From assembly GCA_002923215.1 (NCBI GenBank), contig BDTI01000175.1, positions 1 to 33,485 on the forward strand: DNA of 33,485 bases, read 5' to 3'. Source of the stretch: an archaeon BMS3Abin16. Lineage in GTDB: Archaea > Hydrothermarchaeota > Hydrothermarchaeia > Hydrothermarchaeales > SZUA-236. The translations under genes were made by a program, and so were the position numbers. Every line of letters starts with the position of its first letter. The first letter of the stretch is position 1. The notes beneath the pieces are model-generated. The model searched no databases. It saw nothing but the letters and a program-made list of their open reading frames with translations, and was not told the DNA's origin. Of this stretch, positions 1-33,485 are shown piece after piece.

Positions 1-165
1 GTAATAGATGGAGAAAAAGTCCAACTAAAGGTAAGAAATCCGGCCAAACCAGAGGAATACTTTGCATCAATTTATGTGTGGCAAAAGGAGTTTGCCGAAG
101 AGCTGAGAAACAAATTCAACGAGATGTGGAAAGAAGCAAAAGAATTAAGAATTGACGTGAAATAG
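1..165 (+). CDS. 3' end of a CDS that starts upstream of the window (hypothetical; possibly the C-terminus of a TrmB-like regulator, not established)
   Basis: Frame 1 is open from base 1 to TAG at 163-165 and translates as VIDGEKVQLKVRNPAKPEEYFASIYVWQKEFAEELRNKFNEMWKEAKELRIDVK. The composition looks protein-like, but no diagnostic motif is visible. Confidence 0.5.
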   Translation, partial: VIDGEKVQLKVRNPAKPEEYFASIYVWQKEFAEELRNKFNEMWKEAKELRIDVK

Positions 166-276
166 ATATTTTAAAGGAAACGCAAAAATTTATATGATAT
201 TTACAGGCCTTGCGAAGTCGTCGAATGCGCGGGTAAGAGACGAAAACCCAAACCAGATACAAAGTGTTAATAAAAA

Positions 277-588
277 TTAAACTTCATTAAATTCATTGAT
301 CACAGACCGATATCCTTGCTTCGTGGTCGATTTAAGACCCGCCTTTACCAATTCCCCACCTATTCCCTTGTTTTGATGAATCAGCAGAACAGACGTAAGA
401 TAAAAAAGTATATGCCCAACCACTATACTATCAATTTCAGCAACCAACGAAAGATCAGGAATAAAGCCTGGTGTCTTTCTAAGCCGTTCAACCAATCGCC
501 CCTCATCCGGTTACCCAAAGGCCAGATCATTTATTTCCGTTTTCACGGAATAATCTTTACCTGTCTCAGGCCGAATCACAAGGTTCAT
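277..588 (-). pseudogene. Decayed GNAT-family N-acetyltransferase with an in-frame TAA, an internal deletion and a truncated C-terminus
   Basis: From the ATG at 588-586 the minus strand reads MNLVIRPETGKDYSVKTEINDLAFG-stop(TAA at 513-511)-PDEGRLVERLRKTPGFIPDLSLVAEIDSIVVGHILF...NKGIGGELVKAGL...GYRSVI. This matches the N-terminal layout of small GNAT enzymes. The stop interrupts it, the segment between the GHILF and NKGIG motifs is too short, and the protein ends right after GYRSVI. Confidence 0.55.
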
Positions 589-611
589 TCAAAAAATACA
601 TTAAAGTGGAA

Positions 612-1991
612 TTAGTTTATCCGCTGCGCAATTGTTGTTGCAAAGCCCACAACATCTTCTTCTTCAAGACCGCGGCCAACCTTTGAAACCATCAGGCTTA
701 CGAAGGCGTCTTTTTCATAGAAGAAAACACGATAAGACACTTTAAGCCCGAACTCGCTATCGGACTCAACCTTTTTGACCATAACACCAGCTTCACCCAC
801 ATCAAAGTCGATAAGTGAATAATTATTCTGTGAAAAAGTGGTTTCAAAACCTGCAAGACGATCGTCAAAATATGTTTTCGAAGTCTTGCTGGCATTGTAT
901 TTTGAAATAGAGCTGTCAATCTCCCACTCAACAAAGGTCTTGTTCGCAGCATTAGAAGCCTCCTTTGTAAAGAAGGCGCGGTTGTTTTCAAGCCAGCCCT
1001 GCGCCGCTAAAGTATCGGCAAACACCCTGTCGCCGCCTGCAAACTCAAGTGGATCTTTGAGCGTGCCGGAGAGAACGTTATTAACACTAAACCCTCCCCC
1101 AAGATCAGCTAGTGCAAGGTTCATCTCAGCGGCTGATGCGTTCGAAGCAGATATTGGAACAACAACTGCCGCGGGAGCCAAGGTTTCAACAGTCTCAACA
1201 CCTTCGATAACAATCCCAGTCGGCGGCGGCGCAACGTCTTTTTGACCACCAAAAAAATTAGTGGTATAACTATAATACCCGGCTCCAGCAGCCACCAGAA
1301 TAAAGCTCACCGCGCCGATTGCAAGCATCTTCTTCGCGCTTTTTTCATCGCTAGGCTTGATTGCGAAATATGCGATTAACCCGCCGATAAGGTTGAAAAT
1401 AACTGGCGCAAGATACCATAGCTTTGAAAATAAGGGTTCGTCAAGACGTCGCATAGGCTTGTAAAGATCGCCAGTTGGAGCGGGATCAGAGGTTCTTCGC
1501 AGAGACGGCTCAGGAATAGTATATGCAGGTACAAAGGGCTCAGGTTCAAACTGGGCAGGCATGGGACTCGGCACTGGCGGGGGAACGGCTTTGGGCGTAG
1601 ATGTTGGAGCAGGACTCAGAGGCCCCGAGGAAGCATTATAAAAACCGGCCCTAGCCTTTGCTACAATGCTTTTTTTAATATCCTGAAATTCTTCGAGTGT
1701 GATGTCACCGCGTTTAAAGGCTTTAATCGAGATTTCAAGCTCAGCTTTGAGCCGGCGCTTCACATCATCAGTAAGATCAACAGCACCCTCTTTTTTCACC
1801 GGCTCAGAAGGTGCCTGAGACTTAATACTTTTCTTCACAGAGGAAGGTTTCACAGTCTTTTTCCCAACACTCTTGGAACGGGTTTTAACAGGTTTCGCCT
1901 GTGCTTTCAACACAGCGATCTTCGCCCCGCACTGACTGCAGAAGGAATCACCCTTCTTAAGCTTACTACCACACTCATTACACTGCACCAT
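612..1991 (-). CDS. Zinc-ribbon / SHOCT-like / proline-rich-linker / transmembrane protein with a C-terminal extracytoplasmic domain (hypothetical)
   Basis: 459-aa ORF. The N-terminus has CNECGSKLKKGDSFCSQCG (CxxC-x10-CxxC zinc ribbon), followed by a Lys-rich stretch. A DITLEEFQDIKKSI segment resembles a SHOCT motif. Next come a Pro-rich linker, two hydrophobic helices (LWYLAPVIFNLIGGLIAYFAI and AIGAVSFILVAAGAGYY) and a soluble domain of about 200 aa. Confidence 0.8.
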   Translation of the reverse strand: MVQCNECGSKLKKGDSFCSQCGAKIAVLKAQAKPVKTRSKSVGKKTVKPSSVKKSIKSQAPSEPVKKEGAVDLTDDVKRRLKAELEISIKAFKRGDITLEEFQDIKKSIVAKARAGFYNASSGPLSPAPTSTPKAVPPPVPSPMPAQFEPEPFVPAYTIPEPSLRRTSDPAPTGDLYKPMRRLDEPLFSKLWYLAPVIFNLIGGLIAYFAIKPSDEKSAKKMLAIGAVSFILVAAGAGYYSYTTNFFGGQKDVAPPPTGIVIEGVETVETLAPAAVVVPISASNASAAEMNLALADLGGGFSVNNVLSGTLKDPLEFAGGDRVFADTLAAQGWLENNRAFFTKEASNAANKTFVEWEIDSSISKYNASKTSKTYFDDRLAGFETTFSQNNYSLIDFDVGEAGVMVKKVESDSEFGLKVSYRVFFYEKDAFVSLMVSKVGRGLEEEDVVGFATTIAQRIN

Positions 1992-1997
1992 AGTTAT

Positions 1998-2717
1998 CTA
2001 TCCCTCTTTATATTTTGAAATCCGCCTGCACATAAGATAGGCCGCGGCAGCCGCGCCAAATCCATTATCAATATTTACAACTGTTATTCCTGGCGAACAT
2101 GACTGAAGCATTGACATAAGCGCTGAGGTTCCGCCGCCGCCGTAGCCGTAGCCAACCGATGTTGGCACGCCGATTACCGGAACGTCAACCATACTCTTAA
2201 CAACCGACGCAAGCGCTCCTTCCATCCCTGCAACAACGATTACCACATCCACATCCTCTTCAGACACCTTAACAGCCCAGGGTAGAACCCTGTGTATCCC
2301 GGCTATTCCAATGTCATAGGCAGCTATCGTCCTGCAGCCCAGCTCTTCAAGTATGATTCTTGCTTCTTCAGCTACAGGGATATCTGATGTGCCGGCGGCA
2401 AAGACTGCAACCGTTCCCAAAGCAGCTCTTTTAACATCAGTTGTTTTTAGTACGGCCAGCCCCGCTTTTCTGTTGATATCTTTTTTCACATCTATCGTTT
2501 CAAGCAGATCAAGCTGTTTTTCATCAGCCTTTGTTACGATTACATGCCCTGTTTTTTCAAGTAGATGCACTGCCAGTGTATGCACGTCTTTCACTGTTTT
2601 TCCGCGGGCGAGTATCACCTCTGGAATTCCTGTTGACTTTTCACGGTCAAAATCGAGGTTCGCAATGCCGCCTACTGAGAGGCAATCTCGCTTTAAATGA
2701 CTGGCATGGTCTTTCAT
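1998..2717 (-). CDS. larB: LarB-type AIR-carboxylase-family protein (pyridinium-3,5-biscarboxylic acid mononucleotide synthase, nickel-pincer cofactor biosynthesis)
   Basis: 239-aa ORF carrying the conserved blocks AAGTSDIPVAEEA, VVAGMEGAL, PVIGVPTSVGYG and VVNIDNGFGAA, which are typical of the PurE-related LarB family (COG1691). Confidence 0.85.
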   Translation of the reverse strand: MKDHASHLKRDCLSVGGIANLDFDREKSTGIPEVILARGKTVKDVHTLAVHLLEKTGHVIVTKADEKQLDLLETIDVKKDINRKAGLAVLKTTDVKRAALGTVAVFAAGTSDIPVAEEARIILEELGCRTIAAYDIGIAGIHRVLPWAVKVSEEDVDVVIVVAGMEGALASVVKSMVDVPVIGVPTSVGYGYGGGGTSALMSMLQSCSPGITVVNIDNGFGAAAAAYLMCRRISKYKEG

Positions 2718-2751
2718 CTAAAAAAATAATGGGCCTTTGGGTTTATAAACC

Positions 2752-3336
2752 TTAAAGGTTGTAGAGCGCTTCTTTCAATGTGTTTAAGACAAGTATTGAT
2801 CTGGTCTCGCTTATTCCTTCAATCTCTGATACGGTGTTGAGGGGCCCTTCTTTGAGTGATTGGAGGTCTCTGCTTCGAACTTTTACCAGCAGGTCATAGG
2901 GTTCGAGGACTTCGTGTATTTCAACTACTTCGGGCTGGTCCAGCAGTTTTCTGATGACCTCGTCTTTCATCCCTTTTGCGCAGGTTACGCCGATGTATGC
3001 GGCTGATCCCAGGCCGAGTTTATCTCCGTCGGCGAGGATTGTGAACCGTCTTATGACTCCTTCTTTCACAAGCCGTGTTATCCTTTTGTAGACTGTGCTT
3101 GTGCCGATTCCGAGCTCTGTGCCGATTGCCGATAGCGTGGTTCTGGAGTCCTTTACCAGCAGTTTGATTATATTTAGGTCTGTTTCGTCCACTTTTGATA
3201 GATCCACGCTGGGCCGGGTTTTTTCCTCTGCTTTTTCTTCGGGTTTTTTCTTTGGACTTGGCAGGAGCTTCTGAAATATTACGTCTTTGTATATTCTGCC
3301 AGATACTTTGGCTATTGAAAATTCTTTGTCCACCAT
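2752..3336 (-). CDS. Lrp/AsnC-family transcriptional regulator with a Lys/Glu-rich N-terminal extension of about 50 aa
   Basis: DETDLNIIKLLVKDSRTTLSAIGTELGIGTSTVYKRITRLVKEGVIRRF is a canonical Lrp/AsnC HTH. It is followed by a RAM/ACT-like ligand domain (AYIGVTC...VVEIHEV...DLLVKV). Confidence 0.85.
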   Translation of the reverse strand: MVDKEFSIAKVSGRIYKDVIFQKLLPSPKKKPEEKAEEKTRPSVDLSKVDETDLNIIKLLVKDSRTTLSAIGTELGIGTSTVYKRITRLVKEGVIRRFTILADGDKLGLGSAAYIGVTCAKGMKDEVIRKLLDQPEVVEIHEVLEPYDLLVKVRSRDLQSLKEGPLNTVSEIEGISETRSILVLNTLKEALYNL

Positions 3337-3494
3337 ACCTACTTGCTTTTTTGTTCACCTGTCAGTATAAAAAATTTGCCGTTAAATACCTGTTTTTTGG
3401 AAAAATTTTTCACCGTTTACCGCAATCATGGAAAAATCCTTTCGAAAAATAAGGCAGAATCAAACTTATTTTCAAAAAAAAAGCAACGGTTACG

Positions 3495-3502
3495 TTTATA
3501 TA
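3495..3502 (+). promoter_or_regulatory. TATA-box candidate (TTTATATA) for the downstream membrane-protein gene
   Basis: Perfect match to the archaeal TATA consensus TTTAWATA in the AT-rich intergenic region. It is centred about 22 nt upstream of the ATG at 3521 and about 53 nt upstream of 3552. Confidence 0.3.
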
Positions 3503-3551
3503 ATAGTAAACTCCAAAAAAATGAAGGAAAAGGGAAAAAGGAGGTCTATTC

Positions 3552-4133
3552 ATAGTCCAAACAATTGTAACAGTCGCCACCTTCGCACTCATCGGAGGCG
3601 GAATAAAATACATAGACGAAGCATTCGACGAAAAAATCTACAGCCAAAAAATAGCAACCGCTATAGCCGCGATACTGCTCGTGCTCTGGATAGGAATCTC
3701 AATACTAGACACAACAGCAGCAACAATACTGCTCTCAGTACTCCTCGGCGTGCTGTTCACAGGCAAAATAGACAACACAGTCTTCGGAGCAAGCACATCA
3801 GCAATCGTCGTGTCACTGGCATTCCTAGAAAAAGTGATATTCCTCCCACTCCTAGCCCTAACAATCACAGGCATAATCGACGAAAAAGGAAACGACTACG
3901 TCGACAGCCACAAAACAAACAAGGTCATAGCATTCTTTTTCCTACATAGATTCACCATGAAAATAGGCCTCCTCACACTCAGCCTGGCCGGAATCTTTGC
4001 TATACAGTACATGCTCGCATTTCTGCTCTTCGACATATCCTATGACACAGTAGGATTTTTCAGCGGTGAATCGAAAAAGAAACTGGAACTCAGAAACATC
4101 AATTCTGAAACACCACACCCCCAGACAGCGTAA
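3552..4133 (+). CDS. Polytopic membrane protein of unknown family; start codon unresolved (conservative GTG start at 3681)
   Basis: Frame 3 is open from 3525 to TAA at 4131-4133. From about 3552 it encodes clearly hydrophobic helices (VQTIVTVATFALIGGG, IATAIAAILLVLWIGISIL, AATILLSVLLGVLFTG, AIVVSLAFLEKVIFLPLLALTITGII, IGLLTLSLAGIFAIQYMLAFLLF). The first canonical start in this frame is the GTG at 3681, which would cut off two helices. AGGAGGT at 3539-3545 lies 6 nt before an ATA codon at 3552. Confidence 0.6.
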   Translation: MVQTIVTVATFALIGGGIKYIDEAFDEKIYSQKIATAIAAILLVLWIGISILDTTAATILLSVLLGVLFTGKIDNTVFGASTSAIVVSLAFLEKVIFLPLLALTITGIIDEKGNDYVDSHKTNKVIAFFFLHRFTMKIGLLTLSLAGIFAIQYMLAFLLFDISYDTVGFFSGESKKKLELRNINSETPHPQTA

Positions 4134-4199
4134 AAACTCCCCCTCTTCAAGCAGCCAGGGCAGTCAGATTTAATAGCTTGAACAATAAACCAGGGATTC

Positions 4200-4919
4200 A
4201 TGACATCAAATGGAATAATACTTCTAAGCAGCGGGCTTGACAGCGCAACGGCAATGTGGAAGGTTAAAGACAACTATAAAGACATATACACACTTACATT
4301 CGCCTACGGTTCCCGCGACGAAGACGTGGCTCTTTCCTGCGCTGAAAAACTCTCAACCCTTGCAGGCGCAAAGCATCATGTAATCAGTCTACCATGGCTG
4401 CAGGATTTTTCAAGTCGCAGCGGATCAACCCTGATTTCAACAAGCGGGGATCTTCCAACACCCACAGAGGATGAACTTGACAAGGCCAGCGCAGCATCTG
4501 AATCTGCAAAATCAGTGTGGATTCCAGCGCGTAACCTCGTCTTTCTATCAGTCGCTGCATCCTTTGCAGAATCAATCGGCGGAGGAGAGATAATCACAGG
4601 CTTTAACCGGGAGGAGGCAGCCACCTTCCCAGATAATACAGCCTCCTTTGTCTCAGCAATGAACAGTGTCCTGGAGTATGCTGTGCTCGAAAAAAATGTC
4701 AGCGTTGTAGCGCCGCTCAGGAGAATGGATAAATCTGAGATTGCCGGGCTTGCCGTTGATCTAGGGGCGCCAGTGGAATATATGTCGTCCTGCTACATGC
4801 CGCAGGGCCTTGACAGAGAGAGGAGGCCGGTTCACTGCGGACGGTGTGAGTCATGCAGGCGGCGGATGCGCGCCTTCAAAGCCGCCGGTGTTTCTGACAA
4901 AACCATCTACGAGCCTTGA
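4200..4919 (+). CDS. queC: 7-cyano-7-deazaguanine synthase (preQ0 / archaeosine pathway)
   Basis: 239 aa. The N-terminus has the PP-loop LLSSGLDSATAM. The C-terminus has the zinc cysteine cluster SCY...CGRCESCRRR, characteristic of QueC. Confidence 0.9.
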   Translation: MTSNGIILLSSGLDSATAMWKVKDNYKDIYTLTFAYGSRDEDVALSCAEKLSTLAGAKHHVISLPWLQDFSSRSGSTLISTSGDLPTPTEDELDKASAASESAKSVWIPARNLVFLSVAASFAESIGGGEIITGFNREEAATFPDNTASFVSAMNSVLEYAVLEKNVSVVAPLRRMDKSEIAGLAVDLGAPVEYMSSCYMPQGLDRERRPVHCGRCESCRRRMRAFKAAGVSDKTIYEP

Positions 4920-5179
4920 CTGCGTCTAACAATCTCAGCGCAGAAATCAGCCTTGTCTGTAACATCCAGGTTTTCAGCCAGATATTTGCACACAGTATTA
5001 TAGGTCTCGTTTATGTTCTCATAGTATTGCCTGTAGAGCACGTCATATGACATCTTTCGATAGGATACCGCAAATATCAGGGCTGCAAGCATCGCCGCGC
5101 CAACCAGGAGCAGATACTCGATTGATGCCTGAGCCTGTTCTTCAACTATAAATCCACGTAGCTTTTTCATACTTATCAT
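4907..5179 (-). CDS. Class III signal peptide-containing protein (archaeal type IV pilin-like)
   Basis: Starting at M45 of the tracked ORF (ATG 5179-5177, or ATG 5170-5168) gives MISMKKLRGFIVEEQAQASIEYLLLVGAAMLAALIF. The QASIEYLLLVG block matches the class III signal peptide signature (QxSxEYLLL). The ATG lies 1 nt after the stop of the upstream gene (5181-5183). The longer 134-aa version would overlap that gene and is rejected. Confidence 0.7.
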   Translation of the reverse strand: MISMKKLRGFIVEEQAQASIEYLLLVGAAMLAALIFAVSYRKMSYDVLYRQYYENINETYNTVCKYLAENLDVTDKADFCAEIVRRSQGS

Positions 5180-5180
5180 C

Positions 5181-6143
5181 TTAAAGCAGCCTCCAAGCCT
5201 CTTCGGCCAGGTCATTATAATTGTTTGCAATGCCTGCAAGATCAACTGCGTCTTCCACTGCCTTAACGGCAAGTTCAGGGTCGCCGTAGAGTGACTGTTC
5301 ACTGCTTTCAATCATCTTCCTGCTTACTTCTTCCCAGACTGCGAAGAATCTGCCTTTGTTTTGAAAGTAAATATTCATCTTGCCGGATCTGCTCGAAGCC
5401 GCAAGATCCGCTGTCTCCTTGGCTTGATTAAAAAAGGCGGCGGCCGTTGCATACTCTTTGACCGCGCCCAGGTACTCGCCCTGCGTGTAATAGTTGTTGC
5501 CGGCGATATAGTGGTTGCGGGCGATTACATAGCTTCTGATTATCTCACGGTCATATGGTGTTTTCCTCCAAAAAGCACCCAGATAGATGGAGAAGATAAG
5601 GAGAAAAACGATTAGAACTACTGCAACCATTCTGAAGTCTATTACAAGTTCTTTTTTGCGTTTCTCCCGCTTTTTAGGTTTAAACCGGTCAAGCTCCGCC
5701 TCATGTTCTAAGGCAGATGGAACGATGTCAACTCCGTTTTCCTCCGCAAGCTGAATATATATTCCAAGTTCGGAGAGCCGCCGGTTCTCAGCGATTACCC
5801 TGTGCTTTGCAGAGAGATACTCAATCTGGGCGGAGAGGATTTTTTCGATCCGCCGGTATTTGGCAAGCTCAATATAGTTATCTGGCAGGTTGTTAATGTT
5901 TCTCTCAAGCTCGGCGAGAAGCGCTTTTTTCTTGCTCAGCACGAAATCGATCTGTGCGAGCACATCAGGCGACTCGAGAGAGTTTCCGCCTGCAAGCAAA
6001 TATTTCGCCTCTGTTTTAAGGAGCGCAAGTTTTGCCGCGAGAAAATCAGCTTCATTCTCATCGCCCTTCGCCCTGGACACCTTTAAATGTTCTTCTGTCA
6101 GCCCGATCTTTTGAATAAGAATGTCAACTTCATCCTCTGGCAT
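5181..6143 (-). CDS. Bitopic membrane protein: N-terminal coiled-coil domain, one TM helix, C-terminal helical (TPR-like) domain; hypothetical
   Basis: 320-aa ORF. About 170 aa of heptad-like charged sequence ends in a KPKKREKRKKE cluster. The TM helix MVAVVLIVFLLIFSIYLGAFW follows, then YIAGNNYYTQGEYLGAVKEYATAAAFFNQAKE, which resembles a TPR hairpin. The ORF overlaps the upstream gene by 14 nt. Confidence 0.75.
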   Translation of the reverse strand: MPEDEVDILIQKIGLTEEHLKVSRAKGDENEADFLAAKLALLKTEAKYLLAGGNSLESPDVLAQIDFVLSKKKALLAELERNINNLPDNYIELAKYRRIEKILSAQIEYLSAKHRVIAENRRLSELGIYIQLAEENGVDIVPSALEHEAELDRFKPKKREKRKKELVIDFRMVAVVLIVFLLIFSIYLGAFWRKTPYDREIIRSYVIARNHYIAGNNYYTQGEYLGAVKEYATAAAFFNQAKETADLAASSRSGKMNIYFQNKGRFFAVWEEVSRKMIESSEQSLYGDPELAVKAVEDAVDLAGIANNYNDLAEEAWRLL

Positions 6144-6669
6144 AGATTACCTCCCTGATCGCGAATTTATGCTCTCTGCTTTTCAGCCCCCGACGCCATA
6201 AAATTAGGGCGGCTATTGGCAGAATCGGGTAAAAGATCCGGTCAACAGTTGAAAGAAGTGAGGGCTCAGCCGATGCTATTAGAAGCTCGATTATTATTCG
6301 GACCTGATTCACAGCCAAGAGTAGGAGTGACGACCAAAAAACCCATTTTAACCGGTCCCCGATCGGGAGGCGTGGCGTGAAAGATACGAGGATTACAAAT
6401 GCCCCGATCGTGAGCAGACCGAAACAGTAGGGCGAGTATTCAACGATTGCGCCTGACGAAAGTCTGAGCAGGTTTGACTGTGACCACGCCTCTATTCCAA
6501 TGGCTGCGAGCAATTGCTCGTGAATGGCTGCGTTCACTGTGCCGAGAAGTGTCAGCGTTTTTGAAACAATGCGGATGCTAAGCAGCATTGGCGGGACATA
6601 GTAAAAGGTTAGAAATGAAGCTGCGAACACAGCGATCAGCGTCTGAGCCGATGGGTAGTCTTCTTTCAT
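6130..6669 (-). CDS. Small polytopic membrane protein, putatively exosortase/archaeosortase-like (divergent, about 179 aa)
   Basis: It has five predicted hydrophobic helices. IVEYSPYCFGLLTIGAFVIL fits the sortase Cys block (xCxG at the start of a helix). LLLLAVNQVRIIIELL fits the NxxRI arginine block. I could not locate the usual downstream histidine. The ATG at 6669-6667 overlaps the TGA (6668-6666) of the upstream peptide gene as ATGA. The CDS itself is well supported; the family assignment is tentative. Confidence 0.45.
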   Translation of the reverse strand: MKEDYPSAQTLIAVFAASFLTFYYVPPMLLSIRIVSKTLTLLGTVNAAIHEQLLAAIGIEAWSQSNLLRLSSGAIVEYSPYCFGLLTIGAFVILVSFTPRLPIGDRLKWVFWSSLLLLAVNQVRIIIELLIASAEPSLLSTVDRIFYPILPIAALILWRRGLKSREHKFAIREVIYARG

Positions 6670-6887
6670 CCCGCGCGGCGCCCCTGCTTCCATAGTGTGT
6701 ACACCCCATATCCGACGATAGCAGTCACTGTTAACAGATTCCCCTCCGGTATGGCAACGGCCGGCGGGACTGGAAGCGTTGTTGTAGTCTGTGAAAAAAC
6801 AGCCTGAGTATTAAGCAGTACTATGAAAAAGGCCCAAAAGATAGATTTAAGATAAACAGTTCTAAGAGTTCTGTTCATATCCAACAC
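6666..6887 (-). CDS. 73-aa secreted peptide precursor: Sec-type signal peptide, Thr/Pro linker and a PEP-CTERM-like (PEG + TM + basic) C-terminal sorting signal
   Basis: Translation is MLDMNRTLRTVYLKSIFWAFFIVLLNTQAVFSQ|TTTTLPVPPAVAI-PEG-NLLTVTAIVGYGVYTLW-KQGRRAG. The N-terminus has n/h/c regions. The C-terminus has a Pro-Glu-Gly motif, a 17-aa hydrophobic helix and a basic tail. A TATA box lies 26 nt upstream of the first ATG, and the gene is translationally coupled to the next one. Confidence 0.55.
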   Translation of the reverse strand: MLDMNRTLRTVYLKSIFWAFFIVLLNTQAVFSQTTTTLPVPPAVAIPEGNLLTVTAIVGYGVYTLWKQGRRAG

Positions 6888-6909
6888 AAATAAGAATCAT
6901 TCAACGAGG

Positions 6910-6917
6910 TATATAAA
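6910..6917 (-). promoter_or_regulatory. TATA box (TTTATATA on the minus strand) for the 6887-4907 operon; implies a leaderless transcript
   Basis: Plus-strand TATATAAA at 6910-6917 reverse-complements to the consensus TTTATATA. It is centred 26-27 nt upstream of the ATG at 6887 and lies 2 nt after the alaS stop codon. Confidence 0.4.
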
Positions 6918-6918
6918 G

Positions 6919-9918
6919 TTATTTTTCTGAAACCGCTGATTTAATCGCGGACAACGCGTATTCCATTGCCTGCGCCACTTTTGCAGTGTCCACACCGGAT
7001 CCCTGGCCGAAATCAGGCCGTCCACCGCCCCGCCCGCCGAGAAGCTCTGCAAGCTCACGAGTAAGGCCGCCCATATCAACGGCTGCGTCTCCCCTGGTGG
7101 CTACAACTGAAACCCGATCTCCCACGCCGAAGAGAACAACAATCCGATTCGTGCCTGAAAGCTTCTTCGCAAGCTTGAGAATATCTTTGGCACTGCCTTC
7201 AACCCGGGATACAATGATTTCAAAGCCCCCTGCTGAGAGGACTTCAAATTCCTGCGCCTGATTATCGGTAGCCTCTTTTTTTGCAGTCTCAAGGAGTTTT
7301 CGCTCACCCTTCCAAAGATCATTGAAGATGTGAAGGCACGTTTCATATAGCATGTCCCCCGGCTTGAACTGTGCATGGCTGGGCAGAGGGATTTTATAGG
7401 TTTTCATCTCAGCGCGGTTTTTTGTTATCTCAGCTAGAAACTTTTTCAGGGTTTTAGGCAGATTTTCAGGTGAAACTGAAAAGAGTTGTGAACACCGTGA
7501 AAGCTCCAAATCCAAAGCATTGATATAATCGAGATTACTTTGAAATTCTTTCTGTGAAAGGATACTGTTAGAAGAGGTTTTTATCTCATCACGTCTTGAC
7601 ACAAGGATAGCTTTAGCCCCTTCATCTAGAACTTCTGAGTCAATGATTATATCCATTGTTGCTGTAAGACGACCGAAAATCTCTTTTTCAATAAATTTTT
7701 CAGCCGCGCTGCCTGCTGTGAACTCAAGCCTCACAATTCCGTCCTGAATCTTTGTGGAGCCCATTATCTTGATGATTTTAGCCTCAGAAGTGTTATGTAG
7801 ATGTGTGCCTCCGCAGGCTTCAACATCCAACCCATCGATTCTCACTATTCGAAGCTCTTTTCCTGGAACCGCGCCGCCCTGATAGAGCCTGAATCCATAC
7901 AGTGATTCCGCAACGTCCCGCTTTAAAATCTTGCTCACCACCGGGAGCCCTTCCTTTATTATCTCGTTTGCCCGCCCCTCAATCTCAGCTAACTGTGCGA
8001 AGGAAAGCGCGGCATAATGGGTTATGTCAAGCCTTGCTTTTTCAAGGGTCTTTTCAGCGCCTGCCTGCCAGATATGCTCACCTAAAATCTCGCGTGAAAC
8101 CCCATTTATAATGTGTGTTGCCGTATGATGCTGTGCAAGCTGAGTCCGCCTATCCCGATCAATCCGACAAGCAACCATATCCCCCTCCTTAAAGTCAGGA
8201 TTTTTAACAACATGGACAACAACACTGCCCTGCTTGAAAATATCAGAAACTTTCCTTCCACTGATTGCCCCAATATCGTGAAGTTGTCCGCCGCTTGTAG
8301 GATAAAAAGCAGTTTTGTCAAGCACCACAAACTTGTTATCAATTATCCTCAGAACCTTTGCCTCAAACTCAAGACGAAGATAATCATCATAGTAGAGAAT
8401 CTCTGTCTTCCCAACGCCCTCCAAGGGTAGCTGCAGCCCTTTACCAGTCTTCGCACGCGCCTCCACCTTCTGATGCCGCTCTGAAACCTTAGCATAAAAA
8501 TCAGGCGGAACATCCACCTTGAGATTTGCCTCAGTGAGCATCTGCGGCGTGATTCCCTGCGAGTCATAGAGAGTTATAAGCCGGTCAAGGGTGAGCCCTC
8601 CTTTAAGAGATGCCACAACCCGCTTTGACTTAGCCCTGGTCTCACTATGTTTACGCTCCTCAACCGACAGTATCTCAGCCACCTCATCCAGATGTTCAGC
8701 AAGCTCAGGGTACTGGGGTTTCAAATATTCTGCATGCCAGCTGCATACGTCTACTAATCCGATGTCCCATGAGTTAGATGAAATTATGTCAAGCGCCCTG
8801 CGTAGAAGAGTTCTGAGGTTGTATCCGCCGCCCACGTTTGAGGGGAGCGCGCCATCGGAAAGCGCAACAAGAAGCGAGCGTGTGTGATCGGCAATCGAAT
8901 AAAGCGCCGCCAGCGGCTCAATCTCAGACTTCAACCGGGCGAGTTCAATTCCAATCTCGTCAGAAATGTATTTCCAGACACGTTCAATGTCATCAACCTC
9001 GTCGAAGTTCAGCATCCCGGAGTAAGGGAGAAAACGCTCAACAACATCGTGATTAGGCCGAATACCCGTTGATTTGTAGAGTCGTTCAATCGCTCCTCCG
9101 AAATTTGCCTCATAGCTTGTGGCAGTCCCATGGGTAAACCACGCCGGGCGCTCCTGACCCATACCCATATCAAGCACCTTGATAGCAAGCTCCCTCGGAG
9201 TGCCGGATCGAATGTCATACTGCATATAAACCTGGTTTCCGATCTCCAGCCCGCGGCTGAAAAACTCCATGCTGGGCCCCATGTTCCCGCCGCCTGCCCA
9301 TGTGTCCTCATGAAACTGTATCTCATCCTTGGGAAGGCCCATTCCCCTGATGAGCCACGTGTAGATGTGGCTGAGATAGTCGGGTGGGCTGTAGCTTTCA
9401 GGAGGCTCAAACGCATGCTGGCCTATCATCACAAAACCTGTGTAGTGGCGGCCCGTGTATCCTACGTTGTCGATGTCGTTGAAGCGCAGGCAGAATTGGG
9501 GGACTACAAGCGGGTTTGCGGGCGGCTCTATCTCGCCGGATACTACATAGGGTTGAAAATCATAGATCGATGCCTGCACAAAATCGGTGTCGTCACGCCA
9601 CCGGGCGGCAACAGGATAACGCTGTATCGGTGTGTAGCCAAGACGGGAAAAGAGCTTTGAAAATTCCTGCCAGGTCTCGATGAAATCCATCTTCTTTTTC
9701 GCAGGTGAATTGCCGATGAAGCTGTATCCACCGCTGCACTCAGGCTCGCCGCAAACATCCCTCGAAATAGTGCTCCAAAAGGCTGTGCCGCACCTGCTGC
9801 AGATTCCACGGCTGAACCCCTCCGCTTTCAAAACCTCAACCGGATAAAACCGCTCAGGATCGGCCTTTGCACGGGCCTTGAACTCTGCCTTTATCTTCTT
9901 CTCATTAACAGGAGCCAT
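6919..9918 (-). CDS. alaS: Alanine--tRNA ligase, archaeal type
   Basis: 999 aa from the ATG at 9918-9916 (the tracked ORF adds one TTG codon). The archaeal AlaRS N-terminus has the CSRCGTAFWS...CGEPEC zinc motif. The editing domain carries HTATHI and CGGTHL. The C-terminus has a DHHA1-like GGRGGGRPDFGQG block. Confidence 0.95.
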   Translation of the reverse strand: MAPVNEKKIKAEFKARAKADPERFYPVEVLKAEGFSRGICSRCGTAFWSTISRDVCGEPECSGGYSFIGNSPAKKKMDFIETWQEFSKLFSRLGYTPIQRYPVAARWRDDTDFVQASIYDFQPYVVSGEIEPPANPLVVPQFCLRFNDIDNVGYTGRHYTGFVMIGQHAFEPPESYSPPDYLSHIYTWLIRGMGLPKDEIQFHEDTWAGGGNMGPSMEFFSRGLEIGNQVYMQYDIRSGTPRELAIKVLDMGMGQERPAWFTHGTATSYEANFGGAIERLYKSTGIRPNHDVVERFLPYSGMLNFDEVDDIERVWKYISDEIGIELARLKSEIEPLAALYSIADHTRSLLVALSDGALPSNVGGGYNLRTLLRRALDIISSNSWDIGLVDVCSWHAEYLKPQYPELAEHLDEVAEILSVEERKHSETRAKSKRVVASLKGGLTLDRLITLYDSQGITPQMLTEANLKVDVPPDFYAKVSERHQKVEARAKTGKGLQLPLEGVGKTEILYYDDYLRLEFEAKVLRIIDNKFVVLDKTAFYPTSGGQLHDIGAISGRKVSDIFKQGSVVVHVVKNPDFKEGDMVACRIDRDRRTQLAQHHTATHIINGVSREILGEHIWQAGAEKTLEKARLDITHYAALSFAQLAEIEGRANEIIKEGLPVVSKILKRDVAESLYGFRLYQGGAVPGKELRIVRIDGLDVEACGGTHLHNTSEAKIIKIMGSTKIQDGIVRLEFTAGSAAEKFIEKEIFGRLTATMDIIIDSEVLDEGAKAILVSRRDEIKTSSNSILSQKEFQSNLDYINALDLELSRCSQLFSVSPENLPKTLKKFLAEITKNRAEMKTYKIPLPSHAQFKPGDMLYETCLHIFNDLWKGERKLLETAKKEATDNQAQEFEVLSAGGFEIIVSRVEGSAKDILKLAKKLSGTNRIVVLFGVGDRVSVVATRGDAAVDMGGLTRELAELLGGRGGGRPDFGQGSGVDTAKVAQAMEYALSAIKSAVSEK

Positions 9919-9941
9919 CAAAAAACAGGTTGCTGAGAAGA

Positions 9942-9949
9942 GTAATAAA
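9942..9949 (-). promoter_or_regulatory. TATA-like element (TTTATTAC on the minus strand) upstream of alaS
   Basis: Centred about 27 nt upstream of the alaS ATG (9918), consistent with a leaderless mRNA. It has one deviation from the consensus. Confidence 0.3.
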
Positions 9950-9994
9950 GGTTTTGATACTCTGGAGTATAGTATTCAGTTGAAACCCTATTGA

Positions 9995-10969
9995 TCAGAG
10001 CCACTTTGCAGCGTCTTTAGCAAAATATGTGAGAATCAGATCAGCGCCCGCTCTTTTAATCGAAGTCAAGCTTTCAAGAACCACACTCTGCTCATTGAGA
10101 TATTCTTTTTCAGCCGCTGCTTTTATCATCGAGTACTCGCCGCTCACCTGATAGGCGGCCGTGGGCATTTGAAACTCTTCTTTCACACGCCGGATGATGT
10201 CGAGATAGGGCATGGCTGGTTTCACCATCACAATATCCGCTCCCTCCTCAATGTCGAGATACGTCTCGTGCAGGGCTTCGTCAGAGTTTCGCATGTCCAT
10301 CTGATAGCCCCGCCTGTCACCTGTGGATGGCGAGGAGTATGCTGCGTCTCTGAAGGGGCCAAAAAAGGATGAGGCATACTTGGCTGCATAAGCCATAATC
10401 GGAACCCCGGTGAATCCGGAGTTGTCAAGCGCCTGTCGAATAGCGCCGACCCGGCCGTCCATCATGTCGCTGGGCGCAACCATATCAACGCCCGCACTTG
10501 CGTGGCTTACCGCTTCTTTAGCCAGGAGTTCAAGTGTTGCATCGTTATCGACACTCCCGTTTTCCATTAGCACGCCGCAGTGGCCGTGAGATGTGTATTC
10601 ACACATGCAAACGTCAGTGATAATTACCAGATCATCCCCGACCTCGTCCTTTATCTCCCGAATAGCAGTCTGAACAACGCCGGATTCATCAAAGGCGCTT
10701 GACCCGACCTCGTCCTTTGTTTTCGGGATGCCGAAGAGTATCACGGCCGGAATGCCGAGCTCTACAAGCTCACGGGCTTCTGCGCGCACGTCACCAGGCG
10801 CGAGACGAAATTGCCCAGGCATCGTGGAAATAGGTTGTTTCGACTTCAAGGTTTCATCGATAAAAATAGGGTAGATGAGATCATCAACCGTAAGCCGTGT
10901 TTCCGCAACCATGTCACGGAGCCTGCCCGTCCGTCTAAGCCGCCTCATCCTGCGCGTTGGAAACATCAT
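9995..10969 (-). CDS. hemB: Porphobilinogen synthase (delta-aminolevulinic acid dehydratase)
   Basis: [13 protein letters not shown] is a typical HemB N-terminus. The [12 protein letters not shown] zinc site and the active-site Lys regions (VMVKPA, and [11 protein letters not shown] near the second lysine) are present. I place the start at the ATG at 10969, 1 nt after the hemA stop, rather than the tracked GTG at 10981. Confidence 0.93.
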
Positions 10970-10970
10970 A

Positions 10971-12308
10971 TTATGACTCACCCCTTAAAAAGTATATTTC
11001 AGCCGCCCGAAGCGCGTCTTTATCATCAATCTCCGCAACACGACGTATCTGCTTTGTAATCGGCGTCATAGTCCGTTTCACAATCACCTTTGTAAGCCTG
11101 TCGATAACCTCTTTTTCCTTTTCCCCGATACCGTTTCCAAGCATAGATATCGCTTTTTCAAGCTCTTTTGTGCGCACCGTCTCAGCGTTTTTGAAGACAG
11201 CAGTTACAATCCGATCCACATCAACGTGATAAAGCTTTTTTTCCAGCAGGCCTATCTCCTCCTCGATTATCTCTTCAACGGCGTAGACCTCTTTCATCCG
11301 CTTCTTCAAGTTTTCATTTGCAACGCTTCGCAGCGAATCAATGTTAAAAAGAGTCACACCATCAAGCATTCCAACAGCAGGCTCAACATCACGGGGATTT
11401 GCAACATCGATTACTACGAGGGCCTCTCCACTCTTTCGCTCGTCAAGAATGGGTTTTACAAGTTCAACTGTGATTATCGGCTTGGTCGCGCCTGTTGCTG
11501 TGAGGAGTAGATCAGTATCAGCCAGCTCCGATTGTATATCTTCAAACTTCACTGCACGCCCTCCCAGCGACTCGGCAAGAACAGCCGCCTTTTCAAAGGT
11601 GCGATTGGCGACCACGATTTCACGGGTCTCAACCTCTGTGAGACTCTTTATTATGAGCTTGCCCATGTCACCTGCGCCGGTAATGAGAACTTTACGGTCT
11701 GAAAGGTCTCCGAACACCTCTTTTGCCAGGTCAACTGCCGCGCTTCCAATCGAGACTGCGCCTTCGTTTATCCGTGTCTCTTTTCGTGCCCTCTGACCCA
11801 CTTTAATGCTCTTTGTAAAAATAGTGGTGAGAAAAGGATTTGTGCACCTGGATTCACGGGCCATTGCTAAAGATTCCTTCATCTGCCCCAGTATCTGGTC
11901 TTCGCCGATGATCATAGACTCCATTCCGCAGGCGAGGCGCAGGAGGTGGAGCAAGGCATTATTGTGATATTCAACCTCGATTACATCGTGGAACTGTTTT
12001 GACGCGGTGATCATGTGTTCAAGGATTTTTTCCCTGGGCATCTTGGACGCGCCGTTTTTAAAATGCGCCTTGAACTTGGCGATGGTTTCACCCATGATAT
12101 AGTCGATCAGGTTGTGATGGGCTTCGCTTATGTTTTCAGCGGCTACGAATATCTCCACCCTGTTACATGTCTGTATCAAAACACAGCCCTTTATCTGTGG
12201 GAGCGCGGCAATATCTCTAAGCGCCTCTTTCGGGTCTGTGAAGGAGATGGATTCAAGGGTTGGTACATCAGCCTTTTTATGAGTGATTCTCACGTTAAGC
12301 GTGTGCAT
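10971..12308 (-). CDS. hemA: Glutamyl-tRNA reductase
   Basis: 445 aa. It has the catalytic TCNRVEIF motif, the [18 protein letters not shown] block and the NADPH-binding [11 protein letters not shown] motif. It lies immediately upstream of hemB. Confidence 0.93.
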
Positions 12309-12459
12309 GATACCTCTTTTTACTCTATAAACATCTGTTTCTAAAAACTTAATCTTATTAATTATTAACCGAATATGTCCAATTGCCAGTATTTCTGTAA
12401 GGTTTAGTATAAAAAACTTGAGTCAATGCTTTTGTAATTTTCCCCCCATGGATTTACAG

Positions 12460-13386
12460 TTAAAACACGGGTTTTCCATCTTTTATTATGACGTGAGTAT
12501 CAACGAAAACCGTGGGATATTTGATTATGCCGTCGAGATGCAGCTCAGCATCCACGGACCCGCCGAAAGACGTGTTGCTGCCGAATGCCACATGCACCGT
12601 GCCCAGGACCTTTTCATCCTCTAAAACATTGCCGGAAAGCCTTGCCATGGGATTTGTGCCGACACCGATTTCAGCCACATTAGTGCTGTTTTCGATGGAC
12701 TTGAAGATATTTTCAAGAGCGCTGTAGTTTGTTGACACCGCCCTGCCATCTTCAACTTCTACAACGATAGGGTCGTGGTCGAGCCCGGAGCCTGCTATCG
12801 GGCCGTCAAAGACAAGCCGACCGCTGGAGCTGCCTTCAACCGGTGCGATAAACCCTTCGCCGCCGGGAAGATTTCCATAGACCCCTTTTTCTGTGAGAAG
12901 CCCGGTATCTGCAAAGCCCTTTCGCCCGGTGATGTCAGCTCTAAAGTTTGTTCCAAGATCGGTTTTAATCAAAACAGTTTTCCCACAGGATAAAATATCG
13001 GCAGCCTTTCGGGACGCCTTTGAAACCTCAGTGTAATCAGCGGTCATCCCCCCGCTTGTGAGCATACCCACTGTTATCCCCGGCATCGAAGCAACACGGG
13101 CGCCATGTTTAACCGCCCTTTTCGTAGCCTCTGTGTGGGTCACGGACTTTGATGTCACACCCACCACAACATCAGCGGCTGCCATCGCCCGGGCAACATC
13201 CAGGGGCAGCTCCTCGCCATGCATACGGCGCGGCTTCATAACTAGGAGCCTGAGATTTTTTGTAAGCGGCTTCAGAGCGGACTTGATAACCTCTGTTGTA
13301 TCGTTCATCGCAGTGTCTGTAAGCAGCAGAACAGACTCGTCATCTTTAATATTGAGGCATGCTTGAAACGTGTCGGAAAGGGTCAT
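12460..13386 (-). CDS. Aminopeptidase, M29 (aminopeptidase T / AmpS-like, COG2309) family
   Basis: 308 aa. NLPGGEGFIAPVE, EIGVGTNP and GTVHVAFGSN...HLDG blocks are typical of thermophilic M29 metalloaminopeptidases. Confidence 0.8.
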   Translation of the reverse strand: MTLSDTFQACLNIKDDESVLLLTDTAMNDTTEVIKSALKPLTKNLRLLVMKPRRMHGEELPLDVARAMAAADVVVGVTSKSVTHTEATKRAVKHGARVASMPGITVGMLTSGGMTADYTEVSKASRKAADILSCGKTVLIKTDLGTNFRADITGRKGFADTGLLTEKGVYGNLPGGEGFIAPVEGSSSGRLVFDGPIAGSGLDHDPIVVEVEDGRAVSTNYSALENIFKSIENSTNVAEIGVGTNPMARLSGNVLEDEKVLGTVHVAFGSNTSFGGSVDAELHLDGIIKYPTVFVDTHVIIKDGKPVF

Positions 13387-13485
13387 ATCTGCAAATACGT
13401 GGGGCGGTTGATAAATATTGAGGTGAAGTCGCAGACCGCGATTATTGGGACAAGCTATTTTAATTTAAAGACCGAATTTGCTTTG

Positions 13486-14760
13486 ATGGACGTTAAAATC
13501 AAGGAATCAAATATCAGGGATTTCACGGTCACAGCCCCGGCTTCGAAGAGCTACACCCACCGTGCCTATGCCCTGGCGCTTCTAGCTGACGGCCGCTCGC
13601 GGATCCGTAGTCCGCTTAGGGCTGGTGACACTGATTCAACTCTTGCCGCCTGCCAGGCATTGGGTGCAGGTGTAAATGTAGAAGGCAACACCGTTGTTAT
13701 CGATGGCACAGTGGGAGTGCTTGAAACACCGCCTGCCGAGATTGATGTGGGTAACTCTGGAACCACAATACGGCTTTTCACATCGATCGCAGCCCTTAAC
13801 GGCAGGGCACGTCTCACAGGCGATGAATCCATTCAAAAGCGGCCTATGCAACCACTGCTCGACGCACTCAGCCAGCTCGGTGTAAAGGCTGTTTCAACCA
13901 AGGATAATGGTATGCCTCCAATCGAGGTGGCTGGAGGCAAAATCCCCGGAGGCACAGCCAGTATTCGAGGCGACATAAGTTCCCAGTTCATATCATCGCT
14001 CCTCATAGCCGCGCCCTATGCAAGAAAACCGGTAGAAATCGAGCTTACAACACCCTTGAAATCACGGCCCTATGTGGATGTAACACTTGATATTATGAAG
14101 CGATTCAGGCTTACAGTTGAGACTGAAGGGTACCGGAGTTTCACAGTCCCACAGGGAGTTTACAAACACAGGGATTACACTGTTGAAGGTGATTATTCCT
14201 CAGCATCCTATTTCCTCGCGCTCGCGGCGATGACCGGATGCAGTGTTACCGTTGAAAACTTGCAGGCAGATACGGTTCAAGGCGACAGGACTATTCTTAA
14301 CATTCTCAAAGATATGGGTGCAAATATTGTGGTTTCAACAGACTCTGTAAGGGTTGACGGAGAAGGTCTTTCAGGGGTTGAAGTGGATCTTGGTGACACA
14401 CCGGATCTTCTGCCCACTGTTGCTGCGCTTGCAAGCGTTGCAAAGGGCGAAACTGTGATCAGTAATATTGAGCACGCCAGATATAAGGAGTCAGACCGTG
14501 TGGCTGCCTGCGCGAGGGAGTTCGCACGCTTCGGAGTTGAAATCACGGAGGGAAGAGACCACTTGGTAATCAAGGGCGGCGGCAGCTTGAAAGGCGCAAG
14601 GGTTAATAGCTATGGAGACCACAGGATGGTCATGGCGCTAGCAATAGTTGGAGCCTGCGCTGAAGGTGAGACTGTGATCGGCGGAGCAGAATCAGTAGAT
14701 ATTTCATTTCCAGGTTTTTTTGACGTCCTGAAAAAAGCAGGTGCAGAGGTGATGTATTAG
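13486..14760 (+). CDS. aroA: 3-phosphoshikimate 1-carboxyvinyltransferase (EPSP synthase)
   Basis: From the ATG at 13486 the protein reads [27 protein letters not shown]..., the normal AroA N-terminus. [22 protein letters not shown] and KESDR motifs are present. The 41 upstream codons in the tracked ORF overlap the divergent aminopeptidase gene and its promoter region. Confidence 0.93.
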
Positions 14761-14761
14761 C

Positions 14762-15847
14762 ATGGGTGGAAATAGCTTTGGAGAGATTTTCAGGATAACA
14801 ACATTCGGCGAGTCCCATGGAGCAGGGGTGGGCGTGGTTGTTGATGGTTGCCCGGCAGGACTTAAGCTTTGTGAAGCGGATGTTCAGGCTGAGCTTGACA
14901 GGCGCAGGCCAGGCCAGAGCAGGCTTACAACACCGAGGAGCGAAGCTGACAGTGTTTCCATTCTCTCAGGGGTTTTCGAGGGAAAGACGACTGGCACTCC
15001 AATCGCCATGATTGTGCATAACAAAGACCAGGATTCAAGCGCCTACGAGTCGATTAAGGATCTGGCTAGGCCGAATCACGCGGATTACACATTTTTCATG
15101 AAGTATGGCCTACGTGACTGGAGGGGTGGCGGCAGGTCGTCTGGCCGTGAAACTGTGAGTCGTGTTGCTGCTGGAGCGGTTGCAAAAAAGCTCCTCTCCC
15201 AAAGTGGTGTTTCAGTCATTGGCCACACTGTTGCGGTGGCAGGAATAAAAACAGGGGAGGTTTCACATGCGGGTATCATCGGAAATGCTGAAGATAATCC
15301 TGTACGCTGCGCTGACCCCGATGTTGCGGCAAAGATGGAAGAGGCGATTCTCGCTGCCAAGAGGGAAGGTGACTCAGTTGGAGGAGTGGTGGAGGTAATA
15401 GCCTTAAATGTGCCAGTTGGACTTGGTGAGCCTGTCTTTGACAAGCTTGACGCTGACCTTGCAAAGGCGATTATGTCGATCGGCGCTGTTAAAGGTGTTG
15501 AGATCGGCGCAGGATTTGCAGTCACAGATAGACTGGGGTCTGAAAACAACGATGAATTCATAATTAGGGATGGTAAGGTTGAAACTACATCCAACAACTC
15601 TGGAGGGATCTTGGGCGGGATTTCAAACGGAATGCCGATTGTTCTGCGGGCAGCGGTCAAACCCACGTCATCGATTGCGAAAGAGCAGCGCACCATAGAC
15701 CTCTCAACAGTGGAAGAAGCCACAATCAAAGTAGGCGGCAGACATGACCCATGCATCGTCCCAAGAGTGCTACCCGTGTGCGAGGCAATGGTTGCATTGG
15801 TGCTTGCGGATCATCTCCTTAGAAACAGGGCGTCAAAGGTGTGGTGA
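14762..15847 (+). CDS. aroC: Chorismate synthase
   Basis: 361 aa. The N-terminus [17 protein letters not shown] and the [10 protein letters not shown] and RHDPC motifs are present. It starts 1 nt after the aroA stop. Confidence 0.95.
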
Positions 15848-16080
15848 GCAAGGTAATATCTGGCCGGGGCACCCTCCCGAAAATATTCCAAAAAAATAGG
15901 CCCCCTCTCCCACAAACAGTGTAATGTATGGTTTTTTGGTGTATATCACTTATTGGGGTTCTAACTTTTGAAATCCTAAATGAAAACTCAGAAATCCGCA
16001 TATCCTTTTCGTTTTTCGCAGTTTAATTCGAGAATTTATCAAGAAAAGATTATCTTCGCAAAAGCAACATTAAATCGAGG

Positions 16081-16932
16081 ATGCGCCTCGCTTCAAAGCT
16101 GACTAAAAAGTTTGTGCCCTTCTTAGAAATCCTGAAACTAAAGGGAAGCCTAGTAGATGTCTCAACCATCCTAGTGACTGGAGCATTCACCGGAACAACA
16201 GATCAAAAAATCATCCTAGCCATACTCTCCGGGGCCATGATACACAGCGGAGGAGACATAATAAACGATATCTACGACATCGAGATCGACCGGATATGCA
16301 AGCCCAAGGCGCCGATACCCTCAGGGCGGATGTCGATCAGAACCGCATGGCTCTATCTAACATCGATCGTTGGCGCAGCACTTTATATCTCCATTCTATT
16401 AAGCAGAACCTATTTCAGCCTGTTAATAATAGGAGTGCTAACTGGATACATCCTGTACTCACATCCCAAGTTCAGGTTCAAAGACATCCCCACTCTTTCA
16501 ATAGCGATAATAGCCCTCTATTTTTTTCTTGAATCCCTCGGAGTCTGGAGCATATATTCCCCCATATCAAAAGACGCATTAATCGTGGCGACCTACGTCT
16601 TCTTTCTAACCTTTTCACTCGTCTTTATGAAGGACTTCAGAGACGTGAAGGGAGACATAAACTCGCTTCCCATAATGCTTGGCGCGAGACGAGCGGCAAT
16701 CGTGTCTAGCATCCTCTGTTTAATCCCTTTGATACTACTTGGAGCGCTGTACATTATTTACGGATGGCTTATCATTCTAATAGCATCACTCGTTTTCGCA
16801 GGTCTAATCTCTTTCTGCCTAAGGATACTATTATTTGGTGATCCGGTATCCCGCGGAAGGGAGCTAAAAAACAAGATGATACTAGCCCTCACCATCCCCA
16901 ACATCCTCATCTTCGCTTTGGACAAGTTTTAA
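16081..16932 (+). CDS. UbiA-family prenyltransferase (possibly DGGGP-synthase-like)
   Basis: 283-aa polytopic membrane protein. It carries the first Asp-rich motif NDIYDIEIDRICKPKAPIPSGR and a second motif region KDFRDVKGD. Confidence 0.8.
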   Translation: MRLASKLTKKFVPFLEILKLKGSLVDVSTILVTGAFTGTTDQKIILAILSGAMIHSGGDIINDIYDIEIDRICKPKAPIPSGRMSIRTAWLYLTSIVGAALYISILLSRTYFSLLIIGVLTGYILYSHPKFRFKDIPTLSIAIIALYFFLESLGVWSIYSPISKDALIVATYVFFLTFSLVFMKDFRDVKGDINSLPIMLGARRAAIVSSILCLIPLILLGALYIIYGWLIILIASLVFAGLISFCLRILLFGDPVSRGRELKNKMILALTIPNILIFALDKF

Positions 16933-16946
16933 TTAAAAAAACGGGC

Positions 16947-17582
16947 TTAATCTCGCGGGGCAAAACGTTTGAAAAACTTCCCCCTGAACATTTCAAGCCG
17001 TTTTTCGTCTTTTTCTGTCATAGGCGAGAGCTTCTTATACTTTTCAATAAATTCTTTTTGAATAAAAAAATCTATTATCGAAAAATCCTTTAGAATATAG
17101 ACAGTCGTCTGAATCCCATGATATCGCTCCTTTAGATAAATCTCAGAATAGCTCCTCACAGCATCCTCAGATGTTGCAAGCCCGTGGATTGTTGCAAGAG
17201 TCCCATATGAGGTGGCAACATCCTTTAACAGGACATTTCCAAAAAGCGTTGGCGTGCTCACAATGTCACCCACATTTTTCAGATACTCGTCAGCTGCGAA
17301 TATATGGTCCCTCTCGATTTCATGAAGAGTTACGCTGTTTTCAGCCTCTACAATGATCAGAAACCGGGTTGAATATCCTAGCTTCTCCCAGTCAATCTCC
17401 GCCGTATAGCCTTTAATTATCCCTTTTTTCTCAAGTTCTTTTCGATAATAGGCCGCAGAATTCTCGCTTTTATAGCCTAGGATATCCTTCAATTTGGAGT
17501 CGGTAAGCCGACCGTTTCGCATAAGGCTGACGATGGTTAGGGTCTGATTTCTATTAAGATTGGGAAATAGGTTTTCAATCAT
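16947..17582 (-). CDS. Putative Lrp/AsnC-like transcriptional regulator (winged HTH plus a ligand-type domain)
   Basis: From the ATG at 17582 the protein reads MIENLFPNLNRNQTLTIVSLMRNGRLTDSKLKDILGYKSENSAAYYRKELEKKGIIKGYTAEIDWEKLGY, followed by a beta-alpha-beta-like domain. The assignment is by overall pattern only. Confidence 0.55.
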   Translation of the reverse strand: MIENLFPNLNRNQTLTIVSLMRNGRLTDSKLKDILGYKSENSAAYYRKELEKKGIIKGYTAEIDWEKLGYSTRFLIIVEAENSVTLHEIERDHIFAADEYLKNVGDIVSTPTLFGNVLLKDVATSYGTLATIHGLATSEDAVRSYSEIYLKERYHGIQTTVYILKDFSIIDFFIQKEFIEKYKKLSPMTEKDEKRLEMFRGKFFKRFAPRD

Positions 17583-17770
17583 CCTGTTTTCAATTTGAAG
17601 GCAAGACAAATAAAGCTTTCTGCAAAAAACATAAAAAGTCATCAAAAAGATAGCAAAACAATAGGCACAGAAGCATTCAAAGCAACAAATGCAAAGGACA
17701 CATATACTGAAATATCCAATTAAAAAAGCAGAAATCTTTTTATGCCTCTGCACGGTTCCCTATCTTAGAT

Positions 17771-18391
17771 ATGAAAGCAAATATTAAGAGCCTCTTTCTA
17801 ACAGGCCTCGTCATCTTCGTGCCCCTGGCAGCGACACTCTATGTGCTTGTAGTAGGCTTTAGGTTTCTAGACAGCATACTCAGGCCCTTTATCACAACCC
17901 TGATAGGATTTGCGGGAAGCAAGTTCTATATCCCAGGAATCAGCCTTCTTGTGCTGTTTTTTTTGATAACACTTCTCGGCGCCTTTGCCCGCATCACACT
18001 TGGACAAAAGCTTGTAAACGCCTTTGAAAACCTGCTCTTAAAACTCCCCCTTGTAAAAGGCATATACTCAACAGTCAAACATGCAAGCACCGCCTTTTTA
18101 TCAAACCACAGCCCAGGCTTCATGGGTGTTGTGCTCGTGGAATACCCTAGAAGAGGAGTCTATGTAATCGGCCTCACAACCGCAGTCGGTGTGGAGGAGA
18201 TACAGGCCAAGACCATGCAGAAGATGATAAACGTGTTCATACCAACCTCACCCAACCCGACGTCAGGCATGCTGCTCATTGTTCCAGAGGATGAGGTGAT
18301 CAAGCTTGATATGACTGTTGATGAAGGCCTTAAGCTTGTGATCTCCGGCGGTTTTTCCAATGTTAAAAATGATTCCAAAGAGTCATCCTAG
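17771..18391 (+). CDS. DUF502-family membrane protein
   Basis: 206 aa. The N-terminus LFLTGLVIFVPLAATLYVL, a second TM helix, and the later PTSPNPTSG block are typical of DUF502 (COG2928). Confidence 0.7.
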   Translation: MKANIKSLFLTGLVIFVPLAATLYVLVVGFRFLDSILRPFITTLIGFAGSKFYIPGISLLVLFFLITLLGAFARITLGQKLVNAFENLLLKLPLVKGIYSTVKHASTAFLSNHSPGFMGVVLVEYPRRGVYVIGLTTAVGVEEIQAKTMQKMINVFIPTSPNPTSGMLLIVPEDEVIKLDMTVDEGLKLVISGGFSNVKNDSKESS

Positions 18392-19118
18392 ATACAGTTC
18401 TCTCAGACAGAGGGATCTGCTGCTTGAAGGGTATAAAGCAGGGGCAACATCGATTGCAGGTCTTATCGCCTTTGGACGGGGCGAAGCCTTTGATTATCTT
18501 CTGGGCGAGAAAACCCCAAAGTCTGCGCTTCCGGCGATTGAAGCGTCTGCCGCGCTTCTTTTAACTGCTGAAAAACCGGTGATCTCGGTGAATGGTAATA
18601 CCACTGTATTATGTCCGCGCGAGCTTGTTGAACTCGCATCCACCCTTGGCGCAAAGCTTGAGATCAACCTTTTTTACAGGACAGAAGAACGGATTAAAGT
18701 GATTGAAACACTTCTTCGGCGAAACGGCGCAGACAAAGTTTACGGCGCGAGGCCTGACACCGAGGTTGCGGGGCTTGAAAGCGAGAGGCGGCGAGTCGAT
18801 TCAAAGGGCATAGCAAGCGCAGATGTAGTATTTGTGGCTCTTGAAGACGGCGACCGCACAGAGGCGCTTGTAAAGTCAGGAAAAAAGGTTATCGCCCTTG
18901 ATCTCAACCCACTCTCCCGCACCGCAAAAACCGCAGACATAACAATCGTTGATAACATCATCCGGGCTGTTCCTCTGCTTATAGAGACAGTGAAAAAACT
19001 GAAACACACCGATAAAGCTGAGCTTGAAAAAATAGTCTCAAACTATGACAACCAGAAAATCCTTAAGTCAGCAGTCACCGAAATACAGAGGAGCCTGAAA
19101 AAATCATCCACCCAGTAA
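18360..19118 (+). CDS. 4-phosphopantoate--beta-alanine ligase (archaeal phosphopantothenate synthetase, CoA pathway)
   Basis: IPKSHPRYSSLRQRDLL...GLIAFGRGEAFDYLLGEKT matches the conserved N-terminus of the archaeal PPS family (COG1701). The start may instead be the ATG at 18369. Confidence 0.8.
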   Translation: MLKMIPKSHPRYSSLRQRDLLLEGYKAGATSIAGLIAFGRGEAFDYLLGEKTPKSALPAIEASAALLLTAEKPVISVNGNTTVLCPRELVELASTLGAKLEINLFYRTEERIKVIETLLRRNGADKVYGARPDTEVAGLESERRRVDSKGIASADVVFVALEDGDRTEALVKSGKKVIALDLNPLSRTAKTADITIVDNIIRAVPLLIETVKKLKHTDKAELEKIVSNYDNQKILKSAVTEIQRSLKKSSTQ

Positions 19119-19124
19119 AAAAAG

Positions 19125-19496
19125 TCATCCTTCGAGAAGCCATCTCACGGTTTCAACCAGCTTCGCCCGTGAAATCGGCTTGTTCAAATGCCAGTTCGCA
19201 TGGGCAGACTCAAGACTCATAAGAGCGTCCATCGTCGTGGTCTTCGCTGTGAGCATGCAGATGATAATGTCTTTGAGCTTCTCATTTTCCTTGATCCGCC
19301 GTGAAACCTCCCAGCCATCCATTTCAGGCATCATAATATCTAGCAGGATAAGATCCGGCTTCACACCGCTGTAGAGAAGTCCGAGACACTCCTCACCGCT
19401 TGCCGCGGTTGTTACACTATGCCCCTCAGCCTCTAATGTGATCTTAACAAGAGTTGTTATCTCAGGATTGTCGTCTACAACCATAATATTTGCCAT
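19125..19496 (-). CDS. Stand-alone response-regulator receiver domain (CheY-like)
   Basis: From the ATG at 19496 (GGTGA lies 6-8 nt upstream) the protein reads MANIMVVDDNPE...LILLDIMMPEMDGWEV...MLTAK. It has the acidic pocket, the phospho-acceptor Asp and the conserved Thr/Lys. There is no output domain. Confidence 0.85.
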   Translation of the reverse strand: MANIMVVDDNPEITTLVKITLEAEGHSVTTAASGEECLGLLYSGVKPDLILLDIMMPEMDGWEVSRRIKENEKLKDIIICMLTAKTTTMDALMSLESAHANWHLNKPISRAKLVETVRWLLEG

Positions 19497-19509
19497 AATA
19501 ATTTCACCT

Positions 19510-19842
19510 TTATCTTGTGAGTTTAACACCCCAGTAAAATGCCACAAAAATCGCCACTAGCAAGAGTGGGATCACGATAAATGGGGATCTTGCGATTTCA
19601 ACTGCCTGGGCGAGTACAGTTCCCGCCGTGCCTGTGACTATGCCTGTGTCCACCTCTGACTGCCGACCGCTGTATTCACTCCAAACCAGAAAGAGCGCTC
19701 CAATCATCAAAACACCCGCAAAGAGTGTGAAAAGCGTTTTTCGACCTCTCTGCCCCTTTAAAACCTGAGACTCACATTCCATGCATAGAGGAGACCCTTG
19801 CGTAGATTTGCCACATATCTGACACTTATTCATAGGCTTCAT
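19510..19842 (-). CDS. Zinc-ribbon membrane protein (hypothetical)
   Basis: 110 aa. CQICGKSTQGSPLCMEC is a CxxC-x9-CxxC ribbon. It is followed by two hydrophobic helices. Its ATG overlaps the TGA of the upstream gene as ATGA at 19842-19839. Confidence 0.6.
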   Translation of the reverse strand: MKPMNKCQICGKSTQGSPLCMECESQVLKGQRGRKTLFTLFAGVLMIGALFLVWSEYSGRQSEVDTGIVTGTAGTVLAQAVEIARSPFIVIPLLLVAIFVAFYWGVKLTR

Positions 19843-20234
19843 TTTTTATTGAGATAATAATAGACTGTTGTAAGCGGTATGCCGAGGTCCTTTGAAATCT
19901 TCTTTGCACTGTAGCCTTTTTTCTTCAAGCCATATATGCCGTCGATCTTTGTATCAGCATGCATCCTGGGCCTACCCGGTGTGAGCAGAAGCGCTTCAAA
20001 CTTTACACCCACCTTTGAAAGGGCTTCTTTAATCTTTCGCGGCGTGCGCTCAAAAAGGCTCGGCGGACATGTGATAAGCTTAATCTTCGGAGCAGCGGTA
20101 AGAATAGATGCAACAATATTTATTGTCGGCCGAACGCTGAGATGCACCTTCTGAACATCAACATTTAGCTTGTCCTTAATCTCCTGCAGAAGAACCTCGT
20201 TTTGACTCGACCGAAGAACAATAATCTCCTCCAT
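19839..20234 (-). CDS. Hypothetical protein with a C-terminal HTH (possibly the archaeal DUF1699 family)
   Basis: 131 aa. The C-terminus GYSAKKISKDLGIPLTTVYYYLNKK is a resolvase/Hin-type HTH. The family name is from memory and is unverified. Confidence 0.6.
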   Translation of the reverse strand: MEEIIVLRSSQNEVLLQEIKDKLNVDVQKVHLSVRPTINIVASILTAAPKIKLITCPPSLFERTPRKIKEALSKVGVKFEALLLTPGRPRMHADTKIDGIYGLKKKGYSAKKISKDLGIPLTTVYYYLNKK

Positions 20235-20363
20235 AACATCTAATTCAAGTAGAGGTATAAAAATTTATTGTAAACACAACTGGCGTCAAGACCAAAAAAT
20301 AAAAATATGAAAGTGCCCCTCCGCCACCAGCTAATCACCGGGTGAAGCTTGAAAGGACAGATT

Positions 20364-21515
20364 TTAAACTGTCAGCCAATCCTCATAACGGACATTACGC
20401 GACTTCTTCTCACCCGTCATGCTGAGGATAATGTCTTTAACCGTTTTCACAGCCAGGGGATGAAGCATCATCATAATATCAGCGCCTGCCATGAGAACCG
20501 CTGTACCGGTCACGATCTCCCAAAGCGGACCCCGATGCTCACGGGGGCCCCATGCATCGTTATTGAGCCATGACTCGCGGGCGCCCCAGGCATTTGTGAC
20601 ACCGCATGAAATCGGCATCTGAAGCTCTTCATCACCCTTAAGCGCTCCGATCTTCATACGCTCAATAATCGAATAAGTATAGTCAAGGCCGTAGCCAAGT
20701 GCGCCGGTGGTCGGGTCCTGCACGATCTGATCCTGAGTAAGCCCTTCATCAAACAAAAGCCTGTTCAAGCTTTTCTGATCATTGATATTCATCGAAGTCC
20801 ATGAGAGGACGTTGTGCTTGTATTTGATCGCGGCTTGAGCAATCTTTTTGTAATCAAGATCAAGGTTTGCCGATGCAAGCAGGCATCTTTCACCCTCAGC
20901 CGCTTCAGCGCATTTCTCAAGGACCAAGGGGTCTTTTTCAGGTGTGCCTGAGCCTCCGATGACAAGGGGAACGTCAACAGCTTGAAGCACGTCTTCAACG
21001 GTCTTCGCAGCCTCCCTGGGACTTGAATCCTGATTATTCGGGTCAGTGGACGTGAGATGAATCGTAACAAGATCAGCACCCATCTTAACAGCTTTCTTCG
21101 CCCACTCCGCCGGGTCGTGCCACACATCTTCCACATGCTCGCGAATCGCGCGGGGAAGCGGCGGCGCAACGTCAAAGACATCAAAGGTTACAACAGGCCG
21201 GTTCACAATCCCGCCTTCAAACCAGTAGAGCGATTTCTGAGCGCCAAGCTTGACAACATGCTTGCGAGTCCCACCTTCAGACTTTGTAGCGCCAAGCTGA
21301 ACCTCGGCAACACTTCCTTTGTACTCACGAATCGGGACTTTGTATTCAAGGGGCGCAAGCTCTGGCGAAACACCGACACCTGCCACACTGGGCATGCCAG
21401 ATGCGATCAGCGCCTGCTGCACCTTTAGTATAAGCTCCTCAGTATCAATAGTCACATTCTCAAGCTCAATCTCATCAGCACCAGCAAAAGACGAAAGTAA
21501 CTCCTCAAGATTCAT
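20364..21515 (-). CDS. cdhD: Acetyl-CoA decarbonylase/synthase complex subunit delta (corrinoid Fe-S protein small subunit)
   Basis: 383 aa. It has long blocks shared with Methanosarcina CdhD: TIHLTSTDP, AAKTVEDVLQAVDVPLVIGGSG, GERCLLASANLDLDY, VLSWT, DPTTGALGYGLDY, TNAWGARESW, WGPREHRGPLWEIVTG and MMMLHP. Confidence 0.9.
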   Translation of the reverse strand: MNLEELLSSFAGADEIELENVTIDTEELILKVQQALIASGMPSVAGVGVSPELAPLEYKVPIREYKGSVAEVQLGATKSEGGTRKHVVKLGAQKSLYWFEGGIVNRPVVTFDVFDVAPPLPRAIREHVEDVWHDPAEWAKKAVKMGADLVTIHLTSTDPNNQDSSPREAAKTVEDVLQAVDVPLVIGGSGTPEKDPLVLEKCAEAAEGERCLLASANLDLDYKKIAQAAIKYKHNVLSWTSMNINDQKSLNRLLFDEGLTQDQIVQDPTTGALGYGLDYTYSIIERMKIGALKGDEELQMPISCGVTNAWGARESWLNNDAWGPREHRGPLWEIVTGTAVLMAGADIMMMLHPLAVKTVKDIILSMTGEKKSRNVRYEDWLTV

Positions 21516-21532
21516 AAGGGCTCATCTAAGCG

Positions 21533-22135
21533 TTATTCTATATAATTATTATTGTCACCGACGATTTCCTCTTCTTCCACATACCAGTCTCTGCTTGCCA
21601 TGTATCCTGCGATGAATCCGATGATAAGTCCTACGAGGTGTGCGAGAAAACCGGTTGCCGCTGCGAGGAAAAAGAAGACAAAGCCGTAGAGCATCGAGCT
21701 CCATATGCCGTTTGTGTAGACTCCGCGTTGAGCTGAGAGGTCTGCTCCAAGCAGGCCGTATATCGCGCCTGACGACCCGGCTGATATCGTGTCCAGAGGA
21801 TAGAGGAATGAGACAGATGTGGTTGCAAGTCCGAACAATAGGTAGAATAAAAGTGTTCGGCTTCGTCCGAATAGAGCTTCTGCCTTGGATCCGAAGAATG
21901 CGAGAAACAACATGTTATAGCCCAAGTGCGGGAAGTCGAAGTGTGTGAACATGTTCGTAACTATCTGATAGTACGCGCCTCCGAGAAACCGTTCAGTTAC
22001 AAAGCCGTATCGCTCCATGAGCCCTGTGTCGATTACCAGTATGTTACGACTCTGAATCGCGAGATAGATGTAGAATAGAATGTTAACTGTGAGCAAGGCA
22101 TATGTTACGATGGGCCGGGACTCGTCTCGCGACAT
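21533..22135 (-). CDS. Rhomboid-family intramembrane serine protease
   Basis: 200 aa with six hydrophobic helices. The TM2 motif is THFDFPHLGYNMLFL (HxxxxHxxxN). The catalytic GxSG is AGSSGAIYGL. The catalytic His block is AHLVGLIIG. Confidence 0.85.
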   Translation of the reverse strand: MSRDESRPIVTYALLTVNILFYIYLAIQSRNILVIDTGLMERYGFVTERFLGGAYYQIVTNMFTHFDFPHLGYNMLFLAFFGSKAEALFGRSRTLLFYLLFGLATTSVSFLYPLDTISAGSSGAIYGLLGADLSAQRGVYTNGIWSSMLYGFVFFFLAAATGFLAHLVGLIIGFIAGYMASRDWYVEEEEIVGDNNNYIE

Positions 22136-22140
22136 AAGTT

Positions 22141-22890
22141 TTACGACGCGCCTGTTAGCCTATCCTTTATCTTCAGTATTTCAACTAGCGCCGGTGAGTC
22201 CGGGGGAAGCTCTGGAAGCGGCCGCCCAGTGTAGTCAAACTCCAAAACATTTCGATCCTCAGGGATTGCGCCTAAAACTTCGAGTCCGAATGCTTCAAGC
22301 TCTTTTTTAATTCCCTCAGCCATACCGGGGTCTGCGCGGTTTATCACTACATAGAGTTTTTTGAAGTCAATGTCAAGGTCAGCGGCCAGGTTTTTTATCC
22401 GTTTTGCAGTCTCGATTCCTCGCTTCGATGTGTCGGTGACAACGATCATCGTGTCTACATCCTGCGTGGTCCTGCGTGAGAGGTGTTCAAGCCCGGCTTC
22501 GGTGTCGATTACCACGGTTTTGTAGCCTTTCGCCCACTTGTCAATAATCTCGCGCAGCATATGGTTTACAGCGCAGTAGCATCCGCTGCCCTCAGGTCGG
22601 CCCATGGCGAGTAGGTCGAAGTTATCAGTCTCCTCAATCGTGCCCAGTGTATGATATTCAAGGACGTCGTGGAGTGTTTTTCCCGGTGAGCGGTTTCGAG
22701 ATTCAAGTATTTCCTCGCGCACATCGCCAATCGTTTTTTCTACTTTGATCCCAAGTGCGTCGGGGAGGTTTGAATCCGGGTCTGCGTCGATTGCGAGGAG
22801 GTCCTGGTTTTCATCTGAAAATACTTTTACAAGCAGCGCTGAAAGCATGGTTTTGCCTACGCCGCCTTTACCTGAAACTGCGATTAACAT
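22141..22890 (-). CDS. cooC: CooC-type nickel-insertion ATPase (CO dehydrogenase/ACS maturation factor)
   Basis: From the ATG at 22890 (GGTGA upstream) the protein reads MLIAVSGKGGVGKT (deviant Walker A). The CooC-specific CxC metal site is GSGCYCAVN. The 27 upstream codons of the tracked ORF are not needed. Confidence 0.88.
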   Translation of the reverse strand: MLIAVSGKGGVGKTMLSALLVKVFSDENQDLLAIDADPDSNLPDALGIKVEKTIGDVREEILESRNRSPGKTLHDVLEYHTLGTIEETDNFDLLAMGRPEGSGCYCAVNHMLREIIDKWAKGYKTVVIDTEAGLEHLSRRTTQDVDTMIVVTDTSKRGIETAKRIKNLAADLDIDFKKLYVVINRADPGMAEGIKKELEAFGLEVLGAIPEDRNVLEFDYTGRPLPELPPDSPALVEILKIKDRLTGAS

Positions 22891-23015
22891 ATTCTTTTTC
22901 ACCTGCCCTTGGATATTTAATCTGAACGATGAAAAAGGTTTTGGTAATAAAGGTGCTTTTGGCAGCCACATTTTTTAATCATGACTTCATTCAACATTTA
23001 CTGAGTGATTTGAAG

Positions 23016-23747
23016 ATGAATGCAGCAGATGAAATAATTGAGATTTTCACCTCAAAAGGGATCTCCCAAAATGCGAGGGCAGTGATTGTTACCTGTGTGG
23101 ACCCGGATTATAATGCAGCGTCACTAGCTGACGATGTGTCTGATGAGAGTTTAAAAACTCTGCTCGCCGGGCTTAAGGTCTGGTACGACTCATCAAATGT
23201 TCAGCAGGCAGCACCAGGTTGGACACAGTTTGCCATGGCATACACTGGGCGGGAAAAAGGATTTGTTGAGATAGATAAAAAGATGGTTAAAGACAGTCTT
23301 CAAAATGGCGTTGTCCAGATAGCTGTGGACACCAGGGGGAAAACTGTTGTCCTCGCCATCCCCGGCGACTGTTATGCATTTAATCTGAAGGGAGCTGGAT
23401 TTGCCTTTGGACAGCCGCATGCAGCAGGCCCGGATGCTGCAACAATGCTTTTACAAACTATTTTAGACTGTGCTGTTGATTGGGAGAATGGAGGGGTGAA
23501 TCTTGTTTTAATGGCGCACCCGGACTGCAGACTCTACGCATTTAACGAAGGAGACATTAAAGATGGCAAGAGTCTTTCTACAAACACATTCTTGGAAAGC
23601 ACATATCATAAATGCGAATCACACCTTAAAAACAGAGGCTTTCTGGACCTTTCAAAAGCTGTTTCACACCGACCTAATCTCAGGGTTTTAAAGGCTGTTC
23701 CAAACTACAGTGCGAACCGAACACCCTGCATCTCAGATCAGGGGTAG
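23016..23747 (+). CDS. Hypothetical soluble protein (243 aa), family not recognised
   Basis: The ORF begins at the ATG at 23016 (MNAADEIIEIF...). The earlier start at 22929 would overlap the cooC 5' region. Composition is globular, with no motif I can name. Confidence 0.6.
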   Translation: MNAADEIIEIFTSKGISQNARAVIVTCVDPDYNAASLADDVSDESLKTLLAGLKVWYDSSNVQQAAPGWTQFAMAYTGREKGFVEIDKKMVKDSLQNGVVQIAVDTRGKTVVLAIPGDCYAFNLKGAGFAFGQPHAAGPDAATMLLQTILDCAVDWENGGVNLVLMAHPDCRLYAFNEGDIKDGKSLSTNTFLESTYHKCESHLKNRGFLDLSKAVSHRPNLRVLKAVPNYSANRTPCISDQG

Positions 23748-23797
23748 ACCCTGGCTTGTGGAAAACTTTAAATGCGAGACTAGGTTAAAACAGATTT

Positions 23798-24076
23798 ATG
23801 CCGGTTTCAACTGAACTTCTGGAGATACTTGCCTGCCCGATTGACAAAAAAGACGTGGTTTATCACAGGGACTATGACTTCATATTCTGCGAGAAATGCG
23901 ATGTCCGCTATCCAGCTGACCGAGCGGAGGGCAAGGATGTTTGCGCTAAGTGCGGCGGCGATGCTGAAAAGATCAAATGTGACGTTCTGATATGCAGCGA
24001 GTGTAACAGGTGGTATCCGATTATCGATGACATCCCCCATATGCTTCCAGACGAGCTGCGGGAAGATCTGGTCTGA
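23798..24076 (+). CDS. Trm112-like (DUF343/UPF0434) zinc-ribbon protein with an extra internal CxxC pair
   Basis: The N-terminus LLEILACPIDKK and the C-terminus CSECNRWYPIIDDIPHMLPDE are the Trm112 hallmarks. Between them lie CEKC...CAKC. Confidence 0.75.
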   Translation: MPVSTELLEILACPIDKKDVVYHRDYDFIFCEKCDVRYPADRAEGKDVCAKCGGDAEKIKCDVLICSECNRWYPIIDDIPHMLPDELREDLV

Positions 24077-24217
24077 CTATCTATCGATTAGTTTTTCAAC
24101 ACTTGCATATATTTCTCTGCTCTTTTCGTTCAGATATGCCCACTTTTCAGGGAGCGTCATTTTTTCATATCTTTTCCAATCGATAGGTGAAGATTCGGTG
24201 GGTGCTATCTCACGCAT
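24077..24217 (-). CDS. Possible small ORF (46 aa), hypothetical
   Basis: ATG at 24217-24215 to TAG at 24079-24077 gives MREIAPTESSPIDWKRYEKMTLPEKWAYLNEKSREIYASVEKLIDR. The sequence is charged and helical and lies below the ORF-track cutoff. An AT-rich region with TTTATAAAT lies upstream. There is no other support. Confidence 0.25.
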   Translation of the reverse strand: MREIAPTESSPIDWKRYEKMTLPEKWAYLNEKSREIYASVEKLIDR

Positions 24218-24330
24218 GTTGGAATATTCTAATTGCTAATTTATAAATCTTTTCTTCTTTTGGTGTTTTACTATCAGATTTGGTAGAAATATATTAAATA
24301 GCCTCTCCCCCTTTCAAAAATCAGATTAAC

Positions 24331-24603
24331 TTGAACGGAAATATCTTGAAGATACTCTCTCAAAAAGGCGTTTTAGAGATACTAGAAAACCTGGATAAAA
24401 AAAGGAGCCTCAAGTACAAAGAACTAGAGGAATTTGTAGGCAATCCCAGCACCACATCCAGAAGGCTAAACAGCCTTGAAAAAAAAGGCATAGTCGAAAG
24501 ACACGTATCATCTGAAAAATACCGGCCAGTCTACTACCAGCTAACAGACAAAGGAAGAAAGCTCCTATCCCACGTGCGAGAGTTGCGTGAAAACTACGGA
24601 TAA
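24331..24603 (+). CDS. Small winged-helix transcriptional regulator (HxlR/ArsR-like)
   Basis: 90 aa with a TTG start. GVLEILENL...LKYKELEEFVGNPSTTSRRLNSLEKKGIVERH...YQLTDKGRKL has the layout of a wHTH with a beta-wing. Confidence 0.7.
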   Translation: MNGNILKILSQKGVLEILENLDKKRSLKYKELEEFVGNPSTTSRRLNSLEKKGIVERHVSSEKYRPVYYQLTDKGRKLLSHVRELRENYG

Positions 24604-24635
24604 GATTTAAAAGGCCGTCCAGCCTAACTCTTTCA

Positions 24636-24712
24636 CCGCTGTGATGAATGATGGGCAAACTGATTTTCCACACTTGATGGGAAAAGAGATGAACCCTATG
24701 AGCTCTGAGCGG
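24636..24712 (+). ncRNA. C/D box sRNA candidate (2'-O-methylation guide)
   Basis: The C box GTGATGA is at 24641-24647. A 12-nt spacer leads to the D' box CTGA at 24660-24663. The C' box GAGATGA is at 24686-24692. A 12-nt spacer leads to the D box CTGA at 24705-24708. The flanking CCGC (24636-24639) and GCGG (24709-24712) can form the terminal stem with the 3-nt bulge a k-turn requires. The candidate lies in a convergent intergenic region. Confidence 0.5.
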
Positions 24713-24729
24713 ATTTAACCCTTCTACTT

Positions 24730-25197
24730 TTATTGGACTGCACCAAGTGATATCCGCTCGCAGATAAGCTCTCGCAGCGCGTCTGCAACCCTGCCGGGCA
24801 CAACCCCAAGCTCTGCGTCTGTAATCGAAAAAGCACACTTCAACACATTGATCCGAGACTCGTCAAGCACAATCTCAACCTCGCGCATCCCATGAGCATC
24901 AGAAAAACCAGGAGGAATCTCCGCTCCAAAGACTACAACATCCTGTGAACCATTAAGCCCGTACATCTCCAGCGCATGCTTGATCTGCCGCTGAGCCGAT
25001 GCCCATAAAAGAACCTCCACAAATATGTTAGCGCTGGTGTTACAGCCAGATTCAAAGGCGTACTCAGCCTTTTCAATGGCCAGCATGATATGCTCAAGCC
25101 CAAAGAGCAGAGAGGAGTCAACAACTTGAATACCAGGATATTTTTCAAGGATGTCTTTATTCACAGGAAGGTCACATCGATAAGCTTTTATCATCAT
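24730..25197 (-). CDS. cgi121: KEOPS complex subunit Cgi121
   Basis: From the ATG at 25197 the protein reads MMIKAYRCDL...FGLEHIMLAIEKAEYAFESG...ANIFVEVLLWASAQRQIKHALEMYG, matching the Cgi121 signature (EiLLyasgxRQIxxAi). Its ATG overlaps the MTAP TGA as ATGA (25197-25194). Confidence 0.7.
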   Translation of the reverse strand: MMIKAYRCDLPVNKDILEKYPGIQVVDSSLLFGLEHIMLAIEKAEYAFESGCNTSANIFVEVLLWASAQRQIKHALEMYGLNGSQDVVVFGAEIPPGFSDAHGMREVEIVLDESRINVLKCAFSITDAELGVVPGRVADALRELICERISLGAVQ

Positions 25198-25967
25198 ATC
25201 TTCGCGTCCAATTGGCTGCCACCACAATTGCAGCTCCTCTTCTGATCATTCAAATCTTTCACCGCTGAAATAATCGTATTCTTCACAGCCCCCTGGTTTT
25301 GCTCGATTGTCATCTTCAGCTCCTCTACCGTAAGCGGATTATCTGTAAGCCCGCACCCATAGTTAGCCACCTGACAGATAGACGCATAACAAAGCCCTGC
25401 TTCACGAGCAAGCGCTGTCTCAGGACATCCCACCATACCCACTACATCACCTCCAAGCATACGCAGCATCTTGATTTCAGCCGGTGTTTCAAACCTGGGC
25501 CCTTCAGTGCACACATAAATCCCGTGACCGTGAACATGCTGAAAATTCTGGGCCGCGCTTTTTTCAAGGACAAATCGAACTTTAGAACAATAAGGTTCTG
25601 ACATGTCAACATGTACAGTTTCACTGTCAAAAAATGTTTGAGCCCGATTCTTCGAAAGGTCAATGAAATCATTGGGGATGAGAACGCTTCCAGGCTCAAT
25701 CTTCAGGTCAAGTGAGCCCACGGAGTTAATGGAGATAACCGCTTTCGCCTGGGCTGCCTGGATTGCCGCGATATTTTTTCGGTACTCCACCCGGTGCGGC
25801 GGGAGACTGTGGTCTTTTCCATGACGGCTGATAAACATGACCTCAACCCCACTCATCTTTCCGACAACAGCCTGGCATCGGCCGAAGGGTGTTTCAATCA
25901 CAATCTCCTCCTGACCATCTAGAAAATCAGGGTCATAAAATCCGGTTCCCCCGATGATTGCGATCAT
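25194..25967 (-). CDS. mtnP: S-methyl-5'-thioadenosine phosphorylase (PNP/MTAP family)
   Basis: 257 aa. IAIIGGTGFYD, FISRHG..H..PPH.V.YRKNI, VCTEGPRFETPAE and VGMVGCPE blocks are typical of MTAP. Confidence 0.88.
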   Translation of the reverse strand: MIAIIGGTGFYDPDFLDGQEEIVIETPFGRCQAVVGKMSGVEVMFISRHGKDHSLPPHRVEYRKNIAAIQAAQAKAVISINSVGSLDLKIEPGSVLIPNDFIDLSKNRAQTFFDSETVHVDMSEPYCSKVRFVLEKSAAQNFQHVHGHGIYVCTEGPRFETPAEIKMLRMLGGDVVGMVGCPETALAREAGLCYASICQVANYGCGLTDNPLTVEELKMTIEQNQGAVKNTIISAVKDLNDQKRSCNCGGSQLDAKI

Positions 25968-27025
25968 TTTTTCAGCGCAGCCCGTCTAAGAAGGAATGCT
26001 GAAACCGATAGTCCCGCTCCAATTGTCGCCCGTCCAACAAGTTCGGCGATAGTAATCGTTTGAAGGCTGTAGCTGCTTACAGCGCCCACGATGAACCAGA
26101 GTGAAAGGAGGAATATTGCAAGTGTCAGATATTTGCCAAGCCCGCGGCCCTCAATTATAGCGTCAATGCTTCTGCCGGCAAGCGCGAGAAGCCCTGCCGC
26201 TGTAAGCGGGTCTTTAGCATAAGACATGAAAAATGGGAGGGCGTTTATAATGGAGCTGAAGACCTGGTCCTGCGTCGCCTGATACCCTCTGAGAATACCT
26301 ACAACAGCGACAAAAGCGGCGATGATATAGGTGAAAAAACTTGCTTTATCAGTAACCAAACTTTCACGAAGCGAAGTGACGTTACGTTCAAGCGACCCCT
26401 CAAGGTTAAATCCCTTGATAATGAGTAGCAAACCCAAAACACCGGCTATCACACGCCACACATTGTCCGGAAAGATCATGTAGAGCAGAAAAGCGATTCC
26501 CGGCACACCTAAAACAAGCCTGGCAATCTTTGGATCAGATGTTACATCTTTCAGAAAATCCAGGAGAAGATAATATGTGCTTTCCAGAGGTTCGCTCTGC
26601 TTTACAATCACCCGCTGAAGAGACACAACCTTTGCCCGCGACTCAACAATGGGCAGCACATGTTCATCCTCCGCACCGTCTGAAACAATCACAACCCCTT
26701 CTGCAGGGAAAATCTTGAGAACCTCTTCAAGCTGGTTTGAAACAATAATATCAGACTCCACGCCCACACGCTCGCTACCGGTAAGCGCGGCAACCTCCAC
26801 TTCTTTAAACCTGTTTTTCAATTCCTCAGAAATCTTAATGCCTGCAAACAAAACATTTGTGTCAGACTCAGTGGGATCAGCAAGCCCCAGGCGTGTTGCA
26901 GCATCAAGGATTTTCTCCCGACCCACAACCGGACCAATGACGCCGACCTTCGCCTCCAAATCCCCATCTCGGTCAATACAGATAACAAGTATCTTTTGAG
27001 AAGACGGTAGATCAGAGCCGATCAT
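25964..27025 (-). CDS. DUF373-family archaeal membrane protein
   Basis: 353 aa. The N-terminal soluble domain reads ILVICIDRDGDLEAKVGVIGPVVGREKILDAATRLGLADPTESDTNVLFAG. Six to seven TM helices follow. The family name is from memory. Its TGA overlaps the MTAP ATG as ATGA. Confidence 0.7.
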   Translation of the reverse strand: MIGSDLPSSQKILVICIDRDGDLEAKVGVIGPVVGREKILDAATRLGLADPTESDTNVLFAGIKISEELKNRFKEVEVAALTGSERVGVESDIIVSNQLEEVLKIFPAEGVVIVSDGAEDEHVLPIVESRAKVVSLQRVIVKQSEPLESTYYLLLDFLKDVTSDPKIARLVLGVPGIAFLLYMIFPDNVWRVIAGVLGLLLIIKGFNLEGSLERNVTSLRESLVTDKASFFTYIIAAFVAVVGILRGYQATQDQVFSSIINALPFFMSYAKDPLTAAGLLALAGRSIDAIIEGRGLGKYLTLAIFLLSLWFIVGAVSSYSLQTITIAELVGRATIGAGLSVSAFLLRRAALKK

Positions 27026-27042
27026 CTAACCCCCCCAGCCAT

Positions 27043-27855
27043 TCATAACTGACCAAACCGTTGAAGCAAAAAGAGATCATCAGTGGAAAGCTTCTCACCA
27101 TTCTTGAACCGCTCATAAACAAGTTTAGCCTCCTTCTTCAACTCTTCAGTCGACTTCTCCCGTCTCTTCTTCTCCTCACTCTCAAGGGTGCTGCTCACCT
27201 CTTTAACAAGGGCGTTTTTAGACTTTAAAACTTCTTTGACCTCGTCTAGCTTGGTTGTGACACCGTCTTTTTCCTTGTTCACATCATCGATCTTTACTTC
27301 AATCGCGCGGATTTCTTTTATGTTTTCAAGAAAATCTTCATGATGCTTCTGCGAATCCTGAGAATATCCAAGTATCTTTGAATGAATCTTTTTCGACTTC
27401 AGCTTTTTAGAGTCGATTTCGTTTGAGAGATGGATTAAATCCTTAAAATCCCGTAGATCAGCCTTTAGCTCTTCAATGCGCTTTACAAGCTCATCCTCTT
27501 TTTCAACCTTTAAAACACGGGTTTGAAGCGTCCACTCAAGCCGTTTAAGCTCCATCTCCATGCGCTTGAAATCCTTATTAGGCGCACCCTGACGAAGATC
27601 TTTATACGTTGCAAAAAGATCTTTAATCGCCGAGTTAATAGTTGTGCGCTCTTTTTTCAACTCCTGAATCTTTGAATTAAACTTATCCCTCTTGGCCTTG
27701 GCATCTTCAGCCTTTCTATTATGATTTTTAATAATCTCGATAAGATCCTTTTTCTTAGAGTTAAGTCCGCTAAGCTCCCTGCGCAGGATTGCGACCTCTC
27801 GCTTCAACTCATCCCGTTCCTTCAACTTTATCTTCAGCTCATCTGTCTTTTTCAC
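27043..27855 (-). CDS. Archaeal coiled-coil protein (COG1340-like), hypothetical
   Basis: 270 aa, almost entirely Lys/Glu/Leu-rich heptad sequence. It starts 2 nt after the glyA stop. Confidence 0.75.
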   Translation of the reverse strand: MKKTDELKIKLKERDELKREVAILRRELSGLNSKKKDLIEIIKNHNRKAEDAKAKRDKFNSKIQELKKERTTINSAIKDLFATYKDLRQGAPNKDFKRMEMELKRLEWTLQTRVLKVEKEDELVKRIEELKADLRDFKDLIHLSNEIDSKKLKSKKIHSKILGYSQDSQKHHEDFLENIKEIRAIEVKIDDVNKEKDGVTTKLDEVKEVLKSKNALVKEVSSTLESEEKKRREKSTEELKKEAKLVYERFKNGEKLSTDDLFLLQRFGQL

Positions 27856-27857
27856 GT

Positions 27858-29138
27858 TCAGTCACCAAATTCAATGTATTCATAGGCCTTCTGACCCTTA
27901 GTAAAAGAGAAATTTAAGGTAGTAAAATCGCGCCTGAAATCAATCACTTCCTGCTTAACGCTCTTGTCATCTATGACCACATTCTTTATAAATTCTGCTA
28001 TCACTTCCATCTCACCTTCGCACATGCCGAGCCGTGTAAGCTCCTGCGTGCCGATTCTGATTCCTGACGGATCAACAGACTTGTCCAGCCTGTCCCATGA
28101 AAGCAGGTTCTTGTTAATGATGATATTGTTTTCTTCAAGGGCCTTTGCAACCCTGGTGCCCTTACCATGGTGTGTCACGTCTACAAGCACCTGATGAGAT
28201 TCTGTAAAACCCTTGTGTTCGCAGAGCACCTCAAAGCCTCTCTCATATAAAGCTTCTGCCAATGCTTTAGCATTCGCAATGGTCTGCGCCGCATAATCCT
28301 CGCCGAACTCAAGCATCTCGGCAAGGGCTACTGCAAGACCCGCGAGGTGATGGAGGTGATGGTTTGAAACAACACCTGGAAACACCGCGTTATCAATCTT
28401 TTCTTTGAGTCTATCTGAATCTGTAAATAAAATTCCGCCCTGAGGCCCTGGAAAAGTCTTGTGCCGGCTGCTAGCCATAATATCCGCGCCTTCTTTGAGC
28501 GGCTTTTGAAACTGTCCGCCAGCGATTAATCCGAGCACGTGGGCTGCGTCATAGCCGATACTTGCGCCCACTTCATCGGCAGCCGCGCGAAGCTCACTCA
28601 CTGGATGAGGGAATAGGAACACGCTTCCGCCGAAATATAGAAACTTAGGTTTTTCGACAAGTATGGCTTTCTGTGTTGCATCCACGTCAATATTCATCTC
28701 ACGAGGGTCGAAGATAAAGTTCTTCACCTTAAGATCCATCACACCTGCAGCCGATATCCGGGAGTGACTGATATGCCCGCCATCAGGCACATGCAGGCTC
28801 ATCATAGTATCACCGCTTCGGCCGAGCGCCGTGTAGGCAGCGAGATTTGCCACAACACCTGAAGTAGCCTGCACGTTCACGTGTTTTGCGTTGAAAAGCT
28901 GCCTGCCAAGCTTCTTTGTGAGCTTTTCAATCTCATCAATATAAGTGCACCCCTGATAATACCGCTCGCCCGGCTGCCCCTCAGCATACCGGTGGGAAAG
29001 ATCGGTTGCCATCATCTCCCTCACAGCGTGGCTTGTAACATTTTCAGAGGCGATCAGGGGCAGACACTCATCCATCCACTGGTGATGGGCTTTAACGATC
29101 GTGCGAATATTTTCTGCTACCTCAGCGTTCTTGCTCAT
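27858..29138 (-). CDS. glyA: Serine hydroxymethyltransferase
   Basis: 426 aa. [18 protein letters not shown] and the PLP-lysine region [13 protein letters not shown] are present. Confidence 0.95.
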
Positions 29139-29144
29139 ACTGTA

Positions 29145-29759
29145 TCAACTCGATTTAATTTCATTTTTTATCTGCTCTGCCGCGCCACGGGGATCTGGGC
29201 TGTTGCAGATTGCGCGCCCGATGATTTCGAAATCCGCGCCTGCAGATATGGCAGATCCAACCTCTGCGCCCTGGGCTTTCACGCCAGGAGATATGACTAT
29301 CAGGTCTCCTATGATACTCCTAAGGGTTTTTATGGTTTGCGGTCGCGTGGCAGGTGCGACAATTCCCTCGGCAAACCCTGCGGCGTGAGACGCGATTTCA
29401 CGGTTATGCCCTGAGATATAGTCGAGGGCGCCGGGATGGCTCATGTCAGAGACCACGAATAGGCTGGCTTCTTTGCTGCATGCCTCGACAACATCACGCC
29501 CCATTACTCCCTGGACGATTACGAAGTCTGCGCCTGCCTCTGTTGCGAGCCTGCATATCTCTGCGCTTACATGGGGCACGTCGGCAACCTTGAAATCCGC
29601 GATAATCGGCAGGTTGAATTGCTTGAGTTCAGTTATCACATCCAGTCCCGCTGACAGCACCAGCGGATAGCCAACTTTGATTGCGTCAATATATTCAGCG
29701 GTTTGCCCTACTACTTCAACCGCCCGCTTTGTTCCATTCACGTCAAGCGCCAGAATCAC
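29145..29759 (-). CDS. pyrF: Orotidine 5'-phosphate decarboxylase
   Basis: 204 aa with a GTG start. ILALDV, IKVGYPL, IADFKVADVPH (DxKxxD) and VISPGVKAQG align closely with the archaeal PyrF I know. The reading frame is open a further 16 codons upstream, with no canonical start there. Confidence 0.9.
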   Translation of the reverse strand: MILALDVNGTKRAVEVVGQTAEYIDAIKVGYPLVLSAGLDVITELKQFNLPIIADFKVADVPHVSAEICRLATEAGADFVIVQGVMGRDVVEACSKEASLFVVSDMSHPGALDYISGHNREIASHAAGFAEGIVAPATRPQTIKTLRSIIGDLIVISPGVKAQGAEVGSAISAGADFEIIGRAICNSPDPRGAAEQIKNEIKSS

Positions 29760-29918
29760 GCCGGCCCTTCTCAGCTTTAACAGGTCTTTTCCATCTATAG
29801 TAACAGCTCCCTAAACCGCAATAAACCCTGGTATATAATAAGTTTTTCGCAGGGCCCGGTGTAGAGAATTGTGTGAGAGATTATTTATAATGACGCGGAT
29901 TTATACATAAGAAGGAGC

Positions 29919-30251
29919 ATGAAAATCTTTAATTTACATGGGCTGGCTGAAGAGTCTGAAGGCGAATATGTGCTGGGTCTTAAAGACCTCAGTACCCATG
30001 CGGTGTACATTGTATATGGTTTTTTAGAGCCAGGCGAAACTGGTAGAAAGGTGCTTCCGGGAAAGGGGCATGAAGAGATACTCTGCGCGGTGAAAGGCGA
30101 GGTCAGGGTTAAAACACCGGGTGAAACTTTCACGCTCAAATCCGGTGAAGCCGTGCATGTGAAAGAAGAAGATGAATGGACACTGGAAAACACAGGCGAT
30201 GAAACCGTTTTTTACATACTAGCAGGCGGACACCCGCCGAAAAAACACTAA
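29919..30251 (+). CDS. Cupin-domain protein
   Basis: 110 aa. GKGHEEILCAVKGEVRV....FTLKSGEAVHV.....TLENTGDETVFYI is a cupin_2 two-motif pattern. A GGAG Shine-Dalgarno sequence sits just upstream of the ATG. Confidence 0.75.
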   Translation: MKIFNLHGLAEESEGEYVLGLKDLSTHAVYIVYGFLEPGETGRKVLPGKGHEEILCAVKGEVRVKTPGETFTLKSGEAVHVKEEDEWTLENTGDETVFYILAGGHPPKKH

Positions 30252-30259
30252 TAATATCA

Positions 30260-30325
30260 TTATTCTTTCACCCGCTCTTTCAGTTTCGTAATCCTGTCGA
30301 GCACAAAGCTGGCATTATGGTAGAT
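30260..30325 (-). pseudogene. Relic of a UvrB C-terminal (UVR-domain) coding end; no start codon, about 22 codons
   Basis: The minus strand reads ...YHNASFVLDRITKLKERVKE-TAA (stop at 30262-30260). The live uvrB end reads ...FERAIALRDRVVKLKERIGE-TAA (stop at 31775-31773). Aligned by hand from the stop codons, 36 of 54 nt are identical, including a perfect 12-mer (CTCTTTCAGTTT), in the same frame. Confidence 0.5.
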
Positions 30326-30341
30326 ATTAAATAGTCTAAAG

Positions 30342-30349
30342 TTTAATAT
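30342..30349 (+). promoter_or_regulatory. TATA-like element (TTTAATAT) for the three-gene cassette
   Basis: Centred about 26 nt upstream of the ATG at 30371, consistent with a leaderless first gene. Confidence 0.3.
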
Positions 30350-30370
30350 TGGCGAAAAAGAGTGAAACTT

Positions 30371-30673
30371 ATGGCAACGATGGATTGTTCATTGAAATGT
30401 TCTCTAACAGAGGGGAAATCTGCCATTAAAAGAGCACTTACTGAACTCAGCTGGCAGGTAGAGGAAGAATCTGCAGATTGGATAAAAGCATCAACACAAG
30501 GCACGATATGGTCATGTGGGGAAAATATAGAGATTTACATTTCTTCTCAGGTTAGTCAAATCAATGTTTCAATCAACTCCGTCCCAAAATGGCAGTTCCT
30601 TGATTGGGGAAAGAGCGAAGAAAATGTCAAACTATTATATGATACAATATTAGAGATGGCGTTGGATGGGTGA
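30371..30673 (+). CDS. Small soluble protein (100 aa), family not recognised; first gene of the cassette
   Basis: ATG at 30371 (the ORF track uses a GTG at 30362). Translation is MATMDCSLKCSLTEGKSAIKRALTELSWQVEEESADWIKASTQGTIWSCGENIEIYISSQVSQINVSINSVPKWQFLDWGKSEENVKLLYDTILEMALDG. It alternates helix and strand patterns and has no TM segment. Confidence 0.65.
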   Translation: MATMDCSLKCSLTEGKSAIKRALTELSWQVEEESADWIKASTQGTIWSCGENIEIYISSQVSQINVSINSVPKWQFLDWGKSEENVKLLYDTILEMALDG

Positions 30674-30679
30674 AATTGC

Positions 30680-31030
30680 ATGAAGTTATATGTCGCTTGT
30701 AAGTATTGCAGGAAAAAAATCTACTTCAATAGTCCTGCGAAAATAAGAGCAGAATTGCCCTATCTGTTCAATCTACAGTGCCAACAACCTAACTGCCACC
30801 CCCATGTAGGGCATCAGATTTATGGTCGAGGCGAGATCTATAATAGATCAGAGGTAAAGGCTGAATTGGGGATAAGTGGTTTAGTGGGAGGTGCTCTTGT
30901 TACTGGCATTCTTGGAGGACTGGTTGCAGGGCCAATTGGATTACTACTTGGTGGTGCTCTAGGTGGGGGTGTTGGTTCGGCTTCTGACCAGACAGACAGA
31001 GAAGCGGTAGAGAGGTTCAATGCATCATGA
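30680..31030 (+). CDS. Zinc-ribbon protein with a C-terminal glycine-zipper membrane segment (hypothetical)
   Basis: 116 aa. CKYC...CQQPNC is a CxxC-x23-Cx4C ribbon. GISGLVGGALVTGILGGLVAGPIGLLLGGALGGGVG is a long GxxxG-repeat glycine zipper. GGTGA lies 6 nt upstream of the ATG. Confidence 0.7.
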   Translation: MKLYVACKYCRKKIYFNSPAKIRAELPYLFNLQCQQPNCHPHVGHQIYGRGEIYNRSEVKAELGISGLVGGALVTGILGGLVAGPIGLLLGGALGGGVGSASDQTDREAVERFNAS

Positions 31031-31719
31031 TAGAATGGGTGGGATACCTCCGAACTTCTATTAATTTATACTACATAATCCCAGGTGTTTTTGCGTTAGT
31101 AGTTTTTTGGGTACAATTTAGCGAGAGAAACACCAAGATCATGCCCCTTTTTCTTCAGATAAGCGGAATTTTTTCGTTTATCTTATCAATAGAATATTCT
31201 GCTATCATACTATTACTCGATCGGCCTTTGCCGGCACCATTAAGTACATTCGACAAAGGTCTTGCTGGAGTAGCGTTGATTATTATTTTATTAATCGGAT
31301 TCCACTATTCCACTGAAGGTACAAAACTTGGCAACTGGCTATCGAATATATTAGACAACCACATCTCATGGCGTGTCCCTGTTCCCGTCCCAGTTTCTCT
31401 TTTAGATGAACAATTGGAAAAATTAAGGGAGGTAAGAGAGGCCATTAATACAGGTGAGGAGAGCCAGTTGGAGCCAGCATGTCAGACTGTTCTTGAAAGT
31501 TGTGCAGGCGTCTCGATTTTATTGCAAGAAGTCACACATAGGCGTGGCGAAGAGATAAAACTATCAATTGAAAAGTGTAAACATGAGTTCCAAGAACTAA
31601 GCTCATTCCCTTCCCTCCAGCAAAGACGAAAATCATCTAACTCACTTTCAGACTTAATAGGTGTATTGAATGCAACAACGAGAATACTCGATACACCAGA
31701 TATGACAAAACCGAATTAA
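31027..31719 (+). CDS. Membrane protein with three N-terminal TM helices and a C-terminal helical soluble domain of about 120 aa (hypothetical)
   Basis: 230 aa. The helices are YYIIPGVFALVVFWVQF, MPLFLQISGIFSFILSIEYSAIILLL and GLAGVALIIILLIGFHY. A VPVPVPV linker and a charged helical region follow. Its ATG overlaps the TGA of the previous gene as ATGA at 31027-31030. Confidence 0.7.
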   Translation: MIEWVGYLRTSINLYYIIPGVFALVVFWVQFSERNTKIMPLFLQISGIFSFILSIEYSAIILLLDRPLPAPLSTFDKGLAGVALIIILLIGFHYSTEGTKLGNWLSNILDNHISWRVPVPVPVSLLDEQLEKLREVREAINTGEESQLEPACQTVLESCAGVSILLQEVTHRRGEEIKLSIEKCKHEFQELSSFPSLQQRRKSSNSLSDLIGVLNATTRILDTPDMTKPN

Positions 31720-31772
31720 TCAGACTCAAATTATACTCTTTAATTGATTTATCAGCTCATAGAAAGTAAAAA

Positions 31773-33485
31773 TTATTCTCCAATCCTCTCTTTCAGTTTT
31801 ACTACCCTGTCGCGCAGTGCAATCGCTCTTTCGAAGTCCAGTTTGTCCGCTGCCTCGCGCATCTCAGCTTCAAGCACTGTTATCATCTCTGGAACCGCCG
31901 TCTTCGGAATGTGTTTCGTGTCTGTTAAGTCAACCTCTTTTTCACGCACCGGCTTGACAATCGTTTCAGGCACTATACCGTGTTTTTTATTGTAGTTTAG
32001 CTGAAGCTTGCGCCTGCGCTCAGTCTCAGAAAGCGCGGCGCAGATCGAATCCGTAATCCGGTCAGCATATAGCACCACCCTGCTGTTCACGTTCCGAGCG
32101 GCACGACCGATGATCTGAATCAAGCTCCGGGCGTCCCGTAGAAATCCCTCTTTATCAGCGTCGAGTATGCCGATAAAACCCACCTCCGGTATATCAAGTC
32201 CCTCCCTGAGCAGGTTTATCCCTACGAGGACATCGAATCTGCCCAGCCTTAGCTGTCTGATGATCTCGGTGCGCTCTAGAGTATCGACTTCTGAGTGAAG
32301 ATACCGCGCCTTAATCTGTTGGTCTGCCAGATACTCGGTTAGCTCCTCGGCAAGCCTCTTGGTAAGCGTTGTCACAAGCACACGATCCCCGCGGCTGATA
32401 GTGGATCGGATCTCAGCCAAGAGATCCGCTATCTGCCCCTCGATGGGCCGCACTTCGACGACTGGGTCAATGAGCCCTGTGGGCCTGATTATCTGCTCAA
32501 CAATCTGCGACGACATATCCCGCTCGTAGCGCGCTGGCGTTGCCGAGACAAAAATAGCCTGTTTCATATACTTTTCAAACTCCTCAAAGCGCAGAGGCCT
32601 GTTGTCAAAAGCAGAGGGCAGCCTGAAGCCGTAGTCCACGAGCGCTTTTTTGCGCGAGTAGTCGCCGTTGTACATGCCGTGAACCTGGGGAATCGTCTGA
32701 TGGCTTTCATCGATAAACATGAGAAAGTCCTCCGGGAAATAGTCGAGCAGACAATAAGGCGGCTCACCCTGTTTTCGCCCGTCAAAATGACGGCTGTAGT
32801 TTTCAATACCCTTACAGTAACCGGTTTCCTCGATCATCTCAATGTCATATAGCGTGCGCTGCCTCAGCCGATGCGCCTCAAGTAGGTCCAGCTCGGGCAG
32901 CCGCTTCTCAAGCTCGGCTCTGATGGAATCAATCGCCTTTTGTTTCTCATCGTCAGCGATTACAAAGTGCCGCGCTGGATAGACAAAATAATATTTGAAC
33001 TCCTCAACCAGCTCGCCCGTGACCTTATCAATCTCCCGGATCCGCTCCACAGTGTCGCCGAACAACTCAACCCTGATTATGTTATTATAATATCCCGGCA
33101 CGATGTCGATTGTCCCGCCTTTCACACGGAACCGGCCAGGCGCAAGGTCGAGGTCATTTCGCTCATACTGCACGTCCACAAGCCGTCTGAGCAGGTCGTT
33201 TCGCTTGACACGCTCGCCGACTTGTAGCTCGAATCCGAGGCGCTGGAAGTTCTCAGGATTACCCAGGCCGTAGATGCATGAGACCGAGGCTACAACAATC
33301 GTGTCGCGCCTGCTCATGAGCGACGCTGTAGCGCTTAGCCTGAGCATCTCGATCTTCGGGTTCACAGCCGCGTCTTTTTCAATATATTGGTCTTTCTGCG
33401 GCAGATAGGATTCAGGCTGATAATAATCATAATAGGAGACGAAATACTCCACCCGGTTGTCTGGGAAAAACTCAGTGAACTCGTT
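31773..33485 (-). CDS. uvrB: Excinuclease ABC subunit B (5' end lies beyond the window)
   Basis: The frame is open to the window edge (NEFTEFFPDNRVEYFVSYYDYYQPE...). The DESH box appears as FIDESHQT. Helicase motifs TLTKRLAEELT, GINLLREGLDIPEV and QIIGRAARN are present. The C-terminal UVR domain reads DKLDFERAIALRDRVVKLKERIGE. Confidence 0.95.
   Translation of the reverse strand, partial: NEFTEFFPDNRVEYFVSYYDYYQPESYLPQKDQYIEKDAAVNPKIEMLRLSATASLMSRRDTIVVASVSCIYGLGNPENFQRLGFELQVGERVKRNDLLRRLVDVQYERNDLDLAPGRFRVKGGTIDIVPGYYNNIIRVELFGDTVERIREIDKVTGELVEEFKYYFVYPARHFVIADDEKQKAIDSIRAELEKRLPELDLLEAHRLRQRTLYDIEMIEETGYCKGIENYSRHFDGRKQGEPPYCLLDYFPEDFLMFIDESHQTIPQVHGMYNGDYSRKKALVDYGFRLPSAFDNRPLRFEEFEKYMKQAIFVSATPARYERDMSSQIVEQIIRPTGLIDPVVEVRPIEGQIADLLAEIRSTISRGDRVLVTTLTKRLAEELTEYLADQQIKARYLHSEVDTLERTEIIRQLRLGRFDVLVGINLLREGLDIPEVGFIGILDADKEGFLRDARSLIQIIGRAARNVNSRVVLYADRITDSICAALSETERRRKLQLNYNKKHGIVPETIVKPVREKEVDLTDTKHIPKTAVPEMITVLEAEMREAADKLDFERAIALRDRVVKLKERIGE

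Follow-up and report, generated by a model that had tools for sequence, protein, structure and literature searches.

A narrowly distributed archaeal gene cassette that couples a near-minimal candidate sorting substrate, with a PEGN-CTERM tail, to a divergent exosortase/archaeosortase-type protein

Exosortases and archaeosortases are known for anchoring large surface proteins. Haft et al. in 2012 reportedly described ArtD systems with a single target, and ArtA of Haloferax volcanii is, to our knowledge, the sole archaeosortase to have been studied experimentally. ArtA, a polytopic membrane cysteine enzyme with critical Cys and Arg residues, cleaves and lipid-anchors PGF-CTERM proteins (PMC6098224; PMC7157517), replacing the motif, helix and basic tail of its substrates by the lipid anchor. 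These substrates, 1 to 52 in number, are large and include the S-layer glycoprotein (PMC6098224). For the family as a whole the inferred catalytic triad is Cys/Arg/His, and in dedicated systems an adjacent gene encodes a protein with a tripartite C-terminal signal (Haft preprint). The enzyme family of exosortase A (XrtA, EpsH) is homologous (Haft preprint). It is bacterial, and the enzyme has eight helices; its PEP-CTERM targets, of which there are many per genome, carry a Pro-Glu-x motif that abuts a helix and is followed by basic residues, and the system is linked to exopolysaccharide loci. ArtE of Methanococcus maripaludis is an uncharacterised short archaeosortase that is genetically needed for natural transformation, a process dependent on type IV-like pili (PMC10133366).

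The locus considered here resembles these systems in outline and departs from them in scale. The window, by which we mean the whole 33,485-nt stretch of DNA, from an uncultured marine archaeon, that was analysed, carries on its minus strand (as do all features given below) a gene for a 70-aa precursor peptide (gene 1; 6666..6878) whose stop codon overlaps the start of a gene for a polytopic membrane protein of 179 aa (gene 2; 6130..6669). The original prediction, made from the sequence, saw in these two ORFs a dedicated pair of sortase and substrate. Both lie where it placed them and the pair is real, although it is just the front half of a four-gene cassette, the rest of which had been missed: gene 2 is followed by genes for a 320-aa single-pass membrane protein (gene 3; 5181..6143) and a pilin-like protein (gene 4; 4907..5179). 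We consider it fairly probable that the cassette encodes a one-enzyme/one-substrate exosortase/archaeosortase system, belonging to a new subfamily and using a new signal that we call PEGN-CTERM.

Membership of the 179-aa protein in the exosortase/archaeosortase superfamily is evident from its family more than from the single sequence. Taken alone, the window protein falls under all curated cut-offs, with 21.7 bits against the TIGR04178 signature (cut-off 23) and weak matches to several other models, among them those for pacearchaeosortase, ArtD and ArtH; a Pfam scan of it gave no match. A profile of the gene 2 family, in contrast, retrieved 17 proteins at E <= 0.001 from 1.84 billion representatives, and all ten of those scanned (P0008-P0010, P0013-P0019) match exosortase/archaeosortase models, with eight passing the TIGR04178 cut-off (the close relative P0010, for example, at 28.2 bits vs 23). 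When the gene 2 clade was aligned by hhalign to proteins that pass TIGR04178, the two matched with 99.65% probability (E = 3.5e-25, 151 columns), in a register that sets Cys on Cys and N..R on N..R. Within the clade itself, seven of ten members match TIGR04178 (E <= 0.01) and two of ten match PF09721. A third homologue search, from the mixed alignment A2, scored 8000 candidates and gained little. The comparison with family HMMs that the original prediction called for thus speaks for it at the level of the family and falls narrowly short for the window protein alone, and the gene 2 clade appears to be a divergent branch of the superfamily.

Its nearest counterparts in size are the short forms XrtX, XrtH, XrtM, XrtY, ArtB, ArtE, ArtF and pacearchaeosortase, which have in common with it a length of ~150-170 residues, a Cys...N-x-x-R core and a five-helix size. 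The original view that so small an enzyme would be a novelty does not hold, as the NCBIfam models for ArtB, ArtD, ArtE, ArtF, XrtH, XrtX and pacearchaeosortase span 150-168 positions. The gene 2 protein nevertheless lies outside all of these short subfamilies, because its best score against a specific model, that for exosortase X (NF046081), is 24.4 bits (E = 2.2e-5) where the cut-off is 170. The ArtE model gave no match to it at E <= 10, and the ArtA model, at 271 positions, gives ~17-22 bits and does so on distant relatives only. In an AF2 model (pLDDT 80, pTM 0.69) the protein forms five long helices together with a small beta-hairpin. A search of PDB sequences with the family profile gave no match, and Foldseek found no solved structure in the PDB that matched the model meaningfully. 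The V-ATPase c-rings that it returned, with a best E of just 0.55, are meaningless as a structural match and were set aside.

The residues expected of a catalytic centre are conserved, with one exception. Cys82 (codon 6424..6426), the presumed nucleophile, belongs to the YSPYCFG block, at the predicted outer end of helix 3, and Asn121 and Arg124 lie in the NQxR block (Asn121-Gln-Val-Arg124; 6298..6309) of helix 4. All three are invariant in 17/17 sequences and in register with the Cys and N..R of the family; YSPYCFG and NQxRI are likewise invariant in nine cassette loci and in the ten-member clade alignment A5, where the Tyr preceding Cys is nearly so. Both blocks had been picked out by the original prediction, which had also been unable to find the expected His. 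This residue is indeed missing: the column that holds His in 11/11 recognised relatives, and that is invariant in recognised short exosortase/archaeosortase-type proteins, is occupied throughout the gene 2 clade by an invariant Asp143 (codon 6241..6243). The clade is kept in the superfamily despite this loss on account of the profile match and of the features that it does conserve, and the replacement means that the chemistry may differ. A candidate substitute, whose role is speculative, is His50 in helix 2 (codon 6520..6522), which is invariant among the cassette-linked members and missing in the more distant P0010. Lys and Arg are enriched in loop 3-4 (mean 3.2) and at the C-terminus (mean 4.9), and by the positive-inside rule these segments would lie inside; Cys82, Arg124 and Asp143 are therefore predicted to face outward, toward the side where PEGN would sit, and the Cys block to lie at the outer rather than the cytoplasmic face.

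The longest reading of gene 1 is 73 aa (6666-6887, from an upstream GTG), the length first assumed. The start is more likely the ATG at 6878, giving 70 aa, since the database protein P0027 (70 aa) and all orthologues match it and a TATA-box-like TTTATATA stands ~30 nt 5' of it. The layout first drawn for the precursor survives in its signal peptide, tripartite tail and terminal KQGRRAG, with a linker of 14 residues rather than about 16 and a helix of 16 rather than 17. Residues 1-29, MNRTLRTVYLKSIFWAFFIVLLNTQAVFS (6792..6878), form a putative Sec-type signal peptide with a basic n-region, an h-region of 11 residues and a c-region that ends in AVFS, after which comes Gln; in 14/15 homologues -1 is occupied by Ser or Gly and -3 by Val, Ala, Ser or Gly, the exception being P0037. 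The presumed mature core or linker, QTTTTLPVPPAVAI (14 aa; 6750..6791), is Thr- and Pro-rich, is conserved among homologues only in the PP..A(V/I) part adjoining PEGN, and in two loci (L008, L016) is swapped for an acidic, Cys-containing stretch of 40-50 aa. The signature PEGN (P44, E45, G46, N47; 6738..6749) is invariant in all 15 homologues and abuts, with no gap, the C-terminal transmembrane helix LLTVTAIVGYGVYTLW (16 aa; 6690..6737), in which Thr, Val, Gly and Trp are likewise invariant. The basic cytoplasmic tail KQGRRAG (6669..6689) completes the precursor. The C-terminal tail as a whole is far better conserved than the signal peptide, and with dN/dS values of 0.13-0.43 the peptide is under purifying selection.

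When 5.8 billion proteins were searched with a profile, the PEGN tail was located in 15 of them, all of 60-95 aa, and within the window this ORF alone has such a tail. The comparison with CTERM sorting-domain models that accompanied the original prediction went against it, in that none matched the window peptide (E <= 10) or the 15 homologues. The curated PEP-CTERM, PGF-CTERM and PEF-CTERM HMMs are among those left unmatched by the 15 peptides, which have the general tripartite layout alone in common with these signals, and a Pfam scan of the window peptide found nothing. Judged by its sequence, PEGN-CTERM is a new putative sorting signal. A scan of GTDB species-representative genomes for the peptide returned pattern matches, the queries being too short for confirmation by tblastn.

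Set beside the described systems, the pair resembles ArtA and its substrates in joining a polytopic membrane protein with a conserved Cys and Arg to a motif, helix and basic tail, but it comprises a single predicted substrate, whose passenger is 14-17 residues long. With PEP-CTERM and exosortase A it shares the Pro-Glu-x motif and its position against the helix, although the PEP-CTERM model does not match. The ArtD/PIP-CTERM system combines a short archaeosortase (the TIGR04175 model has 150 positions) with a C-terminal sorting signal and, to go by the NCBIfam name of TIGR04205, includes a small protein with a class III signal peptide. It differs from the present cassette in that the gene 2 protein reaches just 13.2 bits against ArtD (cut-off 125), the motif here is PEGN and not PIP, Asp replaces the conserved His, a 320-aa partner is added, and the lineage is related to Hydrothermarchaeota.

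The arrangement of the cassette is conserved. A probable promoter, the TATA-box-like TTTATATA (6910..6917), stands immediately past the stop codon of the alanyl-tRNA synthetase (AlaRS) gene, and a TATATA-type box is found 25-60 nt 5' of the peptide start in 9/9 loci compared. In L001-L012, L015 and L016 the genes follow one another as peptide, enzyme, 320-aa protein and pilin-like protein, and the peptide and enzyme pair occurs in ~10 distinct metagenomic sequence variants (39-99% identity), loci and database peptides being counted together. The overlap of stop and start first noted as ATGA in the window is real and recurs as NTGA (ATGA, GTGA or TTGA) in 8/9 loci, the codons for the orthologous peptide tails hold a GGAGG-like ribosome-binding motif for gene 2, and genes 2 and 3 overlap by 14 nt in 9/9 loci. 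Adjacency, the other test proposed at the outset, is strict: the peptide ORF lies immediately 5' of every gene 2 homologue with readable context. Profile similarity to the family, an invariant Cys and Arg, a neighbouring peptide ORF and a Cys block on the predicted outer face, the four points at which the original prediction could have failed, have all been found. The strict translational coupling of genes 1 and 2 suggests equimolar synthesis. Proteins that assemble into a complex are more usually made in this way than enzyme and substrate are, and in this respect the coupling is a counterpoint to the sortase reading.

The cassette appears to be narrowly distributed. Its nearest relatives outside cassettes are P0009 and P0010, and P0010 did not turn up in the genome collection; the more distant P0017 lies 4 nt 3' of a gene for a 585-aa subtilase ending in VPD, a helix and an Arg tail, and thus shows the target-then-sortase arrangement typical of relatives. 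No synteny with this locus was found in the AlaRS flanks of other Hydrothermarchaeota, so these flanks are uninformative on gain or loss of the cassette, and no RNA runs containing the cassette region were found.

We suggest the following course of events for a dedicated sortase system. The cassette would be transcribed from its own TATA box, and the N-terminal part of the 70-aa precursor would be exported by Sec and relieved of its first 29 residues by signal peptidase I. Anchored through its C-terminal helix and its basic tail, the remainder would stay in the membrane and present PEGN at the outer interface. Gene 2, translationally coupled to gene 1, would supply a cysteine enzyme that works within the membrane and whose Cys82, Arg124 and Asp143 lie in the outer half of the bilayer. 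This enzyme would cut at or adjoining PEGN, with loss of helix and tail, and pass the new C-terminus to an acceptor that, by analogy with ArtA, is most likely a membrane lipid. Genes 3 and 4 may take part in the same process. Because the precursor is almost entirely export and sorting signals, the product would be a surface peptide and not a protein: a Pro/Thr-rich peptide of 14-17 residues, often with Gln first, predicted here as Q/pyroGlu-TTTTLPVPPAVAIPEG, and in one sublineage an acidic, Cys-containing peptide of 40-50 residues. With almost no passenger in the substrate, the processed peptide itself must then be the point of the system. The same economy would make it a very simple model for the cut site, the C-terminal acceptor and the necessity of His, the last being addressable through the natural Asp replacement in this clade.

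The alternatives differ in what they make of the peptide and of the missing His. The cassette might be a machine for maturing peptides and not one for anchoring proteins, in which a sortase-type acyl-enzyme makes a small bioactive or structural peptide from a ribosomal precursor. Its centre would then be Cys/Arg/Asp, perhaps with His relocated, instead of the Cys/Arg/His of the family; we hold this reading to be unlikely. Staphylococcal AgrB is a small polytopic membrane cysteine endopeptidase encoded beside the short precursor AgrD, whose C-terminal tail it takes off by way of an acyl-enzyme, so that a small peptide results. The likeness of a small membrane Cys enzyme with an adjacent short precursor is one of functional analogy only, as the sequences are unrelated and AgrD has neither a Sec signal nor a transmembrane tail. 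Such a machine could yield a Pro-rich lipopeptide with its lipid at the C-terminus, could release or cyclise the peptide in the manner of AgrB/AgrD, or could ligate it to the pilin-like product of gene 4, in the way that sortases build pili. Equally doubtful, in our estimate, is that the peptide serves the 179-aa protein not as a substrate but as a stable accessory subunit, present as a single C-terminal anchor or, with the N-terminal signal uncleaved, as a two-helix hairpin, with the target of the enzyme elsewhere (for example the gene 4 product or unlinked proteins). Roughly 1:1 synthesis, as implied by the NTGA coupling, would suit a subunit, the passenger is too small for an obvious function of its own, and the invariant Thr, Val, Gly and Trp of the helix suggest helix-helix packing; however, JDVT-CTERM sorting signals, which are cut by intramembrane proteases, also hold conserved helix residues (Haft preprint). 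The tail, moreover, has exactly the tripartite layout of a sorting signal with its invariant motif at the helix boundary, the short h-region (~11 residues) and the small residues kept at positions -3 and -1 are like those of cleaved signals, and in relatives the target gene lies immediately 5'.

Loss of the conserved His to Asp also raises the prospect of an exosortase fold whose protease activity has been lost or changed, and which serves the peptide and its partners in the cassette as a receptor, a chaperone or a scaffold. The replacement does extend across the whole clade, and the window protein does score just under the TIGR04178 cut-off. We regard this as quite improbable, since Cys, Asn and Arg are invariant across sequences just 28-50% identical, which argues for retained catalysis, since Asp143 is itself invariant and a new invariant His50 has appeared in helix 2, and since the critical residues of ArtA are Cys173, Arg214 and Arg253, without His (PMC9263693). 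That the small ORF arose by chance, or was wrongly called in the gap between the AlaRS and membrane-protein genes, has next to no probability and is refuted by its conservation: short and without a family match though it is, 15 database variants and all loci keep the ORF with its C-terminal half conserved, the dN/dS values given above indicate selection, and promoter box and stop/start overlap are both conserved.

The remaining two genes extend the cassette beyond enzyme and substrate, and joining a sortase-type enzyme to a pilin-like protein is one of its distinctive features; none of the four genes is caught by current annotation models, and the host lineage, marine and hydrothermal and related to Hydrothermarchaeota, is poorly known. 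Gene 3 encodes a protein whose coiled-coil N-terminal domain would, to judge by its charge, be cytoplasmic; residues 172-191 form a helix, and the conserved C-terminal domain, entirely helical and TPR-like, has the motifs WRKTPYD and EYATAAAFF. TPR matches to the protein are weak, family searches including Pfam gave no match, and a single-sequence AF2 model is poor (pLDDT 64). The gene 4 product (87-90 aa, starting at ATG 5179 or 5170) is of the DUF361 type, with a putative class III (prepilin-type) signal peptide, EEQA|QASIEYLLL, and two conserved Cys in its mature part. Its pilin-like character parallels the pilus link of the short archaeosortase ArtE, although any connection between that system and this cassette is speculative. 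Against PF04021 it scores 18.1 bits (E = 0.0026), under the Pfam cut-off of 23.7, and TIGR04205 matches four of nine orthologues at E >= 0.005 and at most ~15 bits, where the cut-off is 65. Class III signal peptides have the motif QXSXEXXXL, whose Gln is residue +1 and is preceded by Gly or Ala, and a hydrophobic helix comes next (PMC2910488); in all nine gene 4 orthologues QASIEYLLL, which fits this motif, is preceded by Ala or Gly.

Both reading frames of the original prediction, a small peptide precursor (gene 1) and a 179-aa membrane protein (gene 2, 6130-6669), are present on the minus strand, with the ATG of gene 2 overlapping the TGA of gene 1. The predicted 73-aa product is obtained when the gene 1 ORF (6666-6887) is read from its GTG; the ORF stands but its length does not, since the database protein P0027 and all orthologues begin where the ATG at 6878 lies, giving 70 aa. 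A TTTATATA box (6910-6917, minus strand) lies directly 3' of the alanyl-tRNA synthetase (AlaRS) stop codon, about 30 nt upstream of this ATG, and a similar box is found in 9/9 loci compared.

The gene 1-gene 2 pair is real and conserved. A 60-87-aa ORF of the same layout lies directly upstream of the gene 2 relative in every readable contig. The NTGA overlap (ATGA, GTGA or TTGA) is kept in 8/9 loci, and in L002, L008, L009 and L011 the gene 2 call begins at the GTG or TTG within the overlap instead of at an ATG further upstream. Thus, a 187-aa reading of gene 2 from the upstream ATG is less likely than the 179-aa form; with the longer reading as query, only seven relatives (46-99% identity) were found among 5.8 billion proteins. 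At 6669-6700, and at the same junction in L002, L003, L008, L009 and L011, the gene 1 codons for the Lys-Gly-Arg-Arg/Lys tail double as GGAGG-like Shine-Dalgarno motifs, placed about 8-15 nt ahead of the NTGA at which the sortase gene starts, so the tail sequence is doubly constrained. One variant seen in two samples (L006:8150-8300 and L007) carries a 1-nt indel in the final gene 1 codons that changes WKKGRKEG to WKKEGGKVE; its sortase ORF is intact from TTG, and the gene caller chose a downstream ATG (P0006, 148 aa).

The gene 1 product consists of a signal peptide, MNRTLRTVYLKSIFWAFFIVLLNTQAVFS, followed by QTTTTLPVPPAVAI, PEGN, LLTVTAIVGYGVYTLW and KQGRRAG. A profile search of 5.8 billion proteins yielded 15 homologues, every one 60-95 aa long. 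All share an invariant PEGN, a helix in which Thr, Val, Gly and Trp do not vary, and a cluster of Lys/Arg; no PEGN tail was found on large proteins in this search. Conservation of the tail is far above that of the signal peptide, and pairwise dN/dS of gene 1 as a whole is 0.13-0.43. CTERM models do not match the PEGN signal, and no second ORF with a PEGN-type tail occurs within the 33-kb window. A 111-aa ORF at 19510-19845 (minus strand) has a strongly hydrophobic helix followed by KLTR at its C-terminus, with no recognisable signature motif. In one sublineage (L008:8001-8264 and L016:5-223), an acidic, Cys-containing stretch of 25-45 residues (EEEEEDCCPPGEGVCYEGGEPLPPC; EEPEVEEPEVEEPEG...C...C) separates the signal peptide from a PP..VPEGN tail; thus, the passenger part is variable and the tail fixed.

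The similarity of gene 2 to exosortases and archaeosortases is sub-threshold for the single protein and emerges at the level of its clade, a group of 10 proteins. Alone, gene 2 matches exosortase X (E = 2.2e-5, 24 bits; cut-off 170) and the signature model TIGR04178 (21.7 bits; cut-off 23), with further sub-threshold matches to pacearchaeosortase, ArtD and ArtH and no match in Pfam. Its family profile found 17 proteins at E <= 0.001 among 1.84 billion representatives; the more distant matches are 165-208 aa long and 7/7 scanned pass the TIGR04178 cut-off, as does the closer relative P0010. Profile-profile comparison of the clade with TIGR04178-passing proteins gave 99.65% probability (E = 3.5e-25, 151 columns), and 7/10 clade members match TIGR04178 and 2/10 PF09721. 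These relatives and matches make membership in the superfamily well supported; gene 2 is almost certainly a divergent homologue, and its place in any named subfamily is not well supported. The same profile detected a sortase-like domain at residues 18-185 of P0022, an 1102-aa protein from outside the window (E = 5.9e-4), possibly a short exosortase-type domain fused to a large protein.

A Cys/Arg/His triad has been inferred for the family (Haft preprint), and Cys173, Arg214 and Arg253 have been shown to matter in ArtA (PMC9263693). Across 17 sequences, with identity down to 19%, invariance is confined to a Gly, Cys82, Asn121 and Arg124 (numbered on the 179-aa form). The column that holds an invariant His in 11 recognised relatives is an invariant Asp143 in the clade, including P0009 and P0010; the failure to locate the family His in the initial reading was therefore correct and reflects a clade-wide property. 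Every cassette-linked member has His50 in helix 2, a residue missing from P0010. An AF2 model built with an 11-sequence alignment (pLDDT 80, pTM 0.69) has helices at 8-31, 33-56, 80-96, 103-134, 136-146 and 149-172 and a small beta-hairpin at 61-77. No counterpart was found in the PDB by sequence or fold, which makes structural comparison uninformative, not negative. Mean Lys+Arg counts over nine orthologues (3.2 in loop 3-4, 4.9 in the C-terminal tail, 0.8 in the flanking loops) place loop 3-4 and the C-terminus in the cytoplasm, and leave the orientation of helices 1 and 2 ambiguous. On this topology helix 3 would have Cys82 at its outer end, helix 4 would carry Arg124 in its outer half, and Asp143 would fall in an outer loop. 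After export, the PEGN of the precursor should sit at the same membrane level as these three residues, with its basic tail inside.

We consider it fairly probable that the precursor would be exported by Sec and cut by signal peptidase, that gene 2 would cleave it at PEGN in a Cys82-dependent manner, and that the resulting 14-17-residue peptide would be transferred to an acceptor, which by analogy with ArtA is probably a lipid. The main rival, in which the gene 1 product is not a substrate but a stable subunit, gains from the strict translational coupling of the two genes and appears unlikely to us; that the His-to-Asp replacement has changed or abolished gene 2 activity seems quite improbable.

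Genes 1 and 2 belong to a four-gene cassette. Gene 3 (5181-6143, minus strand) shares a 14-nt overlap with gene 2 in 9/9 loci. The N-terminal half of its 320-aa product is charged and resembles a coiled coil; a stretch rich in Lys/Arg and a single helix follow, and the C-terminal domain (WRKTPYD, EYATAAAFF), helical and strongly conserved, has weak TPR-like similarity. No family assignment was found. In L016:753-1719 gene 3 is split into two ORFs (198 and 134 aa), reflecting either a frameshift or misassembly. Gene 4 (4907-5179, minus strand, about 87 aa) carries EEQA|QASIEYLLL. This fits QXSXEXXXL, the motif (PMC2910488) of class III signal peptides of the DUF361 type, the substrates of EppA-type prepilin peptidases; the mature part of the gene 4 product has two conserved Cys. 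Four of nine gene 4 orthologues weakly match TIGR04205, named by NCBI 'class III signal peptide domain-containing protein, archaeosortase D/PIP-CTERM system-associated', so the partnership of a sortase with a pilin-like protein is already known in outline. In Methanococcus maripaludis, natural transformation, which depends on pili, requires ArtE, a further short archaeosortase (PMC10133366).

Short archaeosortases are a known kind, as are systems dedicated to a single target and partners with a class III signal peptide, and the small size of the enzyme, originally put forward as a novelty, is not one. The gene for P0017, a distant, short exosortase-type relative, follows at a distance of 4 nt that of a 585-aa subtilase (L053:1739-4127; Peptidase_S8 and Big_1) whose C-terminus, VPDISALGFLLMLGGLALVALVPGREESE, comprises VPD, a helix and an Arg tail; the two seem to form a further dedicated pair, here with a large target. 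P0023 adjoins an 1808-aa protein, and these contexts imply that target-then-sortase tandems are normal in the neighbourhood of the gene 2 family. The unusual point of the cassette is a target with almost no passenger. New are this substrate cut down to its sorting signals, the PEGN signal, since no model matches it, the gene 2 subfamily, since all curated models stay below their cut-offs, the replacement of His by Asp, and the 320-aa partner.

The window is an archaeal housekeeping region (hemA, hemB, AlaRS, queC, aroA, aroC, cdhD, uvrB), and its AlaRS is nearest to those of MAGs labelled Candidatus Hydrothermarchaeota or 'Methanobacteriota archaeon' (55-77% identity). A rhomboid-family intramembrane serine protease (21533-22135, minus strand; PF01694, E = 1e-23) has no link to the cassette. 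The sortase or gene 3 occurs in only one of 185,579 species-representative genomes (isolate J060), and the locus is present in runs from marine and hydrothermal-vent metagenomes. AlaRS and queC flank the cassette in every one of its loci. A 173-aa ORF without a Pfam family (3428-3949, plus strand) is probably outside the cassette because it is on the opposite strand; an ORF of comparable size (158-210 aa), also with no Pfam match, adjoins queC in L001, L002, L008, L009 and L011.

What the first reader, a model, noticed from the sequence alone, without database searches (positions are those of the whole stretch)
30260..31838. Second, decayed copy of the uvrB 3' terminus lies 1.45 kb beyond the real one and brackets the cassette
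The functional uvrB ends at 31775-31773 with ...FERAIALRDRVVKLKERIGE-TAA. At 30325-30260, on the same strand, is an orphan reading ...YHNASFVLDRITKLKERVKE-TAA. It has no start codon. Anchored on the stop codons, 36 of 54 nt match, including the perfect block CTCTTTCAGTTT, and the substitutions are conservative and in frame. The cassette lies exactly between the two copies. This pattern is expected when an element integrates into the 3' end of a gene, supplies a replacement terminus and displaces the original one. That is well known for elements targeting tRNA and protein-gene 3' ends. It dates the cassette as an acquisition and marks its borders. No integrase is present, so the element is either a remnant or was moved in trans.
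Basis: seen in the sequence. Interest (0 to 1): 0.62.

Follow-up and report, generated by a model that had tools for sequence, protein, structure and literature searches.

The report
Insertion scar beside archaeal uvrB gene
A 1.5-kb block of three foreign genes sits between the ends of the uvrB and cupin genes of an uncultured marine archaeon, and a 45-base leftover of a second uvrB gene end marks its border; this is a clear but ordinary recombination scar.

Summary
Window 30259-30303 and 31772-31816 form an imperfect 45-nt direct repeat (34/45), both anchored on TAA stops. It is the best non-self match in the window, and no shuffle out of 20000 reaches its score.

The repeat brackets a low-GC, recombinase-less cassette of three genes. 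Two related genomes (L002, L093) and at least two strain variants in the same metagenome study have "empty" sites. There the uvrB stop abuts the cupin stop and only one terminus is present. In one sample the two forms have similar depth.

The working uvrB terminus is the one that matches the empty sites (40/45 nt to L002, same 13 residues). The orphan is not a decayed copy. It is an in-frame fragment of another uvrB allele, and its central 20 nt are identical to the functional terminus of a sister strain.

A conspecific strain that is 97-99.7% identical up to the cupin stop is only 83% identical in the uvrB 3' end. The whole block therefore behaves as an allele exchanged by homologous recombination.

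Best reading: a scar of att-like insertion at the uvrB 3' end, with the recombinase acting in trans. One-sided illegitimate recombination is a close rival. This is a known kind of feature, of modest interest.

The parts
29919..30251 (+). Cupin_2 gene (110 aa), the left flank. It converges on uvrB, and its stop codon is the left edge of the strain-variable block.
   Evidence: Pfam Cupin_2. 87% nt identity to L002 and L092, 77% to L093. 98.9% to strain X4 up to 30249.
30252..30259 (.). 8-nt spacer (TAATATCA) between the cupin stop and the orphan stop. L002 has a spacer of the same length but unrelated sequence.
   Evidence: Read from the sequence; alignment with L002.
30260..30303 (-). Orphan uvrB 3' terminus, the left copy of the 45-nt direct repeat (30259-30303). 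It reads (V)LDRITKLKERVKE-TAA and is a fragment of a second uvrB allele.
   Evidence: 34/45, 0/20000 shuffles. 20 nt (30272-30291) are identical to the functional terminus of a sister strain. No usable start codon.
30304..30370 (.). Cassette 5' non-coding region with an A/T-rich TATA-like stretch (AAGTTTAATATTGG) about 25 nt before the ORF1 ATG.
   Evidence: Read from the sequence. Promoter function is inferred only.
30371..30673 (+). Cassette ORF1 (100 aa from the ATG; 103 aa from GTG at 30362). No known family.
   Evidence: One homologue at 51% identity, in the same three-gene arrangement.
30680..31030 (+). Cassette ORF2 (116 aa): N-terminal CxxC...Cx4C zinc ribbon, a glycine-zipper membrane segment and a conserved AVERFNxS tail.
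   Evidence: Alignment A4, 48-59% identity across six loci with four invariant Cys. Weak glycine-zipper/C19orf12 Pfam hits below the cut-off.
31027..31719 (+). Cassette ORF3 (230 aa): membrane helices in the N-terminal half and a four-helix bundle in the C-terminal half. Its start overlaps the ORF2 stop (ATGA).
   Evidence: Ten representatives at 25-37% identity. AlphaFold model with pLDDT 67. Only generic helical-bundle matches.
31720..31771 (.). Cassette 3' non-coding region. On the uvrB strand a T5 run directly follows the uvrB stop.
   Evidence: Read from the sequence.
31772..31816 (-). Resident uvrB terminus, the right copy of the direct repeat: ...LRDRVVKLKERIGE-TAA. This is the copy that matches empty sites.
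   Evidence: 40/45 nt and 13/13 residues identical to L002.
31773..33485 (-). uvrB (excinuclease ABC subunit B). It runs off the window end.
   Evidence: Pfam UvrB_inter, Helicase_C, UvrB and UVR domains. 92% aa identity to L002.
30250..32100 (.). Strain-variable block: spacer, orphan, cassette and about 330 nt of the uvrB 3' end. It is linked as one allele, and the alternative allele is an empty site with a 17%-divergent uvrB end.
   Evidence: In run X1 the cassette contig 30209-32114 has depth 12.9, the empty joint 14.8 and the flanks 20-25. X4 is 97-99.7% identical to the left but 83% in 31793-32006. The right edge is approximate.

Best explanation
The orphan is a genuine 45-nt fragment of a uvrB 3' end that belongs to a different allele from the resident one. 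Together the two copies form an imperfect direct repeat that exactly brackets a 1468-bp, low-GC cassette of three genes with no recombinase. The cassette was inserted at the point where uvrB and a cupin gene converge.

Proposed history:
- Inferred: a small circular DNA carrying the cassette plus a roughly 45-bp uvrB-terminus-like attachment segment recombined with the 3' end of a chromosomal uvrB. This is an att-type, Campbell-like insertion by a recombinase supplied in trans, as for integrase-less cis-mobilisable elements.
- Inferred: the crossover lay at the stop-codon end of the segment, in the shared ATTATTCT block. uvrB therefore kept its own terminus, and the element-borne copy ended up next to the cupin gene.
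- Shown: the whole block (orphan, cassette and about 330 nt of uvrB) now segregates in the natural population against an empty-site allele. Its left edge is the cupin stop codon.
- Inferred: this distribution arose by ordinary homologous recombination in the flanking genes.

The orphan has no coding role. It may still supply the oligo-T 3' region of the cupin transcript, which at empty sites lies in antisense uvrB (speculative).
For: - The repeat is significant and sits exactly at the insert borders.
- Empty sites carry one terminus: L002, L093, X2 contig 11, and one shared allele in X4, X6 and X1 contigs. None carries a second copy.
- Cassette GC is 0.37-0.43 against 0.50-0.56 in the flanks.
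- The resident copy matches the empty sites and the orphan does not: 40/45 against 28/45 to L002.
- The orphan shares a 20-nt identical stretch, and 5 of 5 co-located differences, with an intact sister-strain terminus ...DRVTKLKERIKGE* (P about 1.3e-4).
- The orphan is closer to the window's own terminus (33/45 on the in-frame register) than any of the 81 archaeal UvrB termini from the fetched loci is to it (best 28/45). Its source was therefore a close relative.
- A 45-bp repeat matches the reported length of archaeal att sites (29-69 bp, median 45). Insertion into 3'-distal parts of protein genes is documented (PMC6563490).
- The same ORF2-ORF3 module occurs in unrelated neighbourhoods, so it moves.
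- The population shows both forms, and the block is a recombination unit.
Against: - No integrase or transposase is in the cassette or among the 38 window ORFs scanned against Pfam.
- No circular or excised form was seen. Only assembled contigs were available, not reads.
- Homologous cassettes in L082 and L083 show no flanking repeats.
- No viral or MGE contig carries the orphan-type sequence or ORF2.
- With the crossover at the stop codon, the element's uvrB-like arm has no obvious use.
- The two copies share only 8-, 12- and 7-nt identical blocks, so the crossover point cannot be fixed.
- Which copy is native rests on parsimony from two genomes and a few short contigs.
Confidence: 0.4

Rival explanations
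1. One-sided (homology-facilitated) illegitimate recombination. Incoming DNA from a relative carried the cassette lying downstream of its own uvrB. It paired by homology inside uvrB, and its other end joined illegitimately 45 nt before the stop of the recipient's uvrB. The recipient's last 45 nt stayed behind as the orphan. The repeat has no att function.
For: - No recombinase is present.
- The two copies are different alleles.
- The uvrB 3' end is a mosaic. It is 17% divergent between conspecific strains, and outgroup states are split about evenly.
- The block's right edge lies inside uvrB at about 32100.
- Homologous cassettes elsewhere have no flanking repeats.
- Similarity of the orphan to uvrB stops abruptly at 30303.
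Against: - The closest genomic background (X4, 97-99.7%) has a terminus of neither type (..VKLRERIREK*). The event would have to be older and in another lineage, followed by import of the block.
- The mechanism is documented mainly for naturally transformable bacteria (own knowledge) and was not tested here.
- It does not predict the typical att length of 45 nt.
Confidence: 0.27
2. An element integrated 45 nt inside the uvrB 3' end and supplied the present functional terminus. The orphan is the displaced native end of the lineage in which this happened.
For: - This is the classical logic of elements that target gene 3' ends. An archaeal example supplies a new stop codon (PMC6563490).
- An orphan-like patch exists in the functional uvrB of a sister strain, so such a native end is plausible.
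- The orphan keeps the same 8-nt spacing from the cupin stop as the L002 empty site.
Against: - The functional terminus is 40/45 nt and 13/13 residues identical to L002's native terminus, and is contiguous with a stretch 98% identical to L002.
- L093 and the other empty-site alleles are also of the resident type.
- The orphan is only 28/45 to L002.
- The conserved Arg of the LRD motif is Leu in the orphan.
Confidence: 0.17
3. Target-site duplication of the resident terminus at insertion, followed by neutral decay of the non-coding copy.
For: - The divergence of 11-12/45 is not impossible. Four-fold degenerate sites are only 68-72% identical between the window and L002.
- The orphan shares the window-specific TAA stop with the resident copy.
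Against: - Five of the orphan's differences coincide in position and base with a functional allele of another strain (P about 1e-4).
- There is no frameshift or stop.
- The changes are clustered in whole codons.
- There are no terminal inverted repeats and no transposase.
- 45 bp is far longer than usual duplications.
Confidence: 0.05
4. Chance similarity, or the orphan belongs to another gene or RNA.
For: None beyond the short length.
Against: - 0 of 20000 shuffles reach the score, and it is the best hit in the window.
- It lies in register with the stop codon and exactly at the insert border defined by empty sites.
- No ORF, Rfam family or tRNA covers it.
Confidence: 0.01

Closest known systems
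attL/attR repeats of archaeal integrated elements inserted in the 3'-distal part of protein-coding genes (Krupovic et al. 2019, PMC6563490)
   Same: Direct repeats flank a foreign, compositionally distinct insert at the 3' end of a housekeeping gene. Relatives have a single copy at the empty site. The repeat length of 45 bp equals the reported median for crenarchaeal att sites.
   Different: There is no integrase. The insert is only 1.5 kb, against 2.6-98 kb for the smallest to largest reported cryptic elements. The repeats are only 76% identical. The gene's own terminus appears to be retained rather than replaced.
Integrase-less cis-mobilisable elements (CIMEs) flanked by att sites and moved by a related element's integrase (own knowledge, streptococcal ICE literature; not checked here)
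   Same: A short cargo block bounded by att-like repeats with no recombinase of its own.
   Different: No helper element or integrase was identified. Archaeal examples are not known to me. Mobilisation was not shown.
Homology-facilitated illegitimate recombination in transformable bacteria (own knowledge, de Vries and Wackernagel 2002; not checked here)
   Same: Foreign DNA is anchored by homology on one side (uvrB) and joined illegitimately on the other. This can leave a stub of the recipient gene.
   Different: It has not been demonstrated in archaea of this group. It predicts no particular repeat length.
Variable 'hotspot' islands between conserved core genes, exchanged by flanking homologous recombination (own knowledge, bacterial defence-island hotspot literature)
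   Same: The same flanking genes carry different contents in different strains: this cassette, another insert in L092, or nothing. Divergence is elevated and mosaic in the flanking gene end.
   Different: The cargo here has no recognised defence or other function. The island is a single tiny operon.

Membership tests
Site-specific integrative element at a gene 3' end (att duplication) | Direct repeats (attL/attR) exactly at the borders of the insert | tested here: met
   30259-30303 and 31772-31816, 34/45 identical, at the borders defined by the empty sites.
Site-specific integrative element at a gene 3' end (att duplication) | A single att copy at empty sites in relatives | tested here: met
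   L002, L093 and contigs from X1, X2, X4 and X6. No second copy.
Site-specific integrative element at a gene 3' end (att duplication) | Integrase or recombinase gene within the element | tested here: not met
   The three ORFs have no Pfam, NCBIfam, PADLOC or PHROG recombinase hit. None was found among the 38 window ORFs scanned.
Site-specific integrative element at a gene 3' end (att duplication) | The element-derived sequence reconstitutes the target gene's 3' end | tested here: not met
   The functional terminus matches the native termini of empty sites: 40/45 nt and 13/13 aa to L002.
Site-specific integrative element at a gene 3' end (att duplication) | Excision to a circular form, or a precise empty site in the same strain | not testable with these tools
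   Only assembled contigs of the runs were available. The empty joints seen belong to a different uvrB allele.
Transposon or casposon with target-site duplication | Terminal inverted repeats and a transposase or casposase | tested here: not met
   No terminal inverted repeats at the cassette ends. No transposase.
Transposon or casposon with target-site duplication | Short duplication that is identical at the time of insertion | tested here: not met
   45 nt at 76% identity. The differences match another functional allele.
Strain-variable hotspot island exchanged by flanking homologous recombination | The same conserved flanking genes with different or no cargo among close relatives | tested here: met
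   The cassette (window, L001, L094, X1); a different insert after the same cupin gene (L092); empty sites (L002, L093, X1, X2, X4, X6).
Strain-variable hotspot island exchanged by flanking homologous recombination | Recombination breakpoints and excess divergence in the flanking gene ends | tested here: met
   X4 is 97-99.7% identical to the left, 98.9% up to the cupin stop, and 83% in uvrB 31793-32006. Depth shows two alleles between about 30250 and 32100.
UvrB C-terminal (UVR) coding sequence, as the identity of the orphan | In-frame similarity to the extreme UvrB C-terminus, anchored on the stop codon | tested here: met
   LDRITKLKERVKE* against RDRVVKLKERIGE*. 20 nt are identical to a functional sister allele.
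UvrB C-terminal (UVR) coding sequence, as the identity of the orphan | The conserved F-E-x-A-I-x-L-R-D motif upstream, as in an intact UVR domain | tested here: not met
   The orphan reads YHNASFVLD, and nucleotide similarity is at chance level beyond 45 nt. Only a fragment is present.

The most novel reading that the evidence does not exclude
The three-gene cassette belongs to a class of tiny, recombinase-less cargo units. These would spread among archaeal strains by carrying a roughly 45-bp mimic of a housekeeping gene's 3' end, used as an attachment or homology arm. Host or helper recombination would place them just past the stop codon without harming the gene. The ORF2-ORF3 pair (zinc ribbon with glycine zipper, plus a membrane four-helix-bundle protein) would be an undescribed membrane-acting module such as a toxin or defence system.
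Probability: 0.1. Interest if true: 0.6.

Novelty: new member of a known kind. Interest (0 to 1): 0.33.

Why it matters
The locus gives a clean, population-level example of how small cargo enters an archaeal chromosome at the junction of two convergent housekeeping genes. The filled and empty alleles coexist in one sample, and the insertion scar records a second uvrB allele.

It also corrects an attractive but unsupported story, that the element replaced the gene's end. It shows that a 'decayed duplicate' can instead be a fragment of a different allele.

Practical value:
- The borders of the acquired DNA are fixed to the base.
- The uvrB 3' end is flagged as a recombination mosaic, which is a caution for phylogenies that use uvrB.
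- A small conserved two-gene module of unknown function is singled out as a candidate for functional testing.

None of this overturns current understanding.

Tried and rejected
- Flanking direct repeats around the homologous cassettes in L082 and L083. An eyeballed similarity in L083 was not significant.
- Terminal inverted repeats at the cassette ends: none.
- Rfam at gathering and E-value thresholds, and tRNA/tmRNA scans, for the orphan and the whole window: nothing.
- Pfam, NCBIfam, PADLOC and PHROGs for the three cassette proteins: only sub-threshold glycine-zipper noise.
- AlphaFold model of ORF3 and a PDB fold search: only generic four-helix bundles.
- Viral/MGE contig scans for the orphan-type 18-mer and for ORF2: nothing.
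- RNA-seq runs: none listed.
- A search for the L092 insert in the X runs: absent.
- A chimeric UvrB C-terminus query for proteins with the orphan-type end: only a distant ...KITKLKERIQ protein, plus the window strain itself.
- Further ORF3 homologue contexts (L095, L096): too short to be useful.
- An apparent frameshift in the sister-strain terminus was my own one-base indexing error. It was corrected with the loose-end sequence.
- Divergence level alone cannot reject 'duplication plus decay'. The shared-state test can.
Full report
**1. The observation**

uvrB lies on the minus strand and ends ...RDRVVKLKERIGE-TAA at 31775-31773. On the same strand, 30325-30260 reads ...YHNASFVLDRITKLKERVKE-TAA. 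Anchored on the stop codons, 36/54 and 31/42 nt match.

The best local alignment is ungapped, 30259-30303 against 31772-31816, with 34/45 identical and a spacing of 1513 nt. It is the best non-self hit of the uvrB terminus anywhere in the window on either strand (score 16.5, next best 11.5). None of 20000 dinucleotide-preserving shuffles reaches it.

Further upstream the similarity drops to chance (8/22), so the repeat is 45 nt long. The orphan frame is open for 42 codons but has only GTG codons at 14 and 3 codons before the stop, so it is not a gene. No Rfam family or tRNA covers it.

Three independent assemblies reproduce the arrangement: L094 (100% over 30112-32246), L001 (99.9%), and a 1906-nt contig in run X1.

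**2. What lies between the copies**

Three same-strand ORFs occupy 30371-30673, 30680-31030 and 31027-31719. The last two overlap by ATGA. GC is 0.37-0.43 against 0.50-0.56 in the flanks. None of the three hits a Pfam, NCBIfam, PADLOC or PHROG family above threshold.

- ORF2 has a CxxC...Cx4C zinc ribbon, a glycine-zipper membrane segment and a conserved AVERFNxS tail. It is 48-59% identical across six loci.
- ORF3 belongs to a small family of ten representatives at 25-37% identity. The model has membrane helices followed by a four-helix bundle (pLDDT 67), and structure matches are uninformative.
- The ORF2-ORF3 pair, with or without an ORF1, recurs in unrelated neighbourhoods. Examples are next to a non-uvrB gene in L083, next to a Fic gene in L090, and others.
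- Nothing in viral contigs resembles it.

The cassette is therefore a mobile cargo module of unknown function. The rest of the window is ordinary archaeal housekeeping: AlaRS, HemA/B, AroA/C, QueC, CdhD, SHMT and PyrF. No integrase or transposase was found among the 38 ORFs scanned.

**3. Empty sites**

The closest genome is L002 (QIDD01000080.1, a Methanobacteriota MAG; UvrB 92% aa). It aligns to window 31774-33485 and to 28501-30286 with nothing between. The uvrB stop is followed after 8 nt by the cupin stop, and only one terminus is present. A more distant metagenome contig, L093 (77% nt), shows the same layout with a 3-nt gap. Neither has a second copy.

In the marine metagenome study that holds the window strain, contigs of related strains join 30249 directly to the uvrB end (X2, X4, X6 and X1). 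In run X1 the cassette contig has depth 12.9, the empty joint 14.8 and the shared flanks 20-25. Filled and empty alleles therefore coexist in one sample.

L092 has the same cupin gene followed by a different insert, so the junction is a variable spot.

**4. Which copy is which**

Termini, written in the gene's orientation:

| Source | Terminus |
|---|---|
| Resident copy | CTG CGC GAC AGG GTA GTA AAA CTG AAA GAG AGG ATT GGA GAA TAA |
| L002 | CTC CGT GAC CGG GTA GTA AAA CTG AAA GAG AGG ATT GGG GAA TAG |
| Orphan | GTG CTC GAC AGG ATT ACG AAA CTG AAA GAG CGG GTG AAA GAA TAA |

- On this in-frame 45-nt register (30260-30304 against 31773-31817), the resident copy is 40/45 identical to L002 and encodes the same 13 residues. 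The orphan is 28/45 to L002 and 33/45 to the resident copy.
- The L093, X2 and X4 termini (..RIGGE*..RIGEK*..RIREK*) are also of the resident type.
- The functional end is therefore the lineage-typical one. Nothing indicates that it was supplied by the element.

**5. The orphan is not a decayed copy**

A sister strain (contigs in X3 and X6; uvrB 85% identical over 108 nt) has an intact terminus ...AIALRDRVTKLKERIKGE*. Twenty nucleotides of it (TTACGAAACTGAAAGAGCGG) are identical to orphan 30272-30291.

Of the orphan's 12 differences from the resident copy, five coincide in position and base with that allele. The chance probability is about 1.3e-4. The orphan has no frameshift or stop.

The divergence level alone would not exclude duplication followed by drift, because four-fold degenerate sites are 68-72% identical between the window and L002. 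The shared states do argue against it.

Among the 81 archaeal UvrB termini from the fetched loci, none matches the orphan as well as the window's own terminus does (best 28/45, against 33/45). The orphan's source was therefore a close relative. The orphan is best described as a 45-nt fragment of another uvrB allele from the same species complex.

**6. The block is a recombination unit**

Run X4 (1.16 Mb, single-genome-like) is 97-99.7% identical to the window over 14.8-30.2 kb and 98.9% identical up to the cupin stop. It is only 83% identical in uvrB 31793-32006. Run X5 is the window strain itself.

At the sites where X4 and the window differ, outgroups side with each about equally. These are two old alleles of the uvrB 3' end.

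Contig depths in X1 place the variable block between about 30250 and about 32100. It comprises the spacer, orphan, cassette and roughly 330 nt of uvrB. The present distribution is therefore due to homologous recombination in the flanks. The event that created the repeat happened earlier, possibly in another lineage.

**7. Mechanism**

Shown:
- an imperfect 45-bp direct repeat sits exactly at the borders of a foreign insert;
- empty sites have a single copy;
- the two copies are different alleles;
- no recombinase is present;
- filled and empty alleles are polymorphic in the population.

Inferred, my preferred reading (0.40): an att-type, Campbell-like insertion of a small circle carrying the cassette and a uvrB-terminus-like segment. 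The recombinase acted in trans, and the crossover lay at the stop-codon end (shared ATTATTCT), so the gene kept its own end. The 45-bp length equals the reported median of archaeal att sites, and insertion into 3'-distal parts of protein genes is documented (PMC6563490).

Rivals:
- One-sided illegitimate recombination that left the recipient's last 45 nt behind (0.27). It fits the lack of a recombinase and the mosaic uvrB end.
- Duplication plus decay (0.05).
- Chance (0.01).

I could not separate the first three with assembled contigs only.

**8. Comparison and verdict**

The feature works like an attL/attR scar of an integrated element at a gene's 3' end. It does not qualify as a member of that class, because it has no integrase and the gene end is not element-derived. 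It meets the tested criteria of a strain-variable hotspot island exchanged by flanking recombination.

It is a new member of a known kind. The cassette's ORF2-ORF3 module is the only part that might hide new biology.

Noticed in passing
window 29760-29853: The first 94 nt of the pyrF-cupin intergenic region are 99% identical to L002 and L092, although the neighbouring genes are only about 87% identical. L093 keeps 43 nt at 91%. This is a strongly conserved non-coding element (promoter/regulatory site or small RNA) with no Rfam match.
   Followed up: partly
window 31773-32100: The last ~330 nt of uvrB are a mosaic. They are 83% identical between conspecific strains that are 97-99.7% identical elsewhere, and at least six different C-terminal peptide endings occur among close relatives. 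uvrB 3' ends are unsafe phylogenetic markers here.
   Followed up: partly
L092 1773-2070: A related contig has the same cupin gene followed not by uvrB but by a different sequence with a 62-aa minus-strand ORF of no known family. This is a second kind of insert at the same junction, and its far end is not on the contig.
   Followed up: partly
L082, L083, L084-L091 (cassette homologues): A conserved two-gene module (a ~110-aa zinc-ribbon/glycine-zipper protein plus a ~220-250-aa membrane/four-helix-bundle protein) occurs in unrelated contexts. One copy lies beside a Fic/DOC gene (L090). An ORF1-like gene is present in only some copies. No function is known.
   Followed up: partly
window 30250-30264: The cupin stop, the spacer and the orphan stop form a 15-nt A/T palindrome, AATAAT-ATC-ATTATT. 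It is followed by T-rich runs inside the orphan, so it is a possible 3'-end or termination signal for the cupin transcript.
   Followed up: no
window 19299-19361: Contigs from four runs break here with many different continuations, and depth roughly doubles over 18822-19488. The site is inside a response-regulator receiver gene, which suggests a multi-copy paralogous segment.
   Followed up: no
window 18954-21528 and 21528-21568: Strain X4 is only 95% identical here, against over 99% on either side. X4 and X3 contigs also skip 39 nt between the CdhD and rhomboid genes. This is another recombination tract or indel polymorphism.
   Followed up: no
L094 1-144 (beyond window 32246): The ENA contig is 100% identical to the window up to 32246 and then continues with 144 nt that do not match the window's uvrB. 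It is either an assembly chimera or another strain breakpoint inside uvrB.
   Followed up: no

Follow-up and report, generated by a model that had tools for sequence, protein, structure and literature searches.

The window, a 33,485-nt stretch of archaeal DNA, carries a 1520-bp cassette that was horizontally acquired. Its presence varies between strains, and the uvrB 3′ end, where it lies, is a variable hotspot. The cassette encodes three proteins (g1, g2 and g3) and represents one form of a module that is spread across prokaryotes and had not been described before. Its most likely identity is a mobile module for conflict or defence. This reading follows from the scatter of the module over bacteria and archaea, its absence from sister strains, and the occupation of the same site elsewhere by the candidate defence system PDC-S39. 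The features of the locus are as follows.

30250-31769, no strand assigned: whole cassette, the 1520-bp segment of the window that is missing from close sister strains (blastn and GC)
30259-30303, no strand assigned: left direct repeat, the insertion scar, a degenerate relic of the uvrB 3′ end (repeat search and alignment)
30315-30370, plus strand: putative archaeal promoter region that travels with the cassette (conserved in contig L004; two AT-rich, TATA-like boxes)
30371-30673, plus strand: g1, a soluble protein of ~100 aa (ATG start as in public gene calls; an alternative GTG start lies at 30362)
30680-31030, plus strand: g2, the 116-aa signature protein (N-terminal domain, glycine-zipper hairpin, C-terminal helix)
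31027-31719, plus strand: g3, a 230-aa polytopic membrane protein (ORF and hydropathy)
31772-31816, minus strand: right direct repeat, the functional uvrB 3′ end (repeat partner; the uvrB ORF is 31773-33452 on the minus strand)

Comparison with sister strains shows the cassette to be a genuine indel. A close sister contig (L057) aligns with the left flank of the window up to position 30249 at 99.97% identity and with the right flank from 31770 at 95.7% (blastn). The preliminary description of this DNA had raised, as a case against itself, that the trio might be a fixed neighbour of uvrB. It is not. In two close strains (L057 and L062) the cassette is missing and the cupin gene abuts uvrB, an empty site. 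A third (L061) has different cargo, the same cupin|uvrB junction being filled by the PADLOC candidate PDC-S39 (E 5e-241). Here PDC-S39 is one 608-aa protein with DUF7380 and EMARD_N domains, encoded in the orientation opposite to the trio. Three states of the junction were seen (empty, trio and PDC-S39), and the empty and trio states come from one metagenome assembly. MNT/HepT, NERD-TPR and Mrr-like genes are found just past uvrB in the sister strains.

An insertion scar had also been proposed, and it is present as a 45-nt copy of the uvrB 3′ end. The two members of this direct repeat pair (30259-30303 and 31772-31816) are 76% identical and spaced 1513 nt apart. The left-hand relic can be aligned with the uvrB 3′ ends of all three sister contigs (L057, L061 and L062). 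There are no tRNA genes or Rfam families within the window. Thus, the insertion was not at a tRNA gene. No integrase is encoded inside the cassette.

The cassette had been described as AT-rich relative to its neighbours. The direction is correct. Its GC content of 39.9% is the minimum among all 1520-bp windows of the 33.5 kb (mean 47.4%, sd 2.8%). The figures first given were approximate, and uvrB has a GC content of 52% rather than 55%. GC3 of the cassette genes is 0.355-0.366, compared with 0.497±0.055 for 28 other genes. Within the window, both GC and GC3 are at or close to the minimum. UbiA, a core membrane-protein gene, has a GC3 of 0.539, so the low values in the cassette are not a membrane-protein effect.

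The gene layout is as the preliminary description gave it. The three ORFs are co-directional, packed in the order g1, g2, g3 and translationally coupled, with a 6-nt gap holding GGTGA ahead of g2 and an ATGA overlap between g2 and g3. The TATA-like box TTTAATATT is located at 30341-30349, about 26 nt ahead of the first ATG. A second AT box, TATTAAATA, occurs at 30324-30332. Both boxes are kept in the related contig L004, whose similarity to the window begins at 30315 (56 nt 5′ of the g1 ATG). The interval 30315-30370 is thus a putative archaeal promoter. The window and L004 have the cassette alone in common, and their flanks cannot be aligned. Values of dN/dS are ~0.13 for g2, 0.28 for the N-terminal part of g3 and 0.47 for g1, ratios that mark the three as genuine genes kept by purifying selection.

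The three proteins had been reported to fall in no recognisable family. This stands for the curated libraries, none of which (Pfam, NCBIfam, PADLOC, PHROGs) places g1, g2 or g3, and has to be qualified for g2, which has weak matches to generic glycine-zipper models (see below). PADLOC-DB v2.0.0 returned zero families at E ≤ 1 for the three proteins, and no module protein matched a toxin family. Nothing was significant in PHROGs, where the best E-values were 0.0093 (g2, phrog_4431) and 0.081 (g1), with none for g3. The library searches gave no confident match to a housekeeping family either, an identity that the preliminary description had set against its own reading. In the literature, we did not find a description of the module, of glycine-zipper defence or toxin-antitoxin (TA) effectors, or of PDC-S39/DUF4209/EMARD.

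The g2 family is large. It comprises 819 clusters at E ≤ 1e-3 and 382 at E ≤ 1e-10, counted at 50% identity (at least 382). Nearly all are 100-112 aa long and match over the full length, and their members are annotated merely as "hypothetical protein". We searched a genome collection with a strict, hand-written degenerate DNA pattern. There were 45 matches and g2 was confirmed in 43, so by this pattern the module is rare (43 among 185,579 species genomes). The taxa include Bacteroidota, Gammaproteobacteria, Desulfobacterota-type bacteria, Chlamydiaceae, WOR-3, Parvarchaeota, Nitrosopumilaceae and Methanobacteriota. This spread across domains points to horizontal transfer of the module. A coupled polytopic membrane protein follows g2 in 36/41 genome loci, from many bacterial phyla and Parvarchaeota, and the gaps between the two genes are mainly -4 to +8 nt. 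The only recurrent neighbours around the module are g1, g2 and g3 themselves. Archaeal-type g2 was not found in GTDB species genomes; JGI metagenomes yielded one additional contig with it (L010).

The conserved core of the module is therefore g2 with its downstream membrane protein, and the three-gene form is one variant. The preliminary description had also considered that the genes might never occur together outside this genome. They do so, as closely coupled genes, on four more contigs of archaeal type and in dozens of genomes, bacterial and archaeal. With no housekeeping identity, no fixed place beside uvrB and no confinement to one genome, the reading as an accessory, foreign and compact module outside the known families is well supported. 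What did not survive from the initial interpretation is its archaeal character, as bacteria supply most members, and the standing of the three-gene form as the general one.

The protein common to all versions, g2, has the following parts.

30680-30865, plus strand: N-terminal domain, aa 1-62 (AF2 pLDDT 60-82; predicted order beta-beta-alpha-beta-beta-beta)
30869-30979, plus strand: glycine-zipper segment, aa about 64-100, a putative membrane hairpin (hydropathy, conserved Gly)
30980-31027, plus strand: C-terminal helix ending in F-N-x-S (AF2 helix 100-115, pLDDT 73-84)

The four cysteines and the Gly-rich hydrophobic stretch (residues about 64-100) that had been noted in g2 are both there. The cysteines form two knuckles, C7-x2-C10 (30698-30709) and C34-x4-C39 (30779-30796), which would lie on separate hairpins. 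They come or go together: among 187 members both knuckles are present in 35, none in 146, and a partial set in 6. Zinc-ribbon Pfam models match weakly in a few of the Cys-bearing members. The pattern suggests a structural Zn site. A Zn-ribbon form restricted to archaea would fit the 45 genome loci. We do not claim it, as the four cysteines also occur in 25/149 family representatives that have no assigned origin and otherwise look bacterial-type.

Positions conserved in ≥80% of the 187 members are M1, L3, A20, R23, L26, V59, A61, E62, F113, N114 and S116. At the C-terminus, F113 and N114 are found in 99% and S116 in 85%. The glycines G80, G84, G87, G91, G95 and G99 are present in 96-100% at i+3/i+4 spacing, and hydropathy peaks at 2.08 over residues 72-90, as in a glycine-zipper motif. 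The zipper consists of two short hydrophobic helices flanking a conserved G-P turn and is a putative membrane hairpin. The AF2 model of g2 rests on 8 sequences, and its confidence over the zipper is poor (pLDDT <50). No signal peptide or lipobox is apparent on reading the sequence.

The weak library matches of g2 come from this segment. Against C19orf12-like, the g2 of the window scores 22.8 bits, below the Pfam cut-off of 30, and over residues 66-105 only. Among 108 g2 relatives, 67 match C19orf12, 41 YMGG and 36 Omp at E ≤ 0.01, always via the Gly-rich segment and with best E-values of 1e-6 to 1e-8. The zipper part also gives weak matches to Rick_17kDa, OsmB-type YMGG, DUF456 and DUF1269. 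Like g2, the C19orf12-like (PF20721), Gly-zipper_YMGG (PF13441), Gly-zipper_Omp (PF13488), Rick_17kDa_Anti (PF05433) and DUF456 families have repeated G-x3-G around a central turn. In contrast, the N-terminal domain and F-N-x-S helix of g2 are in no library, and a fixed downstream membrane partner is a feature of the module and not of these families. No relative of the N-terminal domain was found in the PDB, either by fold (Foldseek) or with a 41-sequence profile. A beta-grasp or ubiquitin-like fold was considered on the basis of the secondary-structure order and an MKLYVK..G.KI.L.V pattern. It was rejected, as neither search returned ubiquitin-like proteins.

The first gene, g1, is an optional member of the module. 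Homologs lie immediately 5′ of g2 in 26 locus copies (15/41 distinct genome loci), in the clade of the window, Parvarchaeota and many Bacteroidota. They share the motifs S-x-G-E and Q-L-x-D-W-G-K/T-N. No hydrophobic segment was detected in g1 by hydropathy. Its predicted fold is beta-alpha-beta4-alpha (AF2 pLDDT 80.9, in a model built on 2 sequences). Foldseek matches are to the BamC N-domain, KA1 domains and the AMPK-alpha C-terminal domain (E ~1e-4). Superposition on 2laf, 5wi2, 4yom and 2v8q gives TM scores of 0.63-0.71, above 0.5, a fold resemblance only. The helix-grip-like fold is similar in all of them, whereas sequence identity is 6-15%. A g1 profile had no match among PDB sequences. 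The fold is small and common, and thus homology to KA1, BamC or AMPK-alpha is not established. The g1 of the window matches nothing in Pfam at E ≤ 1. The g1 of Lacibacter scores 14.1 bits against DUF1499, below the cut-off of 22.6 (E 0.066).

Three transmembrane segments had been predicted in g3, and hydropathy agrees, with a hydrophilic C-terminal half.

31057-31113, plus strand: g3 hydrophobic segment, aa 11-29 (hydropathy)
31138-31194, plus strand: g3 hydrophobic segment, aa 38-56 (hydropathy)
31240-31296, plus strand: g3 hydrophobic segment, aa 72-90 (hydropathy)
31324-31716, plus strand: g3 hydrophilic C-terminal half, about 130 aa (hydropathy)

Homologs of this g3 are limited to the window-type clade (36% identity in L005; also L010, and partial in L004 and L006). 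It had no match in Pfam, PDB or PADLOC. Homology to the common g3 of ~165 aa was tried and rejected: an iterated HMM fell short and hhalign gave a probability of 1%. The functional equivalence of the two proteins is thus an assumption.

Known defence genes repeatedly adjoin the module in unrelated genomes. A census covered 149 neighbors of 41 loci and gave strong PADLOC matches, counted without a background control. Wadjet JetC/JetD (L039), Lamassu LmuB (L047) and a type I restriction enzyme (L022) adjoin the module, as do HigB/HTH, HEPN_Apea and NACHT genes in L007 and MNT/HepT in L008. Other loci have, within ±3.5 kb, a CBASS cyclase with a phospholipase, HerA (twice), HEC-06, PDC-S08 and a type II restriction enzyme. 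Many other neighbors are housekeeping genes (GcvP, adenylosuccinate synthetase, thiolase, etc.). Integrases are 4/149 neighbors, in 4 loci. A steady linkage to recombinases was considered and rejected, as only 2/10 neighboring ORFs of ~290 aa are tyrosine recombinases. Among the 2.9 M viral contigs of IMG/VR, the DNA pattern had 0 matches (45 in the genome collection) and the archaeal profile 0. Phage and plasmid records gave no tblastn match to the bacterial member P0004, the sole query.

Two kinds of characterized system are among the closest. T6SS pairs such as Tse4/Tsi4 and Ssp6/Sip6 combine a pore-forming glycine-zipper effector with an immunity protein of the inner membrane. As in the module, a glycine-zipper gene stands beside a polytopic membrane gene, and an ion-selective pore and depolarization are proposed. 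Unlike them, g2 has a cytoplasmic-type N-terminal domain and no delivery signal, and there is no sequence homology. T6SS genes and delivery domains such as PAAR, VgrG and MIX were not recurrent near the module in the Pfam census of neighbors, which places it outside these pairs. To our knowledge archaea lack T6SS, and the module occurs in archaea. RexAB is a two-component, membrane-depolarizing abortive-infection system. It resembles the module as a compact accessory unit with a soluble and a polytopic membrane component and a proposed collapse of membrane potential. It differs in that the module has no RexA/RexB homology and no PADLOC match, and adds a third, glycine-zipper component. PDC-S39 shares only the cupin|uvrB junction with the trio. 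It is uncharacterized, known only via its association with defence islands, and unrelated to the trio, with no sequence in common.

From the occupancy of a hotspot, the PADLOC candidate at the same site, the defence genes nearby in unrelated genomes and the patchy phylogeny, we infer a conflict role. Membrane action is suggested by the match of generic glycine-zipper models to the g2 segment and by the partner gene, which always encodes a membrane protein. Our best reading is that the module would act on membranes in conflict. In its specific form, it would be self-contained and resemble abortive-infection or toxin-immunity systems. The N-terminal domain and C-terminal helix of g2 would remain cytoplasmic while the zipper hairpin enters the membrane. 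Once freed from control, g2 would oligomerize via the zipper, and the membrane would be permeabilized or depolarized. The co-translated g3 would restrain or gate g2, and g1 could sense or regulate as a soluble protein, perhaps at the membrane surface. We offer this pore, restraint and sensor scheme tentatively, as a plausible account that falls a little short of probable. The zipper hairpin might serve as a membrane anchor and nothing more. The absence of PADLOC, PHROG and toxin-family matches, the many housekeeping neighbors, the low AF2 confidence over the zipper and the rarity of the module also count against the scheme. A further-reaching version, which we regard as doubtful, is a new, self-contained membrane-pore immune system of archaea and bacteria. 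In it the N-terminal domain (Zn-stabilized in some lineages) would sense an infection cue and free the zipper hairpin, which would assemble with others into a depolarizing pore, the co-translated membrane partner would gate that pore, and the KA1-like g1 would tune the trigger.

The same parts could serve a selfish TA or addiction cassette, with g2 as a membrane toxin that g3 and/or g1 neutralize, kept by post-segregational killing or hitch-hiking and giving no protection from viruses. In line with this, the three genes make a compact, self-contained unit with coupled translation and no further conserved partner, carriage is patchy and differs between strains, and classical TA pairs are found nearby (HigB/HTH in L007; MNT/HepT in L008 and the sister strains). 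However, plasmids hold no copy (bacterial member as query), there is no antitoxin-type DNA-binding domain, and g2 is retained while g3 is exchanged for a non-homologous protein. A dN/dS as low as 0.13 in g2 would be unusual in a decaying selfish element. We consider such a cassette unlikely as the full explanation; it overlaps with the membrane-acting conflict module, since defence is also a function of many TA modules. A bacteriocin- or halocin-like peptide (g2) aimed at competitors, with g3 as its immunity protein, is very unlikely. In class II bacteriocins, immunity is usually conferred by a downstream membrane protein, an arrangement seen here, and 6/108 g2 members match Bacteriocin_IIc. 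These matches are weak and confined to the low-complexity Gly-rich segment. Moreover, neither a double-glycine leader nor a signal peptide is seen in g2, which begins at M1 with a conserved, structured domain of 60 aa, and neither an ABC exporter nor a C39 peptidase recurs nearby, the recurrent genes being g1-g3 only.

The module might instead have no part in conflict. It could be an accessory membrane module that, for instance, helps cells tolerate membrane stress, maintains osmotic or envelope balance, or assists a small transporter or channel, comparable to glycine-zipper stress proteins and gained and lost as niche-adaptive cargo. The weak zipper matches to YMGG/OsmB-type, DUF456 and DUF1269 membrane families are in line with such a role. 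So are the absence of toxin, nuclease and NTPase domains in library searches, the good share of housekeeping neighbors, and the g1 fold, as KA1/BamC-like folds of known proteins bind membranes or partner proteins. On the other hand, g2 has neither the signal peptide nor the lipobox typical of stress lipoproteins, and the insertion site is a hotspot whose content differs from strain to strain, with a defence candidate as the alternative occupant. The repeated placement of the module beside genes of Wadjet, Lamassu, restriction and TA systems in unrelated genomes and the cross-domain spread, which indicates horizontal transfer, also speak against it, and we think such a role improbable.

If the membrane-acting conflict function is correct, the module would be a compact defence or toxin system functioning in archaea as well as bacteria, and the widespread glycine-zipper motif would gain a defined role in intracellular conflict. 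We know of very few membrane-acting defence effectors that have been characterized in archaea. No Pfam, NCBIfam, PADLOC or PHROGs model covers the g2 family, whose clusters number at least 382 at 50% identity. Whatever the function, the uvrB 3′ end is a clean natural case of a strain-level hotspot in an uncultured archaeal population, and its three states make it useful for finding more archaeal accessory systems. The relatives of the uncultured hydrothermal archaeon that carries the cassette are recorded under the names "archaeon BMS3Bbin16" and "Euryarchaeota archaeon".

The preliminary description had placed three ORFs at 30362-31719, and an ORF check bears this placement out. They lie between a cupin gene and the 3′ end of uvrB, occupy a 1520-bp segment (30250-31769), here called the cassette, and encode a small soluble protein (g1), a glycine-zipper protein (g2) and a polytopic membrane protein (g3).

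29919-30251, + strand, cupin gene, left neighbour of the cassette
30362 (GTG) or 30371 (ATG) to 30673, + strand, g1 ORF
30680-31030, + strand, g2 ORF, 116 aa
31027-31719, + strand, g3 ORF, 230 aa
31773-33452, - strand, uvrB, 3′ end facing the cassette

Public gene calls use the ATG at 30371, giving a g1 of 100 aa. The signals described earlier are all present in the sequence: a 6-nt spacer between g1 and g2 with GGTGA ahead of it, an ATGA stop-start overlap between g2 and g3, and a TATA-like element (TTTAATATT, 30341-30349) about 26 nt 5′ of the first ATG. The claim of an AT-rich composition also holds in direction. At 39.9% GC the cassette is lower than every other window of 1520 bp across the 33.5 kb (mean 47.4%, sd 2.8%), and GC3 is 0.355-0.366 for the three genes vs. 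0.497±0.055 in 28 other genes. UbiA, a core membrane-protein gene of the window, has a GC3 of 0.539, and the bias is therefore not a by-product of coding for membrane proteins. By hydropathy, g1 has no hydrophobic segment, g2 has one broad segment (aa 61-90), and g3 has three (aa 11-29, 38-56 and 72-90), in keeping with the three TM helices first proposed. Pairwise dN/dS against orthologues on independent contigs (g2 0.13, g3 N-terminal part 0.28, g1 0.47) shows that all three are real genes under selection.

The preliminary description had set its reading against conservation of the trio beside uvrB in all relatives; we found empty sites in two sister strains (contigs L057 and L062) and other cargo in a third (L061). 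Protein clusters link the window to uncultured archaea that go by 'archaeon BMS3Bbin16' and 'Euryarchaeota archaeon' in the sources. L057, a 66.9-kb contig that also encodes the window's exact SHMT protein, has the uvrB end 2 nt from the cupin stop. In a BLASTN comparison the window and L057 are 99.97% identical over 17858-30249, differ by the 1520-bp cassette, and align again from 31770 at 95.7% identity. This fall in identity (31770-33485, uvrB) indicates that a recombination breakpoint lies at the cassette. A further contig, L001, has the cassette in a form identical to the window's and comes from the same assembly as L057 (ERZ1742237), and so one population appears to have both the cassette and the empty allele. 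The final 144 nt of this short contig (L001:2136-2279) do not align to the window's uvrB and may be a strain variant or a chimeric assembly end. The proposed insertion scar was located at the left edge of the cassette, where 30259-30303 directly repeats the uvrB 3′ end (31772-31816) at 76% identity. A repeat of this kind is the signature of an insertion into a gene 3′ end in which that end was either supplied by the insert or regenerated. Similarity to L004, a contig with a related unit, starts at 30315 and takes in two AT-rich boxes, which suggests that the cassette carries its own putative promoter. The flanks of L004 do not align to those of the window; the cassette is thus the sole part common to both.

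In L061, the equivalent of window 30250-31769 (L061:10395-12221, - strand) holds a 608-aa DUF7380 + EMARD_N protein exactly at the cupin|uvrB junction. It matches the PADLOC phage-defence candidate PDC-S39 over its full length (E 5e-241). The gene lies directly downstream of uvrB, in the opposite orientation to the trio.

None of the three proteins had a significant match in Pfam, NCBIfam, PADLOC or PHROGs, and the earlier statement that they belong to no recognisable family holds for these four curated libraries. The closest approach was a sub-threshold C19orf12-like match to the Gly-rich segment of g2 (22.8 bits vs. a cut-off of 30). A word-indexed protein search returned eight relatives of g2, two of g1, and for g3 only itself. 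The contigs of these relatives show that the unit recurs: as 97 + 116 aa and a truncated third gene in L004, as 98 + 111 + 223 aa in L005, as a partial copy in L006, and as 110 + 229 aa, lacking g1, in L010. Bacterial g2 relatives are 30-38% identical over their full length, lack the Cys residues and have the same three-gene layout, e.g., 100 + 104 + 165 aa in Lacibacter cauensis and 98 + 100 + 199 aa in a Prevotellaceae MAG. L010 is a low-GC contig, with a 58-aa ORF containing two CxxC pairs upstream of the unit (2691-2867, + strand) and a 288-aa ORF without a PADLOC match downstream (4096-4962, + strand).

With a g2 profile built from 8 sequences, an exhaustive HMMER search returned 819 clusters (50% identity) at E<=1e-3, of which 382 reach E<=1e-10; almost all are 100-112 aa long and match from end to end. 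Their source annotation is 'hypothetical protein' or, on the basis of the motif, 'glycine zipper domain-containing protein'. We also screened a 185,579-species genome collection with a hand-written degenerate DNA pattern for bacterial-type g2, which first recovered the known loci. It gave 45 matches, 43 of them true g2 proteins (41 distinct sequences). Hosts include many Bacteroidota, Gammaproteobacteria (Pseudoalteromonas, Psychromonas, Moritella, Oceanospirillum, Litoribrevibacter, Motiliproteus), Desulfuromonas, Pseudodesulfovibrio, Duganella, Sideroxydans, a Chlamydiaceae MAG and WOR-3, and, among archaea, Parvarchaeota, one Methanobacteriota MAG and one Nitrosopumilaceae MAG. Neither the DNA pattern (2.9 M IMG/VR contigs) nor the archaeal profile matched anything in IMG/VR, and a TBLASTN of one bacterial g2 against phage and plasmid records had no match. 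No description of the module was found in the searchable literature. The g1, g2 and g3 families are undescribed and have no model in the four libraries. Small accessory modules of defence hotspots are in themselves a familiar kind of thing, with many candidates.

Iterated HMM searches, run on every ORF of the collected loci, gave the layout across genomes. A membrane protein of ~165 aa with 3-4 hydrophobic segments lies directly downstream of g2 in 36/41 distinct genome loci (gap mostly -4 to +8 nt). On the other side, 15 of these 41 loci, and the window-type contigs as well, have a g1 homologue immediately upstream of g2 (gap mostly -4 or -1 nt). All-against-all clustering of neighbours gave no other recurrent family. 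The core of the module is thus g2 + g3, with g1 optional and the three-gene form one layout. Carriers of g1 are the window clade, Parvarchaeota and many Bacteroidota; the proteobacterial loci and several flavobacterial ones lack it. The 230-aa g3 of the window clade is common to L005 and L010. The g3 HMM does not reach it, and hhalign gives a probability of 1% against the common ~165-aa g3; it may be either a non-homologous replacement or divergent beyond detection. The Methanobacteriota (L023:7340-7657, - strand) and Nitrosopumilaceae (L024:5998-6306, - strand) g2 genes, both of the four-Cys form, adjoin no recognisable g1 nor a g3 of either type. In one g2-family representative (P0146, 266 aa), a C-terminal region of ~160 aa with a GIY-YIG-like motif takes the place of a separate g3, joined to the g2 homologue either by a true fusion or by a gene-calling error.

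Across 187 g2 members, M1, L3, A20, R23, L26, V59, A61, E62, six zipper Gly, F113, N114 and S116 are kept in at least 80%. Both Cys knuckles are found in 35 members, none in 146 and a partial set in 6, the all-or-none pattern expected of a putative structural zinc site kept or lost whole. All archaeal genome matches have the four Cys and none of the bacterial genome matches do. We do not claim the four-Cys form to be archaeal only, because 25/149 unlabelled representatives also carry it. In a Pfam scan of 108 members, the Gly-rich segment alone was recognised, weakly, by generic Gly-zipper models, and a few members of the Cys form touch zinc-ribbon models. The AF2 model of g2 (8 sequences, mean pLDDT 63) predicts an N-domain of beta-beta-alpha-beta-beta-beta order (pLDDT 60-82) and a confident C-terminal helix (73-84), with the zipper unconfident (<50). 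The fold has no match among solved and viral structures, and an N-domain profile of 41 sequences has no relative in the PDB. For g1, AF2 predicts a beta-alpha-beta4-alpha fold (pLDDT 80.9) similar to the BamC N-domain, KA1 domains and the AMPK-alpha C-terminal domain (TM 0.6-0.7, E ~1e-4) at 6-15% sequence identity. The g1 profile had no match to PDB sequences, and one bacterial g1 reaches DUF1499 at E 0.066 only. The modelled likeness is one of fold and does not amount to family membership. No PDB match was found for g3.

Defence genes often lie beside the module. Neighbours include HigB/HTH, HEPN_Apea and a NACHT protein in Lacibacter; MNT/HepT, DUF4160/DUF2442, AAA_14 and NYN in Prevotellaceae; Wadjet JetC + JetD immediately upstream in Sideroxydans (L039); Lamassu LmuB (L047); a type I restriction enzyme in Parvarchaeota (L022); and IetS-like proteases (L017 and L029). 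A census of 149 neighbours (±3.5 kb) added a CBASS cyclase and phospholipase effector, two HerA, HEC-06, the PADLOC candidate PDC-S08, a type II restriction enzyme and four integrases; housekeeping genes were also many. The counts cover the module's own neighbourhoods, and the enrichment is suggestive. Just beyond uvrB, the sister strains encode MNT/HepT, an HTH + DUF2178 pair, a NERD-TPR protein (partial match to the PADLOC candidate PDC-M16A) and an Mrr-like protein (Mrr_cat), and the region resembles an islet of defence and TA genes beside the hotspot. A SACS-like giant protein is also encoded there, outside the window (L057:1684-6859 and L061:14253-20333).

The module is compact, selected, horizontally mobile and strain-variable. 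A Gly-zipper protein and a membrane protein together form its core, and its site alternatively holds a defence candidate. The earlier reading of a foreign, compact accessory module stands in this respect, and for its other part, a conflict function, we infer that the module acts on its own cell's membrane, as an abortive-infection or toxin-immunity type of system. In such a mechanism g2 would form pores or depolarise the membrane, g3 would serve as the gate or the immunity protein for g2, and g1 as a soluble regulator. Among documented systems, the closest analogues of this proposed mechanism are Gly-zipper pore-forming T6SS effectors with their membrane immunity proteins, and RexAB-type depolarising systems, although the module has no homology to either and no T6SS link. 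The rivals to a conflict module of this type are a purely selfish TA cassette and an accessory module serving membrane stress outside any conflict; a bacteriocin/immunity pair is poorly supported. Points of interest are that the module spans archaea and bacteria, that its hotspot shows three clean states within a natural population of archaea, and that the membrane mechanism proposed lends itself to testing.

Outside the cassette lies ordinary core chromosome, which encodes AlaRS, EPSP synthase, chorismate synthase, UbiA, SHMT and PyrF; no tRNA genes were found in it and no Rfam families matched. Among the other genes of the window, only a 173-aa ORF without a Pfam match (3428-3949, + strand; GC3 0.345) has third positions as AT-rich as those of the cassette, and it may for this reason be foreign too. 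Within the second AT-rich patch of the window lies a 267-aa ORF, also without a Pfam match (16947-17753, - strand; 38.9% GC), adjoining the UbiA and DUF502 membrane-protein genes.
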